A stretch of 64,000 nucleotides of DNA from Nitrospirales bacterium (GTDB taxonomy: Bacteria; Nitrospirota; Nitrospiria; Nitrospirales; UBA8639), in the NCBI GenBank assembly GCA_963555755.3, contig OY820905.2, positions 3,744,001 through 3,808,000 of the forward strand, written 5' to 3'. Below are positions 1 to 64,000 of the stretch, one piece after another. The notes under the pieces are model-generated. The model worked only from the letters and a program-made list of their open reading frames with translations. It ran no database searches and was not told the origin of the DNA. Within the stretch, counting starts at the first letter, position 1, and each line of letters starts with the position of its first letter. Position numbers and translations under genes: made by a program.

Positions 1-382
1 CGACCGAGCTGGGCGGCAGGGGCAGGAGGTGCCCGTGATCGGTGCGCAGAAACTCCGCCAAGACCCGCGCATCAAAGGGGTCACTTTTCGAGCCACTCAT
101 CCGAAACCGATCGCGGGCGCGATCTAAGGCTTTGGGATTCACAGGATACACGACCACGCCATGATCCAACAGATAATCCACCACGCGCCCGTCGGGTTTT
201 TCAATGGCCGCCCACAGCTCAATGCCGGCGGCACGCCATTCATCAAGTTGTCGCCCCCAGACGCTCAGCCCCGTTGGCGTATGGGCCACCATCCCTTCCC
301 AGACGATCGCGCCCGTCTCCTCTCGCACACACACGCCATGCTGCTCCTCGCCCCAATCCACGCCCAGGTAATACCGTGCCAT
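1..382 (-). CDS. IS110-family recombinase/transposase, N-terminal DEDD RuvC-like domain (runs off window start)
   Basis: Manual translation (not in ORF track): MARYYLGVDWGEEQHGVCV...AIEKPDG...VYPVNPKALDRARDRFRMSGSKSDPFDARVLAEFLRTD. GVD, E and KSDxxDA motifs typical of IS110; RBS AAAGGAG upstream. Confidence 0.9.
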   Translation of the reverse strand, partial: MARYYLGVDWGEEQHGVCVREETGAIVWEGMVAHTPTGLSVWGRQLDEWRAAGIELWAAIEKPDGRVVDYLLDHGVVVYPVNPKALDRARDRFRMSGSKSDPFDARVLAEFLRTDHGHLLPLPPSSV

Positions 383-629
383 GAATTTCTCCTTTCTCGA
401 CGCTTCCCGTAGCGCGGTGAACGACTCGTTGGCCTTATATCGGTCCTCAGGGGGACGACTTCCTATTGAACGTTGCTCGCCGTTCCTTGCCTGGGGGGGA
501 CTGTCTGTCCTGGCTCCTTGAGAGGGAGTAGGCCTTTTGGGTCCTCGCCCCAGCAAGCGCCAGGGATGCATGATCATGAATAAAGAACAGAACGTTACCA
601 CAAATAACTCCAGAGGATTATATAAGGCC
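383..629 (-). ncRNA. IS110 non-coding end, probable bridge RNA
   Basis: ~245-nt non-coding segment directly upstream of the IS110 CDS; 431-440 is the exact reverse complement of the element end at 620-629. Confidence 0.65.
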
Positions 630-669
630 TGTCGAAGGGCCTATTCTGAGTGAAGAGAATACATCTCTG

Positions 670-2232
670 CTAGGTCCCGTCATTATGTTGAGCCTTCAGG
701 ATGGCCTGAGGAATACAGGCGAGCAGATCTCGCGCAATAAGGCCGGCTTGTCCTATTTTCTGTGCGGCAATGTCTCCAGCAAGCCCATGAAGAAACACTC
801 CCGCTCTAGCTGCTTGCCAGGGTGACAGTCCTTGGGCCAACAAGCCGGTGATCATACCCGTCAACACATCACCCATTCCTGCCGTGGCCATGCCAGGATT
901 TCCCGTAGGACAAATCGCCGCTTTCCCGTCTGGCCCTGCCACGATGGTTCGAGCACCTTTGAGCACGAGAACACAGGAGTGGGATTGGGCAAAGTCTCGC
1001 GCAATGGTCAAACGATCAGCATTGATATCCCGCGTACTCCTGTGCCCCATGAGGCGCGCCATTTCTCCAGGATGTGGGGTAAGCACGGGCGTCGAACGAC
1101 AAGTGTTGAGAAGGTCAGCATCTCCAGCGAGGGCATTGAGTGCGTCGGCATCGATGACGCAAGGACGGTCTATCTCAGCGATCAATGCCTGAATCAATTC
1201 AACCGTTTCCGGTTGAGTGGTCAAACCGGGCCCAATGCCAATGGCATCTCGCGTTTGGGCAAATTCGTGGAGCAACGGTAAAGATTTCAAAGATAAGGTG
1301 TGCTCGTGTGTCTCAGGCATCGGCGCGGTCATGGCTTCTAAGGTCTTGGCTTCGAGACAGACATTGGCACTTTCGGGTGTGGCGACGGTTACCAGACCAG
1401 TGCCAACGCGAAGCGCAGCTAGAGTCGCTAAGGCCGCGGCTCCGGTTTTTCCCGGTGAGCCGGCAATGATCCCGGCGTGGCCGAATGTCCCTTTGTGAGA
1501 AGAAGCCTTTCGGCAAGGCAGTACCTCTTGAACGGAAAGCTGAGTGATGAGAGTTGTAGACAGGTTCATGTCGTCGATGTAATTCGTGGGGATGCCGATA
1601 TCGACGTAGTGAATATCGCCAACATGGTCAATCGCAGGCCCTAAAAACAACCCGAGTTTCGGGTAGCCGAACGTGGCAGTGAGCCGCGCCTGTACGGCAG
1701 TGCCCAAGATGGCTCCCGAGTCCGTGTGAATACCGGAGGGAATATCCACCGCGATGGCCGGAAGGCCGGAGTCAGAAATGGCCTCAATGGCTGTCCGATA
1801 CTCGTCTTGAACGGGCGATGAAATACCAGTGCCCAGCAAGGCATCAACAACGAAGTCGCTGTGGCCAAGCAATTGATGGATTTTGGCTTCTGAAGGGTTG
1901 CCCCATACTTTTGAGGTGCCGGCTAATTTGGCAAACCGTTGGTACATGGTCTTGGCGTCGCCCTTGAGGTCTCGAGGGTTGGCCAAAAGGCAGACGTGAA
2001 CCTTGCATTTTTTACCACGAAGTAGCCGGGCTACCACAAAGCCATCCCCACCGTTATTCCCCTTCCCGCAAAAGATGGTCACCGTTTTCCCGCGGGGCGA
2101 GCCGAAGGTCTGTTCCAAAGCCGCAACGACACCAATCCCCGCACGTTCCATCAAAACTTTACCGGGCACACCGGCCTCGTGGATCGTCCGTCGATCGAGT
2201 TCCTGCATTTGGCTGGCGGTCACGATGTTCAT
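670..2232 (-). CDS. nnr: Bifunctional NAD(P)H-hydrate epimerase/dehydratase (NnrE-NnrD)
   Basis: GKGNNGGDG, DALLGTG, DIPSG, HKGTFG, TPHPGEM and GNPGMATAGMGDVL motifs. Confidence 0.95.
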   Translation of the reverse strand: MNIVTASQMQELDRRTIHEAGVPGKVLMERAGIGVVAALEQTFGSPRGKTVTIFCGKGNNGGDGFVVARLLRGKKCKVHVCLLANPRDLKGDAKTMYQRFAKLAGTSKVWGNPSEAKIHQLLGHSDFVVDALLGTGISSPVQDEYRTAIEAISDSGLPAIAVDIPSGIHTDSGAILGTAVQARLTATFGYPKLGLFLGPAIDHVGDIHYVDIGIPTNYIDDMNLSTTLITQLSVQEVLPCRKASSHKGTFGHAGIIAGSPGKTGAAALATLAALRVGTGLVTVATPESANVCLEAKTLEAMTAPMPETHEHTLSLKSLPLLHEFAQTRDAIGIGPGLTTQPETVELIQALIAEIDRPCVIDADALNALAGDADLLNTCRSTPVLTPHPGEMARLMGHRSTRDINADRLTIARDFAQSHSCVLVLKGARTIVAGPDGKAAICPTGNPGMATAGMGDVLTGMITGLLAQGLSPWQAARAGVFLHGLAGDIAAQKIGQAGLIARDLLACIPQAILKAQHNDGT

Positions 2233-2240
2233 GGTTTCCT

Positions 2241-2427
2241 AAAATCCGAAATACGAATCTCGAAATCCGAAACACATCCGAAATTCGAATGGGGCCATTT
2301 TTTATCTGGGACCTCGTGTCTTCAATTCGAAATACCAAGGCTATCCTGGCAGTTTTCCCCTGTTTGGGATATGTGTAATTTGATCATTGGGATGTGTTTC
2401 GGATTTCGATATTCGAGTTTCGAAATG
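2241..2427. repeat. Inverted pair of degenerate heptamer (TCGAAAT-like) tandem arrays
   Basis: ccgaaatacgaatctcgaaatccgaaacacatc ... gatgtgtttcggatttcgatattcgagtttcgaaat. Confidence 0.7.
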
Positions 2428-2457
2428 GTTCAGCCGGTGGGTTGTAACTTCGTCGAA

Positions 2458-3189
2458 TTAAATTAGAGATGACGCCCCCAATATCAATGCTTTCATTTCT
2501 CGGACGGCCCGCTCCAGACCTACCAGGACGGCTCGGGAAATGATGCTGTGGCCGATATTAAATTCAACAATTTCTCGGATCGCGGTGAGCGCCTGAATAT
2601 TTTGGTAGGTCAGTCCATGTCCGGCGTTCACTTCCAACCCGAGTCTATGCGCCAATTGTGTTCCTTCAAGAATGGCATCAAATTCTTTATTGATGTCCTG
2701 GGGTTGCCGACTATTGGCATAGCGTCCGGTATGCAATTCAATGGCATCAGCCCCAACTTTTTGGGCAGCTCGTATTTGACGAGGATCGGGGTCAATGAAC
2801 AGACTGACCGGAATTTGAGCATCATGAAAGGTATGGATTAAGGCCTTGATACGCTCGCGATGCTCGGTCACCGCTAGTCCGCCTTCCGTCGTGAGTTCTT
2901 GGCGTCGTTCCGGGACCAGCGTGACTTTATCGGGCCGGACTTGAAGTGCGATTTTGGTTACAGATTCCTCCACAGCCATTTCCAAATTTAACGAGTTGGG
3001 GACGGTCTCTCGAAGAAGTTTGAGATCGCGATCTTGAATATGGCGGCGGTCCTCACGAAGATGGATCACAATGCCATCTGCCCCACCAAGATCTACCAAG
3101 ACAGCAGCAGCAACGGGATCGGGTTCATGACCGCCCCGTGCCTGTCGCAGCGTCGCCACATGATCGACGTTGACGCCTAGCCTAACCAT
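2458..3189 (-). CDS. pdxJ: Pyridoxine 5'-phosphate synthase
   Basis: [38 protein letters not shown] and EFNIGHSII motifs. Confidence 0.97.
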
Positions 3190-3435
3190 GCCAATCCTCT
3201 TTCCAGGGAATGCTTAATTTTCCTTGTTTCGACGAGGGTGGCATTATGGCAAATTGCCCAGGGGGTCGCAATCAATCAACCCCTTGCTGTAACCCAAAAT
3301 ACGTATATGATAAAGAGTGGTGGGATATTCGAAAACCGTTGGGAAAACACAGACTTTGATTGACTGGTTTTGAACCCTCTACTACAATAGTCGGATTCTC
3401 TACAAATAGAGAGCCTAATTAGGCAAATACCCTAA

Positions 3436-3722
3436 GAACCAGTCCGAGATTAGGGATCGTTGCGAGGGGGTACTGGGTTGAGTCAGATATTTCGATCGTT
3501 TGAGGCGAATAGTGAGGCTATTTAACGAAAACGGGGATTGTTCAAAAAGGCTGTCCAGCAAGGCCGCAGGGCTTTTGGCGCGCGGAGCGTACACGGAGTA
3601 CGTGAGCACGCCAAAAGCCCGAGAACGCGGCTGGCGGCCTTTTTCAACATTCCCCGAAAAAGATCGGAAGATCTGGCCAAGTCCAGCGCATTCGCAGTAG
3701 ATCCCTCATCTCGGACGGGCTC
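3436..3722. mobile_element. Composite MITE: outer shell with degenerate TIRs enclosing a family-A palindrome (3533-3655)
   Basis: Closely similar inverted copy at 19804-20097; inner ends GGGGATTGTTCAAAAA / TTTTTCAACATTCCCC. Confidence 0.75.
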
Positions 3723-3754
3723 ACAGATTTTCAAGGAAGGTCATACGCGTACGT

Positions 3755-4939
3755 ATGGAAAATTTCTTTCGCATTCAGCGGCTCCCGCCTTATGTGTTTG
3801 GTCAAGTTCAAGCACTGAAAATGGAAGCGCGTCAACAGGGCGAGGACATCATTGATCTGGGGATGGGAAATCCTGATCAAGCGACCCCGCCGCATATTGT
3901 CGAGAAATTGATTGAAGCCGCTCGAAAAGGTAAAAATCATCGCTATTCCGCGTCTCGTGGAATCACCAAGTTACGCCATGCGATTTGTGATTGGTACGGT
4001 CGGCAGTACGATGTGGACTTAGATCCCGAAACCGAAACCATTGTCACGCTTGGCGTGAAAGAAGGTCTATCGCATTTGTTGTTGGCGATGGTGGGACCAG
4101 GTGATGTGGTGTTGACGCCAACCCCGACGTATCCGATTCACATGTATGGAGTCATTATTGCCGGCGGTGAAGTCCGTGGAGTGGCCCTTGGCCCACAAGA
4201 AAATTTTTTCGAAAACCTCACACGTGCCTATCGACAGAGTCAACCACGTCCGCGCGTTTTGATTATGAGTTTTCCGCATAATCCCACGACCAGTGTGGTG
4301 GATCTTGAGTTTTTCAAAAAGGTCGTGGACTTTGCTCGCGAGCATCATGTCTACGTGATTCATGATTTAGCCTACGCTGATATCGTGTTTGACGGGTATC
4401 GGGCTCCCAGTTTATTGCAGGTGCCAGAGGCCAAAGAAATTGGTGTTGAGTTTTTTTCCTTGTCCAAGAGTTACAACATGCCCGGGTGGCGAGTGGGTTT
4501 TTGTGTGGGCAATAAAGACATCATTGGCATCCTGACAAAGATCAAAAGCTACCTTGATTACGGCATGTTCCAACCCGTACAAATTGCGAGCATCATTGCG
4601 CTGAACGGACCGCAGGATTGCGTGAAGTCCATCGTTGGCAGATATGAACGCCGACGCAATGTCTTGGTCTCGGGCCTGAATCGCGTGGGTTGGGCCGTGG
4701 ATTATCCACGAGCCACCATGTTCGTGTGGGCACGAATCCCTCCGGCCTATGCGGGAATGGGCTCAATAGAGTTTTCAAAGTTTTTACTCCGTGAAGGAAA
4801 AGTGGCCGTCTCTCCAGGCATTGGCTTTGGAGATGGCGGGGATGATTACGTGCGGTTTGCCCTCGTGGAAAATGAACATCGCATTCAACAAGCCGTTCGG
4901 GGAATCAAAGCGGCGCTCAAAATTCAAACACCGTCATGA
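3755..4939 (+). CDS. alaC: Class I/II PLP aminotransferase, AlaC-like
   Basis: [23 protein letters not shown] and [14 protein letters not shown]; position upstream of hom. Confidence 0.85.
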
Positions 4940-6252
4940 AATCATGTATCGACATTGGCTTGGTCGGATTAGGAACCGTGGGGACGGGGACGGCCAAAAT
5001 TTTGCTCGAAAACCGAGACCTGATTGCTCGTCGGGTTGGCGTTCCACTTGAACTCAAACGGATCGTGGATTTGGATGTGACCACGGATCGGGGCATTGCG
5101 CTTCCCGATGGCCTGCTCACTGCCGATCTCCCAGGCCTGCTCAATGATCCCACGATTGATATTATCATTGAACTCATCGGCGGGTATGACACGGCGAAAC
5201 GCATCATGCTCGATGCGATGGCCCAAGGCAAGCATGTCGTGACCGCGAACAAAGCGCTCCTTGCGGTTCATGGAGAAGATGTGTTTACCGCAGCGGCTCG
5301 CGCTGGTTTGGATGTTGGGTTTGAGGCGAGCGTGGGTGGCGGCATTCCCATCATCCGTGCACTGAATGAAGGGTTGGCCGCTAATCGATTGGCGTCCATC
5401 GTGGGTATTCTCAATGGTACCGCGAATTATATCCTCACGAAAATGCTCAGGGAACAGCAGGAATTCGAAGAAGCTCTGGCTCAAGCGCAAGCCGCGGGAT
5501 ATGCAGAGGCAGATCCCACGTTCGATATTCAAGGCATTGATTCTCTCCACAAATTAGCCATCATGGTGAATTTGGCTTATGGGACACCCGTGAATGTGAA
5601 GGACGTGTTTACGGAGGGCATTCAGCATGTCACGGCGTTGGACATTCAGTATGCGTCAGAACTGGGAATGGTCGTGAAATTATTGGGGATTGCCAAGCTT
5701 CATGACGGAGAAGTGGAGGCGCGTGTTCATCCAGCTCTTATTGACAAAGATTCGCCATTGGCTCAAGTCCATGGTGTGTATAACGCGATTCATATCGTCG
5801 GGGACGCGGTTGGGGACGTCATGTTGTATGGACAGGGAGCTGGAGCCCTGCCGACAGGGAGTGCCGTGGTCAGTGATGTGATTAGTATCGCACGGAACAT
5901 TCAACGGCAGGCCTGTGGGCGTGTGCCGCCGACATCGTTTCCGCTAGACCAGCGAGTTCCGATTCGAATTCGACCGATGGAAGAATTGACCACGCGATAT
6001 TATTTACGCTGCATGGTTCTGGATCGTCCTGGTGTGCTTTCGCAAATTGCGGGTGTGTTGGGCAATCATGGCATCAGCATTATGTCGGTGCTCCAGCAGG
6101 GTCGTCATGAAGCTCAAGCTGTTCCCTTAGTCATTATGACGCATCGGGCCTCTGAGCGATCCGTTCAGACTGCGCTAAAGGAGATCAATACGATGTCCTC
6201 CGTCGTGTCTCAATCCACCACACTCATTCGCGTTGAAGATGAAGAACGATGA
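4936..6252 (+). CDS. hom: Homoserine dehydrogenase with C-terminal ACT domain
   Basis: [31 protein letters not shown] and DRPGVL. Confidence 0.96.
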
Positions 6253-6328
6253 GGTGGTGTGACCATATGAACCGGAGTCGAGTGCTGGTCCTGATGAAGA
6301 CATTTCAATTCTTTCTCAGTCATGGAGT

Positions 6329-7393
6329 GTGGCGATGATCCCGTGGCGCGGCGTCATTGAAGAATTTCGTAAATTTCTTCCTGTGTCGGAGCACACGCCT
6401 ATCATCAGTTTGTGCGAAGGTAATACGCCATTGATTCGAGCGGATCGTTTGGCCAAGAAGGTGTGTCCACAGGTGGAGTTGTATTTGAAGATCGAGGGTG
6501 CGAATCCGACCGGATCGTTTAAAGATCGTGGAATGACCCTTGCCGTTTCCAAGGCCATGGAAAAACAGGTGCGGGCGATCATGTGCGCCTCGACAGGGAA
6601 TACGTCTGCCGCTGCCGCAGCGTACGGAGGCAAAGCCGGGTTGCCGGTTTATGTACTCGTTCCTGCGGGAAACATTGCTCTCGGGAAGTTAGCCCAGGCC
6701 ATGGTGCATGGAGCCATTGTGTTTCAAATTGAAGGAAATTTCGACCAAGCGCTGACGATTGTTCGTGAACTCTGTGCCGACGATGAGTTCGAACTCGTGA
6801 ACTCCCTGAATCCGTTTCGATTGGAAGGCCAAAAGACTGCGGCAATGGAAGTGTGCCATCAACTTGGGAGAGCCCCGACGTTTCATTTTCTCCCGGTCGG
6901 CAATGCCGGAAATATTTCCGCCTATTGGAAAGGATACCGTGAATACCACAGGGCTGGACAAATTCATCAGCTGCCTAAGATGATGGGTTTTCAGGCTGAA
7001 GGCGCCGCCCCTATCGTTCGCGGTCATGTGATTGAAGATCCACAAACGGTGGCCACGGCGATTCGGATAGGAAACCCTGCGAGTTGGAAGCTTGCCCTCC
7101 AAGCGGTGGCTGAATCTTCAGGAAAGATTGATATTGTCACCGATGAGGACATATTGACTGCCTATCGTATTCTGGCAAAGGAAGAAGGGGTGTTTTGTGA
7201 ACCTGCTTCAGCTGCTTCCGTGGCTGGGGTTACCAAGTATAGCCAAGCCGGGCTGTTGCCCGAAGGCACTACTGTGGTGTGTACATTAACCGGACATGGA
7301 TTAAAGGATCCGGATATTGCCGTCGAAATCTCGCCCCGCCCCCGTACGGTCAAAGCAACACGGGAAGACGTGTTAGCATTGTTACGAGCTTAA
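6329..7393 (+). CDS. thrC: Threonine synthase
   Basis: NPTGSFKDRG, CASTGNTSA, PVGNAGN and EPASAAS. Confidence 0.96.
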   Translation: MAMIPWRGVIEEFRKFLPVSEHTPIISLCEGNTPLIRADRLAKKVCPQVELYLKIEGANPTGSFKDRGMTLAVSKAMEKQVRAIMCASTGNTSAAAAAYGGKAGLPVYVLVPAGNIALGKLAQAMVHGAIVFQIEGNFDQALTIVRELCADDEFELVNSLNPFRLEGQKTAAMEVCHQLGRAPTFHFLPVGNAGNISAYWKGYREYHRAGQIHQLPKMMGFQAEGAAPIVRGHVIEDPQTVATAIRIGNPASWKLALQAVAESSGKIDIVTDEDILTAYRILAKEEGVFCEPASAASVAGVTKYSQAGLLPEGTTVVCTLTGHGLKDPDIAVEISPRPRTVKATREDVLALLRA

Positions 7394-7451
7394 AGGATCC
7401 AACCTTCGTTAACGATTCCGTTCCCCATAGCCCAACATCTGAGAACCCAAC

Positions 7452-8687
7452 ATGAAAACAATCATTCTTCAAGGCGATGGCATCGCCGATCTTCCCACCT
7501 CCGAGCTTGGTAATCGAACTCCATTGCAAGTTGCGTCCACCCCCTCACTTGATTTCTTGGCTTCACACGGTGAATTTGGGTCGTTGACGTTGCCGGGCAC
7601 AGCACGGTCGCTCACCGGAGATGTGACGCACTTGGCCCTGTTGGGCTATGATCCAAAAAAGTATTATTCCGGTCCCGGTCCCTTGGCCGGTGCTGGTCTC
7701 GAAGTCGTGTTGGGCCAACAGGATGTCGCGTTTATCTGTAATATTGTCACCCTGGGAACGGCTCCTGGCCATGTGGAGGGGAATAAACTGGATGCCCACG
7801 TCGTGTTGGAAGATGATACAGCGGAAGACATTCGTACGGAGGATGCGCGTGAACTGATTGATATGGCCAATGAGCAACTTGGCTCGGAATCCATCCAATT
7901 TTATGCGGGCACAGGGTGCCGGCATTTGATGGTGTGGGTGGGGGGAGTCTCGAGGATGACCTGTCATGATCCGCATTTTGCCGTTGGTCAAGGCGTCAGC
8001 ACGTTCCTCCCTCAAGGGGATCAGGCTAATGTGCTCAAGGAATTAATGGAAGCGTCGCGGGTCATTCTGCGGAACCATCCTGTCAATCAGGGCCGAGTTG
8101 AAGCGGGCCTCAAACCAGGAAATGGTTTGTGGTTGTGGGGGCCGGGTAAGCCCATTGAATTGCCCTCATTCAAAGATCGATTTGGGATCTTAGGCGTGAC
8201 GCTGTCGAATTCCGATTTACATCTTGGCATCAGCCGTTGTGCGGGAATGAAAGGCCTCAATGTGGATACGGAAGGCGATTCCTCCCGCAGTGTCTTTGAA
8301 GCGTATGCTGACGTCGTGGTGAAGCTGATCGATCAAGTTCCATTGGTTTACATTCATGTTCAAGAACAACCGGATATTAGGGAAGGATATCCTAGGGAAA
8401 AGGTCACTCGGTTGGAGCAGTTCGATCAGGAATTAGTGGGACCACTGATGAAGCATGCGCAGCAAGCTGGAGATTGTCGAGTCTTGGTGGTCTGTAATCG
8501 GTGGGGAGGCGGTCGTGACGAACAGGCTGGAACGCCCTCGACCCCCTTTGTGTTGTATGAGAGTGGTACATCTCAAGAGAAAAATACCCAGAGGCAATTC
8601 AATGAAGTGGAGGCTCAGAAATCGCCTGTTGGGACGAAAGATGCCACACGATTCATGAATGGGTTCTTTGCAAAGCCTCCACGATAA
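7452..8687 (+). CDS. Cofactor-independent phosphoglycerate mutase-like (ApgM / proposed homoserine kinase family) protein with degenerate active site
   Basis: GDGIAD..TPL..ASTP.LD, LLGYDP..YYSG.GPL, NHPVN..R and WLWG.G motifs; located between thrC and lysC. Confidence 0.75.
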   Translation: MKTIILQGDGIADLPTSELGNRTPLQVASTPSLDFLASHGEFGSLTLPGTARSLTGDVTHLALLGYDPKKYYSGPGPLAGAGLEVVLGQQDVAFICNIVTLGTAPGHVEGNKLDAHVVLEDDTAEDIRTEDARELIDMANEQLGSESIQFYAGTGCRHLMVWVGGVSRMTCHDPHFAVGQGVSTFLPQGDQANVLKELMEASRVILRNHPVNQGRVEAGLKPGNGLWLWGPGKPIELPSFKDRFGILGVTLSNSDLHLGISRCAGMKGLNVDTEGDSSRSVFEAYADVVVKLIDQVPLVYIHVQEQPDIREGYPREKVTRLEQFDQELVGPLMKHAQQAGDCRVLVVCNRWGGGRDEQAGTPSTPFVLYESGTSQEKNTQRQFNEVEAQKSPVGTKDATRFMNGFFAKPPR

Positions 8688-9928
8688 TGGCGCTATTTGT
8701 CCAAAAATTTGGTGGGACCTCAGTTGGTGATCTCGAACGTATTCATCGGGTCGCCCAACGGATTGAAGAAACCATACGAGCCGGTCATCAAGTCGTGGTT
8801 GTGCTTTCCGCGATGAGTGGAGAAACCGACCGATTGATGCGACTGGCTCACGAAGTCACCTCGCATCCAGATGATCGTGAACTGGACGTCTTGCTCTCTT
8901 CTGGAGAGAGGGTCACGATTGCCCTCTTGGCCATGGCGCTTTGTGGTCGAGGGATCAATGCGCGTTCTTTTACCGGGCGTCAGGTGGGGATCGTCACGAA
9001 CAGTTCTCATACCCGTGCCCGCATCGAGAAAATCATGGCGTCTCCGGTTCGCCAAGCTCTAGCGGAAGGCGTGGTCCCAGTCGTCGCAGGGTTTCAGGGA
9101 GTGAATGAGCGTTCCGAGGTGACCACCTTAGGTCGCGGAGGATCTGACCTTACAGCGGTTGCCCTGGCGGCCTCGTTGAAAGCCGATCGATGTATGATTT
9201 TTACGGATGTGGATGGTGTGTATACGGCTGACCCTAAGGTTGTGCCGTCAGCCAGAAAAATTCACAAGTTATCGTATGAAGAGATGCTGGAGTTAGCCAG
9301 TCTGGGGGCCAATGTTCTTCAATCCCGATCAGTTGAATTTGCGGCGAAATACGGTGTTCCAGTAGAAGTAAAATCAAGCTTCCAGGAGGGGGAAGGTACA
9401 CTCGTGACACATGAAGATGCAGATATGGAACGGGCCGTTGTTTCAGGCGTGGCCGGTGATCGTAACCAAGCCAAAATCACCGTTGTTGGAGTGCCTGACC
9501 GGCCTGGGATTGCCGCGGATCTCTTTAGCGCCGTGGCAGGTGCATCAATTTCCGTGGATATGATTATTCAGAACGTGAGTCAGGGGTCCTTAGCCGATAT
9601 TTCGTTTACCGTGCCTCGTACGGATTTACCTCGGGCGTTGCCGATGATGGAGAAGGCCAAAATCGAACTTGGTGCGCAGACCATTGAAGTCAAGGATGAA
9701 ATTGCCAAAGTGTCGATTGTCGGTGTGGGGATGCGATCGCATTCGGGCGTGGCCTCTCGTATGTTTCAGGCCCTCTCCAGAGAAGGGATCAATATCCTGA
9801 TGATTAGCACCTCCGAAATAAAAATTTCCTGTGTGCTGGATGAACGAGATCTTGATTCTGCAATTAATGCCTTGCATCAAGAATTTGCTCTTGATGTTGA
9901 CGAATCACCTGGAACTTCGAAACAATAG
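8687..9928 (+). CDS. lysC: Aspartate kinase
   Basis: VQKFGGTSV, TTLGRGGSD and DVDGVYTADP; two ACT domains. Confidence 0.96.
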   Translation: MALFVQKFGGTSVGDLERIHRVAQRIEETIRAGHQVVVVLSAMSGETDRLMRLAHEVTSHPDDRELDVLLSSGERVTIALLAMALCGRGINARSFTGRQVGIVTNSSHTRARIEKIMASPVRQALAEGVVPVVAGFQGVNERSEVTTLGRGGSDLTAVALAASLKADRCMIFTDVDGVYTADPKVVPSARKIHKLSYEEMLELASLGANVLQSRSVEFAAKYGVPVEVKSSFQEGEGTLVTHEDADMERAVVSGVAGDRNQAKITVVGVPDRPGIAADLFSAVAGASISVDMIIQNVSQGSLADISFTVPRTDLPRALPMMEKAKIELGAQTIEVKDEIAKVSIVGVGMRSHSGVASRMFQALSREGINILMISTSEIKISCVLDERDLDSAINALHQEFALDVDESPGTSKQ

Positions 9929-9969
9929 AGGGCTGGACAGAGTGCATTCGTCCAAAGAGGGATACCATC

Positions 9970-11574
9970 GTGAGTAAGGAATCGGTTCAATTAGAAATCT
10001 ACGATACGACGCTTCGGGACGGCGCACAGGCAGAGGATGTGAGCTTTTCCGTGGAAGATAAAATTCGCATCGCGCAAAAATTGGATGAATTGGGGATTCA
10101 TTTCATCGAAGGGGGTTGGCCTGGTGCCAATCCGCGGGATATTGAATTTTTCCAGAAGATCAAGGCCATCCCGCTGCAGCATGCCAAGATTGTGGCCTTT
10201 GGGTCCACACGAAAGGCGGGAAATGCGGTGGATGACGACCCAACCCTCAAGGCTCTCCTCGATGCCGACACGCGGCTTATTACCATTTTTGGCAAGAGTT
10301 GGACGTTGCATGTGACGGATGCCTTGGGCACCACGTTGGAGAGTAATTTAGAATTAATCCAAGACTCCATTGTCTATCTTCGTTCACACGGAAAATCGGT
10401 GTTTTACGATGCCGAGCACTTTTTCGATGGGTTTAAGGCAGATCCAGAATATGCGCTGGAGACCGTGCTGCGTGCTGTCGAGGGAGGAGCCGAACGCATT
10501 ATTTTGTGCGATTCTAATGGCGGGACCATGCCCTGGGAAATTGAAGACATCTGGTCGAAAGTCCAAGACATCTGCCAAGTTCCACTGGGTATCCATGCCC
10601 ATAACGATGCGGACATGGCCGTGGCGAATACACTTGTTGCCGTCAAAATGGGCGCGCGGCAAGTCCAAGGTACGATGAACGGCATTGGGGAGCGGTGCGG
10701 GAATGTTAATTTGTGTTCGGTTGTAGCCAATCTTGAATTAAAGATGAATAAGCCGGTCTTGGGTGAAGGCAGGTTACAGCACCTTCGCAATGTCTCTCTC
10801 TATGTGTCGGAGATTGCGAATTTGTTGCCGAATAAGCGTCAGGCGTATATTGGGGATGCGGCCTTTGCTCATAAGGGCGGGGTCCATATCCACGCTGTTC
10901 AAAAAAACCCGCTGACGTATGAGCATGTCCGACCAGAATTGGTTGGAAATCGGCAACGCATATTGGTATCCGATAGCACGGGACGAAGTGGCGTGGCCCA
11001 TAAGCTTGAGGAATATGGGGTGACTCTGTCTAGGGATCATCCCCGTGTGCAACAATTGTTGGCCCAACTCAAGGATCGTGAGCGGGATGGGTACCAATTC
11101 GAGGGCGCGGAGGGTTCCTTTGAACTCATGGTACGGGAAGCGTTGGGCACGCATCGGCCCGCCTTTGAATTACTCGGGCTGCGAGTCATTGTCGAAAAAC
11201 GTGATGCCAATGAAGACCCGACCACGGAAGCCACTATTAAGGTCAAAGTGGGTCATGTCGTTGAGCATACGGCTGCCGTGGGGGATGGTCCGGTTAATGC
11301 CATTGACAACGCCCTCCGTAAAGCCTTGGAGAAGTTTTACCCAGAATTGCGAGAAGTTGAATTGCTCGATTATAAAGTCCGTGTCTTAGCGGGGAATCAC
11401 GGGACGGAATCGAAAGTTCGAGTGCTCATTGAATCGGGCGATCATAAGTCGAAATGGGGAACCGTCGGAGTCTCGGAAAATATCATTGAAGCTAGTTGGC
11501 AGGCTTTGGCTGACAGCATTGAGTATAAACTCCTCAATCGAGATCAGAAGCCCGAGGATTCCCATGGTGCTTGA
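9970..11574 (+). CDS. cimA: Citramalate synthase
   Basis: YDTTLRDGAQ, EGGWPGANP, DAEHFFDG, HAHND, AFAHKGGVH and WGTVGVSENII. Confidence 0.92.
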   Translation: MSKESVQLEIYDTTLRDGAQAEDVSFSVEDKIRIAQKLDELGIHFIEGGWPGANPRDIEFFQKIKAIPLQHAKIVAFGSTRKAGNAVDDDPTLKALLDADTRLITIFGKSWTLHVTDALGTTLESNLELIQDSIVYLRSHGKSVFYDAEHFFDGFKADPEYALETVLRAVEGGAERIILCDSNGGTMPWEIEDIWSKVQDICQVPLGIHAHNDADMAVANTLVAVKMGARQVQGTMNGIGERCGNVNLCSVVANLELKMNKPVLGEGRLQHLRNVSLYVSEIANLLPNKRQAYIGDAAFAHKGGVHIHAVQKNPLTYEHVRPELVGNRQRILVSDSTGRSGVAHKLEEYGVTLSRDHPRVQQLLAQLKDRERDGYQFEGAEGSFELMVREALGTHRPAFELLGLRVIVEKRDANEDPTTEATIKVKVGHVVEHTAAVGDGPVNAIDNALRKALEKFYPELREVELLDYKVRVLAGNHGTESKVRVLIESGDHKSKWGTVGVSENIIEASWQALADSIEYKLLNRDQKPEDSHGA

Positions 11575-11692
11575 TTTTACACGTATTTTCCTTGACAATC
11601 CGGCTCTCTCTCGATACCGTGCTGGGAAAATTCTGGCGTTTTACGCCAGAAGTGTCATCCCTAAGGATACGAACCCTTCGTGAGGAGTCCCG

Positions 11693-11968
11693 ATGCGAAA
11701 AGCCGATATTGCCAACGAGATTTGCGAAAAGGTTGGGGCGTCGAAAGCCGAGTCCATGGAACTTGTTGAATATGTCCTGGATGCGATTAAGTCCGTGCTA
11801 AAGAATGGTGAACCTGTCAAGATCGCTGGTTTTGGGAACTTCATGGTTCGAAGCAAGGGCGAGCGCAAGGGACGAAATCCTCGGACCGGTGAGGAAATTG
11901 CCATTAGTCCCAGGCGAGTGGTGACATTTCGGGCTAGCCAAATTTTTAAAAAATACGTGAATTCCTAG
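11693..11968 (+). CDS. ihfA: Integration host factor alpha subunit
   Basis: VKIAGFGNF and GRNPRTGE..ISPRRVVTFRAS; ihfA-merR-tRNA-Pro synteny. Confidence 0.88.
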   Translation: MRKADIANEICEKVGASKAESMELVEYVLDAIKSVLKNGEPVKIAGFGNFMVRSKGERKGRNPRTGEEIAISPRRVVTFRASQIFKKYVNS

Positions 11969-12152
11969 TCACTCCTTAGGTTTGCTTCAATTTTGGCTCA
12001 GGACAAGGCGCAAGAAGCGCAGAACCGGAGCGTATTGGGAATACGTGAGGGCGCACGGTGCGAAGAGCACCACGTTTGTGCGCGCCGAAGGCTTGCGAGC
12101 ACCACAGTAATGCCGTCATGAGACAAAAGGGAAGTGACCTGAGGAGTGACGA
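11966..12152. mobile_element. MITE with TAGTCACTCC TIRs and TTCC duplication at the ihfA stop codon
   Basis: tagtcactccttaggt ... acctgaggagtgacga; TTCC at 11962-11965 and 12153-12156. Confidence 0.7.
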
Positions 12153-12204
12153 TTCCTAACGGAAACTCCTGCTGTGTCCGGGATTGACATGGAGGTCTTT
12201 GGGA

Positions 12205-12576
12205 ATGAAAATTGAGCTCAAGTACGACGACAAGTCGTTTTTTAAAATTGGCGAGGTGAGTGCGCTCACGAAGTTGCCTGCCTCCGTCCTCAGGTTTTGG
12301 GAATCAGAGTTTAGTTTTCTGCGCCCTCGAAAAAGCCAGGGACGTCATCGTGTCTATGATCGCCAATCGATAGAAACGGTGTTGGAAATTAAGCGAATGC
12401 TCTACGAAGAGGGGTATACCATTATGGGGCTCAAACGGTTTTGGCGACGGCGTCGAAGCCAGCCCCAAACAGAGGTTCCCGCAGACAAGGTCGAGCAGGT
12501 TCGACACGAACTTCAGGACATTTTAGGGATTTTAAATTCATATAGTGTGAAGTCGGGCGAAGTGAGCGTTTCCTAG
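12205..12576 (+). CDS. MerR-family HTH transcriptional regulator
   Basis: FKIGEVS...VLRFWESEF..L.P.K..G.HRVY...IK.MLYEEGYTI.G; ATG at 12205 with GGAGG upstream. Confidence 0.9.
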   Translation: MKIELKYDDKSFFKIGEVSALTKLPASVLRFWESEFSFLRPRKSQGRHRVYDRQSIETVLEIKRMLYEEGYTIMGLKRFWRRRRSQPQTEVPADKVEQVRHELQDILGILNSYSVKSGEVSVS

Positions 12577-12577
12577 T

Positions 12578-12840
12578 AGGGACCTGTTGAAAAAGCCCGC
12601 CAGCGGCGTTCTTTGTAGACGTGAACCGTGATACGTGAAGCGGAAGAGTCCTTTTGACTTTTACCTTCTTGTTTCCTTACTCATCACGCGTCACCCATTA
12701 CGAATTAGGCCTTGCTGGGCGGCCATTGTGAACCGGTCCCTGGTAGTGCAGATCTGGAGTCCTGATCGAGACACGAGTTGCTGGGCAGGCTGTTCAAAAA
12801 GGTCCGAGAACGCCGCTGGTGGCCCTTATCAACAGCCTGC
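12578..12840. repeat. Two degenerate family-A MITE shells (12578-12741 with heptamer-repeat interior; 12785-12840 internally deleted)
   Basis: agggacctgttgaaaaag...gaaccggtccct; gcaggctgttcaaaaagg...tcaacagcctgc. Confidence 0.6.
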
Positions 12841-12848
12841 TATGGTGT

Positions 12849-12925
12849 CGGGGCGTAGCGCAACCCGGTAGCGCACTCGCTTGGGGTGCGAGAGGTCGGC
12901 CGTTCAAATCGGCTCGCCCCGACCA
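12849..12925 (+). tRNA. tRNA-Pro (GGG)
   Basis: CGGGGCG/CGCCCCG acceptor stem, CTCGC-TTGGGGT-GCGAG anticodon arm, GTTCAAATC T loop, encoded CCA. Confidence 0.96.
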
Positions 12926-13215
12926 CATATTTCCCCACTGTTCGACCAAGATTCAGCTGCTGAATGCGTGAGTGGCGATTTCTCCTTCTTTACATGATTC
13001 AGGTATCTCGTCGTTTGTATTTCGTATCTCGTGAAAAAATGAAGTGGGAGATGTGAGCGAGGCCTTTCGCGGTTTTACGAAATATAGTGTTTTACCCTTC
13101 AATGAAGACATCTTAAAAATCCCTCGCCCCCATGGAATGGGGGAATGGGGGAGAGGGCAAGGGTGAGGGGGTCTTAACGAATGGTTAACACACTATACGA
13201 ACGACGAGATACGTA

Positions 13216-13470
13216 TTACGCTTGCAGGTCATCCTCTTCTTCTATGAAATCTTCGCTTTCCGGCATGCCGTAGGCCACAAATTTGGCATAGGAAAGATAA
13301 ATGCCACTGCTATCAGCCATGGCCTTGGTTCCAGCCGTCATGCGCTCCAGTTTCTTGACATCGCTCCCTTCGCCCGATTGCAGAGAAACCAAGTACTCGT
13401 GTAAGACATCATTGTAGCGTTGCATCGATTGCTCGACTTCCAAATAGGCCTGCATTATCTGTTCTTTCAT
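13216..13470 (-). CDS. Small acidic hypothetical protein
   Basis: Clean ORF; RBS AAGGAG upstream of ATG 13470. Confidence 0.7.
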   Translation of the reverse strand: MKEQIMQAYLEVEQSMQRYNDVLHEYLVSLQSGEGSDVKKLERMTAGTKAMADSSGIYLSYAKFVAYGMPESEDFIEEEDDLQA

Positions 13471-13553
13471 TGGTAACACTCCTTATCAAAATCAGAAAGT
13501 CACCATACACAAGGCTCTGAGGTCGGTCAACTGAATGCGTTGATATCCAAAAT

Positions 13554-13778
13554 GGGGATGTTGAAAAAGGGCGTCAGTCTTCGCCAAGGCTACGGCAGAC
13601 AAGCCAGCGGCGTTCTCGGCCCTTTGTCGTGCTCACGTACTTTCGTACGCTCCGCGCGCCAAAGTGCCTGCGGCCTTGCTGAGCGCATCTTTTTGAACAT
13701 CCCCTGTTGGTCTTGAGGTTTCATTGAACGGTCACATGCGAACGGCAATATAGTAATTTTTAATTATTGAATAGCCCA
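13554..13778. mobile_element. Family-A MITE, long form, probable AAAAT TSD
   Basis: GGGGATGTTGAAAAA...TTTTTGAACATCCCC plus extension; homologous to 46925-47153 and 54131-54356. Confidence 0.75.
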
Positions 13779-13841
13779 AAAATTTATTGTGGTCTGCCAT
13801 ACAGAAAAACTGGGACGACTGGTGTAGGGTAGGTCGTCTAA

Positions 13842-14020
13842 GGACCTGAGAGAACATAACTTGGACATCTCGCATCCAATCTTTGGGCCATCTTTGAACG
13901 GGCCTCAATCGAAAAACCCTCAACATAGCTGTGCTATGCCTCGGGATTTTCTCAATCGTTCCGTCCAAATCCGACCCAAATCTTGGCGCGATAGTGTCCA
14001 AGTTATGTTCTCTAAGGTCC
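13842..14020. mobile_element. Family-B MITE (179 bp, GGACCTGAGAGAA TIR, TAA TSD)
   Basis: Long TIRs; inverted copy of the same length at 40045-40223; TAA on both flanks. Confidence 0.85.
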
Positions 14021-14055
14021 TAATTGGGTGTGCAGCTGAATGAGGTGTTAATTCA

Positions 14056-14847
14056 ATGGACTGGGCGCTTTTTCTTTGGGCATGGTTGGTGACAACACCC
14101 ATAATGGTGGGGCTATGGTTGGCATATCGCTGGTACCACCGGAATGCGGCTTTGGCCGATGTAGGATTTTGTATGGGGTTTGGCCTTGTTGCCATTGGCT
14201 TAGGTCTGGTGACTGTGGGAGATGTGACGCATCGTATAGTGGTGGCGGTCATGGGCGCGGGGTATGCCTTTCGCCTCGGTGGGTATATTTTTCGTGTTCG
14301 TATTGTGAAAGCGACCGAAGACCCTCGCTATCAATCGCTTCGTGAAAAAATTGGAGGTCGAGCTGAATGGTGGTTGTTTGTGTATTTTATCGGCCAAGGG
14401 TTGGCTATCGCGGTACTGTCCGTACCTTTGCTGGTGCTCATGGCGAACCCCGAGGCCACCTGGAGTTTTTGGGAAATGGGAGGCATTCTTATTTGGGCAA
14501 TTGGTGTTGGTGGTGAAACGATAGCGGATGGTCAATTGAATCGCTTCCGACGACAATCTTCCAATCGAGGCAAAACCTGTAGGGAAGGTCTCTGGCGGTA
14601 TTCCCGACACCCCAATTATTTTTTTGAGGGCGTCCATTGGTGCGCGTATGTGGTCATGAGTGTTGGAATTTCTGATGGATGGCTGACCCTCGTTGGTCCC
14701 GTCCTCATGATCTGGGCTTTGCTCAAAGTGAGCGGGATTCCATTTGCCGAAGCGCAAGCCCTGGCCAGTCGCGGTGATGACTATCGTGACTATCAACGAA
14801 CCACCAATGCGTTTATCCCGTGGTTTCCCAAAGAGGCCAATCGTTGA
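14056..14847 (+). CDS. DUF1295 / steroid 5-alpha-reductase-like membrane protein
   Basis: EDPRY, ETIADGQL..F, GLWRYSRHPNYFFE and VSGIP..E; multiple TM segments. Confidence 0.9.
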   Translation: MDWALFLWAWLVTTPIMVGLWLAYRWYHRNAALADVGFCMGFGLVAIGLGLVTVGDVTHRIVVAVMGAGYAFRLGGYIFRVRIVKATEDPRYQSLREKIGGRAEWWLFVYFIGQGLAIAVLSVPLLVLMANPEATWSFWEMGGILIWAIGVGGETIADGQLNRFRRQSSNRGKTCREGLWRYSRHPNYFFEGVHWCAYVVMSVGISDGWLTLVGPVLMIWALLKVSGIPFAEAQALASRGDDYRDYQRTTNAFIPWFPKEANR

Positions 14848-14937
14848 GCGGTGAAGAAAAAGAGGACGCTACCCTTTACATGTCACTAAGAATGATTGAC
14901 CTGGTTAGCGGAAGGGAATGAACGATCAGTCCCTCTC

Positions 14938-15057
14938 TGTCATTTCGAGTGGAAGGAGAAATCTCTGTGTTGAGGGTGGACCGCCTGTCCCAGCGTGGCG
15001 GGAACGGCGAGATTTCTCCCAAGGGTGGAAATGACAAACGGGGGGCCTCAGAGTGAC
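14938..15057. repeat. GTCATTTCGA-type palindromic REP-like pair
   Basis: tgtcatttcgagtggaaggagaaatct ... agatttctcccaagggtggaaatgaca; cleaner copy at 20147-20217. Confidence 0.7.
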
Positions 15058-15093
15058 AACAAGCTGGATCGTGCAGAAAAGTTAGGTATAACT

Positions 15094-15408
15094 CTATTCG
15101 CTTGACTGTTCAGGCAAAAGGTGAGATCCAACATCCATGCTGGCGTGAGGGATGCCGATGATTTCTATGATAGTGTCCGTGACTCTGTAGAAAATTATAT
15201 GCTTTCCTTCGGGAAGGCTTCTGTAATCTTTCAGTATGTCAGGTCTTGATCGTCCCAGATAGGGAGTTTTCACCAAATCATGGAATGTTTTTTCAAACTG
15301 GAAAACATATTTCTCGGCCTGCTGCTCGCCCCATCTTTCGAATGTGTACCGCCATATTTCTTGTAAATCATTCTTGGCAGCGGGCGTCAGCTTATAGTCA
15401 TTGGGCAT
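15094..15408 (-). CDS. parE: ParE/RelE-family toxin
   Basis: YKLTPAAKNDLQEIWRYT.E.WG..QA..Y; HIIFYR. Confidence 0.9.
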   Translation of the reverse strand: MPNDYKLTPAAKNDLQEIWRYTFERWGEQQAEKYVFQFEKTFHDLVKTPYLGRSRPDILKDYRSLPEGKHIIFYRVTDTIIEIIGIPHASMDVGSHLLPEQSSE

Positions 15409-15658
15409 TATGCTCTTGTTTGGCTTCTTCTATAATCTTCGAGATGGACTGATCAACGAATTCACCACGGTCGGCCTGCTCTGCCCCAACAGCTAGTTTC
15501 GTGCGAAGTTTCTCCAGCTTCATCTGATAGATCAACTCTTCGTGAGTTTCCATGAAGCGCAATGCTTCACGAATCACCTCACTCGCGTTGTTATAGAGAC
15601 CGGTTTGAACTTTTGATTTGACGATTTTTTCAAGCTCCGGTGTGAGTGATATATGCAT
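15398..15658 (-). CDS. parD: ParD-family (CC2985-like) antitoxin
   Basis: MHISLTPELE...V.TGLYNNASEVIREALR; overlaps the toxin gene. Confidence 0.9.
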   Translation of the reverse strand: MHISLTPELEKIVKSKVQTGLYNNASEVIREALRFMETHEELIYQMKLEKLRTKLAVGAEQADRGEFVDQSISKIIEEAKQEHNAQ

Positions 15659-15869
15659 GATGCAACCCTCCTATGTTTCATAGTGTGAGCAATGATACAA
15701 TGATTGTCAAAGTTTGTATTATTTAAAGAGTCACAGATGGGTGGAGACAGACTCGTTGCACCACTCCTGTTTCAGGATAGTTGTCGTGTCGGTTATGTTA
15801 AAAGTAGAACCACGGGGGTTTCTAGTTTTCACTGCTGTTTTAAGGTTCCGGCAAGTGTAAGACAACTTC

Positions 15870-16035
15870 CCTTAGGGTTCGCGCAAGAATTACTTCCCAT
15901 GGTAGGCGTCGATCCATCCCGTCTGGCGGCGTTGCTCGTCCTTTCCATACGAGGAGTATGCGCAATCCTCGCGCCATACCAGACAGGTGTCTCAGCACCC
16001 AAACATCTGAAGTAATTCTTGCGCGAACCCTAAGG
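15870..16035. mobile_element. MITE with perfect 27-bp TIRs
   Basis: ccttagggttcgcgcaagaattacttc / gaagtaattcttgcgcgaaccctaagg. Confidence 0.8.
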
Positions 16036-16115
16036 AGATTTATCTACGCGCGGGCCGGATTCAAAGAGACGAAATTCCATCGGAAATTCAAACATACATA
16101 ATATGGGGTGGATGA

Positions 16116-16820
16116 ATGGCTTTGGTTTTAATGAAGGGACAGGAAGTCTGGTTTTTGAATCGCTGGAAGAAACGGAACCATGTTGGGTCCGGCCGTGGGC
16201 GTATTGCTGCGATTACGGTCGCCATCCTAGTCTCTCTCGGGCCGATATTGGCACAGGCGCAGGATAAAATTTCTGACGAGGTGGCTGTTGCGGTCTCTCG
16301 TGGCCGAGTATTGGGTATTACTAGTGGAGGCGGGTTTGTCAGAGCGCGTCTGAGCGCTGGAGAAACCGTGCTCTTGACCGAATCAAAAGGCATCAACGCT
16401 TTGGTGCAAACGTCTGACCGATTGCTGGGGTTTTCCGGCCCAGTGCAGAGATGGAGAGAGCAACGATTGGATATCTCCGAGAGCGTGCAGAAAACCCAAG
16501 TCACCTCACGGTTGATTTTTGTCCGGACTGATAAGCGGCTGTATGGCTTTCAAGGCCCCATCGGTCGGTGGAAGGTGCAGGATCTCGGTGTTCAAGAAGA
16601 GCATCTCCAGACAGTCGTACAAAATCACATTGCCGTGGTCGTGACCGACCGACGGGTGTTAGGTTTCTCTACGTTTACCGGCGGGTTTTTCGCTGAAGAT
16701 TTATCCAATGATGAAACGATCGAACATGTCGAGGCTAATGATAACATCATTGTGTTGTTCACCTCGTCCCGAAAACTCATCTTTCGTTCGCGCTTAGCCG
16801 TGTGGGCGGAAACTCGATAA
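16116..16820 (+). CDS. Exported hypothetical protein with ~38-aa internal repeats (true start may lie downstream)
   Basis: Signal-like IAAITVAILVSLGPILAQA; repeated VxTxxRLxGF motif. Confidence 0.7.
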   Translation: MALVLMKGQEVWFLNRWKKRNHVGSGRGRIAAITVAILVSLGPILAQAQDKISDEVAVAVSRGRVLGITSGGGFVRARLSAGETVLLTESKGINALVQTSDRLLGFSGPVQRWREQRLDISESVQKTQVTSRLIFVRTDKRLYGFQGPIGRWKVQDLGVQEEHLQTVVQNHIAVVVTDRRVLGFSTFTGGFFAEDLSNDETIEHVEANDNIIVLFTSSRKLIFRSRLAVWAETR

Positions 16821-17102
16821 AGGGCTGGACGTCCTTTTTTAATTGCCCCTAAAATTTGAGTACTTTTTCCCTTCTGTCATCCCCGACATCCCTAATCGGG
16901 GATACAGGTTTTTCCTTGTGTCATTTCGACCCCTTCTACCAATCATAGGTAGCTAATGCAACCGCTCCAGTTCTGGCTCCCTCATGCCCGATATCCTTTA
17001 TCGGGAATCCAGATTTCCTCTGGCAATGAATAGTCTTGGCAAGTTCAGAGCTGTGCGGGGTGTGGTTTTGGTAGGAATTATCTTGCAATGACAAGAGAGG
17101 TC

Positions 17103-17327
17103 TCAGGCATACATATACACGGGAGCGTGTTTGTGTGGCTTCATGGGTTGCTCTATCAATTCTTCCAAATGCCGGATAGTGTTGGGTGCGAGGAGGGTGT
17201 CGGAACAGACGTCACAGACTTCTGCGGGAACTCGTTCAAAAACAAGGACGTCCTCTCCGCGTTTCAGAGTGTGAACGATGAGGCGTTCCTCATAGTTTCC
17301 TGGGCATCCTTGAACACTGCATTGCAT
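17103..17327 (-). CDS. YgiT-type zinc-finger protein (TA-associated)
   Basis: MQCSVQGC...VFERVPAEVCDVCSDTLL. Confidence 0.85.
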   Translation of the reverse strand: MQCSVQGCPGNYEERLIVHTLKRGEDVLVFERVPAEVCDVCSDTLLAPNTIRHLEELIEQPMKPHKHAPVYMYA

Positions 17328-17329
17328 GT

Positions 17330-17665
17330 TTATTTTCCTCTTTGGAAAGGCGTCACCCATTTAGGCGCGCGTGGTTCATAAACCGTGATGATTATCGCAT
17401 GTTCAAGCGTTGTTGTACACACGACATGTACGTATCTTCCATGTGACGTTTGCTTGCAAATCAAACAGCAGGGACCCCGACGGTGTTCCGCATAATTTTC
17501 CACGAACGTGGCATCAAGAAGGACCTCCAGGATCTCCTCAAGGGAAATATCTTCCTCCACCATCTCCTGATGTCCGTGAAGAGTGATCCGAAGCTTGTCA
17601 GTTTCGGCTTGCCGTCGCAACTGCGCCAATATCGCGTCGGGATCCTGGGTATCAATGTCGGTCAT
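17330..17665 (-). CDS. DUF4258 protein (putative toxin)
   Basis: ITLHGHQEM.E..I, ENY...RGPCCLI, HVVC and IITVYEP....W; paired with YgiT finger. Confidence 0.85.
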   Translation of the reverse strand: MTDIDTQDPDAILAQLRRQAETDKLRITLHGHQEMVEEDISLEEILEVLLDATFVENYAEHRRGPCCLICKQTSHGRYVHVVCTTTLEHAIIITVYEPRAPKWVTPFQRGK

Positions 17666-17782
17666 GGTTACAAAAAGACGCGGAGAATTTAATGGTCTTC
17701 ACACATGGAGCCAAGGAAATCAAATTTTGTCAGCGAGTCTACCACAAGTTGGATGAATAAGCCGTGATTCCTAATTTTGCAG

Positions 17783-19686
17783 CAGGGCTATTTCATATTA
17801 AAGTGTAACTTTATAGATAATAAGGAATAATCGATTTAGGCTGGCTTTTTCTTTTCGTTTACGGCATACTCTTTTGCATGCCAGACGAATCGCCAAGCGG
17901 ACAGCCGGACATTGATCTGAGGCAAGTCGTGGTTCGCCCAATTGTCCGAGACGAAAAGGACGCCTTCAAGACCCTTCTCGACAGACACCACTACCTCGGT
18001 CATGCCCCGCTGATTGGCCAATCGATACAATATCTCGCCTGTGTGCAGGATCGCTGGCTGGCCTTGCTGGTGTTTGCGGCGGCGGCCCTCAAATCGAGAC
18101 CGCGAGACCACTGGATCGGCTGGCCCCCCTGTTTTCAATGGCAACGACTCCATTTACTGGCCAACAACACCCGGTTTCTCATGCTGCCGGGCTGTTCGCA
18201 AAAGAACCTCGCCTCGAAAGTCCTGTCGCTCTGCGCGAAACGGATCTCGGCCGATTGGCAACTGTACCACGGCTACCCCTTGCTCCTCTTAGAGACCTTC
18301 GTCGATCCTGCCCGCTTCACCGGGACCTGCTATCGGGCCGCCGGGTGGCACGAGCTCGGTCTGACACGAGGGTTTCGCAAGTCGAACACGTGTTATGTTC
18401 AGCATGAGAGACCGAAGCGCATCCTAGTCGTGCGGCTGCATCCCCAAGCCCGAGAGATCCTTGCACGCCCGATGCTTGATCAGCCCTATCAGAAAGGAGA
18501 AGCGCCTCAGATGAGATTGAATACAAAACAGACGGACTCCCTCTTTACGTATGTGGTGCAGCTGACCGATCCCCGCCATTTGCAAGGGCAACGGCACACC
18601 CGACGCGCCCTCACGGCGATCATGTTCTGTGCCACCTTGTGCGGCGCGCGCGGCTATGAAGCGATCTCGGACTGGGCCCAGCAGTTATCGCAGCCGATGC
18701 GCAAGCGGCTAGGCTGTACTCAGCGAGGGGGGCGCTACCTCGTCCCGAGCCGCAGCACTCTTTACCGCTTTATCACGGCCGTCGACCCCTGTGAAGTCGA
18801 TACCCTGCTCGGCCGGTGGCTGGACACCTTCGGCGGGGAGGATCAGGGCATTGCCATTGATGGGAAGACCATGCGGGGGACGTCGAAGGTCCCAAGCGAA
18901 CAGACCCACGTCCTCAGCGCCGTCACCCATCAAGCCGGGCGCCACCTCACCCAAAAAAAGTTCACTCCAAGACCAATGAGATCCCCTGCGTGCGGCCCCT
19001 GTTAGATGCGCTCGAGATCGCAGGGAAGGTGATCACGGCGGATGCGCTCCTCACCCAGAAAGAGATTGCCGAGTACCTGGTGCACGAACGCGGCGCCGAC
19101 TTCGTCTTCACCGTCAAGGGAAACCAGCCCACCTTGAAGCACGACATTGAGGCCTTAGCGTTGCGAGCACGCCGGTGCGATTATGCCACCACCGAGAAAG
19201 GCCATGGGCAGATCACGACCCGCAGGATCTGGTGCGATGACTCCCTGAATGCCTATGTCAACTTTCCTCATGTCCAGCAAGTCTTCTGCATTGAGAGGGA
19301 AGTGACGCATCTCAAGCAGGGCCTCACGACCGTCGAAGCGGTCTGCGGTGTCACGAGTCAGTCCAAAGACAAGGCGGGGCCGAAGACCATCCTCTCGCAA
19401 AACCGAAAGCATTGGAGTGTGGAGAATAAGCAGCATTATGTGTTGGACGTCACCTTTGATGAAGACAGGAGTCAGATACGAAGTCTCAATGGCCCAATGG
19501 TCATGACCTGTCTGAGACGCTATGCCATCAGTCTCTTACGCCTGAAAGGCTACACCAATATCGCGCAGGCGTGTAGACTGCTCTGGGGCAAGCCCCATTT
19601 AGCCATCCGCATGGCCCTGCCCTGAAAAAGAGGGCACAAAAAACCTCATGGAATCCCTTGCTTATAAAAAGAATGAAATGGCCCTG
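17783..19686 (+). mobile_element. Complete ISAs1-family IS carrying a DUF4338/DruA-like domain
   Basis: TIRs CAGGGCTATTTCAT / ATGAAATGGCCCTG; 10-bp direct repeat AATTTTGCAG at 17773-17782 and 19687-19696. Confidence 0.92.
17878..19625 (+). CDS. DUF4338-ISAs1 DDE transposase, split by a -1 frameshift at A AAA AAG (18953-18960)
   Basis: N-part HHYLG, NNTRFL, LLETFVD..RF.GTCYRAAGW; DDE part DPR, AIDGKT.RG, KTNEIP (shifted frame), ITADALLTQ, VKGNQPTL, HWSVEN..HYVLDVTFDED. Confidence 0.88.
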
Positions 19687-19750
19687 AATTTTGCAGGGTG
19701 GGAATTGCTCACCTTTTAATTTTATGCGGGGGCGACACCCCACATTTAAA

Positions 19751-20303
19751 CCTAGAAACAGCAGTTGGATCACAAAAGTCCGCGTAAGCTCTTGACGCAA
19801 CCTAGGAGCCTGTCCAAGATTAGACTGATCAACTGTGGGTGTGCTGGAGGTGGCCAGATCTTCCGATCCTTTTCGGGGAATGTTGAAAAAGACCGCCAGC
19901 TGCGTTCTCGGGCTTTTGGTGTGCTCACGTACTCCGTGTACGCTCCGCGCGCCAAAACCCCTGCGGCCTTGCTGGATGGCCTTTTTGAACATTCCCCGTT
20001 TTCGTTAAATAGTCACCACTATTCGCCTCAAACGATCGAAACATCTGACTCAAACCAGCACCCCCTCGTCACGATCGCAAATCTTGGACAGGCACCTCGC
20101 AAAATAAAAAAAGTCTCATCACCACCAGAGATTACCCCCCCACTCTTGTCATTTCGACCCTTGGGAGAAATCTGTGGTTCGGCAGAAGGGAGATTTCTCC
20201 CAAGGGTCGAAATGACAGCCCCGAGGTGACTACGACTTTTTTTATTTCACCATGCACGCCAATATCTTACACGTCTTTTTTGCGCCCAACTGCCGTTTCT
20301 AGG
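19751..20303. mobile_element. Family-C MITE (CCTAGAAAC TIR, TTAAA TSD) expanded by nested insertions
   Basis: Aligns to the 163-bp copies at 34423-34585 and 62837-62999 once 19804-20097 and ~20130-20221 are removed. Confidence 0.85.
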
Positions 20304-20526
20304 TTAAATCGTTGAAGAGGGCACAATGAGATTTTGCAGCTACGAGAGGCATAGGGATGGCTCAACAGGCCCTGAAGGAATAACACACGAGAGTGTTGCT
20401 TCACTCTACGCATGGTGCAGCACGAAACTATCCTTGTTTTCTCTTTTTTTCTCAACGTGTTAGATTTGCAGAGCTTGTTCAAACCTAATCCATAAATTTT
20501 CAATGAGCCCTTGCTTGCCAGTGGCA

Positions 20527-23500
20527 TGACTGCTTCAGACCCCGACACTAACCCGCCCCCAACGCCGAAACCATCGGGAATAAGACGAGTCTTGAAATGG
20601 CTGGGGGTTTTCGCCGGCCTTGTTTTGATCCTTGTGTTGTGCGTCGTCTTGCTGTTGACCTATTGGTTCCCCTCTGAATTGGTGCGTGAGGAGTTAGAAG
20701 TGCGATTGTCTGACATGCTGGATGGGACGGTGCGCATTCGGGGTCTGTCCTTTAACCTTTTGCATGGACTGAGCTTACAGCACGTCGAATTTCAGAAAGG
20801 CCCACAGCCCATGCTTGAACTCGATCGTTTGGTTTTAGATTACAGCCTGTTCGGTCTTCTCCAGCAGAAGTTGAAAATCAATGAGGTTCGCATCGACGGA
20901 GCTGATCTTTCTCTCAACTTGGCAGAGTTACAGGGGGCTTCGGACGAACACGAGCCAGCTCCGCCTTCGACGGACCCTGGAGCGTTGCCTCCAATCCCTT
21001 TGAGCTTGGATCTCGAATCTTTGATCATCAGTCGGACCAATATTCAATTAGATGTGTCACCGGACCTTGCGGTGACGGTGCGTGATCTCAACCTTGAACT
21101 GTCTGGTGGAGTCGAACACGATCTTGTTCAACTCAAGGGTGTGGTGGTGGTGGCGCAAGTGGGGGTTGATCTTGAGGAGAAGGAACTCCGTTTTCCCCTT
21201 GGTCTGAGCTTCGATGTCAAAGCGGATTTGCCCTCACAACATCTGACCCTTGACCACGTGACGGTCACCTCAGAGCCGACGCTAGATTTGACGCTATCGG
21301 GAACAATCGAGGAGTTTCTCGGCAATCCGTCTGTTGATCTTTCGCTAGATGATACTCGGTTTGATATCCAGCGGATCTTGGCCTTAGTCCATGACTTTGT
21401 GCCAGCGGAATTTCATGATGTAAATGTCTCCGGAATCCTATCGCCCACATTGTTCGTCAAGGGAGGGCTTGGGGAGAGTGGGTTTTCCGGAGCGGTGAGC
21501 ACGGGCCTTGCGATTCAGGGTTTACAGACAGATCTTACCCAGTTTGAGATAAAACTCCATCCCACGAATGTGGAAGTGAATCTGACGGATGTGGTGATTA
21601 AAGACAATATGCCTGATGCCGGAACCATTGAGATTCACGTTCAGTCAGACAAGGCGGCGTTCCAGATTTATGAGGTCGAGGGCTTGGACTTTCAGTTTTC
21701 AGGAGATTACTTTGCCTTGGGGCCTGTGTCTGTGAAAATGAATGTTTCGGGCACAGCCAATTTACCGCCTCAAGAGCCGCTTGCGGCACTGACGCTTCCA
21801 TTCGCCGTACGACTCGACGCGCTTGGAAACTATCGTACGCAGGATGCCAAGATCAAACAGTTGGTGGTGGAATTGGGCAACCTACTGACGGTTCAACTCG
21901 ACGGGACTGTGAAACCCAATCCGGGTTCGCCCCAGACCATGAGTGTCGATCTGAAAACGCGGCTTGAACCTCACCTTGAGCATATTTTTCCCCTCGTTCC
22001 TCAAAATCTGTTACAGGATTTTTCTATTGAAAAACTCACTGCGCCGGATTTTCTCACCGTCCACGTTCAAGCGAGACTCGATACAGAGTATCGGCCGCTT
22101 GATGCAGACGTCTCAGCCAGAGGGAATGTGGGCAACATGACCATCAGGCAGAAAGCATTCTCTGCTGGAGGCACCCTCGACACCATGAATGTTGTTCTTG
22201 CGACCCGGTATAATGCTCAGAGGGAGGATGTCAGGGGATCCGTAACCGGGAACCTGACTCTCGTAGGTCTTGACTATGGGGAGATGGCTGCGGTTGGGCA
22301 AGTTGGTTTGGCGTTGGACACCTCCTTTAGCGGACGGCTCTCTTCCACCTTTGAGCTCAGCGAGTTGTTGTCTGAGCAAGCGTTAACCCTGTTGGTAAAG
22401 AACCTGCAGTATACCTCTCCGGAATTAGGGGTGGGCTTGGAGGAATTGACGTTATCCGCCACACTCCATGAAGACTTTGATGAACAACATTTTACGGTCG
22501 ATGAACTTCGTGTGACCAGTGAGTCGCTCATGGATGTGATGCTCGCCGCTGACTTTCACCAGGAGTCGAAGAGCTTTGATGTTTCGCTCGATATTCCCTA
22601 CGTGAATGTCGGGGAGTTGCAAAGCAAGTTGTCTGGTGAGGCAGTACAGAGTCTGAATGAATTGAATCCCGGGGGTACGATGTCACTTTCCATGAAGGCT
22701 TCGGGCCGAGTGCCTGAGGAACAGGACATCCAAGCATTGGACATTCCCGTTGCCCTGACCACCAAGCTTTCTTTGGACAACGTGCATGGAGCCTTTGCCG
22801 ACTATCTGGTGAATGGCGCTGAAGGCACGGTCTCTTTTTCTTTTGTGCCGGGCGATCGTCCTGTGGTGCAGGTGGAAACCGATCTTACGTTTGCCGAGGT
22901 GTTGTTGGAACCGGGGTTACCGCTTGAGCGTCTGTCCGGGACATTTGCCAAGTTTAATATCATGACGACAAATTTTGATGAAGTTGCGGTAAATACGTTG
23001 CATGTCGGAATGGACGGCGCGGATGTTTCCCTGGAAGGTACGATTGGCGGCATTCGAGAGATCATTGAAGGTAAGGGCAATGTGATGTCGAACTTGCCGG
23101 ATATGTTTGCCCAAGTGAACACCACTGTTCAGGTAAGCCTCGATGAATTTCAAACGGTGTTGCAGCCGATGGGGCTCATTGGCACAGGACAAGTTCAGGT
23201 TGGTGTGTCTCTCTTAAAGAAGGAGCGTGGCCCCCTGGCTCTGAAGCTGAATCTGGGAAGCCGAGGTATCCAATTCAGTCAGGAGGGAACACGAATAGAA
23301 AATATGGATGGGCAGATCACCATCCGAAAGCGACTGAACTGGATTGAAAACGCCGGTGCCAAATCCCAGACACGAATGTTTCGTCCAACTGATGTGCTGT
23401 CTCAGTTGCGTTCGATTAAAGGAAAAGAAAAGAGTTTGGCCGTTGAACGTCTCGATCTTGGATTGATCTCGGTGTCGAACTTTTCCGCGAATATTCTGTT

Positions 23501-24101
23501 TGATCAAGATGCCTTCAAGGTTCAAAATTTAGCCATGAATCTGCTGAATGGGGGGGTGGGCGGAAACATTATCGTGACCGGTGGTAAGGCGTTTGGTGTG
23601 GCAGGGCGATTTGAAGCGGCGCATCTCGACCTCAATCAATTGCTTGATGACACGCAACGAATATCCGGAGATAACCTGCTGGATGCGACCATTGGCCTGT
23701 CGGTCTTTTTTGACAAAGAGACCGGAGCGCTGGATCTGAGTCGAACTGAGGTGAAGCTGTTTATCACGCATATTGGCCAGGAAGCCGTTGATCGGTTGTT
23801 GGTATTGCTGGATCCCGAAGGCAGTAATCCCACCTTGGTTTCCGCGCGGTCGCAAATCACACTCGCCAATCCGTCCAAGGTGTCCCTGCAATTGACAAGA
23901 GGAATGCTGGGTTTGGAGATTCTGTTTAGTGAAGGCTTCCTCCAGCCGTTTCGGCTCAATCGAATTCCGATCGGGAAGATCAAACAATTTAAGGCTGTCA
24001 CGGAAGGCATTCCCGGTTGGGACAATGTGAGAGAGATCATGGCCTTTGTTGGCGCTCAGTCTTATGGTCTGGATGAACAGGGAAAACTGGTGCTGCAGTA
24101 A
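20527..24101 (+). CDS. Large AsmA/YdbH/TamB-like inner-membrane-anchored periplasmic protein
   Basis: Single N-terminal TM helix, then ~1150 aa of amphipathic beta-strand-like sequence; adjacent DUF1318 gene. Confidence 0.7.
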
Positions 24102-24248
24102 TGCGTAAAGCGTAATGCGTTATGAGTAAATGGCAAAGGAAAATACAGAGATGAGTTTAGGTCTCTTCACCCATGACGCATCACGTTTTACGCATCACGA
24201 TTTTTCAGGAGGAGCCCAATGATGCCTCATCAAGGAGGAACACATACC

Positions 24249-24818
24249 ATGAAGCACATGAGTCAAACCATCCTTTGGCTCGTCCTAGTCTTTGTCGCTG
24301 GATGTGGTGGACCCTTGGTGGGTGTCACGGTAGTCGATGAGCGAACAGCCTTGGAAAATCAGGTGTTGGGAACCTATGAAGAGTTAAACCAGGAAGTGCT
24401 CTTAGTCGCGTCGGTTCGCTACATCGATCCCAAAGGAAAATTGAAAAAGTCTGCGGAAATTCCTTCCGGGAAGAAAAAGGTGATTCGGGCTCTCCAGCGT
24501 GCGTCATTCAATAAAGATGATATTGATCAGTACAAAGAACATGGGGTGCTCGGAGAGAACAATCAAGGTGGGATTACGCTCCTAGCCTCTGACAAGGTTC
24601 CCCCTGACCAATTGCCCTTTGTGGAACATCTGGTTCAGGAAGAAAACGCCGATCGTGAGATGGTCATGCGTCGGGTCATCGAGACGAATGAGAAACTCTC
24701 CAAGAAGGATTTTCCAAGGGTGAAAAAAATGTTTGCTTCATTAAATCGTGACAAAGCTTTGGCCGGGCACTTGATCCAATCCGAGGATGGCAAATGGACG
24801 AAAAAGGAAAAGAAATGA
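24249..24818 (+). CDS. DUF1318 (YdbL-like) lipoprotein
   Basis: Lipobox VAGC; TALENQVLG; GVLGENNQG...VQEENADR and terminal G.W..K. Confidence 0.75.
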   Translation: MKHMSQTILWLVLVFVAGCGGPLVGVTVVDERTALENQVLGTYEELNQEVLLVASVRYIDPKGKLKKSAEIPSGKKKVIRALQRASFNKDDIDQYKEHGVLGENNQGGITLLASDKVPPDQLPFVEHLVQEENADREMVMRRVIETNEKLSKKDFPRVKKMFASLNRDKALAGHLIQSEDGKWTKKEKK

Positions 24819-27800
24819 CAATAATCTGTTCGTCCCGCATCACGAGATTTCCAAAATCTTTAAAGAAGCTGATGTGGAGTCTTCTGTTCCTCGTGATGAG
24901 TGTTTTCTCTAGTCCCTGGCTCGGACAGGCTGCTGATGTTCATCAGGTCACCACGCATCCTGCACTGGAATATTTTCCTGCACCATCTCAAGACGGACGA
25001 TTTCTGGCCTTTGTGTCCGAACGATCGGGAAATGCGGACATTTGGTTGAAATCCTTGAGCCTTGGCGTAGTGTCCTTGCCCCGTCAACTAACGACGCATC
25101 CAGCCGTCGATAGAGATCCGTCCTTGAATGCTGAAGGCAGTCAATTGCTGTATGTCTCTCATAAGTCTGATCCTCGGGGAGACGTGTATCTGATGAATCT
25201 GACGACCGGCGAAGAGGAGCGACTCACCGGTTTAGGTACGGCAGATTCATTGCCGCAATGGGGAGAGGACGGAAATTCAATATTGTATCTCTCCCAGGAT
25301 GTGGTTTCTGGTGTTCAAACATTGAAACGACGAGCCGTAGCCAGTCATCAATCAACCACTCTGCTTTCAAATGTGTCCGCGTATACGATTGGGCCGGATG
25401 GCTGGATCGTGGTTTCGCAAAATGGAACATTGTTCCTTTTCAATGAGCAGACACCAGATCACGTGAAAAGCTTGGACGTGTCTTCGGGGTTGAACATGTG
25501 GTCGGCGATAAGTGGCGATCACTCTGTGGCCTGGACCCATTACGCGCAAGACAGCAATAAGGATGGGGTGTTGGATGCGAACGACGAATCTTCCATCTGG
25601 TTTGGTCAATGGGATTTCCAAGGCGGCACACAGCTCAGTCAGTATCACATGACGTCCTTAGGCCAATTCCATCTCTACCCGGCAGCGGCCCAAGGGTTTG
25701 TCTATTTTACGGATTTGGAAAAAGGGGACATCTTTCGAATCCGAATACAGGAATTTCTCGACGACTATTCCTCATTTGATCAGGCCAAAACACTGGCCGA
25801 CCGGCTATTGGATCGAGGCGAGATCAACAAGGGATTGGTCGTCCTCGCCAATATCTCGCGAAATTTGACGCAATCTCTTGATGAGGAAACCCGTGCCGAA
25901 TTTGATTTTGCCTACGCGGAACAGTTGATCGAGGCTGGTGAGTTTGTGCGAGCGCAACACGTGATCGAACCGTATGCAGAATCTTCAGGCGGGATTGGTG
26001 CGTTAGCAAACATTCACAAGGTCGTTCTGCCTCTGTACCAGCAAGCCCCTTCTATGAGTGAGGATGAACTCAAACGTGAGGTGAAAGCAGGCGCTGATGA
26101 GGTCATGGAAATCGGAGAAGTGTATGGAGAAAACGAAATCGTTTATGGCCAGGCTCTGATTGAAGCCGGTCGATTATATATGTTGATTGAAGATTCCCTT
26201 TCGGCTTTGGAATATTTAGTTCGCGTCGATGAGTTGGCGAACAAAGAGATTCGTGCCAAAGCCCTGTTTATCCGGGGAACGGTCTATCGGGGATTGGGAG
26301 ATCAAACCAGTGTACTCACGGTCTTCATTGATGTGATTACGATGTTTGGAGAAGACAGCTCGTGGGGAAAACGTGCGATCGCTCAAGCGATTGCCGTGTC
26401 GGAACAAGGGCAAGATGTGCATGAACACGTTGCCTCGCTTCGGGAACTCATTGCCCAGCAGGACACATTGAAGCTTTTGGTTGGGGCCACGCGGTTACGC
26501 ATCGCGGATTTGCTCGATGAGGCAGGCGAGCAGATCAAAGCTGTTCAAGCGCTTGACCGGTTGTTAGGCGAGCCTCCTCCCGACGTTCTGGCTTCCGACG
26601 CTCTGGTCACACAAGCCTATCGACGGAAAGCCGAGATTTTGGCTGCGGCCGAACGGTATGAGGAAGCGGCAGACATATATGGCATTCTCGTAGAACGAAC
26701 CGGAGAAGATCCGACGATGTTAGAGCAAGCCAAAGAACTCTTGGTCCTGCAACTGGTGAGAGAAGCAAGAAAGGATCGAACCATTGGCGAAGTCCGTATT
26801 GCCGCCAAGGCCTTTCGAAACATTACCGAAGATTACCCGGATTCGGTTGAAGCGCATCGCGGCTATATCAACACGAAGGTGATGCTGGAGGAGCTGCCTG
26901 AGGTGCAGGCGAGGTATCAAAATCTGGTTGCCCAGAAGCCTGATTCCTCGGTGTATCAATATAGTCAAGCCTTGGCGCTGTCCTATGCTCAGCCTCTTGA
27001 CGTGCCCAAAGTGGTGGAAATGCTTGAGGCGGCCATTCGTGTAGATCCGGGGGTTTCGTATTATCATCAGACCTTAGGGTGGGGCTATGAGCAGGAGGAG
27101 CAAATTGGTGGCAAACAAGGCTTTCTGGAAAAGGCGGAACACGAGTATCGGATTGCCCTTGAACTGAATGATGAATTCCGATTTCCTGATGTGGAGTCGA
27201 ATCTCCTCCTGAATCTTGGCAACACCTACCGGACGTTGGGTAATTTTCATGAGGCGTATCGGGCCTATCAACAGCGAGAGTCTGGCTATACACCAGCTGG
27301 GGATTCCGTGACTGAATTGCTGTACCGAAAAAACTATGGCGAGGCGTGCTTTAAGAGTGGGCGAACGGATGAAGCCTTGGTGCAGTATCAGTTAGCGTTT
27401 CATCGTGTTCCGGAAGACCAGAAAACTCTCAAAGCCGAATTGCTTGAACGGATTGCCCTCTCCTATCAAGACCTGGGAGACCATGCCAAAGCCGTCGATG
27501 CCTTTTCACAGGCATTGGAAATTAATCTCGAACTTGGCAACACAAAAAATCTTGCGCTGTTGCAACGGAACATTGGGGTGAGTCTGTACAACTTGAGCGT
27601 ATCCAGTTCAGGTGGGAGACGGGAGGCATTGAAGCGGGCGCTGAAAAACTATTTCACGAGCCTCGATACCCTCAAGCAATTTGGCGGAAAACAACAAAAG
27701 GAAAGCGCTGGTTTATTCAACGTCGATGTGGCGCTGGATGAGGGTGGCTCACAGGCTGCCACTGGATTTGACCAGAAGGGCGAACAGAAATTGATGTTTA

Positions 27801-30800
27801 GTTATATTGCGGGCACCTATGAGCGACTGGCTGAACCTGGCCCGGCGCGTGACTACTATCTGAAAAAACTTGAACTCATCTCTGAGACTGGTTTAACCGC
27901 GGGCAATGTGGGGCTCCTCACGGAAAAAGCCGTCGTACTGAACCGTGTTGGGTTGCTGTCTCATCAATTGGGTGAGGATGCCCAAGCCTTGGACTATATC
28001 CGGCAGTCCCTTGGCTACACCAAGACGTTAAGGTTGCCTTTTGGGACGGGAGTCAACCTGTATAATCTGTCGCGGTTGGCTGCTGAGGGTGTGCTTGGGG
28101 GACAGCCTGTTGATTGGACGATAATGACAACTCTCGTCGATGGTCTTGACCAGCACCTCGCAGAAGACCATGACGATGCTGCAACGTTTTATGCCCTGAC
28201 CAACACCGCTTTTTTGTTGTATCACTTGACCGAACCCCCACTCTTGGTTTCTCAAGATAGCGAAGGGACCATACAGGCCATGCATGCCTTTTATGACATG
28301 AAAAGTAAGGTATGGTCCTATTATACCAAGGCCGAAGAACTCTTGGTGCAGGGCTCAGTGCTTCCTGAAGGTCAGGTGTTGCCTACACAAGTTATTCTTA
28401 AGCTGAACAGGATGGAACTCGCGCAAGAGGCTGGAGAGCAGGAATCGTACCTGAAGATACAAGATGAATTATTGGCCCTGGTCGAACACCAAAATATTTC
28501 GAATGGTTGGTTGGGGTATGTTGCGCAAGCCGAGCAAGCTACTGATCAAGCCGAGCGGCAAGCCTTGCTCGCGCAAGCCTTTGATGCAGTGATGGCGCTG
28601 CCTTCACAGGTCTCCAATCCACAACAGGGAACAACCGCGGTTCTTGCTGGTTTGCAGACCTTATCTCGAATGTATGTGGATCAATTGGTAGAAGCTGAAT
28701 CCTATGCTCAGGCATTCGAAGTGGCCGAACGGCTGGACATGCGGGCTATGGTTATCCAATTGCAAGCGTCACTTGGTGAAGAGTTTTTCTTCAAAGGAGT
28801 GGGCGAATACGAAAGTGACCTTCGGGGTTTGTTGGCTGAGATCCGAAACAGTTTGGCCACGGCAAGGACTGAAGAAAGCGAAGCCTTGCTCATGGAACTC
28901 GAAGAGCTGTTATTTGGGCTGTATGAAGAATACCCGGCTGCCACGAGTTATTTCTGGCAATATCCGCCGCCAGAAGAAACGATGTCTCTCGTCTTGAACC
29001 CTGATCGAGTCTATCTCAAGGTCGTTGAAGGGATGAATCAGTTTCATGGGTTTATCCATGATGGGGCTGCAGTCCACTATGTTCCACTTGAAATGAGTGA
29101 AGGACGAGTTTCGGTGAAGGAGGTTCTGGGAGATTGGCTTTCAGGTGAAAGCCCCATGTATCTTTCAGTTCCGGATAATCATAGGCGAATGGTTACTCTG
29201 GCCCTGGCACCTACGAAGCCCGTGACGCGAGTATTCGGTTTTTATGACTTTGTGAGCGGGTATCACCAGCGAAGTGTTTTTTATTCCAATGTCGGGATTA
29301 TCGGTGAGTTGGCATTGGACCCCGGGCTCACAGCCGGTGATGTGCCGCTCTTGTCGCAACCATTGACTGGGGTCCCCAAGCACGATCATCCGATTGTGGA
29401 TCAATTGGACGTGTTAATTGCAACCCAACCACCTCAGGCGTTCAACTTTGTCTTGGCCGAAGAGTTGAAAGTACGAGAGCTCTTGCCGGTGGCGCGGTTG
29501 GCTGGGCGACCACACCATACGGCGGTTCTTTTTCATTCTCAGTCCTCCCGGGCTTCCTCAAATCCAGTCTTGATCTCGGCGCTCCTCCGAGCCGGGTTCC
29601 CGCATGTGGTGGTGGTTCGCGGCAATGACAATGAAAAAGCCGCGAGCCAGTTTGCCTCGCTGTACTTGGCCTACTTGAATGATGTGCCTCCCGACGAAGC
29701 CGTGTTCATGGCCAGAAGTGATGTGTGGGGGGCACAAGTGGGTTCCGCGCACGTCGAACTGTTTGGCTATGCGGGCATGAATGAGGAAGAGCGTGCCGAG
29801 TTTGCCGCATCCATTTACGATGAAGAGTTGGCAGCAGCCGTCAGCCTCTTTCAGGAAGACCAATTCGAACCGGCGTTGCAAAAAATGGAACATGCGCTTT
29901 CGGTGATTCATTATGCGGATAAATCCTCAGATTTTGCGGATTTGACCAAGCTGGCCGTGGATGCGTCTTTCAAGATTGGGAATTATCACAATGCCGTGTT
30001 TCATCAGAAGCGACTCCTGGAATCGCTTGATGAATCCACGCAACCCGAGGAACGCTCGGAAGCCTTGTATCGCTTGGGCATTCTCTATTCGCGGTCGGAA
30101 CAGTTCGATGAATCCATTCGGTATTTAGACGAAGCCATTCAATGGTGGACCAAAGCCGAGGAACTGGATCGTTTGGCTGAAGGCATCGCGCAATTGGGCG
30201 TGGTGCGGGAAAATATGGGGGCCTATTCCGATGCGTTGACGGAATTCGGCCGGTCGTTTGAGCTCTATGAGGAGATTGGCGAGATTGGCGATGTGGCCAC
30301 GCAGCATCGTCGCATTGGCCGGATTTATTACTTGCGATTAGGCCGATATGAAAAAGCCAGAGAACAGTTTCACGCGGCTCTCGACCTGTACCGCGAACTT
30401 GAAGATTCCAATGGGGAAGCCGAGACCTTGTTTGAGATTGGTCTGACCTACGAAAAGATGGGATTGTTTGATGAGGCCGATGAACAGTATCAGGCAGGCA
30501 ATCACATCGGCCAAGCGATTGAGTCGCCCTATCTGTTAGCGACAGGCAATTTGTATTTGGCCAATACGGCCTGGTTTCGAGGCGATTACCAAGAGGCGTT
30601 TCAGAATCTCACGCAGGCTGGCAAACAAGCCGATGCGGCTCAAGATGCGCAGCTCACCATTATGGTGAAAAATACGCGAGGCCTGATGTATTGGACCTTG
30701 AACGATTTGGATAAGGGGCTGACGCATTTAAAGCAAGCCGTGGTCTTGGCGGAAAAAACGGATATCAAAACCGAGCTGGCTTCGTCACTCAATAACTTGG

Positions 30801-32632
30801 GGCTGGTTTATCGGCAACAGGGGGATTACGTGACGTCACTGGAATACTTTGAACAAGCCAAAGCCATCGATGAAAGCCTGAACAGCCGCTGGGGGCTTGG
30901 CTACGATTATCGCAACATTGGCATGGCGTTGCTGAAGCTCGACCGATTGCAAGAGGCGTTGACACACTTTGTCCAAGCGGCTCAAACCAGTGCCGAAATC
31001 AAAAATGCCATCAATTGGGTTAAGGCGTTGCTGGAGCTGGGGAACGTGCACCGGAAGCTACAACATCCGGACCAGGCCGTGGAGTACTATGAACAGGCCT
31101 ATGATCTCTCCCAAAAATACGGCCTCAAAGAAGTGCTCTGGCGGGCGGCTGCAGGACAAGCCGGTGTTCTACAAGAACGTGGCCAAGCCGAAGATGCTTT
31201 TGGCTGGTACGCTACTGCCATTGATGTGGTGGAAGGCATGCGTGCCGCGCTGAAGATCGATGAGCTTCGCAATAGTTTTCAAGCCAATAAACAGGATCTC
31301 TATCGGGACACGATCACCTTGTTAGTAGAGATGGGTCGAACGGATGAAGCCTTTAATTATCTGGAACGGTCGCGTTCGAGAAGTTTTATTGACCTCCTGG
31401 GCAATCAGAAACTGACATTAAAAAACGAGGCTGATCAGGAAGCGCTTGAGCATATTGGCCAACTGGCTTTGCGAGTTGACGCCCTGACTCAAGAGCTTGG
31501 GAGCTATGACGAAGCGCCTCTTGAGTTTCAAGATACACTCAGGGATGCCAAAGTCGCGCATGAGGAAGCGCTTCTCGAACTCAAGCAGGACAATCCGGGC
31601 CTGAGCAGTTTCGTGTCCGTTGATCCCCTCAATCTCCCTCAGGTTCAAGAGATGCTGGATTCAGGCATTGCGCTGGTGTCTTACCTGATGGGGAAAGACA
31701 CCACCTATGTGTGGTTGATCCAAAAGAAAGAAACCAAATTTTTTCAGACGGCCGGGGGGGAAGCCGCGATTCTTCCACTGGTGAAACAGTATCGTGGCTT
31801 GGTTCAGAATACCGAACCTGTTGATAAAGAGCTGCGGGAGCTGTATGCACGCCTCATCAAGCCCTTTGAGCAAAACCTGAAGGGTGTTGAATATCTCGGA
31901 ATAATCCCCGATGGGGCGCTCCACTTTCTGTCATTTTCAGCGTTGAAGAATGATCAGGGATATCTCATTGATCGGTATCCGCTCTTTTATGCTCCGTCTG
32001 CGTCTGTCTTGGAATACACGTTTGCCAAACGGAAAGATGAAAAACTGACCAGAGTATTGGCCATCGGGAATCCGGACTTGGGCAATTACAATTATGATCT
32101 TCCGTTGGCCGAGTTGGAGGCACAGAGCATCAAATGGAATTACCCCGACATGGATATTCTCACCGGGGCCAAGGCCACCAAGGAATGGTTGGTGAGCAAC
32201 ATTTCCAAATACGGCATTATTCATTTGGCCACTCATGGCGAATTTGATGAAGTGAATCCGCTGTCCTCTTCATTGTGGCTTTCGTCGCAGCAACCGGATA
32301 ATCGAAAGCTCACGGTCAAGGAAATTTTTGGTTTGGATATTCATGCGGACCTGGTGACTCTGAGTGCCTGCCAAACAGGGTTAGGGAAGCTCAATGCCGG
32401 TGAATTAATCGGCCTCAATCGAGCCTTTTTTTACGCAGGCACGCATGCGTTGGTCTCTGCTCTGTGGCGTGTGGATGACTTATCCACCTCGGTCCTCATG
32501 AAGCATTTCTACCGGAATTATGTCACAATGAATAAAGCGAAGAGTTTGCGGCAGGCTCAGCTCATCGTCAAAAGGGACTTCCCGCATCCCTCATATTGGG
32601 CCGGATTTAATTTGGTTGGAGATTATTTGTAA
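24815..32632 (+). CDS. Giant exported PD40/TolB-propeller + TPR + CHAT (caspase-like) protein
   Basis: ATG overlaps upstream stop; signal peptide; P.PSQDGRFLAFVSERSGNADIW; many TPRs; CHAT motifs IIPDGALHFLSF, IHLATHG, LVTLSACQTG, LWRVDD, HPSYWAGF. Confidence 0.9.
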   Translation: MTIICSSRITRFPKSLKKLMWSLLFLVMSVFSSPWLGQAADVHQVTTHPALEYFPAPSQDGRFLAFVSERSGNADIWLKSLSLGVVSLPRQLTTHPAVDRDPSLNAEGSQLLYVSHKSDPRGDVYLMNLTTGEEERLTGLGTADSLPQWGEDGNSILYLSQDVVSGVQTLKRRAVASHQSTTLLSNVSAYTIGPDGWIVVSQNGTLFLFNEQTPDHVKSLDVSSGLNMWSAISGDHSVAWTHYAQDSNKDGVLDANDESSIWFGQWDFQGGTQLSQYHMTSLGQFHLYPAAAQGFVYFTDLEKGDIFRIRIQEFLDDYSSFDQAKTLADRLLDRGEINKGLVVLANISRNLTQSLDEETRAEFDFAYAEQLIEAGEFVRAQHVIEPYAESSGGIGALANIHKVVLPLYQQAPSMSEDELKREVKAGADEVMEIGEVYGENEIVYGQALIEAGRLYMLIEDSLSALEYLVRVDELANKEIRAKALFIRGTVYRGLGDQTSVLTVFIDVITMFGEDSSWGKRAIAQAIAVSEQGQDVHEHVASLRELIAQQDTLKLLVGATRLRIADLLDEAGEQIKAVQALDRLLGEPPPDVLASDALVTQAYRRKAEILAAAERYEEAADIYGILVERTGEDPTMLEQAKELLVLQLVREARKDRTIGEVRIAAKAFRNITEDYPDSVEAHRGYINTKVMLEELPEVQARYQNLVAQKPDSSVYQYSQALALSYAQPLDVPKVVEMLEAAIRVDPGVSYYHQTLGWGYEQEEQIGGKQGFLEKAEHEYRIALELNDEFRFPDVESNLLLNLGNTYRTLGNFHEAYRAYQQRESGYTPAGDSVTELLYRKNYGEACFKSGRTDEALVQYQLAFHRVPEDQKTLKAELLERIALSYQDLGDHAKAVDAFSQALEINLELGNTKNLALLQRNIGVSLYNLSVSSSGGRREALKRALKNYFTSLDTLKQFGGKQQKESAGLFNVDVALDEGGSQAATGFDQKGEQKLMFSYIAGTYERLAEPGPARDYYLKKLELISETGLTAGNVGLLTEKAVVLNRVGLLSHQLGEDAQALDYIRQSLGYTKTLRLPFGTGVNLYNLSRLAAEGVLGGQPVDWTIMTTLVDGLDQHLAEDHDDAATFYALTNTAFLLYHLTEPPLLVSQDSEGTIQAMHAFYDMKSKVWSYYTKAEELLVQGSVLPEGQVLPTQVILKLNRMELAQEAGEQESYLKIQDELLALVEHQNISNGWLGYVAQAEQATDQAERQALLAQAFDAVMALPSQVSNPQQGTTAVLAGLQTLSRMYVDQLVEAESYAQAFEVAERLDMRAMVIQLQASLGEEFFFKGVGEYESDLRGLLAEIRNSLATARTEESEALLMELEELLFGLYEEYPAATSYFWQYPPPEETMSLVLNPDRVYLKVVEGMNQFHGFIHDGAAVHYVPLEMSEGRVSVKEVLGDWLSGESPMYLSVPDNHRRMVTLALAPTKPVTRVFGFYDFVSGYHQRSVFYSNVGIIGELALDPGLTAGDVPLLSQPLTGVPKHDHPIVDQLDVLIATQPPQAFNFVLAEELKVRELLPVARLAGRPHHTAVLFHSQSSRASSNPVLISALLRAGFPHVVVVRGNDNEKAASQFASLYLAYLNDVPPDEAVFMARSDVWGAQVGSAHVELFGYAGMNEEERAEFAASIYDEELAAAVSLFQEDQFEPALQKMEHALSVIHYADKSSDFADLTKLAVDASFKIGNYHNAVFHQKRLLESLDESTQPEERSEALYRLGILYSRSEQFDESIRYLDEAIQWWTKAEELDRLAEGIAQLGVVRENMGAYSDALTEFGRSFELYEEIGEIGDVATQHRRIGRIYYLRLGRYEKAREQFHAALDLYRELEDSNGEAETLFEIGLTYEKMGLFDEADEQYQAGNHIGQAIESPYLLATGNLYLANTAWFRGDYQEAFQNLTQAGKQADAAQDAQLTIMVKNTRGLMYWTLNDLDKGLTHLKQAVVLAEKTDIKTELASSLNNLGLVYRQQGDYVTSLEYFEQAKAIDESLNSRWGLGYDYRNIGMALLKLDRLQEALTHFVQAAQTSAEIKNAINWVKALLELGNVHRKLQHPDQAVEYYEQAYDLSQKYGLKEVLWRAAAGQAGVLQERGQAEDAFGWYATAIDVVEGMRAALKIDELRNSFQANKQDLYRDTITLLVEMGRTDEAFNYLERSRSRSFIDLLGNQKLTLKNEADQEALEHIGQLALRVDALTQELGSYDEAPLEFQDTLRDAKVAHEEALLELKQDNPGLSSFVSVDPLNLPQVQEMLDSGIALVSYLMGKDTTYVWLIQKKETKFFQTAGGEAAILPLVKQYRGLVQNTEPVDKELRELYARLIKPFEQNLKGVEYLGIIPDGALHFLSFSALKNDQGYLIDRYPLFYAPSASVLEYTFAKRKDEKLTRVLAIGNPDLGNYNYDLPLAELEAQSIKWNYPDMDILTGAKATKEWLVSNISKYGIIHLATHGEFDEVNPLSSSLWLSSQQPDNRKLTVKEIFGLDIHADLVTLSACQTGLGKLNAGELIGLNRAFFYAGTHALVSALWRVDDLSTSVLMKHFYRNYVTMNKAKSLRQAQLIVKRDFPHPSYWAGFNLVGDYL

Positions 32633-32677
32633 CAACTTGCCAGATGGTCAATTACAGAAATCAACAATGAGGCATGT

Positions 32678-33190
32678 ATGAAGAAAATCATTGCGACTGT
32701 ATCTTTCCTTGTTTTGGCGCTCTTATTTATTCCTGGGCTATCACAGGCGGAAACCATGTACGCCAAGAAAAATGGCGTAAAGGTCACGGCTGAAAAATCG
32801 CCTACATCCAAAGTTGTGGGAAAGCTCAATACTGGAGATCAAGTCCAAGTGATCAAGAAAGTGGGCCGGAAGTATCAGGTGAAGCTTCCGAATGGAAAGT
32901 CCGGTTGGGTGTTTAAATTCAAATTGTCGAGCAAGAAACCTGCAGGAAAGTCCGGTGGCAGTTCGCTCTCAGCCCTCACCGGGAAAACGACTATCGCGGC
33001 TCGTGAGTCTCGATCGGGAGGGAGTATTCGCGGGTTAAAAGAGACGACAGAAAATTATGCCCAAGGAAAAAACATTGACCCTTCGCATCGTCGGTCGGTC
33101 GATGCCATGGAAGCATTTCGTGTTTCCGATTCCGAGTTAGCCCAATTCCAACAGGCTGGCAGCGTCGGCGATTATTCAGGAGGTGGCTAA
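32678..33190 (+). CDS. Exported bacterial SH3-domain protein
   Basis: Signal peptide; VVGKL..GD.V.V...YQVKLPNGKSGWV. Confidence 0.8.
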   Translation: MKKIIATVSFLVLALLFIPGLSQAETMYAKKNGVKVTAEKSPTSKVVGKLNTGDQVQVIKKVGRKYQVKLPNGKSGWVFKFKLSSKKPAGKSGGSSLSALTGKTTIAARESRSGGSIRGLKETTENYAQGKNIDPSHRRSVDAMEAFRVSDSELAQFQQAGSVGDYSGGG

Positions 33191-34134
33191 TGAAACAGGT
33201 AACAATCGCAATGGTGATGATCATCGGCCTCACCTTCTTTGCTTCCGAAGGCTTTGGCTTTTTCGATCAAATTTTTAAGCCGGAGCCCAAGAAGCAGAAA
33301 AGTCAAGAAGGTCAGGCCCAAGGAGGGCAACAAGAACAGCCTGGCTTGCTCGATGCCTTAGGAGCGTTTGGGGTCAAAAAGAAAGATATTGACCTTTTAA
33401 AGAAGGGCGTAGGCGTTGTCCAAGCGCTTCAACCCATTGGCGAAGAAGAAGAAATTACGTTGGGCCAAGCCGTGGCCGTCGAAGCGTTTAGCCGATTTGG
33501 AGGGGAATATCGTGATGAACGTCTCACGCGTTACGTGAATCTGGTTGGGAAAACCATTGCGGATGTCTCGGATCGACCGAATCTCAATTTTCACTTCGCC
33601 ATCTTGAATACCCAAGAACAAAATGCCTTCGCCGCTCCCGGCGGCTATATCTTTGTGACCATTGGCCTATTGAAAACCTTAAAGAATGAAGCCGAGTTGG
33701 CAGGAGTCTTGGCGCATGAAGTCGCGCACATCACCCAAAAACACATCCTCGAAACCATTCGACGAGGCGCGCTCTTATCCAATGTCTCGGAATTGACCTT
33801 GTCTGCGATGAACAAAGACCCAAAGATGTTTTCCAACGTCATTGACGAAATCACCGACAAACTCTTCACCAAAGGCATGGACAAAGACAAAGAGTTTGAG
33901 GCGGATGTCTATGGTGTCGAGTTTGCTTATCGTGCAGGCTATCATCCCAGCGGCCTGCGGGATTACTTGAAAACGCTCAAGAGCCAAGAAGGTCATGCCC
34001 AATCCCGTTTCTTTACCACGCACCCTTCAACCAGCACTCGGATTAGCAAAATCGAAGGGCTGTTGGGGCAATATGCCGATGGCATGAAGTTCCCAGTTTT
34101 GACTAAGCGGTTTCAGAGTTATCTGGGGGCGTGA
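33190..34134 (+). CDS. M48-family metallopeptidase (BepA/YfgC-like)
   Basis: NAFAAPGGYIFVT.GLL, EAELAGVLAHEVAH, EFEAD and THP...RI. Confidence 0.92.
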   Translation: MKQVTIAMVMIIGLTFFASEGFGFFDQIFKPEPKKQKSQEGQAQGGQQEQPGLLDALGAFGVKKKDIDLLKKGVGVVQALQPIGEEEEITLGQAVAVEAFSRFGGEYRDERLTRYVNLVGKTIADVSDRPNLNFHFAILNTQEQNAFAAPGGYIFVTIGLLKTLKNEAELAGVLAHEVAHITQKHILETIRRGALLSNVSELTLSAMNKDPKMFSNVIDEITDKLFTKGMDKDKEFEADVYGVEFAYRAGYHPSGLRDYLKTLKSQEGHAQSRFFTTHPSTSTRISKIEGLLGQYADGMKFPVLTKRFQSYLGA

Positions 34135-34236
34135 GTTAGTGATGAAGCGATCAGTTTTTTTGAAAAAACATTTTGAATGTTAGGTTGGGAAACACCTACC
34201 CTGCATTTTTTGGAATTGAGAATTTAGTGATCAGGA

Positions 34237-34641
34237 ATGCCTACGGTCCTCCGAGATGGTCCCTACCGGTTCTTCTTCTATGCGGGAGATCGTTACGAAC
34301 CACCTCATATCCATGTTGAAAGAGAAAGTTGGATTGCAAAAATATGGATTGATCCAGTTCGGCTTCAACGTTCTGGAGGCTTTACAAGAATCGAACTCAA
34401 GCGTATTCTAAGAGTTGTTGAACCTAGAAACGGCAGTTGGGCACAAAAAAGACGTGTAAGATATTGGTGTGCATGGTGAAATAAAAAAAGTCGTGGTCAC
34501 CTTTGTGGTGATGAGACATTTTTTTATTTTGCCAGGTGCGCCAAGAGCTTGCGCGGACTTTTGTGATCCAACTGCTGTTTCTAGGTTGAACAACACCAAG
34601 AACAATTAATGAAGAGTTGGCATGAGTACTTCAAAGATTGA
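34237..34641 (+). pseudogene. DUF4160 protein interrupted by a family-C MITE
   Basis: MPTVLRDGPYRFFFY..D..EPPHIHV; removing 34423-34590 restores ...LRVVEQHQEQLMKSWHEYFKD*. Confidence 0.88.
34423..34585. mobile_element. Family-C MITE (163 bp, TTGAA TSD)
   Basis: cctagaaacggcagttgg ... ccaactgctgtttctagg flanked by TTGAA. Confidence 0.9.
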
Positions 34642-34939
34642 AGCTTCCGAGCTTAAAGCCCAACAGGTTGTGGTGTCTGATGAGGCCTTAACAGTTGATC
34701 TCATCGATGGCAGAACATTATCTGTGCCTCTAGGCTGGTACCCTCGCTTGACTCATGCGTCACCACAGGAACGTGATAATTGGCGGTTCATTGGTGGGGG
34801 CGAGGGAATTCATTGGCCAGACCTGGATGAAGATATTAGCATTGAGAATCTGTGGTCTGGCAAACCTTCCGGCGAGAGTCAAGAATCGTTCAAACACTGG
34901 CTGAGCACTCGCCAATCTTCCAGCAAGTCGCCATCTTAG
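34622..34939 (+). CDS. DUF2442 protein (TA partner of DUF4160)
   Basis: L.VDL.DGRTLSVPL.WYPRL..A...R....GGGEGIHWPDLDEDIS. Confidence 0.9.
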   Translation: MSTSKIEASELKAQQVVVSDEALTVDLIDGRTLSVPLGWYPRLTHASPQERDNWRFIGGGEGIHWPDLDEDISIENLWSGKPSGESQESFKHWLSTRQSSSKSPS

Positions 34940-35208
34940 TTTTCCAGTGCACGCCAAAGGGGGCCGATTCGGGACTGCGGCTCCGCCGCACCCAACGCAA
35001 AAGAAATGTTCTATTAGGTATCGAATGAAATAGCTGTGTCGGGCAATGTCCATATTGTCATTCCCGACATTTTTAATCGGGAATCCAGGTTTGTTTTTCT
35101 TTGCTATAGGTAGGTTGGAGGAATGGGTTTCTCTGCGGAATTATTAGATGCCGGGTTTCGCCACGGCGCGACGAGGCACTTTTGTTTCGGCAAACGTGCC
35201 CAACACCA

Positions 35209-35887
35209 GTGTGCCGCGCATGTTCAACAGCTTGAGGGTGCAAGTCCCTTTGACAACCTGATGGAGGTGAAGTCATAGCGAAGCGCAAGGGCGTCGTCGT
35301 GAGGCGGGGTCTGAAGGAAGCGTAGAGCAACGGCGCGGGCCGATGAACAAGAACCAGATACGAGGCAGTCAGTGTCGGACGAGTGAGCTGGTTTTCACGA
35401 AGTCCATATCCATCAAGGGCATTGGGTGTAAATCTGGCGGTCGTGCGCTGAAGGCGGTTGAGCTTACCTCGGGAGACCTCTCGTCTGTCTTGGCACCAAG
35501 ACTGAGGATGGAGTGATCCATCTTGACCGGGTGAGAGGAGTCAGCAGAGGGCATAGTAGTCCCGGCAGGGACGAAGGCCTGAACGGTCCTGCGCAAGCAG
35601 GGTAAGAGGAGAGGCGAGGAGGCAGCGGCACTCATGAGCGACAAGCGGCTGAATAACCAGTTAACCCTGGCCTTCCCGACAGAGGATAGGGGTGAAGCCC
35701 TAAGGGCTGTCGAGGGAAGTGTCGAATCGCTTGCGGCGAACCGCCCAGTCGAACGCCCGGGTATGGGTGAGCAGTTGAGAGAAGTCTGTACTGGTGGCCA
35801 ATCGCTTAACCCACCGAACCGCCGTATACGGACCCGTACGTACAGTGGTGTGACAGGGAAAGCGGGCGACCGCCTACCTATGTCGAT
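35209..35887 (+). ncRNA. ORF-less group II intron (class C / IIC-like)
   Basis: 5' GTGTG; 3' domain V GAACCGCCGTATACGGACCCGTACGTACAGTGGTGTGA, domain VI and terminal AT; GAGTCAGCAGAGGGCATAGTAG...GAAGGCCTGAAC DII/DIII-like motifs; inserted just after a hairpin; no RT domain. Confidence 0.88.
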
Positions 35888-35909
35888 TTTCCGCCCGTGC
35901 GCGGCCTTA

Positions 35910-36034
35910 AAGAGAATGATCAAAACGTTCGTCAGCAAGGCCGCAGGCGCTTTGGCGCGCGCAGCGTACGCGTTAGTACGTGAGCACGGCAAAGGGCCGA
36001 GAACGCCGCTGACGGACGTTTTGGTCATTCTCTT
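35910..36034. mobile_element. Family-A-core MITE with AAGAGAATGATCAAAACG TIRs, nested in a family-E repeat
   Basis: aagagaatgatcaaaacgt...acgttttggtcattctctt. Confidence 0.75.
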
Positions 36035-36267
36035 CCGGGTCCCTCCGCCTCCGCCCCGAATAAGAAGGCTCAGGAACTCGCGGAGTCTATCCTGAGTCTT
36101 GTCGAAGGACTCAAACAGCCCTCGCCGAAAAGTCGATTCGGGGCTGCGGCTCCGCCGCATCCGAAGGCGAGAAGACATTCAAGAAACAAACCAAGTTTTC
36201 AAACTGAGGCGTGGGGATAGCAAATCTCATCAAAACTCAATACTCATGCCTAACACCAAATCCATAT

Positions 36268-36565
36268 CGTCATTCCCGACATTTTTAATCGGGAATCCAG
36301 GTTGGTTGTTTCTTTGCCAAAGGTAGGTTGGAGGAATTGGTCTCTCTGCGGAATTATTAGATGCCGGGTTTCGCCCCGGCGCGACGAGGCACTTTTGTTT
36401 CGGCAAAAGTGCCCAAAACCAATGTCGAATGTTCGCCCGTGTGCGGCCCTGCGGGTCCCTCCGCCTCCGCCCCGAATAAGATGGCGAGGGAAACTCGCCC
36501 TGCTCAAACAGCCCTCGCCGAGAGGTCGATTCGGGGGTGCGGCTCCGCCGCACCCGAAAGCGGGA
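36268..36565 (+). repeat. Family-E multi-hairpin dispersed repeat (other copies ~35057-36170, 37270-37530, 43150-43585, 57270-57490)
   Basis: gccgggtttcgccccggc, ggcacttttgtttcggcaaaagtgcc, ctccgcctccgccccgaat and ctcaaacagccctcgccga recur in both orientations. Confidence 0.85.
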
Positions 36566-36637
36566 TGACACTTAAGAAACCAAAAAAATCATTCTCCTCC
36601 ATTTTTCTGCTTTGCCTTATCGCATCAAATCGTGTTC

Positions 36638-36898
36638 TTATTTATGAGCTTCGTAGTAGGAGCGAAGCACTGCATTCATGCGGGTCTGATACCCACGTCC
36701 CTGGGCTTTGAACCATTGTAAAATATCAGCGTCAAACCGAATGGTGGTCGCTTCTTTAGGACGATCAGGATAGACTACTTTCGCGTGCTTCCAAAAATCA
36801 TCCGGCAATGGCGGCCCCGGCGGTGCGTCTTTCCGCGTTTTGCCCTTCTTCGTCATCGCCTCTTCAAGGGTGATGGTGGTGATATTTTTCTTCTTCAT
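36638..36898 (-). CDS. brnA: BrnA-family antitoxin
   Basis: TIRFDADILQWFKAQGRGYQTRMNAVLR. Confidence 0.92.
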   Translation of the reverse strand: MKKKNITTITLEEAMTKKGKTRKDAPPGPPLPDDFWKHAKVVYPDRPKEATTIRFDADILQWFKAQGRGYQTRMNAVLRSYYEAHK

Positions 36899-37136
36899 CT
36901 CGTCCTGCCTTCCACGCTGAAATTATCCGGCGCTTCTCCCCGCGCCAAGTCCATACCACAACAAAATACTCTTCCTTATCAAAGCCAATGGATATCGTCC
37001 GGCTTTCACCGTAATCTTGTCTGGTATCCACCCATTCCAACACCGGATTGGAAAAAATCCGCACCACATCCAGAAAATCTATACCATGCTTTTCAAAGTT
37101 GCTTTGCTGTTTGTCATTATCCCATTCAAAGGTCAC
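36864..37136 (-). CDS. brnT: BrnT-family toxin
   Basis: FEWD..K...N.EKHGIDF, DYGE.R and RIISAWKA. Confidence 0.92.
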   Translation of the reverse strand: MTFEWDNDKQQSNFEKHGIDFLDVVRIFSNPVLEWVDTRQDYGESRTISIGFDKEEYFVVVWTWRGEKRRIISAWKAGRDEEEKYHHHHP

Positions 37137-37802
37137 AATTTAAATATACTAACAATTGTACATATAAACAAGAAGTTTGCCCAGAACTTCTTTGTCCGAG
37201 GTAAGTCGCTTGAGTAGCGGAACGCTACCATTCTTAATTATTTGTCATGTCAGTCTTTGCACTTTACTCCGCTGGGCGCGGCGGAGCCTCTGTCCCGAAT
37301 CGACCCCTTCAGGGAGGGCCGTTTGAGTCCTTCGACAAGGCTCAGGATAGACTCCGTGAGTTCCTGAGCCATCTTGACCTGTCCTGAGTCATGTCGAAGG
37401 ATTCGGGACGGAGGCGGAGGACCCGTAGGCCTGTCCTGAGCTGAGTCGAAGGAGCTGCGCACCGGCAGAAATGGTTTTGGTCCCTTTTGCCGAAACAAAA
37501 GGGACTCGTCGTGCCGGGGCGAAACCCGGCTATAAAGAAATCACTACAAAAAACCCTGAACTCACGAGCCCCAAGCGATACCATTTTTCCTTGTGAATCA
37601 GAATGGCAAGTGCTTGTTGTGTGAAGGAGTCCATGGTGTGATTCGGCGGGTTATATCCGACACAGGTTTAAGTATAAGTTTTAGTCAGCGAAGGGGGTGT
37701 ACGATAAAAAACGGAATGCTGGCTTGATGTCGTTATTTCTAGAAGGACAGGCACGAAGGGTAGAAGGTTTGTATCCCCCCTACCCTTCGCCATCAAAGTT
37801 GG

Positions 37803-40013
37803 TTATTGATACAGCTTCGTACTTTCTTCTTCCAGCACTGGGCTCGTGAGTTGATCCGCATTCATCTCAACTCGGAACCGTAAGTCACCAGGCTGAACCC
37901 CTTTTACCGTGATGGTAAATGTCAGACTGTCTTTCGGCTTCAGAATGGGAACCGGGTCAAAATCAACCATTTTCCCAACGAGCACGAGCCTGGCCGTCGA
38001 ACCCGTGGAGGAGACATATTCCATGCCGTCCGGGATTGTGGCTGATATTTTGATGTTGGTGGCATTGGCCGTTCCCTGGTTCGTCACGACAATGGAAAAG
38101 GTTGTCTGGGTTCCGATTTCCACGGGATCCGGGTTGTCCATGACTTCAAGGAGCAAGGCAGCTATGCCTTTTACGGTGGTGCAGGCTTCGGCACGGTCTT
38201 GCAGGCCTCGTGCTGTTTGGACAGTGGCGATATTGCACTGCTGACCTTGGGAAACAGCCCGGCCTGTCACGCGCAATGTTTTCGATTCTCCTGGTGCAAT
38301 TGTGCCAAGATTCCACGAGACGTCGTTCGTTTTGGGTGTGTGATTGCCAGGAGGATTCGCGCTTTCAAACGTGAAGCCACTAGGAAGCGTATCTTGAACG
38401 ATCACCCCAGTGGTTGGAGCACTTCCCGGGTTACTGATTTCAATCGTATAGGTTGCGGTCGTTCCCAGGAATCGATTGTTCGGGCCAGTTTTCTTTATGG
38501 CAATACCGGGTTTCTCTATTACCAGATCACAGCTCGTTTGTTCACGTAAATTTCTTCCGCCGGTGACCCGGGCCACGTTGGTCACATTGCCAGGTTGGTT
38601 GGCCGTGAAGGTAAAGACTTCGGTGGCGGTGGATCCTGCCGGCAAGACGCCAACTTGCCGCGTCACCTCCGGCTGTCCGGAGACATGACTCATGCCGCTC
38701 GGGACAATATCGGTAATCTGAACATTCCTGGCTTCTCCGGTACCGGTGTTCGCAACGGTGACAGAGAATTCTGACGTATCTCCCACAATGACGGTTGAGG
38801 GACATGTTTGTGAAAGAGACAGAACCGGTTCGCCGACTGCCACGGAACACATTGATTGACTGCGCACCCCGTCATTGGCTTGAACGAGGACTTCGTTCAC
38901 CGGCGTGCCGCTGGTTTTTGCTTTCATGCGAATAATGACTTGCCTGCTGGTTTGGGCTGGCAAATCGGTCAAATTCCAGATTAAAGTATTTCCGGACATC
39001 TGAGCTTGTGGATTCGCACCAATGAATTCCATCCCGTCAGGAATAGTGTTGCGCAGGATCACATTGCTGGCATCCACTTGCGAGGAATTGGTGATCGTGA
39101 TCGGGAATTCGACGACATCGCCCACTACCAGGGCTGATGGACATTGTTGGTCTAAGGTGAGGGATGGAGCCATCCAAGTGGTGGATGTAACGCCTTTGGC
39201 AATGACTCCACTGACCGCCGGGCAACACGCGCGGTCGGATTCTTCCGGTTTGACTACGTTGATATGAACCGCATTGCCACCCGGTCCTGGGGTTTGTTGG
39301 GACAACGTGACTTGGGCTACCCCATTTTCATCGGTTTCGGTTATGGCTTCAGCTTGCCCACTTTCCTCAAAAAAAGCTTCAGGTCCGGACGTGACATTCC
39401 ATTCCACTTGGTAGCCGACAAGAGGCGCACCGGTTGAGGCTTTTCTCACTGAAGTGGTCAATGTTCGAGACGTTCCCACTTTCTGTGTGCCATCAGCAGG
39501 GAATTCCCATTGCGCATCTAACCAGTGCATGACCGCAAAGGCTTTATGATCGCTTTTGTCCTTAATGTCCGGGACGACCGCGATGAGATGTGTGGTGCCT
39601 TCTTGAACAGAGGTCAAGGTTACGGTGGATTCCCCTCGGCGATTGGCTCCACCGATGGCGTAGGTGTTGTCGATCTTCAATGCCCGCTTCAAGGGATCTT
39701 GTCCGACTTCGATAATATCCCCGACAGCACCGTTGGCCCGTGCGAGAATCCATTCTACCACGGCGCTATAGACGCGTTTCCCTTTGGCATCTTTGACCAC
39801 CGCGGTGAACGTTTGTTGGGTGTTGATAGGGCTGGTGTGTTGAGCAGGTTCGATGGTCACGGTGGCCGGAGGAGAGGTAGGATCAGACAAGGGTCTGCCA
39901 TATTTGGTCACATGCTCACTGTACTGAATTCAGTTACAGCCTTGAGCCACGACCACGACAACAACGAGCCAATTCCGTAAAATGCGAGTTTCTAGCCAGC
40001 GATCCCGATTCAT
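37803..40013 (-). CDS. Cys-rich DUF11-repeat (OmcB-like) lipoprotein; in-frame TGA at codon 28 (39930-39932)
   Basis: Ig-like N-part plus four DUF11-like repeats (I.ITN......NV...D..P.G..F); RBS AGGAGG, ATG 40013 and lipobox AQGC are in frame with ORF 37803-39911. Confidence 0.8.
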
Positions 40014-40044
40014 AATGTCCTCCTGCAAAACACGTGATCGTTAA

Positions 40045-40223
40045 GGACCTGAGAGAAAATAACTTGGACACTATCGCGCCAAGTTTTGGGTTGGATTTGG
40101 ACGGAACGATTGAGAAAACCCCGAGGCATAGCACAGCTATGTCGAGGGTTTTTCGATTGAGGCCCGTTCAAAGATGGCCCGAAGATAGGATGCGAGATGT
40201 CCAAGTTATTTTCTCTCAGGTCC
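40045..40223. mobile_element. Family-B MITE, second copy (TAA TSD)
   Basis: Inverted copy of 13842-14020. Confidence 0.85.
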
Positions 40224-40723
40224 TAAGGGGGATGAACGCTTTATTTCTCGACAAAAGCAGTGGATGACAATATCCGGCTTGTAGGGAATAAAAGCAAGAC
40301 CAAATCATACCCGAGAGTAGCATGTCCATAGAGACGAGAATCTTTGTTCTCATAAATTCCTGGATTTCGATTTCCCCATGCCAAACTCGTTGGATTCTTG
40401 TGGATTTTGCAGAACCTACCAAGAGTGCGTAGAAGGGTGCAAAGATACTCAGAACCTCACTTCCATGATGTGACATACGTCACTCTTGATATTTGCAAAA
40501 TGTGATGGGGTGCGGTTCAATATAGAAACAGATGCAGGCTGCGTGAACCCTAAAAACGGCAGAAACATGCCCACTCTCCCGTTCATGCTTCGACCCTTCG
40601 AACGAGCTCAGGATTTAGTATAACCGGGGTGCTGAGCCCATCATCTGTTGAGTGAGAGGCCGTTCGCCTTGAGCGCCGCAGCAGTCGAAGGGTTCCGAGT
40701 TTTCCAACGGCCGTTACGCGAAG

Positions 40724-40937
40724 GGGTCTGTTGAATATTTCAGGTCCATGACCCATAGATGCTCCAGGTAAGCCTGCTCGCATCAGTGGGAGGGAATGTT
40801 CAAAAAAGCATGCCCTGAGTCTTTCCGAAGGGTCTATCCAGCAAGGCCGCAGCCCTTTTGACGCGCGGAGCGTACTCTCAGTACGTGAGCACGGCAAAAG
40901 GGCGAGAACGTCGCTGGCGGCTTTTTTCAACATTCCC
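40724..40937. mobile_element. Family-A MITE, long form (CGAAG TSD), with nested CCCTGAG..CGAAGGG motif
   Basis: gggtctgttgaat ... ttcaacattccc; CGAAG on both flanks; homologous to 45464-45651. Confidence 0.8.
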
Positions 40938-40966
40938 CGAAGAGAAAAAATAACTGGGAGCGTGCG

Positions 40967-41572
40967 ATGCTAATGCGGTTACGACATTCAAGGCGAATCA
41001 AGGGTTTGCTCTGGGCCGTGATTCTGGTCGCGGGCATGATGGCGCTGAGTGTACTGGTGGCCACGGCTGGTGAAGAGCAAAAGCCTCAACTTATAACGAT
41101 CCTCCTGACAGCGCTCGATATCCCGGAAGCGGTTGCTACGGTGTCCGTGCTCGAAGATCCGGATTCCCCGGTGGCCTCACTTATGGGGATCTGTGACTCA
41201 GAGTTTGTCAAAAAACTACAGGTCGAGGGCGAAGATATTCAGGGAGCCATTCAAAAATTATGCGGCATGATGAAGGGGTTGGCCAAGGAAATCACGCCGT
41301 TGCCCAAGGGGGTCACCTCGAATTCCTATTTTCTAAGTGTTCCCTTGAAGCAACCGCAAGGTCACATTCGCGCGATTACGTGGAAAGCGGAGTCGTTAGA
41401 TGATGCACTGACTTTTGTGGAGTTGCTGAAAAATGGCCATTTGAAAGCCGTTAAAGTATTGTCCTCAATTCCCTGGTCTTCCAATCCCACCCAACCCTGT
41501 GCAGAATGTCCGGTCAAAAACCTCGTCTTTCGGGTTGACGCGATAAAAGACAAGCGTCATCTCTTGAAGTAG
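40967..41572 (+). CDS. Exported hypothetical protein
   Basis: N-terminal signal/TM segment; clean ORF with GGGAG upstream. Confidence 0.65.
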   Translation: MLMRLRHSRRIKGLLWAVILVAGMMALSVLVATAGEEQKPQLITILLTALDIPEAVATVSVLEDPDSPVASLMGICDSEFVKKLQVEGEDIQGAIQKLCGMMKGLAKEITPLPKGVTSNSYFLSVPLKQPQGHIRAITWKAESLDDALTFVELLKNGHLKAVKVLSSIPWSSNPTQPCAECPVKNLVFRVDAIKDKRHLLK

Positions 41573-41619
41573 ATGATACGGCTACAAACACGCATCACGC
41601 CTGATGGGCTCACGTCTGC

Positions 41620-41817
41620 TTAATCGGCCTCGGGTTCAGAGCTGCCGTGTTTGTGGGTGACCTTATCCTCATCGAAGAGTTCCGCCATTTCCGCGGCAAT
41701 CATGTCATCGTCGTGAGGAATAGACACCAGAGGGATTTCTTTTTTGGCCTTCGGCTTGTTCGCGGCTTCCGGATTTTCTGAAGGATCTGTTTCTGGTTGA
41801 GTGGGAGGATTGTCCAT
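41620..41817 (-). CDS. Small acidic hypothetical protein
   Basis: Co-oriented immediately downstream of 41846-42205. Confidence 0.5.
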   Translation of the reverse strand: MDNPPTQPETDPSENPEAANKPKAKKEIPLVSIPHDDDMIAAEMAELFDEDKVTHKHGSSEPEAD

Positions 41818-41845
41818 AGAAAGGTTCCAATCTAGTTGGTGGCGC

Positions 41846-42205
41846 CTACTCGAAAGATTCGAGTGACGATTGTTCAGGAAATTGATGCTGGCACGACTGG
41901 CAGGTGAGAAAATAAATGGATTCGCGTACCGACATGATAATCCGAAAATTTAAGCTGTGATCCCTTTTCATGCAATTGGGGCAGGCGATTTCCCGCAATC
42001 GATACTTCACATCCGGTTGCGTTTGCAAATAAAATTCCATATCCGTATACACCGGAAATATGTAGTGGCAATCTATGCAGATCCCTTTCCAGTCCCCGTC
42101 TTCTTTCACGCTGCGACTATCAATTCCAAACCGGCTTTTCTTGCAAATAGCACATTTGGCCTGAGTTAAACGTGCTTCCACTTCTTTGACAGCTATACTC
42201 GACAT
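41846..42205 (-). CDS. Double zinc-ribbon hypothetical protein
   Basis: Four CxxC pairs (CAIC, CIDC, CPNC, CQSC); RBS AAGGAG. Confidence 0.75.
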   Translation of the reverse strand: MSSIAVKEVEARLTQAKCAICKKSRFGIDSRSVKEDGDWKGICIDCHYIFPVYTDMEFYLQTQPDVKYRLREIACPNCMKRDHSLNFRIIMSVRESIYFLTCQSCQHQFPEQSSLESFE

Positions 42206-42318
42206 GCATTAACTCCTTTGAGAACACCCAACTATTCAGTATAGAAGCTTAACCGGATGGGCTGCAACTTGTTGTGGTGCCCCCCCCGTCTAATAATCGA
42301 AAAAGTGGTTGATTGGCC

Positions 42319-43143
42319 ATGCCTGAACTTCCTGAAGTCGAAGTCGTTCGACGACAGCTCGAATCACACATAGTTGGGGCCACCATCCAGAACATTTGGA
42401 TCGGTCGTGACGATATCGTTCGTCAGGGGTTAGGAAGCCTTCCCTGGTACACAGGGGCCCGGCTGATTGATGTCCAACGACAGGGAAAAAGTCTGTCGAT
42501 GGTGTGCCAACAAGGCGGAGAACGTCGCTACCTGGTGGCTGAGCTGGGGATGACCGGGCTGCTGCTCTTTGATCGTCGGTTAGTGCCAAGTGAGAAGCAC
42601 CTGCATATGACTATCCACTTATCGAATAGCCAACAGGGCGCGCTTCATTATTGGAACGCACGACGGTTTGGAAGGCTGTATTTGTTTGATGAGACGGAAT
42701 GGGAAGCCTATCGTCAGCGACGTTTTGGAGTCGATCCGTTGACCGTTTCAGCAGAGGTTTTTTTGAGGTTAATACAAGGGTGTCGTGGTCGCGTGAAAGC
42801 GTTGTTGCTGAATCAGCAACGTATCGCGGGGATCGGAAATATCTATGCCAACGAAATGCTCTTTCGTGCCGGCATTCATCCGGATGCCCAGGGGAATCGT
42901 TTGTCCAAAAAGAGAATTCAATTGTTGTTTGAGGAGATGCAGAAGGTGCTTGCCGATGCGATCCACGGAGGTGGCTCTTCCATTCGAGACTACTTGTCTC
43001 CAGACGGCAGGCGAGGACAATTTCAAAATTATCATCAGGTGTATCAAAAAAAGGGGCAGCCTTGTCCCCGTTGCTCCACCCCTATTCGTCGGCTGGTTAG
43101 TGAACGTAGTTCGTTTTTTTGTTCTACTTGTCAGAAGCGATAA
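42319..43143 (+). CDS. mutM: Formamidopyrimidine-DNA glycosylase
   Basis: MPELPEVE, LGMTG, RRFG, IAGIGNIYANE and C-terminal CPRC...CSTCQ finger. Confidence 0.95.
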   Translation: MPELPEVEVVRRQLESHIVGATIQNIWIGRDDIVRQGLGSLPWYTGARLIDVQRQGKSLSMVCQQGGERRYLVAELGMTGLLLFDRRLVPSEKHLHMTIHLSNSQQGALHYWNARRFGRLYLFDETEWEAYRQRRFGVDPLTVSAEVFLRLIQGCRGRVKALLLNQQRIAGIGNIYANEMLFRAGIHPDAQGNRLSKKRIQLLFEEMQKVLADAIHGGGSSIRDYLSPDGRRGQFQNYHQVYQKKGQPCPRCSTPIRRLVSERSSFFCSTCQKR

Positions 43144-43718
43144 TTTTATGCGGGGTGTCGTCCCCGCACGACGAGGTCCTTTTGTTTTGGCAAAAGTACC
43201 TCGTCTGCAGGGGCGAAACCCTGCATTTAATAACTCCCTAAGAGACCCATTCCTCAACCCTACCTTCCGCAAAGAAGAACCCAACCTGGATTCCCGATAA
43301 AAAATGTCGGGAATGACTGATCAAATAGTTGCAGGCAAATTTTTTTCATCTCATATTTCTTGGTCTTATAGATTCCAAACGCCTTTCACCCCGCGTTGGG
43401 TGCGGCGGAGCCGCAGCCCCGAATCGACTTTTCGGCGAGGGCTGTTTGAGCGGAGCGAGTTCCCTCGCCATCTTATTCGGGGCGGAGGCGGAGGGACCCG
43501 TAGGGCCGCGCACGGGCGAAAATGGTTTTGGCTCCTTTTGCCGAAACAAAAGGACCTCGTCTGCAGGGGCGAAACCCTGCATAAGATAATTTCCAGCGAA
43601 GCAAATCACATTTTATTAGCCCTGTACCGGGGGTCGATGTTTTTGTTGAGGGCCTGAGCCCCCTTTGCTAGAATGCTGCTGCGGTGTTTTCTAATCCAGG
43701 AGGTTTCCAAAGTCTCAC

Positions 43719-44696
43719 GTGCGTAAAGTCAAACTTCGTGAAGGGGTGGACCTCGCTAATCTCTTTGGACCGCGGGATATGCATCTCCGGTTGATTGAGG
43801 ATGGCTTGCAGGTCCGGGTATCTGCGAGGGGTGATGAAGTCACTCTCGAAGGTCAGCCGGAGGCGGTTGGGCGTGCCGAACACCTTCTCTGCGAGTTGGC
43901 TGAACGGACGATCGGGCGGCGTCAATTAAAATCCGAAGACGTGACCCGGGCACTGAAAGCCACGGAAATTGACGCTCCTCCCAAGGCCGAATTTCTCGAT
44001 CCTGCTCCTATCTTTACTCCCAAAGGGTCAGTTGTTCCGAAGACCCCCACTCAGCATTTGTACATCGAAGCGATTCAAAAACATGATTTGGTCATTGGTA
44101 TTGGTCCGGCGGGGACGGGCAAGACCTATTTGGCCATGGCCATGGCCTTGGGCGCGTTGATGAGAAAAGAGGTGAGTCGGATTGTGTTGGCGCGGCCTGC
44201 GGTCGAAGCCGGTGAGCGCTTGGGGTTTTTACCGGGGGACATGTACGCAAAAGTCCATCCGTATTTACGACCGTTGTATGACGCGTTGTATGGCATGATG
44301 GATATGGATCGGGCGAATCGGTTGATAGAGCGTGGAGACATTGAGTTGGCCCCGCTAGCCTTTATGCGTGGGCGTACCTTGAACGATGCGTTTGTGATTT
44401 TGGATGAAGCCCAAAACGCCACGGCGGAACAGATGAAAATGTTTCTCACGCGGCTTGGGTCTAACTCTAAAGCCGTGGTTACGGGTGATATCACGCAAGT
44501 GGACTTGCCCCCGGATCGTACGTCGGGGTTGATCCAAGTGACTGAAATTCTTCGGGCGGTTGAGGGAATTAAATTTATTTATTTTCACGAACGAGATATT
44601 GTGCGACATCGGTTGGTGCAAGATATTATTTTGGCCTATAACCAGCATGGGAATGAGGCTGGTCACGATCAGACGAGATCCGACGGAACGAAATAA
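43719..44696 (+). CDS. phoH: PhoH-family ATPase
   Basis: GPAGTGKTYLA, RPAVEAGE.LGFLPGD, LAFMRGRTL, DEAQN and TGDITQVDL. Confidence 0.95.
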   Translation: MRKVKLREGVDLANLFGPRDMHLRLIEDGLQVRVSARGDEVTLEGQPEAVGRAEHLLCELAERTIGRRQLKSEDVTRALKATEIDAPPKAEFLDPAPIFTPKGSVVPKTPTQHLYIEAIQKHDLVIGIGPAGTGKTYLAMAMALGALMRKEVSRIVLARPAVEAGERLGFLPGDMYAKVHPYLRPLYDALYGMMDMDRANRLIERGDIELAPLAFMRGRTLNDAFVILDEAQNATAEQMKMFLTRLGSNSKAVVTGDITQVDLPPDRTSGLIQVTEILRAVEGIKFIYFHERDIVRHRLVQDIILAYNQHGNEAGHDQTRSDGTK

Positions 44697-44754
44697 TTGA
44701 TTTTCCCTTCCTGAACGTTCGGAACCGTTTTCTCAAAACCATTTAAACTTGCTA

Positions 44755-44876
44755 TTCCCCGTAGCTTGCTACGGGGTAACCTAATGAGGTCCCCCCTTTG
44801 GAAAAGGGGGTTAGGGGGATTTTCAAATCATTGTTTCCTCTGAATACCCCGTCAGCTTGCTGCGGGGATCTTTATT
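44755..44876. repeat. Pair of CCCCG-AGCTTGCT-CGGGG hairpins (IS200/IS605-end-like) enclosing a CCCCCTTT..AAAGGGGG palindrome
   Basis: ccccgtagcttgctacgggg ... ccccgtcagcttgctgcgggg. Confidence 0.55.
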
Positions 44877-44902
44877 CCCTGGTTTGCAGGATGGTGTGGA
44901 CC

Positions 44903-45358
44903 ATGCCAGTCTTCGTTCGTAGTCGTGTGCATCGTGTGCTGGTTCGAGAGGCTGCGGTCCGGCGTATTGTTCAAAAGCTTCTAGCATGTGTGGGAGAGGC
45001 CGCCTCCGAGATCAGCATCGAATTCGTGGGTGGTGCGCGCATGCGTCGTTTGAATCGTGACTACCGACAGAAAGACCGAACCACCGATGTGTTAGCCTTT
45101 GCCTGTCGTGAGGCCGGCGGTCCGGCATCGCCGATGCTTGGCGATGTGGTGGTTTCAGTCCCTACGGCCATGCGGCAGGCGGTTTCTTTGAAACATTCGT
45201 TGGACGAAGAACTCGTTCGATTATTGATTCATGGCCTGTTGCATGTAGTAGGGTATGATCACGAATGTGGTGAAAAAGAAGCTCGACGGATGCGCCGCAA
45301 AGAAGAGAAGCTTTTTGAAGCACTCAAACCCTTACCGAAATTGGTTGCCAGGTCGTGA
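44903..45358 (+). CDS. ybeY: rRNA maturation endoribonuclease YbeY
   Basis: LNRDYRQKDRTTDVLAF, LGDVVVS and HGLLHVVGYDH; follows phoH. Confidence 0.93.
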   Translation: MPVFVRSRVHRVLVREAAVRRIVQKLLACVGEAASEISIEFVGGARMRRLNRDYRQKDRTTDVLAFACREAGGPASPMLGDVVVSVPTAMRQAVSLKHSLDEELVRLLIHGLLHVVGYDHECGEKEARRMRRKEEKLFEALKPLPKLVARS

Positions 45359-45396
45359 TGCGTAATGCGTGAAGCGTGATGAGTAAGGAAAAAAGA

Positions 45397-45964
45397 GTGA
45401 CGAATGGGTTGAAAACGCATAAAGATCTGGATGCATGGAATAAAGCAATGGAACTTGTTGAATGGGGCTGTTGAATAATTCACGTCAATAGCCAATAAAC
45501 GCTCCATATGAGCCCCACACCGAGTGGGAGGGAATGTTGAAAAAAGTCCGTCCAGCAAGGCCGCAGCCCTTTTGACGCGCGGAGCGTACACTTTGTACGT
45601 GAGCACGGCAAAAGGGCGAGAACGCCGCTGGCGGCTTTTTTCAACATTCCCTGAATCTATTTACAGGCTAACGACTCAATACCCCAAGGAAGAGACGTAT
45701 GGATTAACGTTGCAGACAAGACGGTCGGCCATTTCGATCCCGAGCAATATTGCTGAGGGTGCGGCGAGAAAATCTAAAAAAGAATTTATTCAATTTTTGC
45801 ATATAGCCCTCGGGTCGCTTGCGGAACTAGAAACACAACTTATATTAGCGGCCAGGTTGAAATTTATTAGAAACCAACATGAGTTGAACCAAGTTAATCA
45901 GTTAAGGCAAATTCTCTTAGGCCTCTTGCGTTATTTGAAGCGAAGATCGGCTGCCAGTGAATAG
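45397..45964 (+). pseudogene. Four-helix-bundle (23S-IVP/bAvd-like) protein interrupted by a family-A MITE
   Basis: KTHKDLDAWNKAMELVE | SIYRLT..YPKEETYGLT.Q.RRSAISIPSNIAEG..R...KEF..FL.IA.GS.AELETQ. Confidence 0.88.
45464..45651. mobile_element. Family-A MITE, long form (TGAAT TSD)
   Basis: ggggctgttgaat...ttcaacattccc; TGAAT at 45459-45463 and 45652-45656. Confidence 0.85.
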
Positions 45965-46014
45965 GCGGTTGCTCAGTAACGCTTTACGCATCACGCATTA
46001 CGGATAACGAATCT

Positions 46015-46920
46015 ATGAGTTGGATTGAACGGCTTAAGGAAGGTTTAAATAAAACCCGCAAAGGCGTGCAACGCTCGCTGCTGCAGTTAGTCGGACAGGG
46101 GCATGATCCCGCGGTGTTAGAAGAAGTCGAGGCCTCGCTGTTGGGGGCTGATGTTGGTGTTCGCGCGGTGGATCGTTTGATGGAGCGCCTTCGCGATGAG
46201 GTGGGTGGGGATTCGATCCAGACGTTGAAGGACACCCTTGTCGAGATTTTGGCGCCGGCTCAATCTGACTCGATAGAAACGGTGATTCGCTCGGGACCCA
46301 AGCCTTTTGTTATTTTGGGGGTGGGGGTAAACGGAGTCGGGAAAACCACCAGCATGGCGAAACTTGCCAGTCGGTTGAAACGTCAAGGATTGACGCCCTT
46401 ACTCATTGCCGCGGACACCTTTCGTGCCGCGGCGATCGAACAATTGGAGATTTGGGGAAACCGGATTGGGGTTGATGTGATTAAGCACCGACAAGGCGCC
46501 GATCCCTCCGCGGTGGTTTTTGACGGCTTGGCCGCAGCGAAGGCGCGTGGGGTCGATGTGGTTCTCATTGACACCGCTGGTCGATTGCACACCAAAGTCA
46601 ATTTGATGGATGAGTTAAAAAAGATGAAACGTATCCTCGATCGGGAACTGCCTGGCGCGCCGCATGAAGTGTTACTCACCCTCGATGGAACCATTGGACA
46701 AAATTCGTTGGCTCAGGTGAAGCAATTCCATGAGGCAATCGGAGTTACGGGATTGGCTTTGGCGAAGCTTGATGGTACGTCAAAGGGTGGAGTGGTGGTG
46801 GCTATTGCCCAAGAATTCGCGATTCCCGTGCGCCTCATTGGAGTGGGCGAACAGGAAGAAGATTTACAAGATTTTCAGGCGCGGGAATTTGCTGATGCCC
46901 TGCTCGAGGTTCAGGAATAA
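46015..46920 (+). CDS. ftsY: SRP receptor FtsY
   Basis: GVNGVGKTTS, DTFRAAAIEQL, DTAGRLH and KLDGTSKGG. Confidence 0.96.
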   Translation: MSWIERLKEGLNKTRKGVQRSLLQLVGQGHDPAVLEEVEASLLGADVGVRAVDRLMERLRDEVGGDSIQTLKDTLVEILAPAQSDSIETVIRSGPKPFVILGVGVNGVGKTTSMAKLASRLKRQGLTPLLIAADTFRAAAIEQLEIWGNRIGVDVIKHRQGADPSAVVFDGLAAAKARGVDVVLIDTAGRLHTKVNLMDELKKMKRILDRELPGAPHEVLLTLDGTIGQNSLAQVKQFHEAIGVTGLALAKLDGTSKGGVVVAIAQEFAIPVRLIGVGEQEEDLQDFQAREFADALLEVQE

Positions 46921-46924
46921 ATGA

Positions 46925-47153
46925 GGGGATGTTGAAAAATGGCGTCAGCCTACGCCGGAGCTTCGGCAGACAAGCCAGCGGCGTTCTCGGCTCTTTGTCG
47001 TGCTCACGTACTCACCCGTACGCTCCGCGCGCCAAAGCGCCTGGGGCCTTGCTGAGCGCACCTTTTTGAACATCCCCCTACAAGCTTGGCGTTTTATAAG
47101 ATGAACTACGCGATAACGGCATTATTAAAATTTAAGTACTATTCAATAGGCCC
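46925..47153. mobile_element. Family-A MITE, long form (AATGA TSD)
   Basis: AATGA at 46920-46924 and 47154-47158. Confidence 0.85.
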
Positions 47154-47154
47154 A

Positions 47155-49302
47155 ATGAAACAATGTATCGTGGCGATGGGGTGTGGTGTGCTGGCTTGGG
47201 CTGGTGGTGGCCTTTTTTGTTATGCCGCCGAATTGAAAATTCAGCATCATGAGTTGGTGGTGGAGCTTTACCCATCAAGCCATACGATTGTGGCACACGA
47301 CACGATACAATTGGTTGGATTGCCTGAGAGTGAACCGATTATTCGTGTGAGTTTAAATCCCTATCTTGACATTGAAGAGGTGTTGGTTGGAGGTGGACCC
47401 TTAAATTTTTGGGAAGAGGCGCTGTTCTCTTCACCGGGCCGTGATGACTCCTCTGATTCTCAACTCACCCGAACTGTCGAAATTCGCTTGCCCTCCATGC
47501 CGGTTGATCGAGAGTCCTTGATTCTGCGGATTTTCTATCGTGGACACATCAATGATCCGCCGCGAGCGGCGCCCGGTTTGCGTTTTGTGCGACCCGATAA
47601 GACCAACGGACATATCGGTGAAGATGGCGTGTATTTAACCTCGGAAACCTTGTGGTATCCTGACGTCCTAGGATCTTTGGCGACGTTTCATGTCACGGTC
47701 ACACTCCCGAGTGATTGGCGCGCGGTCACCCATGGCCAGGAAGTGTCGTATGTGTCCCAAAGGAATACCTCAACGGCGGAATGGGTCGTCCGGTCCAATA
47801 CGGAAGCGTTGACCTTGGCGGCCAATCGGTTCATGAAACAAGATCGACAATGGCATGGCATTGAAATTGCCACATATTTGTTTCCCGAGGATGACCATTT
47901 GGCTACGCAGTATTTGGACGCCATCGTGCATTACCTGGAATTGTACACGGAGATCTTGGGGCCGTATCCGTTTCCGAAGTTTGCGGTCGTCGAAAATTTT
48001 TTCCCGAGTGGGCTGGGCCTGCCGTCGTTTACGTTATTAGGAAGTCGCGTGATTAAGCGAAGGTACACGCAACCATATTCACTTGGTCATGAAGTGGTGC
48101 ATTCGTGGATGGGCAATTCCGTGTTGAACCATTTTGAAACCGGCAATTGGGTTGAAGGTCTGACAACGTATCTGGCCAATTATTATTATGAAGAACGGTT
48201 CGAGGGGCATGAGAAAGCCGTGGCCCATCGCCGGCGAATGATGGTGGAGTATAGCTTGTACAGCCATCCAAAAAATGATTACGCGGTGGTGAACTTTCAT
48301 CATAAGGAAAATCGTGTGGATAACGCCATCGGGTATCAAAAGACCGCGATGATTTTTCACATGCTGCGACGGCAGATTGGGGATGACGTATTTTTCCGAG
48401 GTGTTCGCCAGTTGGTGGCCGAGTACACTGGTCGTTATGCCGGATGGAGTGAGTTGCAGCGTGTGTTTGAGCAGACGTCAGGAGCGGATTTATCCTGGTT
48501 TTTTATTCAATGGGTGGAACGGCCAGGAGCTCCGATGCTGGCTATTCAGGAAGCACGTGTTCAACCTGCTGCAGGCGAGGGTTTTTGGATTCGCCTTCGG
48601 GTGTCTCAGACTGGGGATTCTTACCGATTGCAGGTACCCGTTGTCATTCAATTGGATCAAGAAAATGTCTATCGTGCGATTTTCGATCTGCGGGGACACG
48701 ATCAATTGGTGTCACTGTGGGTTCCAACGAAGCCCATTCGTCTCACGCTTGATCCGGAATATCAGACATTTAGACGACTGAAGCGCAGCCAAATTCCGCC
48801 TATGTTGAATCTTTGGGTGACGGATCGGCATCGAGCCGTGTCTGTGCCGCCAGCAGAATCGGGACAAGCGTTGTTTCGTCCGGCGTTGGATCGAATTCGA
48901 TCTCAACAGGATGATGTTGTCTGGTTGGAGGGCATGGGTTATTCATCAGATGCCCAATCCGTGTTGGCGTTTGGGCGGCCCAATCAGAACGCTGTAACAG
49001 CGGAGCTCCTTCGTTGGTGTGGCCCACGCATCACCGTGAATGAACGTGCAGTGACGATAGACGGCACAACCTTTTCAGGTGAAAATGTGGCTGTCCTTGT
49101 CAGCTGCGCGAATCCGAATCATCCCGACCATGTTGGCACGGCCTTTTTTGGTTTGGGCCCGGACGCGGTTTCTCGCGTGGCACGGCTCTTATTTTTTTAT
49201 GGTTGGGATAGTTATCTTGTGTACAAAAATGGAAAAGTGATTGGACGCGGTTCCTTTGCTCCCAAGGCGCAAGACCTAACCGTCGAATTGCAAGCAGCAT
49301 GA
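47155..49302 (+). CDS. Exported M1-family (gluzincin) aminopeptidase
   Basis: GPYPFPKFAVVENF; HEVVHSW plus downstream EGLTTY; GYQKTAMIFHMLR. Confidence 0.88.
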   Translation: MKQCIVAMGCGVLAWAGGGLFCYAAELKIQHHELVVELYPSSHTIVAHDTIQLVGLPESEPIIRVSLNPYLDIEEVLVGGGPLNFWEEALFSSPGRDDSSDSQLTRTVEIRLPSMPVDRESLILRIFYRGHINDPPRAAPGLRFVRPDKTNGHIGEDGVYLTSETLWYPDVLGSLATFHVTVTLPSDWRAVTHGQEVSYVSQRNTSTAEWVVRSNTEALTLAANRFMKQDRQWHGIEIATYLFPEDDHLATQYLDAIVHYLELYTEILGPYPFPKFAVVENFFPSGLGLPSFTLLGSRVIKRRYTQPYSLGHEVVHSWMGNSVLNHFETGNWVEGLTTYLANYYYEERFEGHEKAVAHRRRMMVEYSLYSHPKNDYAVVNFHHKENRVDNAIGYQKTAMIFHMLRRQIGDDVFFRGVRQLVAEYTGRYAGWSELQRVFEQTSGADLSWFFIQWVERPGAPMLAIQEARVQPAAGEGFWIRLRVSQTGDSYRLQVPVVIQLDQENVYRAIFDLRGHDQLVSLWVPTKPIRLTLDPEYQTFRRLKRSQIPPMLNLWVTDRHRAVSVPPAESGQALFRPALDRIRSQQDDVVWLEGMGYSSDAQSVLAFGRPNQNAVTAELLRWCGPRITVNERAVTIDGTTFSGENVAVLVSCANPNHPDHVGTAFFGLGPDAVSRVARLLFFYGWDSYLVYKNGKVIGRGSFAPKAQDLTVELQAA

Positions 49303-50420
49303 GGAGATTTACGAACATGGTTCAGGCGAAAACAGTGGTAGGGTTGTTTGTGTTGTGTGTCGTGGTCATGACTACGTGGACTCAAGAGACCTTGGCATTG
49401 GAGCCACAGGTTGGTGGAGAATCATCCCAAGCTCAGGACGTTGAACGCCATTTGGCGAATATTCGGCAATTGACCGCTGGTGGAAAAAACGCAGAGGCCT
49501 ATTTTTCGTTTGATGGGGATCGCCTGATCTTCCAATCGACAAAAGACCCCGTAAGCCAAACCTTACAAGACTGTCACCAGATGTACGTTATGGATTTGAA
49601 AGGTGAAAACATCTATCGAGTGAGTACGGGATACGGGGGAACGACCTGCGGCTATTTCTTCCCCGGAGGACGACGAGTGCTGTTCTCGTCTACTCATATG
49701 ACGGGGTTTCAATGCCCACCCAAACCTCAACGAGGTGCACGATATCGTTGGGCGTTAGATGATTATGATATTTTTTCCGTGAAAATCGATGGCCGAGATT
49801 TGCAACGGCTTACCAGCTCACGCGGATATGATGCTGAGGCGACCATTTCTCCTAATGGACGAACCATGGTCTTCACCTCTGTCCGAGATGGGGATATTGA
49901 TCTCTATACCATGAATATTGATGGCTCTGGCGTGAAGAGATTAACGAACGAAGTGGGGTATGAGGGAGGCGCGTTTTTCTCACCTGATAGCAAACGGATT
50001 GTGTATCGCGCTCAACACCCCAAGACCCCTGAAGAATTGAAGGCCTACAAAGATCTGTTAGCCCAAAACCTGATTGAGCCAGGCAATCTCGAACTCTTTG
50101 TCATGAATGCCGACGGATCCGAGAAACGGCAAGTGACATTCAATGGAGCCTCAAACTTTGCGCCCTATTTTCATGTTGATGGACGACAAATTATTTTTTC
50201 TTCGAATGTGTCCGATCCTCCAGGTGGCAAGGGCCGGCCGGCGTTTCAGTTACATCTCATCAATGATGATGGAACGGGCATGGAACAGATCACGTTCAAG
50301 GGGCACTTCAATAGCTTCCCGATGTTTTCTCCCGATGGAAAACTGTTGGTGTGGGTGTCGGACCGAAACACCACGACCCGCGGCGAATTTAACGTGTTCC
50401 TTGCCGATTGGGTTCCGTGA
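49299..50420 (+). CDS. TolB-like PD40 beta-propeller periplasmic protein
   Basis: NAEAYFS.DG..LIFQ, YDAEATISP.G, GGAFFSPD and FPMFSPDGK repeats. Confidence 0.88.
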   Translation: MRRFTNMVQAKTVVGLFVLCVVVMTTWTQETLALEPQVGGESSQAQDVERHLANIRQLTAGGKNAEAYFSFDGDRLIFQSTKDPVSQTLQDCHQMYVMDLKGENIYRVSTGYGGTTCGYFFPGGRRVLFSSTHMTGFQCPPKPQRGARYRWALDDYDIFSVKIDGRDLQRLTSSRGYDAEATISPNGRTMVFTSVRDGDIDLYTMNIDGSGVKRLTNEVGYEGGAFFSPDSKRIVYRAQHPKTPEELKAYKDLLAQNLIEPGNLELFVMNADGSEKRQVTFNGASNFAPYFHVDGRQIIFSSNVSDPPGGKGRPAFQLHLINDDGTGMEQITFKGHFNSFPMFSPDGKLLVWVSDRNTTTRGEFNVFLADWVP

Positions 50421-50478
50421 GATTAGGCCCCCCTTTGAAAAAGGGGGGTTGGGGGGATTTTTCTCGGGGGGATTTCCA

Positions 50479-50841
50479 TTGATCAAATACAACCGACATT
50501 ACAAGCCGGAGGCACGAATGCTTCGAAAAACCATGACCGATGCTGAGCAAATGTTATGGAGTCGGTTGCGACGGAAACAAATTCAGAACGTGCAATTCTA
50601 CAGGCAAAAATGCATGGGGGATTTTATCGTAGACTTTTACGCTCCGAAGGCCAAGCTTGTCATTGAGGTCGATGGATCGCAACACTTCGAAAAACCTAAT
50701 CAAATGAAAGACCAGCAGCGTGACGCTTGTCTCAAACGCGAGGGGTTGCGAGTCATTCGATTCCACAACGGCCAGGTGTTACAAGAAATTGAAAGTGTCA
50801 GGGAAGCCGTTTATCAAACGGTGACATCGCGATTAGCTTAA
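50479..50841 (+). CDS. DUF559 (Vsr-like) endonuclease
   Basis: ARMLRK.MT.AE..LW..LR, FYRQ...G.FIVDFY...KLVIEVDGSQH...D..RD..L...G.RVIRF. Confidence 0.9.
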   Translation: MIKYNRHYKPEARMLRKTMTDAEQMLWSRLRRKQIQNVQFYRQKCMGDFIVDFYAPKAKLVIEVDGSQHFEKPNQMKDQQRDACLKREGLRVIRFHNGQVLQEIESVREAVYQTVTSRLA

Positions 50842-50935
50842 ACCTCTTGATGAATAACACGTGTTCAATCCCCCTCAATCCCCCTTTGAAAAAGGGGGAG
50901 GTCAACACGCCTTTGTTCCTGTTGGGGGGAAAGCC

Positions 50936-51967
50936 GTGAGTCGATTGAAACCCTTGGCCATTATTTTTCTCTCCTGCGTCATTTTTTCCCTCTCCCTATT
51001 TTCTCTATCCCAACTGGACTACCAGGCGATCTTGTTTGTGCGTTCCCTTCATAACCCGATCATAGCACAGCTCGGGAATATCGGGAGTCGTCTTGGGCAT
51101 GGAGGGACGTTAATCCTGGTCAGTATCGCCTTGTTCCTCGTCGGATACGTGTGGAAAAAAGATATATTTCGGCAGGTCGGAATCGATACCTTTGTCGCAC
51201 ATATGGCTGCGGGCATTGCCGTGCAAATTCCCAAGCACGTGATCGGTCGTCCACGGCCTCGATGGACGCATCAAAATGCCTTTGAATATGGCCCCACGTT
51301 TCAAAGCGGCCTTGATACGTTTCCCTCCGGCCATACCACGGCCTCCTTTGCCGTGGCCGCTGTGCTTGCCCGCTCTTTTCCGGGGATGTCTTGGCTGTGG
51401 TATGGGGCCGCGTCATTCATCGCGCTCAGCCGTTTTTTGGGTGGTTCGCACTTTCCTACCGACGTACTTGTCGGAGCCGTGCTGGGGTACCTCGTGGGAT
51501 ATGTGTGTGCTCGACCATATAAGGAATGGCGGCAATCTTTGTATCAGGCTCTTCCGCTTGGATTACCTCTGCTGATCGGAGGACTTACCTTATTCTGGAT
51601 CACGTTTCGCCAGCCTTTTTCCGGGGGGCTTGCGATTGGGATGGATTGGGTTGGGCTGTTCTTGCTGTTTGGAGGATTGGCCATGCGTTGGAATCTCATT
51701 CGGAATAATCTCTATGTTCCAGCCCGCGCACATGGCGTGATGTTTGAGGGGTCTTTGTTGATTGGGTTTGGACTTGCGCTGACAACCCATTCCCCCCTAG
51801 TGGTCATGTTGGCGAGTTTGGCTGGTCTGGTATGGTGGATACGGTTTGTTGGTGAGAAGGAAAATATGGATCAATACTTCCTTGCACGGGAAATTCTTCT
51901 GTGTTTTTTTCTGGTCGTGGTAACCGTGACGTTCCGGGGATTAAATGGGCTCATTCCACTGCAGTAA
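50936..51967 (+). CDS. PAP2-family phosphatase (LpxE/LpxF-like) membrane protein
   Basis: K.VIGRPRP, FPSGH and SR...GSHFPTDV. Confidence 0.88.
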   Translation: MSRLKPLAIIFLSCVIFSLSLFSLSQLDYQAILFVRSLHNPIIAQLGNIGSRLGHGGTLILVSIALFLVGYVWKKDIFRQVGIDTFVAHMAAGIAVQIPKHVIGRPRPRWTHQNAFEYGPTFQSGLDTFPSGHTTASFAVAAVLARSFPGMSWLWYGAASFIALSRFLGGSHFPTDVLVGAVLGYLVGYVCARPYKEWRQSLYQALPLGLPLLIGGLTLFWITFRQPFSGGLAIGMDWVGLFLLFGGLAMRWNLIRNNLYVPARAHGVMFEGSLLIGFGLALTTHSPLVVMLASLAGLVWWIRFVGEKENMDQYFLAREILLCFFLVVVTVTFRGLNGLIPLQ

Positions 51968-52089
51968 GGGCTTCGTAATCCGTGAACCGTGAAGAGACCT
52001 TATGACTGCCCTTTGTAGAAAGCCACGACTGTCAAGCTGTGGCCTCCACTCATTACTCTTCACGGTTCACGGTTCACGGTTCACGGTTG

Positions 52090-53799
52090 TTAGTGAACGA
52101 GGGCTTCACTTGAAAGTAGGACCCATCCGTATCGCTGTAATACTGGGGTAAATTGAAAGACTGGTTGTGGGAGTCGGGAGTGAAGATGGGATTGGAGAAT
52201 GACCATGATCCGGCCATTTTGCTTCACATGAGGGTGGAAGAGGTGGTCTTCGCCAGGGTTGATAGAGTACACCCTGCGTTTGGCATAAAATGCTAACGAG
52301 GGGAGTTTTCGGCCAAATTGAATTAGCCGATCGTCTGGTCCAAGGTTGAGCCCGGCGATGGTCGCCAGTTGTTGTGGAGGGTTGACGAAATATTTTCCAT
52401 AGTGCGGTAAGGTGAAGACGAGCACGATAAGTAACAATGCCCCCATTGCGCCGGAGATGATCCAAAATGCCTGAGATCGTTTGGTATCATGCCACACAAA
52501 ATGACGAAATAGCACCACGCTGAGAAAGACTCCTAGCCCCAACACCAATGGGGAATACCCTACGCCAATTTTTGCAGCGGCTGGAAACTCCAAGGCAATT
52601 TTGGTCTTAAAGGCTTCAAAAATGGCTGGGGCTGAGACGAGGGCAATACTGAGAATATACCCGGTGATCAGGATAATTCGAACCGATATTGTGAGTCCGG
52701 AGGGAGAAGGTTCACGTAAGAAACGAGACCACAACACTGCCACGAGCAGTGAGGCTGCGGGAAACAACGGCAGAATGTAGTGCGGAAGTCGTGTGGCGGA
52801 GATCGTAAAAAACACTAAAATTCCAATGATCCACAGCGAACAAAATACTAAGAGTCCGTCCTCTCCCTTAGCCTCTTTTTCTCCGGATCGGTATAACTTC
52901 CATTCTTTCAGCGATTGATAGATCCCCACCGGAAGAAAACCGCTCCACGGGAAAAATCCTACGAGAAGGATAGGAAAATAAAACAGCAAGGTTCCGCCAT
53001 GGCCTTCCATGGGATTCGCAAAGCGCCCGGTGGTATTAGCTTGGGCCGCTGCCATATAATCCGCACCATGGATAGCAAACATGGCGAGGTACCAGGGGGC
53101 GGCGATCAACATGAACACCGCCCAACCAAGAACAGGCTTTCCTCCTGCGAAATACTTCTTCCACTGACGGGTGAGCGTGAGATATGGAATGACAGCCAGC
53201 AGGGGAATGATTATGCCCACTGGACCTTTGGCGAGCATGGCGAAAGCCATGCCAATATAAAACAACCATAAAAACTGTCGCTCCCGACCCTCGCCGTGGA
53301 AACCTATCCAAAAGCTGTATGTGGCTAGTGTAGTAAAGAAGACCAACTCGGGGTCGGTTAAGACCATCCGATGAATGCCGATGAATTCCGCATTGAGCAG
53401 GAGGATAAGTGAACCACCAAACGCGATGGCCGGTCCAAGGAAACGATTCAGAAAAAAGTATTGAAGGAAGAGCAACCCGAGTCCGAAAAGCGCCGATGGT
53501 AATCGGGCCGTAAATTCATTCACGCCAAACAGAGCATAGGTGCTGCCGATGATCCAATACACAAATGCAGGCTTAGCGTATCGCGGTTCATAGTTCAGCG
53601 TGGGAGAGATCCAGTCCCCGGTTTCGAGCATTTCACGTGCGGCTTCGGCGTTGCTGCCTTCGTCGCGATCGGTGAGACCCATGTCGCCAAGCCCGATGAG
53701 GAGCAGGAAGGACCCAACAATCAGCAGAAAAATAAGGTGGAGGGTTTGTGTGGAAAAGGGCTGTCCGAGTGACTTGGCTGGTGTGGACTGGTTAACCAC
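52090..53799 (-). CDS. ArnT/GT83-like lipid glycosyltransferase
   Basis: DRDEG..AEAAREM...GDWI.P.LN..PR..KP...YW, ARLPSA, KGP.G and P.YILP. Confidence 0.88.
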   Translation of the reverse strand: MVNQSTPAKSLGQPFSTQTLHLIFLLIVGSFLLLIGLGDMGLTDRDEGSNAEAAREMLETGDWISPTLNYEPRYAKPAFVYWIIGSTYALFGVNEFTARLPSALFGLGLLFLQYFFLNRFLGPAIAFGGSLILLLNAEFIGIHRMVLTDPELVFFTTLATYSFWIGFHGEGRERQFLWLFYIGMAFAMLAKGPVGIIIPLLAVIPYLTLTRQWKKYFAGGKPVLGWAVFMLIAAPWYLAMFAIHGADYMAAAQANTTGRFANPMEGHGGTLLFYFPILLVGFFPWSGFLPVGIYQSLKEWKLYRSGEKEAKGEDGLLVFCSLWIIGILVFFTISATRLPHYILPLFPAASLLVAVLWSRFLREPSPSGLTISVRIILITGYILSIALVSAPAIFEAFKTKIALEFPAAAKIGVGYSPLVLGLGVFLSVVLFRHFVWHDTKRSQAFWIISGAMGALLLIVLVFTLPHYGKYFVNPPQQLATIAGLNLGPDDRLIQFGRKLPSLAFYAKRRVYSINPGEDHLFHPHVKQNGRIMVILQSHLHSRLPQPVFQFTPVLQRYGWVLLSSEALVH

Positions 53800-54118
53800 T
53801 CGCAGTTCGCTTTCCTGTTTTATGGATCAGCATTAAATTTCGTAGGTATACAAATGCGCCGATTCCTTGTCCGGCAATAAACACTGGGTCTCGGCGATGG
53901 ATGGCATAGGCCAACACGATCAGGCCGCCACCCAAACTCATGTACCAAAATGCCATGGGCATTTGACTCTCAGCTTTCCGTTCAGAGGCGATCCACTGAA
54001 TAATCCACCGAGAAAAAAACAGACTTTGGCCGAAAAATCCGATACCGAGCCAGACGCTTTCCATGAAGGTTAACGCGGCAAAGTAGGCGTTGATATCCGA
54101 AAGAAATTCGCTCATCAA
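53792..54118 (-). CDS. Lipid-A-disaccharide-synthase N-terminal (LAB_N) domain protein
   Basis: GFFGQ.LF.SRW.IQW.ASE.....P.AFW.MSL.G...LAYAI.R.DPVFI.GQ. Confidence 0.88.
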   Translation of the reverse strand: MMSEFLSDINAYFAALTFMESVWLGIGFFGQSLFFSRWIIQWIASERKAESQMPMAFWYMSLGGGLIVLAYAIHRRDPVFIAGQGIGAFVYLRNLMLIHKTGKRTASG

Positions 54119-54130
54119 GAATTACGAGGC

Positions 54131-54356
54131 GGGAAGGTTGAAAAAGGGCGTCAGCCTACGCCGGAGCTTCGGCAGACAAGCCAGCAGCGTTCTCGGCCCT
54201 TTGTCGTGTTCACGTACTATGAGTACGCTCCGCGCGTCAAAGTGCCTGCCGCCTTGCTGAGCGAACCTTTTTGAACATCCCCAGTTGCTCTTGGCGTTTT
54301 ATAAAATGAGTTACATGCGAACGGCAATATAGAAATTTTAATTATTCATCAGCCCC
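54131..54356. mobile_element. Family-A MITE, long form (degenerate)
   Basis: Homologous along its length to 13554-13778 and 46925-47153. Confidence 0.7.
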
Positions 54357-54458
54357 AAGACGTAAAGAATGGGAGGATGAAGAATTAGGTGTACCTTACC
54401 TTTCAGTGTTTTGTCGAGGGGATGGGATTATTGAGGCAAGGAAGGTCATGCGCGAACC

Positions 54459-55220
54459 CTAAGACTGTGAGTCGGATGAATCGCTTGGGGTGTTGACGAT
54501 TTCATATCGAAAACAGCGTTTCTGCATCCACCGGACGGCGATCAGGTCGTACAGGCCGGCAAAGAGGCGATTGCCAATTCCATATTTGGACTGTCCATGG
54601 GCGCGTGGGAAATGTTGAACAGGCACTTCTGTGACCGAAAACCCGTACATCTTGGCGAGGGCCGGAAAAAAACGATGCATGTTGTGAAAGAGGGCCATTC
54701 GCTCAATGACGCTCCGCCGGAAAATTTTGAGGGAACAGCCCGTATCGTGAATGCCGTCATGAATGACCGCGTTCCGAATCAGGTAGGCTATGCGTGATGA
54801 GAGTTGCCGAATGATATTGTCGAGTCGTTTCTGTCGGCGTCCACATACCAGATCGTAGTCCTTGGTGAACGGTAACAGCTTGGTAATGTCGGCGGGATCG
54901 TATTGAAGATCGCCATCAAGGGTCGCAATGAGTTCGCCGTGGGCCGAGCGAAACCCTGCATCAAATGCTGCGGTTTGCCCATGGTTCCGATCGAAGTGGA
55001 CCACCCGTACTTCTGGCGTGTGAAGGCTGATCTCGTCTAGCACGGTGGCACTGCCATCGGTACTGCCATCATCCACGTACACAATTTCGAAGGGAGCCGT
55101 TTGCGATTGCTCCAACGCGCCGAGTACCTTGATGAGTTGATTGGTCAAAGGCTGAAGGTTGTCCCGCTCATCTTTAATCGGCACAACAACGGAGAGCCAA
55201 GGTATGTGGGTGACAGTCAT
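54459..55220 (-). CDS. GT2 polyprenol-phosphate glycosyltransferase (ArnC/DPM-like)
   Basis: SVVVP..DE, VDDGSTDGS, NHGQTAA, DGDLQ.DP, DTGCSLK and HRF.P. Confidence 0.9.
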   Translation of the reverse strand: MTVTHIPWLSVVVPIKDERDNLQPLTNQLIKVLGALEQSQTAPFEIVYVDDGSTDGSATVLDEISLHTPEVRVVHFDRNHGQTAAFDAGFRSAHGELIATLDGDLQYDPADITKLLPFTKDYDLVCGRRQKRLDNIIRQLSSRIAYLIRNAVIHDGIHDTGCSLKIFRRSVIERMALFHNMHRFFPALAKMYGFSVTEVPVQHFPRAHGQSKYGIGNRLFAGLYDLIAVRWMQKRCFRYEIVNTPSDSSDSQS

Positions 55221-55586
55221 GAGTGCTTGGGATGGCTCGTGAACACGTTGAGTGTCATTCGTTAGATTGAAACACTCGGATGGGTGGTGGTGTAGGAAAA
55301 CTTTTCACAAGACTGACTCAGGCATTCTACTCAATCCTTAAAAGAAGGGTCAAACGATCGAAGGCCGAGATTGGATAAGCAGCGATTTTGGTGCAGTCGG
55401 AGCCTCTTGTGTGATCAACCTGTCGTAGTGTTCACCCAGGGGCAAAGCCCGGACATCCCTAGATAGAATGCAATATTTCTAGCAGCTATAACTAAACAGT
55501 ATCAATGCTTCTCATGATGGGGGCGCCCAACAGAACGCGATTCGCAACTGTTGCCTATCTAACTTAGCTCTCTCTATTCACATATT

Positions 55587-55850
55587 TCATTGTGACCGCC
55601 TTCTATAGACCTCCCGTCGATGGCCTATGCGTAACACGACAATGTCTGACTCGACCAGATCAAAAATAATACGGTAATCCCCAACTCGAAATCGGTAGGA
55701 TCCAAGTTGAGAATCCGTCAATTTTTCTGAATGTTTTAGGGGATCAGATTGAAATCGAAGGAGAGCGTTGCGAAGGCGGGTTTTCGTCGAGCCATCAAAT
55801 TTTTCTAAATCTTTAAGTGCCCGAAGGGTAAAAAGATAGTGAAACGCCAC
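55587..55850 (-). CDS. relE: RelE/ParE-family toxin
   Basis: YRFRVGDYRIIFD......VLRIGHRREVY. Confidence 0.9.
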   Translation of the reverse strand: MAFHYLFTLRALKDLEKFDGSTKTRLRNALLRFQSDPLKHSEKLTDSQLGSYRFRVGDYRIIFDLVESDIVVLRIGHRREVYRRRSQ

Positions 55851-56047
55851 TACCCAAAAACCTCTTTTAACGTCTTCACTTTCCCCTTTTTATATTGAGC
55901 CCTTGCCTCCCGGATGCTGGCTAAATAGTCCGGTGAAGTCGAAGCTAAGAGGTCTTCTAAAAAAGCATCACGTTGTTTTTTTTTCATTTGTTTGACAGCT
56001 CGAATAATGATCTCAGGCTGCACTTGCATGATGACAGATGTGGACAA
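55850..56047 (-). CDS. Putative antitoxin
   Basis: RBS GAGGAGG before TTG 56047; SPDYLASIREARAQYKKGKV..L.EVF; overlaps toxin start. Confidence 0.75.
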   Translation of the reverse strand: MSTSVIMQVQPEIIIRAVKQMKKKQRDAFLEDLLASTSPDYLASIREARAQYKKGKVKTLKEVFG

Positions 56048-56124
56048 AACCAACCTCCTCAGGTGAAAGGTGAGTAACATTTGAATCGTATGTAACAAGA
56101 CAGTGAAAGTCAACGAACCGGAAA

Positions 56125-56236
56125 TCCGGTTCCGAATCATGTATTTGGACACGGTGGCCTGCGAGATATGAATGTCGAATTTGAGCAGTTCCCCGTGAAT
56201 CCGCAGTGCTCCCCACAAAGGGTTGGTCTGACTCAA
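56125..56236 (-). pseudogene. Short remnant of an integrase-core (rve) IS transposase
   Basis: NPLWGALRIHGELLK..I.ISQATVSKYM resembles the HTH segment of rve transposases. Confidence 0.6.
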
Positions 56237-56465
56237 GTTATTGTAATGTGCAATTCACAGAGTGACGACTGTTTTCAAGAGCTATTTTCAAGAACATCAT
56301 GAAATCGTGCCCTCTTCCTGTGCAGCAATGGTCAATGGTGCCGGGAAGAGGCAGCATTAGATGCTACGGCTACAGGAAACACGATGTGGTCGAAAAGTGA
56401 GAAGCAGTTTGCCTCACTCCACCAACATTGCGATTGATCCATTAAAATGGGGATAGGCCGGAAGG

Positions 56466-57176
56466 CTACGAGTTGGTGATCACGCGAAACCGCAGGGTGC
56501 CCATTCTTGACATCTCATTGGCTTCATATCCGACGAAGATATCAATATGATAGTGGCCGGGTTTCCATCCTTGTTCCGAAGGGGGAAAGAATTTGAGATA
56601 TCCACTTTCGTCTTCCAATGTGAGATACGCCATATCTTCATCGATCATGCTCTCAGTTGCCCCCCCCTCGACGAAATCATGGTACACCTGTCCAATCACC
56701 TGATAGGCCTGATAATGTTTAAACACCTGGAATACGACGTATATCGCTGAAGCGTCTACAGTGAATTGGTCCGTCGGTCGTACGGGGTAATACAAGTTTC
56801 CACGCCGAAAATCCAAGTCTTCGTCAAAGTCTTCTGCCAGGGTGATATTTAAAAAGAGCCCTTCTGGTTTGTGGTCAAGTGGTGGCTGGCTATTTAGGTC
56901 GAGTTCCCGACGATTATCATAGTAGGGAAGGGGATTCGGAGACGCTTCTGAAGGATTAAAGGGGATCGTATCAAGCTCAGAAAAACCGTGCTTCGTTTCA
57001 GCTGGATCAAATGGTGCGGGTGATGGCGAGGGGCCCCCTGGTTCTTCACCCTTCGCCAGGTTTGGGTGGGCCATCATGAGGGTCAGACCAAGAGTGAGGA
57101 GTAAGGTGTAAGGAGTGAGAGGGAAAAATGAAGAGTCAAGGGTGAAGGGTGAAGAAAGTCTGGACGTATAACCCAT
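56466..57176 (-). CDS. Exported hypothetical protein
   Basis: Hydrophobic N-terminus; C-terminal Ig-like GW.PG.Y..DIF. Confidence 0.7.
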   Translation of the reverse strand: MGYTSRLSSPFTLDSSFFPLTPYTLLLTLGLTLMMAHPNLAKGEEPGGPSPSPAPFDPAETKHGFSELDTIPFNPSEASPNPLPYYDNRRELDLNSQPPLDHKPEGLFLNITLAEDFDEDLDFRRGNLYYPVRPTDQFTVDASAIYVVFQVFKHYQAYQVIGQVYHDFVEGGATESMIDEDMAYLTLEDESGYLKFFPPSEQGWKPGHYHIDIFVGYEANEMSRMGTLRFRVITNS

Positions 57177-57499
57177 TACGCATCACCCATCACGTGTTTC
57201 CAAGTTATTTTCTCTCAGGTCCCAAAGCCCCTGTCTCTTCCATCCCCAACTGGGCCCAATCACATCTCTCTCGCCTTCGTGCGCGGCGGAGCCGGAGTCC
57301 CGAATCGAGCCCTTCGGCGAGGGCTGTTTGAGCGCAGCGAGTTCCCGAGCCATCTTGATTTGGGACGGAGGCGGAGGCACCCCGGAGAGCCTGCTTCTGA
57401 GCAGGGTCGTAGGGGCCGCGTGCGGGCGAACATGGTTTTGGGCACTTTTGCCGAAACACAAGTGCCTCGTCGCGCGCGGGGGGGGCCGCATACAATTAA

Positions 57500-57640
57500 G
57501 GGCACCTCTAAAAACCGTCCTTTTCCGTGATGGCGGCGTCAGCCGCGTGCTCACATCCTCATGTATTCGCCCATACACTCCGGTTTTCCGCGCGCGGCTT
57601 CCTTGCCCTCACAAAAAATGCCTGGTTTGTAGAGGTGCCC
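57500..57640. mobile_element. MITE with GGGCACCTCTA TIRs and TTAA flanks
   Basis: ttaa-gggcacctctaaaaacc ... ggtttgtagaggtgccc-ttaa. Confidence 0.82.
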
Positions 57641-57832
57641 TTAATTTGTTCGTTGAACCACTGAACCCGGACGAGCTGAAACCAAAGACGTCGTTCCTCA
57701 CTACTTCCTAACGGCCATGTCCCTTTTCTGTCAAGAAAGCCCACTTCCTTGCGGCCCCAAAAATCTGTTTGTTAGAATTCTGACTCTTTAGGTAGTAAAT
57801 TTTACACCATAGGGCAGTTTGAGGTTTAATTC

Positions 57833-59281
57833 ATGGCCGCACAAACGGCAACATCCGAAGATTCACTTCCTCAGCTTCTAGGCGATTTTTTGCCCATTGA
57901 TGTCTGGCAGATCCACATGAACCACGTGTTCTATGGGCTTCGTGGCGGGCAACTCCGTGACCTCTATCAAACCTTTGCCGCCGCGGATTACCGACTAGGG
58001 TTTGCCCTAGCCGCTGACTATATGGATCGAGTGCAGCAACGCGAAAAAACCAATCCCTCCGCGTCCTCCACGCCTCTGACAATTATGGAGTGGGGATGTG
58101 GCAATGGAAACTTAGCCGCGTGTTTCCTGGATCGAGTGCAGGCGTTGGATTCGGCTGGAACGGTGTATCCACGCATCGAATACATTCTGATCGATTCATC
58201 CGAGGTGGTGCTGGACAGCGCCAAAGCCAACGCGGATTTGGCCAAGCATCAAGGTCGAATCAAGTTCGAGCACGCTCAAGTCCCTGAGCTGCAAGGCTTT
58301 GCTGACGGTTCGGTCGATCGTATCATTTGCAACGAATTTTGGAATGAATCTTCTACCAAGCTCTTGCTCCGAAAAGCCGGGGACATCATGGAGGAACATG
58401 TTCGTCCCAATCTCAAGGAAACTCGCCTGCAGGGTTTCCCGGATTGGACCGCGTTTATTCAGGCATTCGAACACCTCGATGTTCCGACCCTCAAAGGGCT
58501 GCCGAGTTTCTTGGAAGATATTGTGTGGGAGAGAACGTATAATAAAATCGAAGCCAAAGACGTTCCGTTTCGACGGCTCATCACGGATTTTTTAAAGTTC
58601 ATTGATGAGGAAGTGTTGGTGCCCTATAATGTCGGGGCGGCCTCTTCGCTCAAAGAAGCCACTCGGCTGTTGGCCCCCGATGCCATTGGCCTCAGTGCCT
58701 TTGATGCGGGAACGGCGGACCTTTCAGTGCTTAATGATCCGGACAAGCCCTGTTATAACCTGCTTGGCGGTCAATTTAGTTTTATGGTAAATTTTGCCTT
58801 GCTTGAAGAGGTGGCCAAGCACTTGGGTAGTCGAGAGGTGCACATCGAACCTCAAAAAGAATTCGTCGGACGGAATCTTGGGACTAATGTGATGAGTCTC
58901 ATGGATGTCCTGGCCTCTCACCCTCGTTTGCCGGAAGGTGACCAATGGGAAGTCGATCGATTCATTCTCAAAACGATCGGAGCCATTAATAATGCGTATC
59001 AAAGCCCGTACCACCGGACCATCGAATTTCCGGTTCCGCCAAATATACCAAATGATCAACGAGAAGAATTAGAGCGCCTTCAGGGTAGTCTGAAGTCTGC
59101 GGGCGTGCCTGATACGATTGCGTATTTAACAGAGGAAGAAGTGTTGGGCGTGGCGGGCACATTGGAAGAGCTGGGATACGACCGAGAAATACTTCGTACG
59201 GTATTGCAAGCACCGGCGCAACCGGTCGATTATTTTCATTTCCTTTTTGTTCCGGTGGGGGAGAAAAATAGTAAGGAGTGA
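57833..59281 (+). CDS. Class I SAM-dependent methyltransferase (MidA/NDUFAF7-like)
   Basis: IMEWGCGNGNLA, YILIDSS, IICNEFW and FMVNF..LE. Confidence 0.75.
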   Translation: MAAQTATSEDSLPQLLGDFLPIDVWQIHMNHVFYGLRGGQLRDLYQTFAAADYRLGFALAADYMDRVQQREKTNPSASSTPLTIMEWGCGNGNLAACFLDRVQALDSAGTVYPRIEYILIDSSEVVLDSAKANADLAKHQGRIKFEHAQVPELQGFADGSVDRIICNEFWNESSTKLLLRKAGDIMEEHVRPNLKETRLQGFPDWTAFIQAFEHLDVPTLKGLPSFLEDIVWERTYNKIEAKDVPFRRLITDFLKFIDEEVLVPYNVGAASSLKEATRLLAPDAIGLSAFDAGTADLSVLNDPDKPCYNLLGGQFSFMVNFALLEEVAKHLGSREVHIEPQKEFVGRNLGTNVMSLMDVLASHPRLPEGDQWEVDRFILKTIGAINNAYQSPYHRTIEFPVPPNIPNDQREELERLQGSLKSAGVPDTIAYLTEEEVLGVAGTLEELGYDREILRTVLQAPAQPVDYFHFLFVPVGEKNSKE

Positions 59282-59602
59282 AAAATTAGGAGTGGAGAGG
59301 CACAGAAGAAGAGGGTTCTTTCCAACAGATATTACGCATTTGAAGTAGGCGGACTTGGGTAGATCAAACTATTCTTGGACGTAGGTTCCAAGGTCGATCA
59401 TCGCAGGAATTTCACATATTAATGTGAAGTGTAGATGAAAACCGGTAGGCACACGATAGAGACTAAAGGGCTCATCAGTAAAATTTTCCTACGATTAAGT
59501 GAATTTTGGGTAGATTTCTTGTTAATGACATTGTATACTGCGCCCGGTTGGGATAGTGCCAGATTGGTGCAGGAGCATAGTATTATCACCGAGAGGTTGT
59601 GA

Positions 59603-59956
59603 ATGATTGGATCGTTTGGATGGATGGAGCTCCTTCTTATTTTATTTATCGTCCTCATAATTTTTGGTGCTGGGAAGATTCCGCAACTTGGAGAAGGTTT
59701 GGGAAAAGCCATCAAAGGATTCAAAAAATCCATTCATGAACCTGATGCCATGGACGTCACTCCGCCACCGGATCAAGAAGGATTTCAACAAGGGGCCCCA
59801 ATGCCAGCGCAACAGGTACCGGATCACACCATGGAACAAGCCAGCGTGCCACAATCTAGCGTACCACCCCTGGAACAGGTCAGCGTACCCTCCCCGCAAG
59901 AACAGCCCGTGCAGCAAGTCCCGGTGGAGCAACCTCAAGAAACGAAACAAGGATGA
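59603..59956 (+). CDS. tatA: Twin-arginine translocase TatA/E with Pro/Gln-rich tail
   Basis: [37 protein letters not shown]. Confidence 0.92.
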
Positions 59957-60034
59957 TGGAGAAAAGCATGAGGCGTGAGGAGTTATGAAGGATGAAAGAA
60001 CATCTTTTCGTTTCACGCTTCACAGGAGTAAACA

Positions 60035-60328
60035 ATGTTCGGTTTAGGCGCAATGGAAGTTTTGATTATTTTGGTCATTGCGTTTTTGTTGTTCGGGCCA
60101 AAAGAGCTTCCTGAAATCGGGAAGCAAGTTGGAAAAGCCATAAAGGGATTCAAAGAGACGGCTGATGATCTTCGCCAAACAGTTGAACCAGAGATCAACA
60201 TGATTCAGCAGGAAGTGAAGATGGTCGAACAGGATCTTGAATCATCCATGAAAGAAGCTGAGGAAACCATCAAAAGTGTTGGCGATTCGGCATCGTCCAG
60301 TATCAAGGAAGAAACAAAAATAGGATAA
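60035..60328 (+). CDS. TatA/TatB-family subunit
   Basis: MFGLG..E...ILVIAFLLFGPKELPEIGKQVGK. Confidence 0.88.
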   Translation: MFGLGAMEVLIILVIAFLLFGPKELPEIGKQVGKAIKGFKETADDLRQTVEPEINMIQQEVKMVEQDLESSMKEAEETIKSVGDSASSSIKEETKIG

Positions 60329-60509
60329 CCATGGTTTGTAGCCGCAGCATTTAATGCTGCTTTTGGATAAGAGAAATCCAAAAAGGAAGCTTTAATTCCA
60401 TAAACCGTAATTTGTATGCATGTTGTATTTTTAAGACACTTTTGGAGGACGTGTCTAAATTAAAAATAAAAATAATAATACAATCAACATGTTGCAATGG
60501 GAAGTAAAA

Positions 60510-60526
60510 TGGCATAGTTTTGGCAT
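60510..60526 (+). promoter_or_regulatory. Possible sigma54 -24/-12 promoter upstream of the porin gene
   Basis: TGGCATAGTTTTGGCA versus consensus TGGCAC-N5-TTGC; one mismatch in each box; lies in an AT-rich region. Confidence 0.35.
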
Positions 60527-60835
60527 TAAAATAATTCACTAATGGGCATTATCTAATAGTTTTCACCCGAGTGCCCTGAGGCAACTCATTTAAAACAAAG
60601 GAGGGGGGCCACGAAAAAATTAGAAAGGCATTGCAGGAAAATGGATGTTTTCCTAAAGATTTCAGCGTCCCGCGCCAAACGTGAAGGGACACAAACGGGA
60701 AAGAAAGAATGTTTCAAATCGTTAAGGTTAAGGTAGTCAAAGTTGAAACGACACATTGGGGTAGTAAGGTTGAAAACCAGCGAATATTTAACGAGGAACT
60801 ATCCCGCGGGGGAACCAACTTACAGGAGGAGTGCC

Positions 60836-62440
60836 ATGAAAGTATTTAGCAATGGTCTCAAGTGGGCAACGGCTGCAGTCTTATTCGTCACGATGACAGC
60901 CGCGCCAGCTTTTGCCGCAAAAACAACACCGGCCACGGATAAGAACTCTGCCGTGCCTGCCGTGCCACGTGCCATTCCGAACTTGATTCCGTATCACAAG
61001 TTTGATCCACCCACAAGCAAACTGTTTGACATCAACAAACTCAATATCACCGGAGATCTCCGGGTTCGGCCAGAATTCCGAAATAGCAATAAATTTGGTA
61101 TTGGTAAAAGGCAAGCCTATAAAAGGGTTCTTTAGCGGTAGGTGCCATGCCATCAACCACTGAAAGAACAATGATTTCTTTGTCCAACAGTGGGTGCGGA
61201 TTGGTTTCCACTACACCATTTCACCCGACGTAGTATTTTTCTTCCAACCCCAATACTCAAAAAACTGGGGGAGAAATATAGGAGGGGCCGGAGATCCTAA
61301 TAGTTCCGCGTCCAACCTATATGCCCGTCAAGCATTTATGTTGATTCGAAATGTGGGCGTGAAGAATTTAACCGCCAAAATTGGTCGACAATTAGTGGTC
61401 TGGGGCAACCACCGTATGTTTGGCCATTTTGATTGGAACAATATTGGTTGGGCATTAGATGGTGCCTCGCTGAATTATAAGGTCAGCAAAACTATAACGC
61501 TGCAGGCTGCTTGGTTAAGAATAGCCGAAGGCGATTGTGGTGGTGCAGCCAGTGGAGGGTGTGGAGGTAGTGGTCAGCCAGCCGGGTCCAGCCGGGATGG
61601 TAATATTATTTTTCTTCGTGCGCCGATTAAAATTGCTGGCGTGACGGTGGAACCAGCCTGGATTTGGCATGATGGTGGAACGAATCGAGGCAAAGGCTTA
61701 GCACATAATCGACCAGCTAACCAATCTCGTCATACGATCGGTGGTCGCGCCACGACGAAACAAACACTTTCAAAACTCCGTGTTGATATAACCGTTGAAG
61801 GGTACTACCAGTTTGGGGAAATTGGAAATATAGGGCCTACTGCTGGATGGTTCTAGAAGTTTTGACATTGAGGCCTATGCCTTTCATGTTGATGGAGGCG
61901 TGACTCTTCCTGTGCCAATGCAACCTCGTATTGGTCTTGAATTTAATATTGCCTCCGGAGATTCAAAGGCCAACACTTGCAAGACCGATAACGCATGCCC
62001 CTGGAACCTGTAATGCTAAATGGGGCGGGTTCGACCAATTATTCCCGACGAACCATATTCACTTCGGGTATATGGATCGGATGGCATGGAAGAATATGAT
62101 TCATTTTGGTGCGACGTTGAATCTGCGGCCGACCAAGAATAGCCACTTGGATATCGGTGGCCATAAGTTCTTGCTGAATGAAGAGGGAGACAATTGGTAC
62201 GGTGCCAGCCAAAATGTATTTATTAAGTCACCGACTGGTAACAAAGAAGATGACCTTGGAAGCGAAATCGATGTAGTCTATACCGTGTTCTTCACGCCGG
62301 GTAACCATGTTGCCTGGCAAGTCGGTGGTGGGGTCTTCTTCCCTGGTGACTTTATTGACAGTAATCCCGCATCTGGCTATAATGGAGTAAGTGTTCCCAA
62401 TGAAACCTGGGGTTATACCCAACTCTGGATCAATTGGTAA
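60836..62440 (+). pseudogene. Alginate-export-family outer-membrane porin, frameshifted into at least four pieces
   Basis: RBS AGGAGG, signal peptide, GDLRVRPEFR, KIGRQ..VWG..R.FG..DW, FDQLFPTNH, DLGSEID, terminal W; frame changes near 61110-61165, 61848 and 61998. Confidence 0.8.
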
Positions 62441-62476
62441 TGTGATGTAAGGGGATCGATCCTCCCCGTTATCCTG

Positions 62477-62516
62477 AATCCCCGCTGAGGTTCATCCCTC
62501 AGCGGGGATTTTTTTT
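62477..62516 (+). terminator. Rho-independent terminator
   Basis: aatccccgctgagg-ttcatc-cctcagcggggatt followed by a T tract. Confidence 0.9.
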
Positions 62517-62588
62517 GGCACAATCATGTATCCAAAATTATCGGCCCACTTTTCATAATGCCGAATTAAACTGAAATTAAAATTCTTC

Positions 62589-62795
62589 GTAGGTGCAACG
62601 TCTTATGCTGCCATAAAATACCAAACAAAAATTGGCGCCATTAGATGGCGCAGCAACAAAAGAAGGAGTATTGTAGCTGCAGCGTCTCACGCTGCCTCTT
62701 CCTGACGTCACTGGACATTGCTGCGTGGGAAGAGGGCACGATGATATCGTGCAGCTAAAAACAAATTTCTGGAGCAGCATCATCTTATGCTGCCT
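62589..62795. repeat. GTAG-REP cluster, left of the RAYT
   Basis: gtagctgcagcgtctcacgctgcc with inverted partners ggcacgatgatatcgtgcagct. Confidence 0.75.
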
Positions 62796-62836
62796 TCTTG
62801 TTCATCGGCGCCCGGGCTTTCGCTTAAGCGATTGAA

Positions 62837-62999
62837 CCTAGAAACGGCAGTTGGGCGCAAAAAAGCCGTGTAAGATATTGGTGTGCATGATGAAATACAA
62901 AAAGTCGTAGTCACCTCGGTGGTGATAAGACATTTTTGTATTTTATCAGGTGCGCCAAGAGCTTGCGCGGACTTTTGTGATCCAATTGCTGTTTCTAGG
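62837..62999. mobile_element. Family-C MITE (163 bp, TTGAA TSD)
   Basis: Closely similar to 34423-34585. Confidence 0.9.
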
Positions 63000-63012
63000 T
63001 TGAAGGCCAAAT

Positions 63013-63458
63013 ATGTCAAAAAGACCCAACCCCCCACGATATCGCAAACACCTTTGATTGCGTGGCTATGATTATCGTGAGAACGGATACTACTTTGTGA
63101 CGGTCTGTACCAAAGATCGAAAACCTTACTTTGTTTCAGAAAGGGCCAAATCCATTTTACAAGAAAAAATAGATCAAATTCCTCGATTTTTTCCTGGTGT
63201 TACAATTGATCAGGCTGTTGTGATGCCGAATCACGTCCATGTCATTCTTCTCTTTCAATCATCTTCAAAATCTCTGGGTCAAGTCATTCAGGCCTTTAAA
63301 TCTTGGGTGACACGGGGGGGGTAGGCCAATCCGTTTGGCAGCCTAATTATTATGAACACGTCATTCGAAATGAAATGGCCCTCCATAAAATTCGTGAGTA
63401 CATTGTCAATAATCCCCTTATCGACCAGGTTGATTGCGACCAGTTTTATGAATTGTAG
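63013..63458 (+). pseudogene. REP-associated tyrosine transposase (RAYT / Y1 HUH) with a nonsense codon and a frameshift
   Basis: RKHL*LRGYDY...YFVTVCT, VVMPNHVH; shift at G8 (63314-63321) into WQPNYYEHVIRNE...IREYIVNNP. Confidence 0.85.
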
Positions 63459-63488
63459 TGGGAACGGGTTGATAGTGCTTTGAAGAGG

Positions 63489-63603
63489 GTGCCATGAACC
63501 GGCGCAGCTACAAAAGAGTGGCATTGTAGCTGCAGCGTCTCACGCTGCCTCTTCTTGGCGATTGTTGCGGGGAAAAGATGGCACGATGAGATCGTGCAGC
63601 TAC
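63489..63603. repeat. GTAG-REP cluster, right of the RAYT
   Basis: gtagctgcagcgtctcacgctgcctctt identical to the copy at 62673; inverted ggcacgatgagatcgtgcagctac. Confidence 0.75.
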
Positions 63604-63723
63604 ACAAGAAAGAATCCCAGGAAGGATAGACTGAAGGCCGAAGGCTTTTAGAGGCCAATAATGCGGATCATCCTTCAGCCCACAGCCTTTAGCCTTAATA
63701 CCCGAGCAGTTCCTCTGTCCGTG

Positions 63724-64000
63724 TCATTTTTTGAATCGAGAAAGAAAGGCCTCACATCGTTCTTTGATCTGCCTCATCACCTGATAAGCGACTTTGTGGT
63801 CGATCTCAATATCCGGCAATTGGGTGAGGATTTTATGGGCCAGTTCCGGAACATGCTGGACCACCATTGGCTTGGCCAGTCCGGCTTCTTGAGCCAGTGT
63901 CTCAAAATGTCGTGGGTAGAGTTGGCCGGAAACGGATTCTCCGCCAATCTTCATTGCTAAATGTTGGGAAAGCTCTGGGTAATACACCGTGCTGACCACA
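63724..64000 (-). CDS. C-terminus of a HipA-family toxin (partial)
   Basis: VST.YYPELS..LAMKIGG...HF..LA.EAGL. Confidence 0.65.
   Translation of the reverse strand, partial: VVSTVYYPELSQHLAMKIGGESVSGQLYPRHFETLAQEAGLAKPMVVQHVPELAHKILTQLPDIEIDHKVAYQVMRQIKERCEAFLSRFKK

What the first reader, a model, noticed from the sequence alone, without database searches (positions are those of the whole stretch)
20527..34134. Envelope operon coupling an AsmA/YdbH-like bridge and DUF1318 lipoprotein to a giant exported caspase-like (CHAT) protease, an SH3 protein and an M48 peptidase
Seen: five co-oriented genes, two junctions overlapping (ATGA at 24815, TAATG at 33188). All have a signal peptide, lipobox or TM anchor. 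The CHAT His/Cys dyad is intact (HLATHG at ~32234, LSACQTG at ~32369). Known: YdbH-YnbE-YdbL (DUF1318) is an AsmA-like inter-membrane lipid-bridge system, and characterised TPR-CHAT proteases (e.g. Csx29 of Craspase) are cytoplasmic and ligand-activated. Inference: a periplasmic proteolytic surveillance, signalling or export module in which the propeller/TPRs sense an input and CHAT cleaves a neighbour. The SH3 protein's Lys/Ser/Gly linker is a candidate substrate. I know of no characterised system with this five-gene composition.
Basis: partly seen in the sequence, partly recalled or inferred. Interest (0 to 1): 0.78.

Follow-up and report, generated by a model that had tools for sequence, protein, structure and literature searches.

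The report
Lipid bridge with giant periplasmic caspase
Five adjacent envelope genes encode a predicted membrane-to-membrane lipid bridge, its lipoprotein partner, a 2,600-residue likely exported caspase-like protease with a second, dead protease copy inside it, and a small SH3 protein paired with a zinc protease; they are kept together in distant bacteria even when split up on the chromosome, and likely form an undescribed protease switch acting on outer-membrane building.

Summary
The operon is real and co-inherited. g1 is a predicted repeating-beta-groove (AsmA/Vps13-like) bridge. g2 is a lipoprotein joining a YnbE-like strand to a YdbL (DUF1318) domain. g4-g5 is an SH3-M48 pair, fused in one genome.

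The set is accessory: 11 of 121 Nitrospirales genomes, 8-9 of 151 Desulfobacterota. Where the operon is split, the missing parts were found elsewhere (g3 7 of 7, g1 5 of 5, g4 8 of 9 tested). Paralogous SH3-M48 pairs sit beside CHASE2-adenylate cyclases, so g4 looks like a reusable input rather than a CHAT-specific substrate; its linker is not conserved. The genome also has an ordinary ydbH-ynbE-ydbL operon.

Best guess (0.4): a periplasmic protease switch controlling a second lipid bridge. No binding, substrate or activity was shown. This scan already noted the same operon in other genomes; my seven paper searches found no description.

The parts
20526..24101 (+). g1, 1191 aa AsmA-like bridge protein: N-terminal TM helix, long predicted repeating-beta-groove, helical C-terminal domain
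   Evidence: Pfam AsmA 31.3 bits; AF2 pLDDT 84.3, pTM 0.54; Foldseek top hit LPD-3 9CAP, prob 1.00, TM 0.14; N-terminal 250 aa match Vps13 6CBC Z 9.1, TamB 9XDD Z 7.9, Atg2 6A9E Z 7.6
24249..24818 (+). g2, lipoprotein (Cys codon at 24303): alternating beta-strand plus helix (YnbE-like anatomy) fused to a DUF1318/YdbL domain
   Evidence: Pfam DUF1318; Cys invariant in 25 of 25 aligned orthologues; sequence homology to YnbE not detected
24815..24934 (+). g3 predicted Sec signal peptide region
   Evidence: sequence; hydrophobic stretch in 69 of 78 orthologue N-termini vs 78 of 2850 internal windows
24935..25774 (+). g3 TolB-like PD40 beta-propeller (approximate bounds)
   Evidence: Pfam PD40, NCBIfam propeller_TolB E 1.5e-14
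25802..28654 (+). g3 first TPR/helical region (approximate bounds)
   Evidence: Pfam and NCBIfam TPR hits
28667..29794 (+). g3 internal pseudo-CHAT module: separase/Csx29-like fold without the catalytic Cys
   Evidence: hhalign 96.7% to the C-terminal module; AF2 pLDDT 86.2, pTM 0.90; Z 17.5 separase 5U1T, 16.3 Csx29 7Y9X, 15.8 DdvA 8ROT; no Cys in this stretch
29822..31294 (+). g3 second TPR region (approximate bounds)
   Evidence: Pfam TPR_12 and related families
31307..32632 (+). g3 active CHAT module; His codon 32234, Cys codon 32369; the only CHAT match in this genome
   Evidence: Pfam CHAT E 1.2e-64; dyad motifs in 60 of 60 distinct orthologue segments; one match in the genome
32678..33190 (+). 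g4, exported SH3b protein with variable linker and conserved S-I-R-G-L motif (at 33023) plus C-terminal helices
   Evidence: Pfam SH3_3; S116, R118, G119, L120 invariant in 21 of 21; linker variable
33190..34134 (+). g5, exported M48 zinc peptidase (HEVAH at 33715)
   Evidence: Pfam M48; closest solved relatives 3C37 (E 4e-51) and BepA (E 1e-36)

Best explanation
The five genes are one co-inherited envelope module that likely works as a protease-controlled lipid bridge: g1 is predicted to reach from the inner membrane as a lipid-carrying groove that the lipoprotein g2 would complete at the outer membrane, and the likely periplasmic CHAT protease g3 would switch the bridge by cutting one of its parts after a cue passed on by the SH3-M48 pair. 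Shown: gene set, domain anatomy, intact catalytic motifs, co-inheritance, predicted folds. Inferred: g1-g2 binding by beta-strand addition (from E. coli YdbH-YnbE); that g4-g5 is an input module (from its reuse beside CHASE2 cyclases and one fusion); that the propeller, TPRs and dead CHAT act as sensor, scaffold or latch; and the substrate. My leading substrate candidate is g2. In E. coli free YdbL caps YnbE and its level is set by DegP; here the YdbL domain is tethered to the lipoprotein, so releasing it would need a cut.
For: Gene order: of the best 80 of 155 genome loci found with g2, 63 have g1 upstream (9 do not, 8 too short), 67 have g3 downstream (10 do not, 3 too short), and 28 show all five. 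Retention when unlinked: g3 elsewhere in 7 of 7 tested genomes, g1 in 5 of 5, strong g4 in 8 of 9. In Desulfonema magnum the parts lie at three loci megabases apart. Profiles: in 121 Nitrospirales genomes g3 is in 11, full g1 in those 11 plus one broken copy, orthologous g4 in 10 of the 11. In 151 Desulfobacterota genomes all 8 g2 orthologues are among the 9 with g3, and 10 genomes with shorter CHAT paralogues have no g2 orthologue. M48 proteins from g3-bearing genomes fall on one side of a branch (27 rows, SH-aLRT 97, quick tree). SH3-M48 fusion directly after g3 in G551. E. coli precedent: PMC11126948 (abstract, section 5, Discussion) and PMC13464000 (passages).
Against: Nothing here shows which protein g3 cuts, or that it acts on the bridge at all. 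g2-like fusion lipoproteins with AsmA-like neighbours also occur with no CHAT gene in view (7 loci; 19 weak hits in genomes without g3), so a tethered YdbL does not by itself require g3. G533 and G574 hold g2 and g3 but no orthologous g4 was found (small draft genomes). HEXXH is lost in 3 of the 27 M48 rows. YnbE homology of the g2 N-terminus is not detectable by sequence. Genomes are kin and the 80 loci were chosen by similarity to g2, so the counts overstate independence.
Confidence: 0.4

Rival explanations
1. Envelope-level defence against phages or predators: g3 senses an invader in the periplasm and its caspase-like activity triggers membrane damage or shutdown through the bridge.
For: Patchy presence. 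Ca. Nitrotoga copies nest inside the Nitrospirales clade, consistent with transfer (quick tree). The window copy is flanked by four TA-type pairs, an IS and intron pieces. The closest solved CHATs are immunity proteins Csx29 and DdvA.
Against: No PADLOC model matches g1, g2, g4 or g5, and g3 matches only a generic TPR model. 11 of 84 flanking ORFs from other genomes hit PADLOC, mostly generic domains (sigma-54 ATPase, methylase, kinase, radical SAM); no background was run. Parts are kept after dispersal to separate loci. g2 has no match in plasmid records or viral contigs.
Confidence: 0.2
2. g1-g2 is a dedicated export or assembly route for the 290-kDa g3 (TamB-like), M48 is its BepA-like quality control, and g3 acts at or beyond the cell surface.
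For: g2 and g3 are translationally coupled here. AsmA-family TamB assists protein assembly (recalled). The M48 profile matches BepA.
Against: No beta-barrel gene lies in the operon, and g3 has no barrel or lipobox. The C-terminal partner of g1 is a YdbL-type lipoprotein, which points to the YdbH type.
Confidence: 0.15
3. g3 is mainly a structural scaffold that holds the bridge and the SH3-M48 pair together; its CHAT only cuts itself during maturation.
For: About 1,400 residues of TPR/helical repeats plus a dead CHAT. DdvA is proposed to self-cleave (PMC11506125 Discussion).
Against: The active CHAT is the most conserved part of the module (71-82% identity among Nitrospirales, against about 29-48% for g1 outside the two closest relatives), more than a one-off self-cut would seem to need (inference).
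Confidence: 0.15
4. The cluster is a loose assembly of two or three independent modules (bridge; CHAT giant; SH3-M48) that travel together without functional coupling.
For: The order is permuted (SH3-M48-AsmA-DUF1318 first) or split in some genomes. Each module type has paralogues in other contexts.
Against: Orthologous parts are retained after being unlinked, and other CHAT paralogues do not track g2.
Confidence: 0.1

Closest known systems
E. coli YdbH-YnbE-YdbL intermembrane bridge (PMC11126948; PMC13464000)
   Same: Inner-membrane-anchored repeating-beta-groove protein followed by a lipoprotein with an alternating strand plus helix and a DUF1318/YdbL domain; in E. coli YdbL is under protease (DegP) control.
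   Different: g1 does not hit Pfam YdbH-like and is longer (1191 aa; the genome's own YdbH is 937 aa). The YnbE-like and YdbL parts are one lipoprotein. Two dedicated proteases and an SH3 protein are co-inherited. The genome has a separate canonical ydbH-ynbE-ydbL operon.
DdvA periplasmic TPR-CHAT anti-sigma factor of Myxococcus xanthus (PMC11506125; PDB 8ROT)
   Same: Extracytoplasmic TPR-CHAT with His-Cys dyad; fold match to the g3 pseudo-CHAT, Z 15.8.
   Different: DdvA is a 991-aa transmembrane anti-sigma with a cytoplasmic zinc domain. g3 is 2605 aa with a signal-peptide-like N-terminus, a propeller, two CHAT modules, and no sigma factor in the operon.
Csx29 (Craspase TPR-CHAT) and separase
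   Same: Same module fold, Z 15-17.5; His-Gly and Cys motifs align.
   Different: These are cytoplasmic and controlled by Cas7-11/RNA or securin. g3 scores 34.6 bits against the Csx29 cut-off of 300 and has no CRISPR context.
BepA/LoiP-type M48 periplasmic proteases; SH3-M48 pairs beside CHASE2-adenylate cyclases
   Same: M48 fold and HEXXH. The paralogous SH3(RGL)-M48 pair has the same two-gene layout.
   Different: g5 lacks the BepA TPR tail and is far below the BepA cut-off (96 vs 570 bits). CHASE2-linked M48s lie outside the branch of the g3-linked ones. One search for CHASE2/M48/SH3/adenylate cyclase returned no paper.

Membership tests
AsmA-like / repeating-beta-groove bridge (g1) | N-terminal TM anchor and chorein-N/AsmA N-terminal domain | tested here: met
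   TM segment; Pfam AsmA just over the cut-off; Vps13/Atg2/TamB fold matches Z 7.6-9.1
AsmA-like / repeating-beta-groove bridge (g1) | Elongated repeating beta-groove along the protein | tested here: met
   AF2 model nearly all long strands, pLDDT 84; top Foldseek hit LPD-3, though TM 0.14 and rmsd 24; hydrophobic lining not measured
AsmA-like / repeating-beta-groove bridge (g1) | Transports lipid between membranes | not testable with these tools
   needs complementation or a transport assay
YdbH-YnbE-YdbL system | Bridge protein belongs to the YdbH family (PF11739) | tested here: not met
   no PF11739 hit for g1 or three orthologues; the genome's other operon hits it at E 6e-80
YdbH-YnbE-YdbL system | YnbE lipoprotein (PF13617) | tested here: inconclusive
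   same anatomy (lipid Cys, alternating strand, helix), but 0 of 25 hit PF13617 and hhalign gives 0.7%
YdbH-YnbE-YdbL system | YdbL/DUF1318 domain | tested here: met
   25 of 25 hit PF07027; weak PDB match to YdbL 28OJ, E 0.16
CHAT (clan CD) protease, g3 C-terminal module | CHAT domain with His-Gly and Cys dyad | tested here: met
   (60 of 60)
CHAT (clan CD) protease, g3 C-terminal module | Proteolytic activity and substrate | not testable with these tools
   needs an in vitro or in vivo assay
Craspase / Csx29 | Csx29 model score and type III-E CRISPR context | tested here: not met
   34.6 vs 300 bits; neighbours are envelope genes
DdvA-type anti-sigma | TM helix plus cytoplasmic zinc domain and cognate ECF sigma gene | tested here: not met
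   the propeller begins right after the hydrophobic N-terminus; no sigma gene among the five
M48 peptidase (g5) | HEXXH zinc motif in the M48 fold | tested here: met
   HEVAH; Pfam M48
Known anti-phage systems (PADLOC) | Members match curated defence models | tested here: not met
   only a generic TPR model for g3

The most novel reading that the evidence does not exclude
A new class of periplasmic signalling machine: a portable SH3(RGL)-M48 input pair, which elsewhere feeds CHASE2 adenylate cyclases, here activates a giant two-module caspase-like protease, whose dead module acts as latch or substrate dock, and which cuts the cap of a lipid bridge to open or close lipid flow between the membranes. 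This would be caspase-type control of bacterial intermembrane lipid transport.
Probability: 0.25. Interest if true: 0.88.

Novelty: new variant of a known kind. Interest (0 to 1): 0.68.

Why it matters
How bacteria regulate bulk lipid transport by AsmA-like bridges is an open question, and exported CHAT proteases have one characterised example known to me (DdvA) whose trigger is unknown. This module offers a short list of co-inherited candidate substrates and activators for a likely periplasmic caspase-like enzyme, in cultured hosts such as Desulfonema magnum and Geobacter sp. OR-1. It also exposes a second, apparently undescribed unit, the SH3(RGL)-M48 pair shared with CHASE2 cyclase loci, which could point to the ligand of those sensors.

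Tried and rejected
SH3 linker as CHAT substrate: rejected as leading idea (variable sequence; motif shared with CHASE2-linked pairs).

Leptospira LIC_11026 lead: weak N-terminal NCBIfam hit only (19.8 vs 325 bits). No papers with those locus tags; one Leptospira paper names a CHAT protein only in a table (passage). No Leptospira genome was searched. The Atlas lists g2-like clusters commonest in Spirochaetota and Myxococcota, a lead only.

Pseudo-CHAT by sequence: comparing only the caspase cores gave 1.7% and 5.4%, so the hhalign signal needs the whole module; non-overlapping control regions gave at most 1.8% and shuffled columns at most 0.14%. The fold search carries the claim.

g1 fold search: the top Z values (10.6-9.2) are outer-membrane beta-barrels at rmsd 7-32, read as generic curved sheets.

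phmmer of the CHAT domain alone against the PDB found nothing; a profile reached Csx29/DdvA only at E 0.01-0.03.

Expression: one metatranscriptome has short, near-identical contigs in g1, g3, the g3/g4 junction and g5 at depth 3-5, but DNA cannot be excluded; not used as evidence. The promoter/terminator scan was at chance level.

The careful CHAT tree did not finish; both trees are quick trees. The cluster look-up named only Ca. Nitrohelix among 10 distant g4 homologues.

Paper searches without a description of the operon: (listings and abstract starts seen). Subscription papers and supplements were not searched and may mention it.
Full report
Observation. The five ORFs, both overlaps and the catalytic His/Cys positions are as described, apart from a one-base slip in the g1 start. 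The window lies at C1:3744001-3808000 of a 4.62-Mb, 99%-complete genome whose closest named relatives are Nitrospirales. A single contig of a public run spans 20903-34448 without differences, so the giant ORF is not an assembly artefact, though that run may be the source sample.

g1. Pfam AsmA is just over the cut-off at the N-terminus. An AF2 model from 55 sequences (pLDDT 84.3, pTM 0.54) shows a TM helix, about 900 residues of long strands and a helical end. Its top Foldseek hit is the bridge-like lipid transporter LPD-3 (prob 1.00, TM 0.14). Residues 49-297 match Vps13, TamB and Atg2 fragments (Z 7.6-9.1), while beta-barrels score slightly higher at poor rmsd. It is not a Pfam YdbH member. 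The genome has a separate canonical ydbH-ynbE-ydbL operon, so this is a second bridge.

g2. The lipobox Cys is invariant and is followed by an alternating strand and a conserved helix, then DUF1318. This is the anatomy that PMC11126948 (section 5 and Discussion read) describes for YnbE, joined to YdbL, but sequence homology to YnbE was not detected.

g3. It has a signal-peptide-like N-terminus (69 of 78 orthologue N-termini, against 78 of 2850 control windows; the window's own copy missed a stricter 19-residue scan), a TolB-like propeller, TPRs and a C-terminal CHAT with both dyad motifs in 60 of 60 distinct segments. It is the only CHAT match in the genome. New here: residues about 1285-1660 are a second CHAT module. 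Profile comparison with the C-terminal module gives 96.7%, with controls at or below 1.8% but weak core-only scores. The AF2 model (pLDDT 86.2, pTM 0.90) matches separase, Csx29 and DdvA at Z 15-17.5 over 258-311 residues. The window protein has no Cys there and no column has Cys in more than 9 of 43 rows, so the module is predicted to be catalytically dead.

g4-g5. The SH3 protein's linker varies, whereas S-I/V-R-G-L and the last helices are conserved. The full-length g4 homologues whose surroundings I fetched had an adjacent M48 gene, and in G551 an SH3-M48 fusion follows g3. A paralogous pair sits beside CHASE2 genes: 6 loci (4 with an adenylate cyclase domain, 1 with a kinase). In Nitrospirales, 22 of 121 genomes have such a paralogue; 11 were fetched, all with M48 and a 680-780 aa neighbour, and the 6 neighbours scanned are CHASE2-cyclases. 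M48s from g3-bearing genomes form one side of a branch (27 rows, SH-aLRT 97, quick tree), and three of them have lost HEXXH.

Co-inheritance. Among the best 80 of 155 loci found with g2, 63 have g1 upstream (9 not, 8 too short) and 67 have g3 downstream (10 not, 3 too short); 28 show all five. Where the CHAT end and 1.5 kb beyond were visible, 30 of 32 have g4 and g5 (locus L033 was entered by hand and left out of the last count). Named hosts include Nitrospira, Ca. Nitrotoga, Geobacter, Desulfosudis, Desulfonema and Ca. Desulfatibia. Where the operon is split, the missing gene was found elsewhere: g3 in 7 of 7 tested (of 10), g1 in 5 of 5 tested (of 9), g4 in 8 of 9.

Genome samples. In Nitrospirales (121 genomes) g3 is in 11, full g1 in 12 and orthologous g4 in 10; the extra g1 has three stops and that genome has no CHAT match. 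In Desulfobacterota (151) g3 is in 9, orthologous g2 in 8 of those 9, and g4 in 6; 10 genomes with shorter CHAT paralogues have no g2 orthologue (same sample). In 300 genomes drawn from the phylum of Ca. Nitrotoga, 7 have a strong g4 and all 7 have the CHAT gene, several in the permuted order SH3-M48-AsmA-DUF1318. Against: two small genomes have g2 and g3 but no orthologous g4, and g2-like fusions occur beside AsmA genes without CHAT. Ca. Nitrotoga copies nest among Nitrospirales in a quick tree, consistent with transfer. These genomes are kin, so the counts are descriptive.

Mechanism. I commit to a protease-controlled accessory lipid bridge (0.4). The bridge step rests on predicted folds and the E. 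coli precedent. The control step rests on co-inheritance and on PMC13464000 (passages read), where YdbL caps YnbE, is toxic in excess and is removed by DegP; a tethered YdbL could need a dedicated cut. The input role of SH3-M48 rests on its reuse beside CHASE2 sensors. Defence (0.2) is not favoured by PADLOC or by the neighbours, though the window copy lies among TA-type pairs, an IS and intron pieces. Export of g3 (0.15), a self-cleaving scaffold (0.15) and loose clustering (0.1) remain.

Known and new. The closest systems are YdbH-YnbE-YdbL, DdvA, Csx29/separase and BepA; the module fails a defining test for each as a whole. Seven paper searches found no description of the combination; supplements and subscription papers were not seen. 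This scan had already noted the operon in other genomes (four findings), and those notes gave me the three papers and a similar envelope-control reading.

Noticed in passing
L128-L132, L170, L197-L206, L208: SH3(RGL)-M48 pair beside CHASE2 genes (mostly adenylate cyclases); in Nitrospira-type genomes preceded by a cNMP-binding MscS channel or a trypsin/FGE-sulfatase protein. It looks like an undescribed signalling operon of its own.
   Followed up: partly
L188:5223-6455 (-): 410-aa SH3-M48 fusion directly downstream of the g3 orthologue; the same genome has another free g4.
   Followed up: partly
L103, L125, L126 M48 genes: M48 orthologues unlinked from the CHAT gene have long branches and have lost HEXXH; possibly pseudo-proteases.
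   Followed up: no
L013-L019: AsmA-like gene plus a Cys-V-T-V-N-I-Y-F-P lipoprotein fused to DUF1318, without CHAT, in other Nitrospirota families: a simpler fused YnbE-like/YdbL system.
   Followed up: partly
G000:C1:2702016-2705482 (L100:5016-8482): Canonical ydbH-ynbE-ydbL operon of the same genome.
   Followed up: yes
window 15094-15658, 17103-17665, 34237-34939, 36638-37136: Four TA-type pairs flank the operon: ParDE, DUF4258 plus a small partner, DUF4160-DUF2442, BrnTA.
   Followed up: no
window 17878-19625: Transposase in two overlapping ORFs (DDE_Tnp_1) with an N-terminal DruA-like domain; read depth shows the 19.5-20.5 kb and 34.4-35.5 kb flanks are multi-copy repeats.
   Followed up: no
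window 35293-35579: Group II intron D1-D4 fragments (Rfam RF02001, RF01998) with no reverse-transcriptase-sized ORF nearby.
   Followed up: no
window 16116-16820: 234-aa probably exported protein with no Pfam or NCBIfam hit; it and the DUF1295 gene also lie upstream of the operon in L022, so the site may be stable in this lineage.
   Followed up: no
L011, L026, L031, L034-L038, L042, L050, L052, L061, L069: In 13 of 30 loci compared, a HerA-like ATPase and a DUF2959 gene precede g1.
   Followed up: no
L047, L053: Ca. Nitrotoga (a betaproteobacterial nitrite oxidiser) carries the module, nested within Nitrospirales sequences.
   Followed up: partly
L207 and L058/L064: Decaying copies: G722 keeps only a g1 with three stops and has no CHAT match; in CP070743 g3 ends at 1601 aa and a partial g1-g2 lies elsewhere.
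   Followed up: partly
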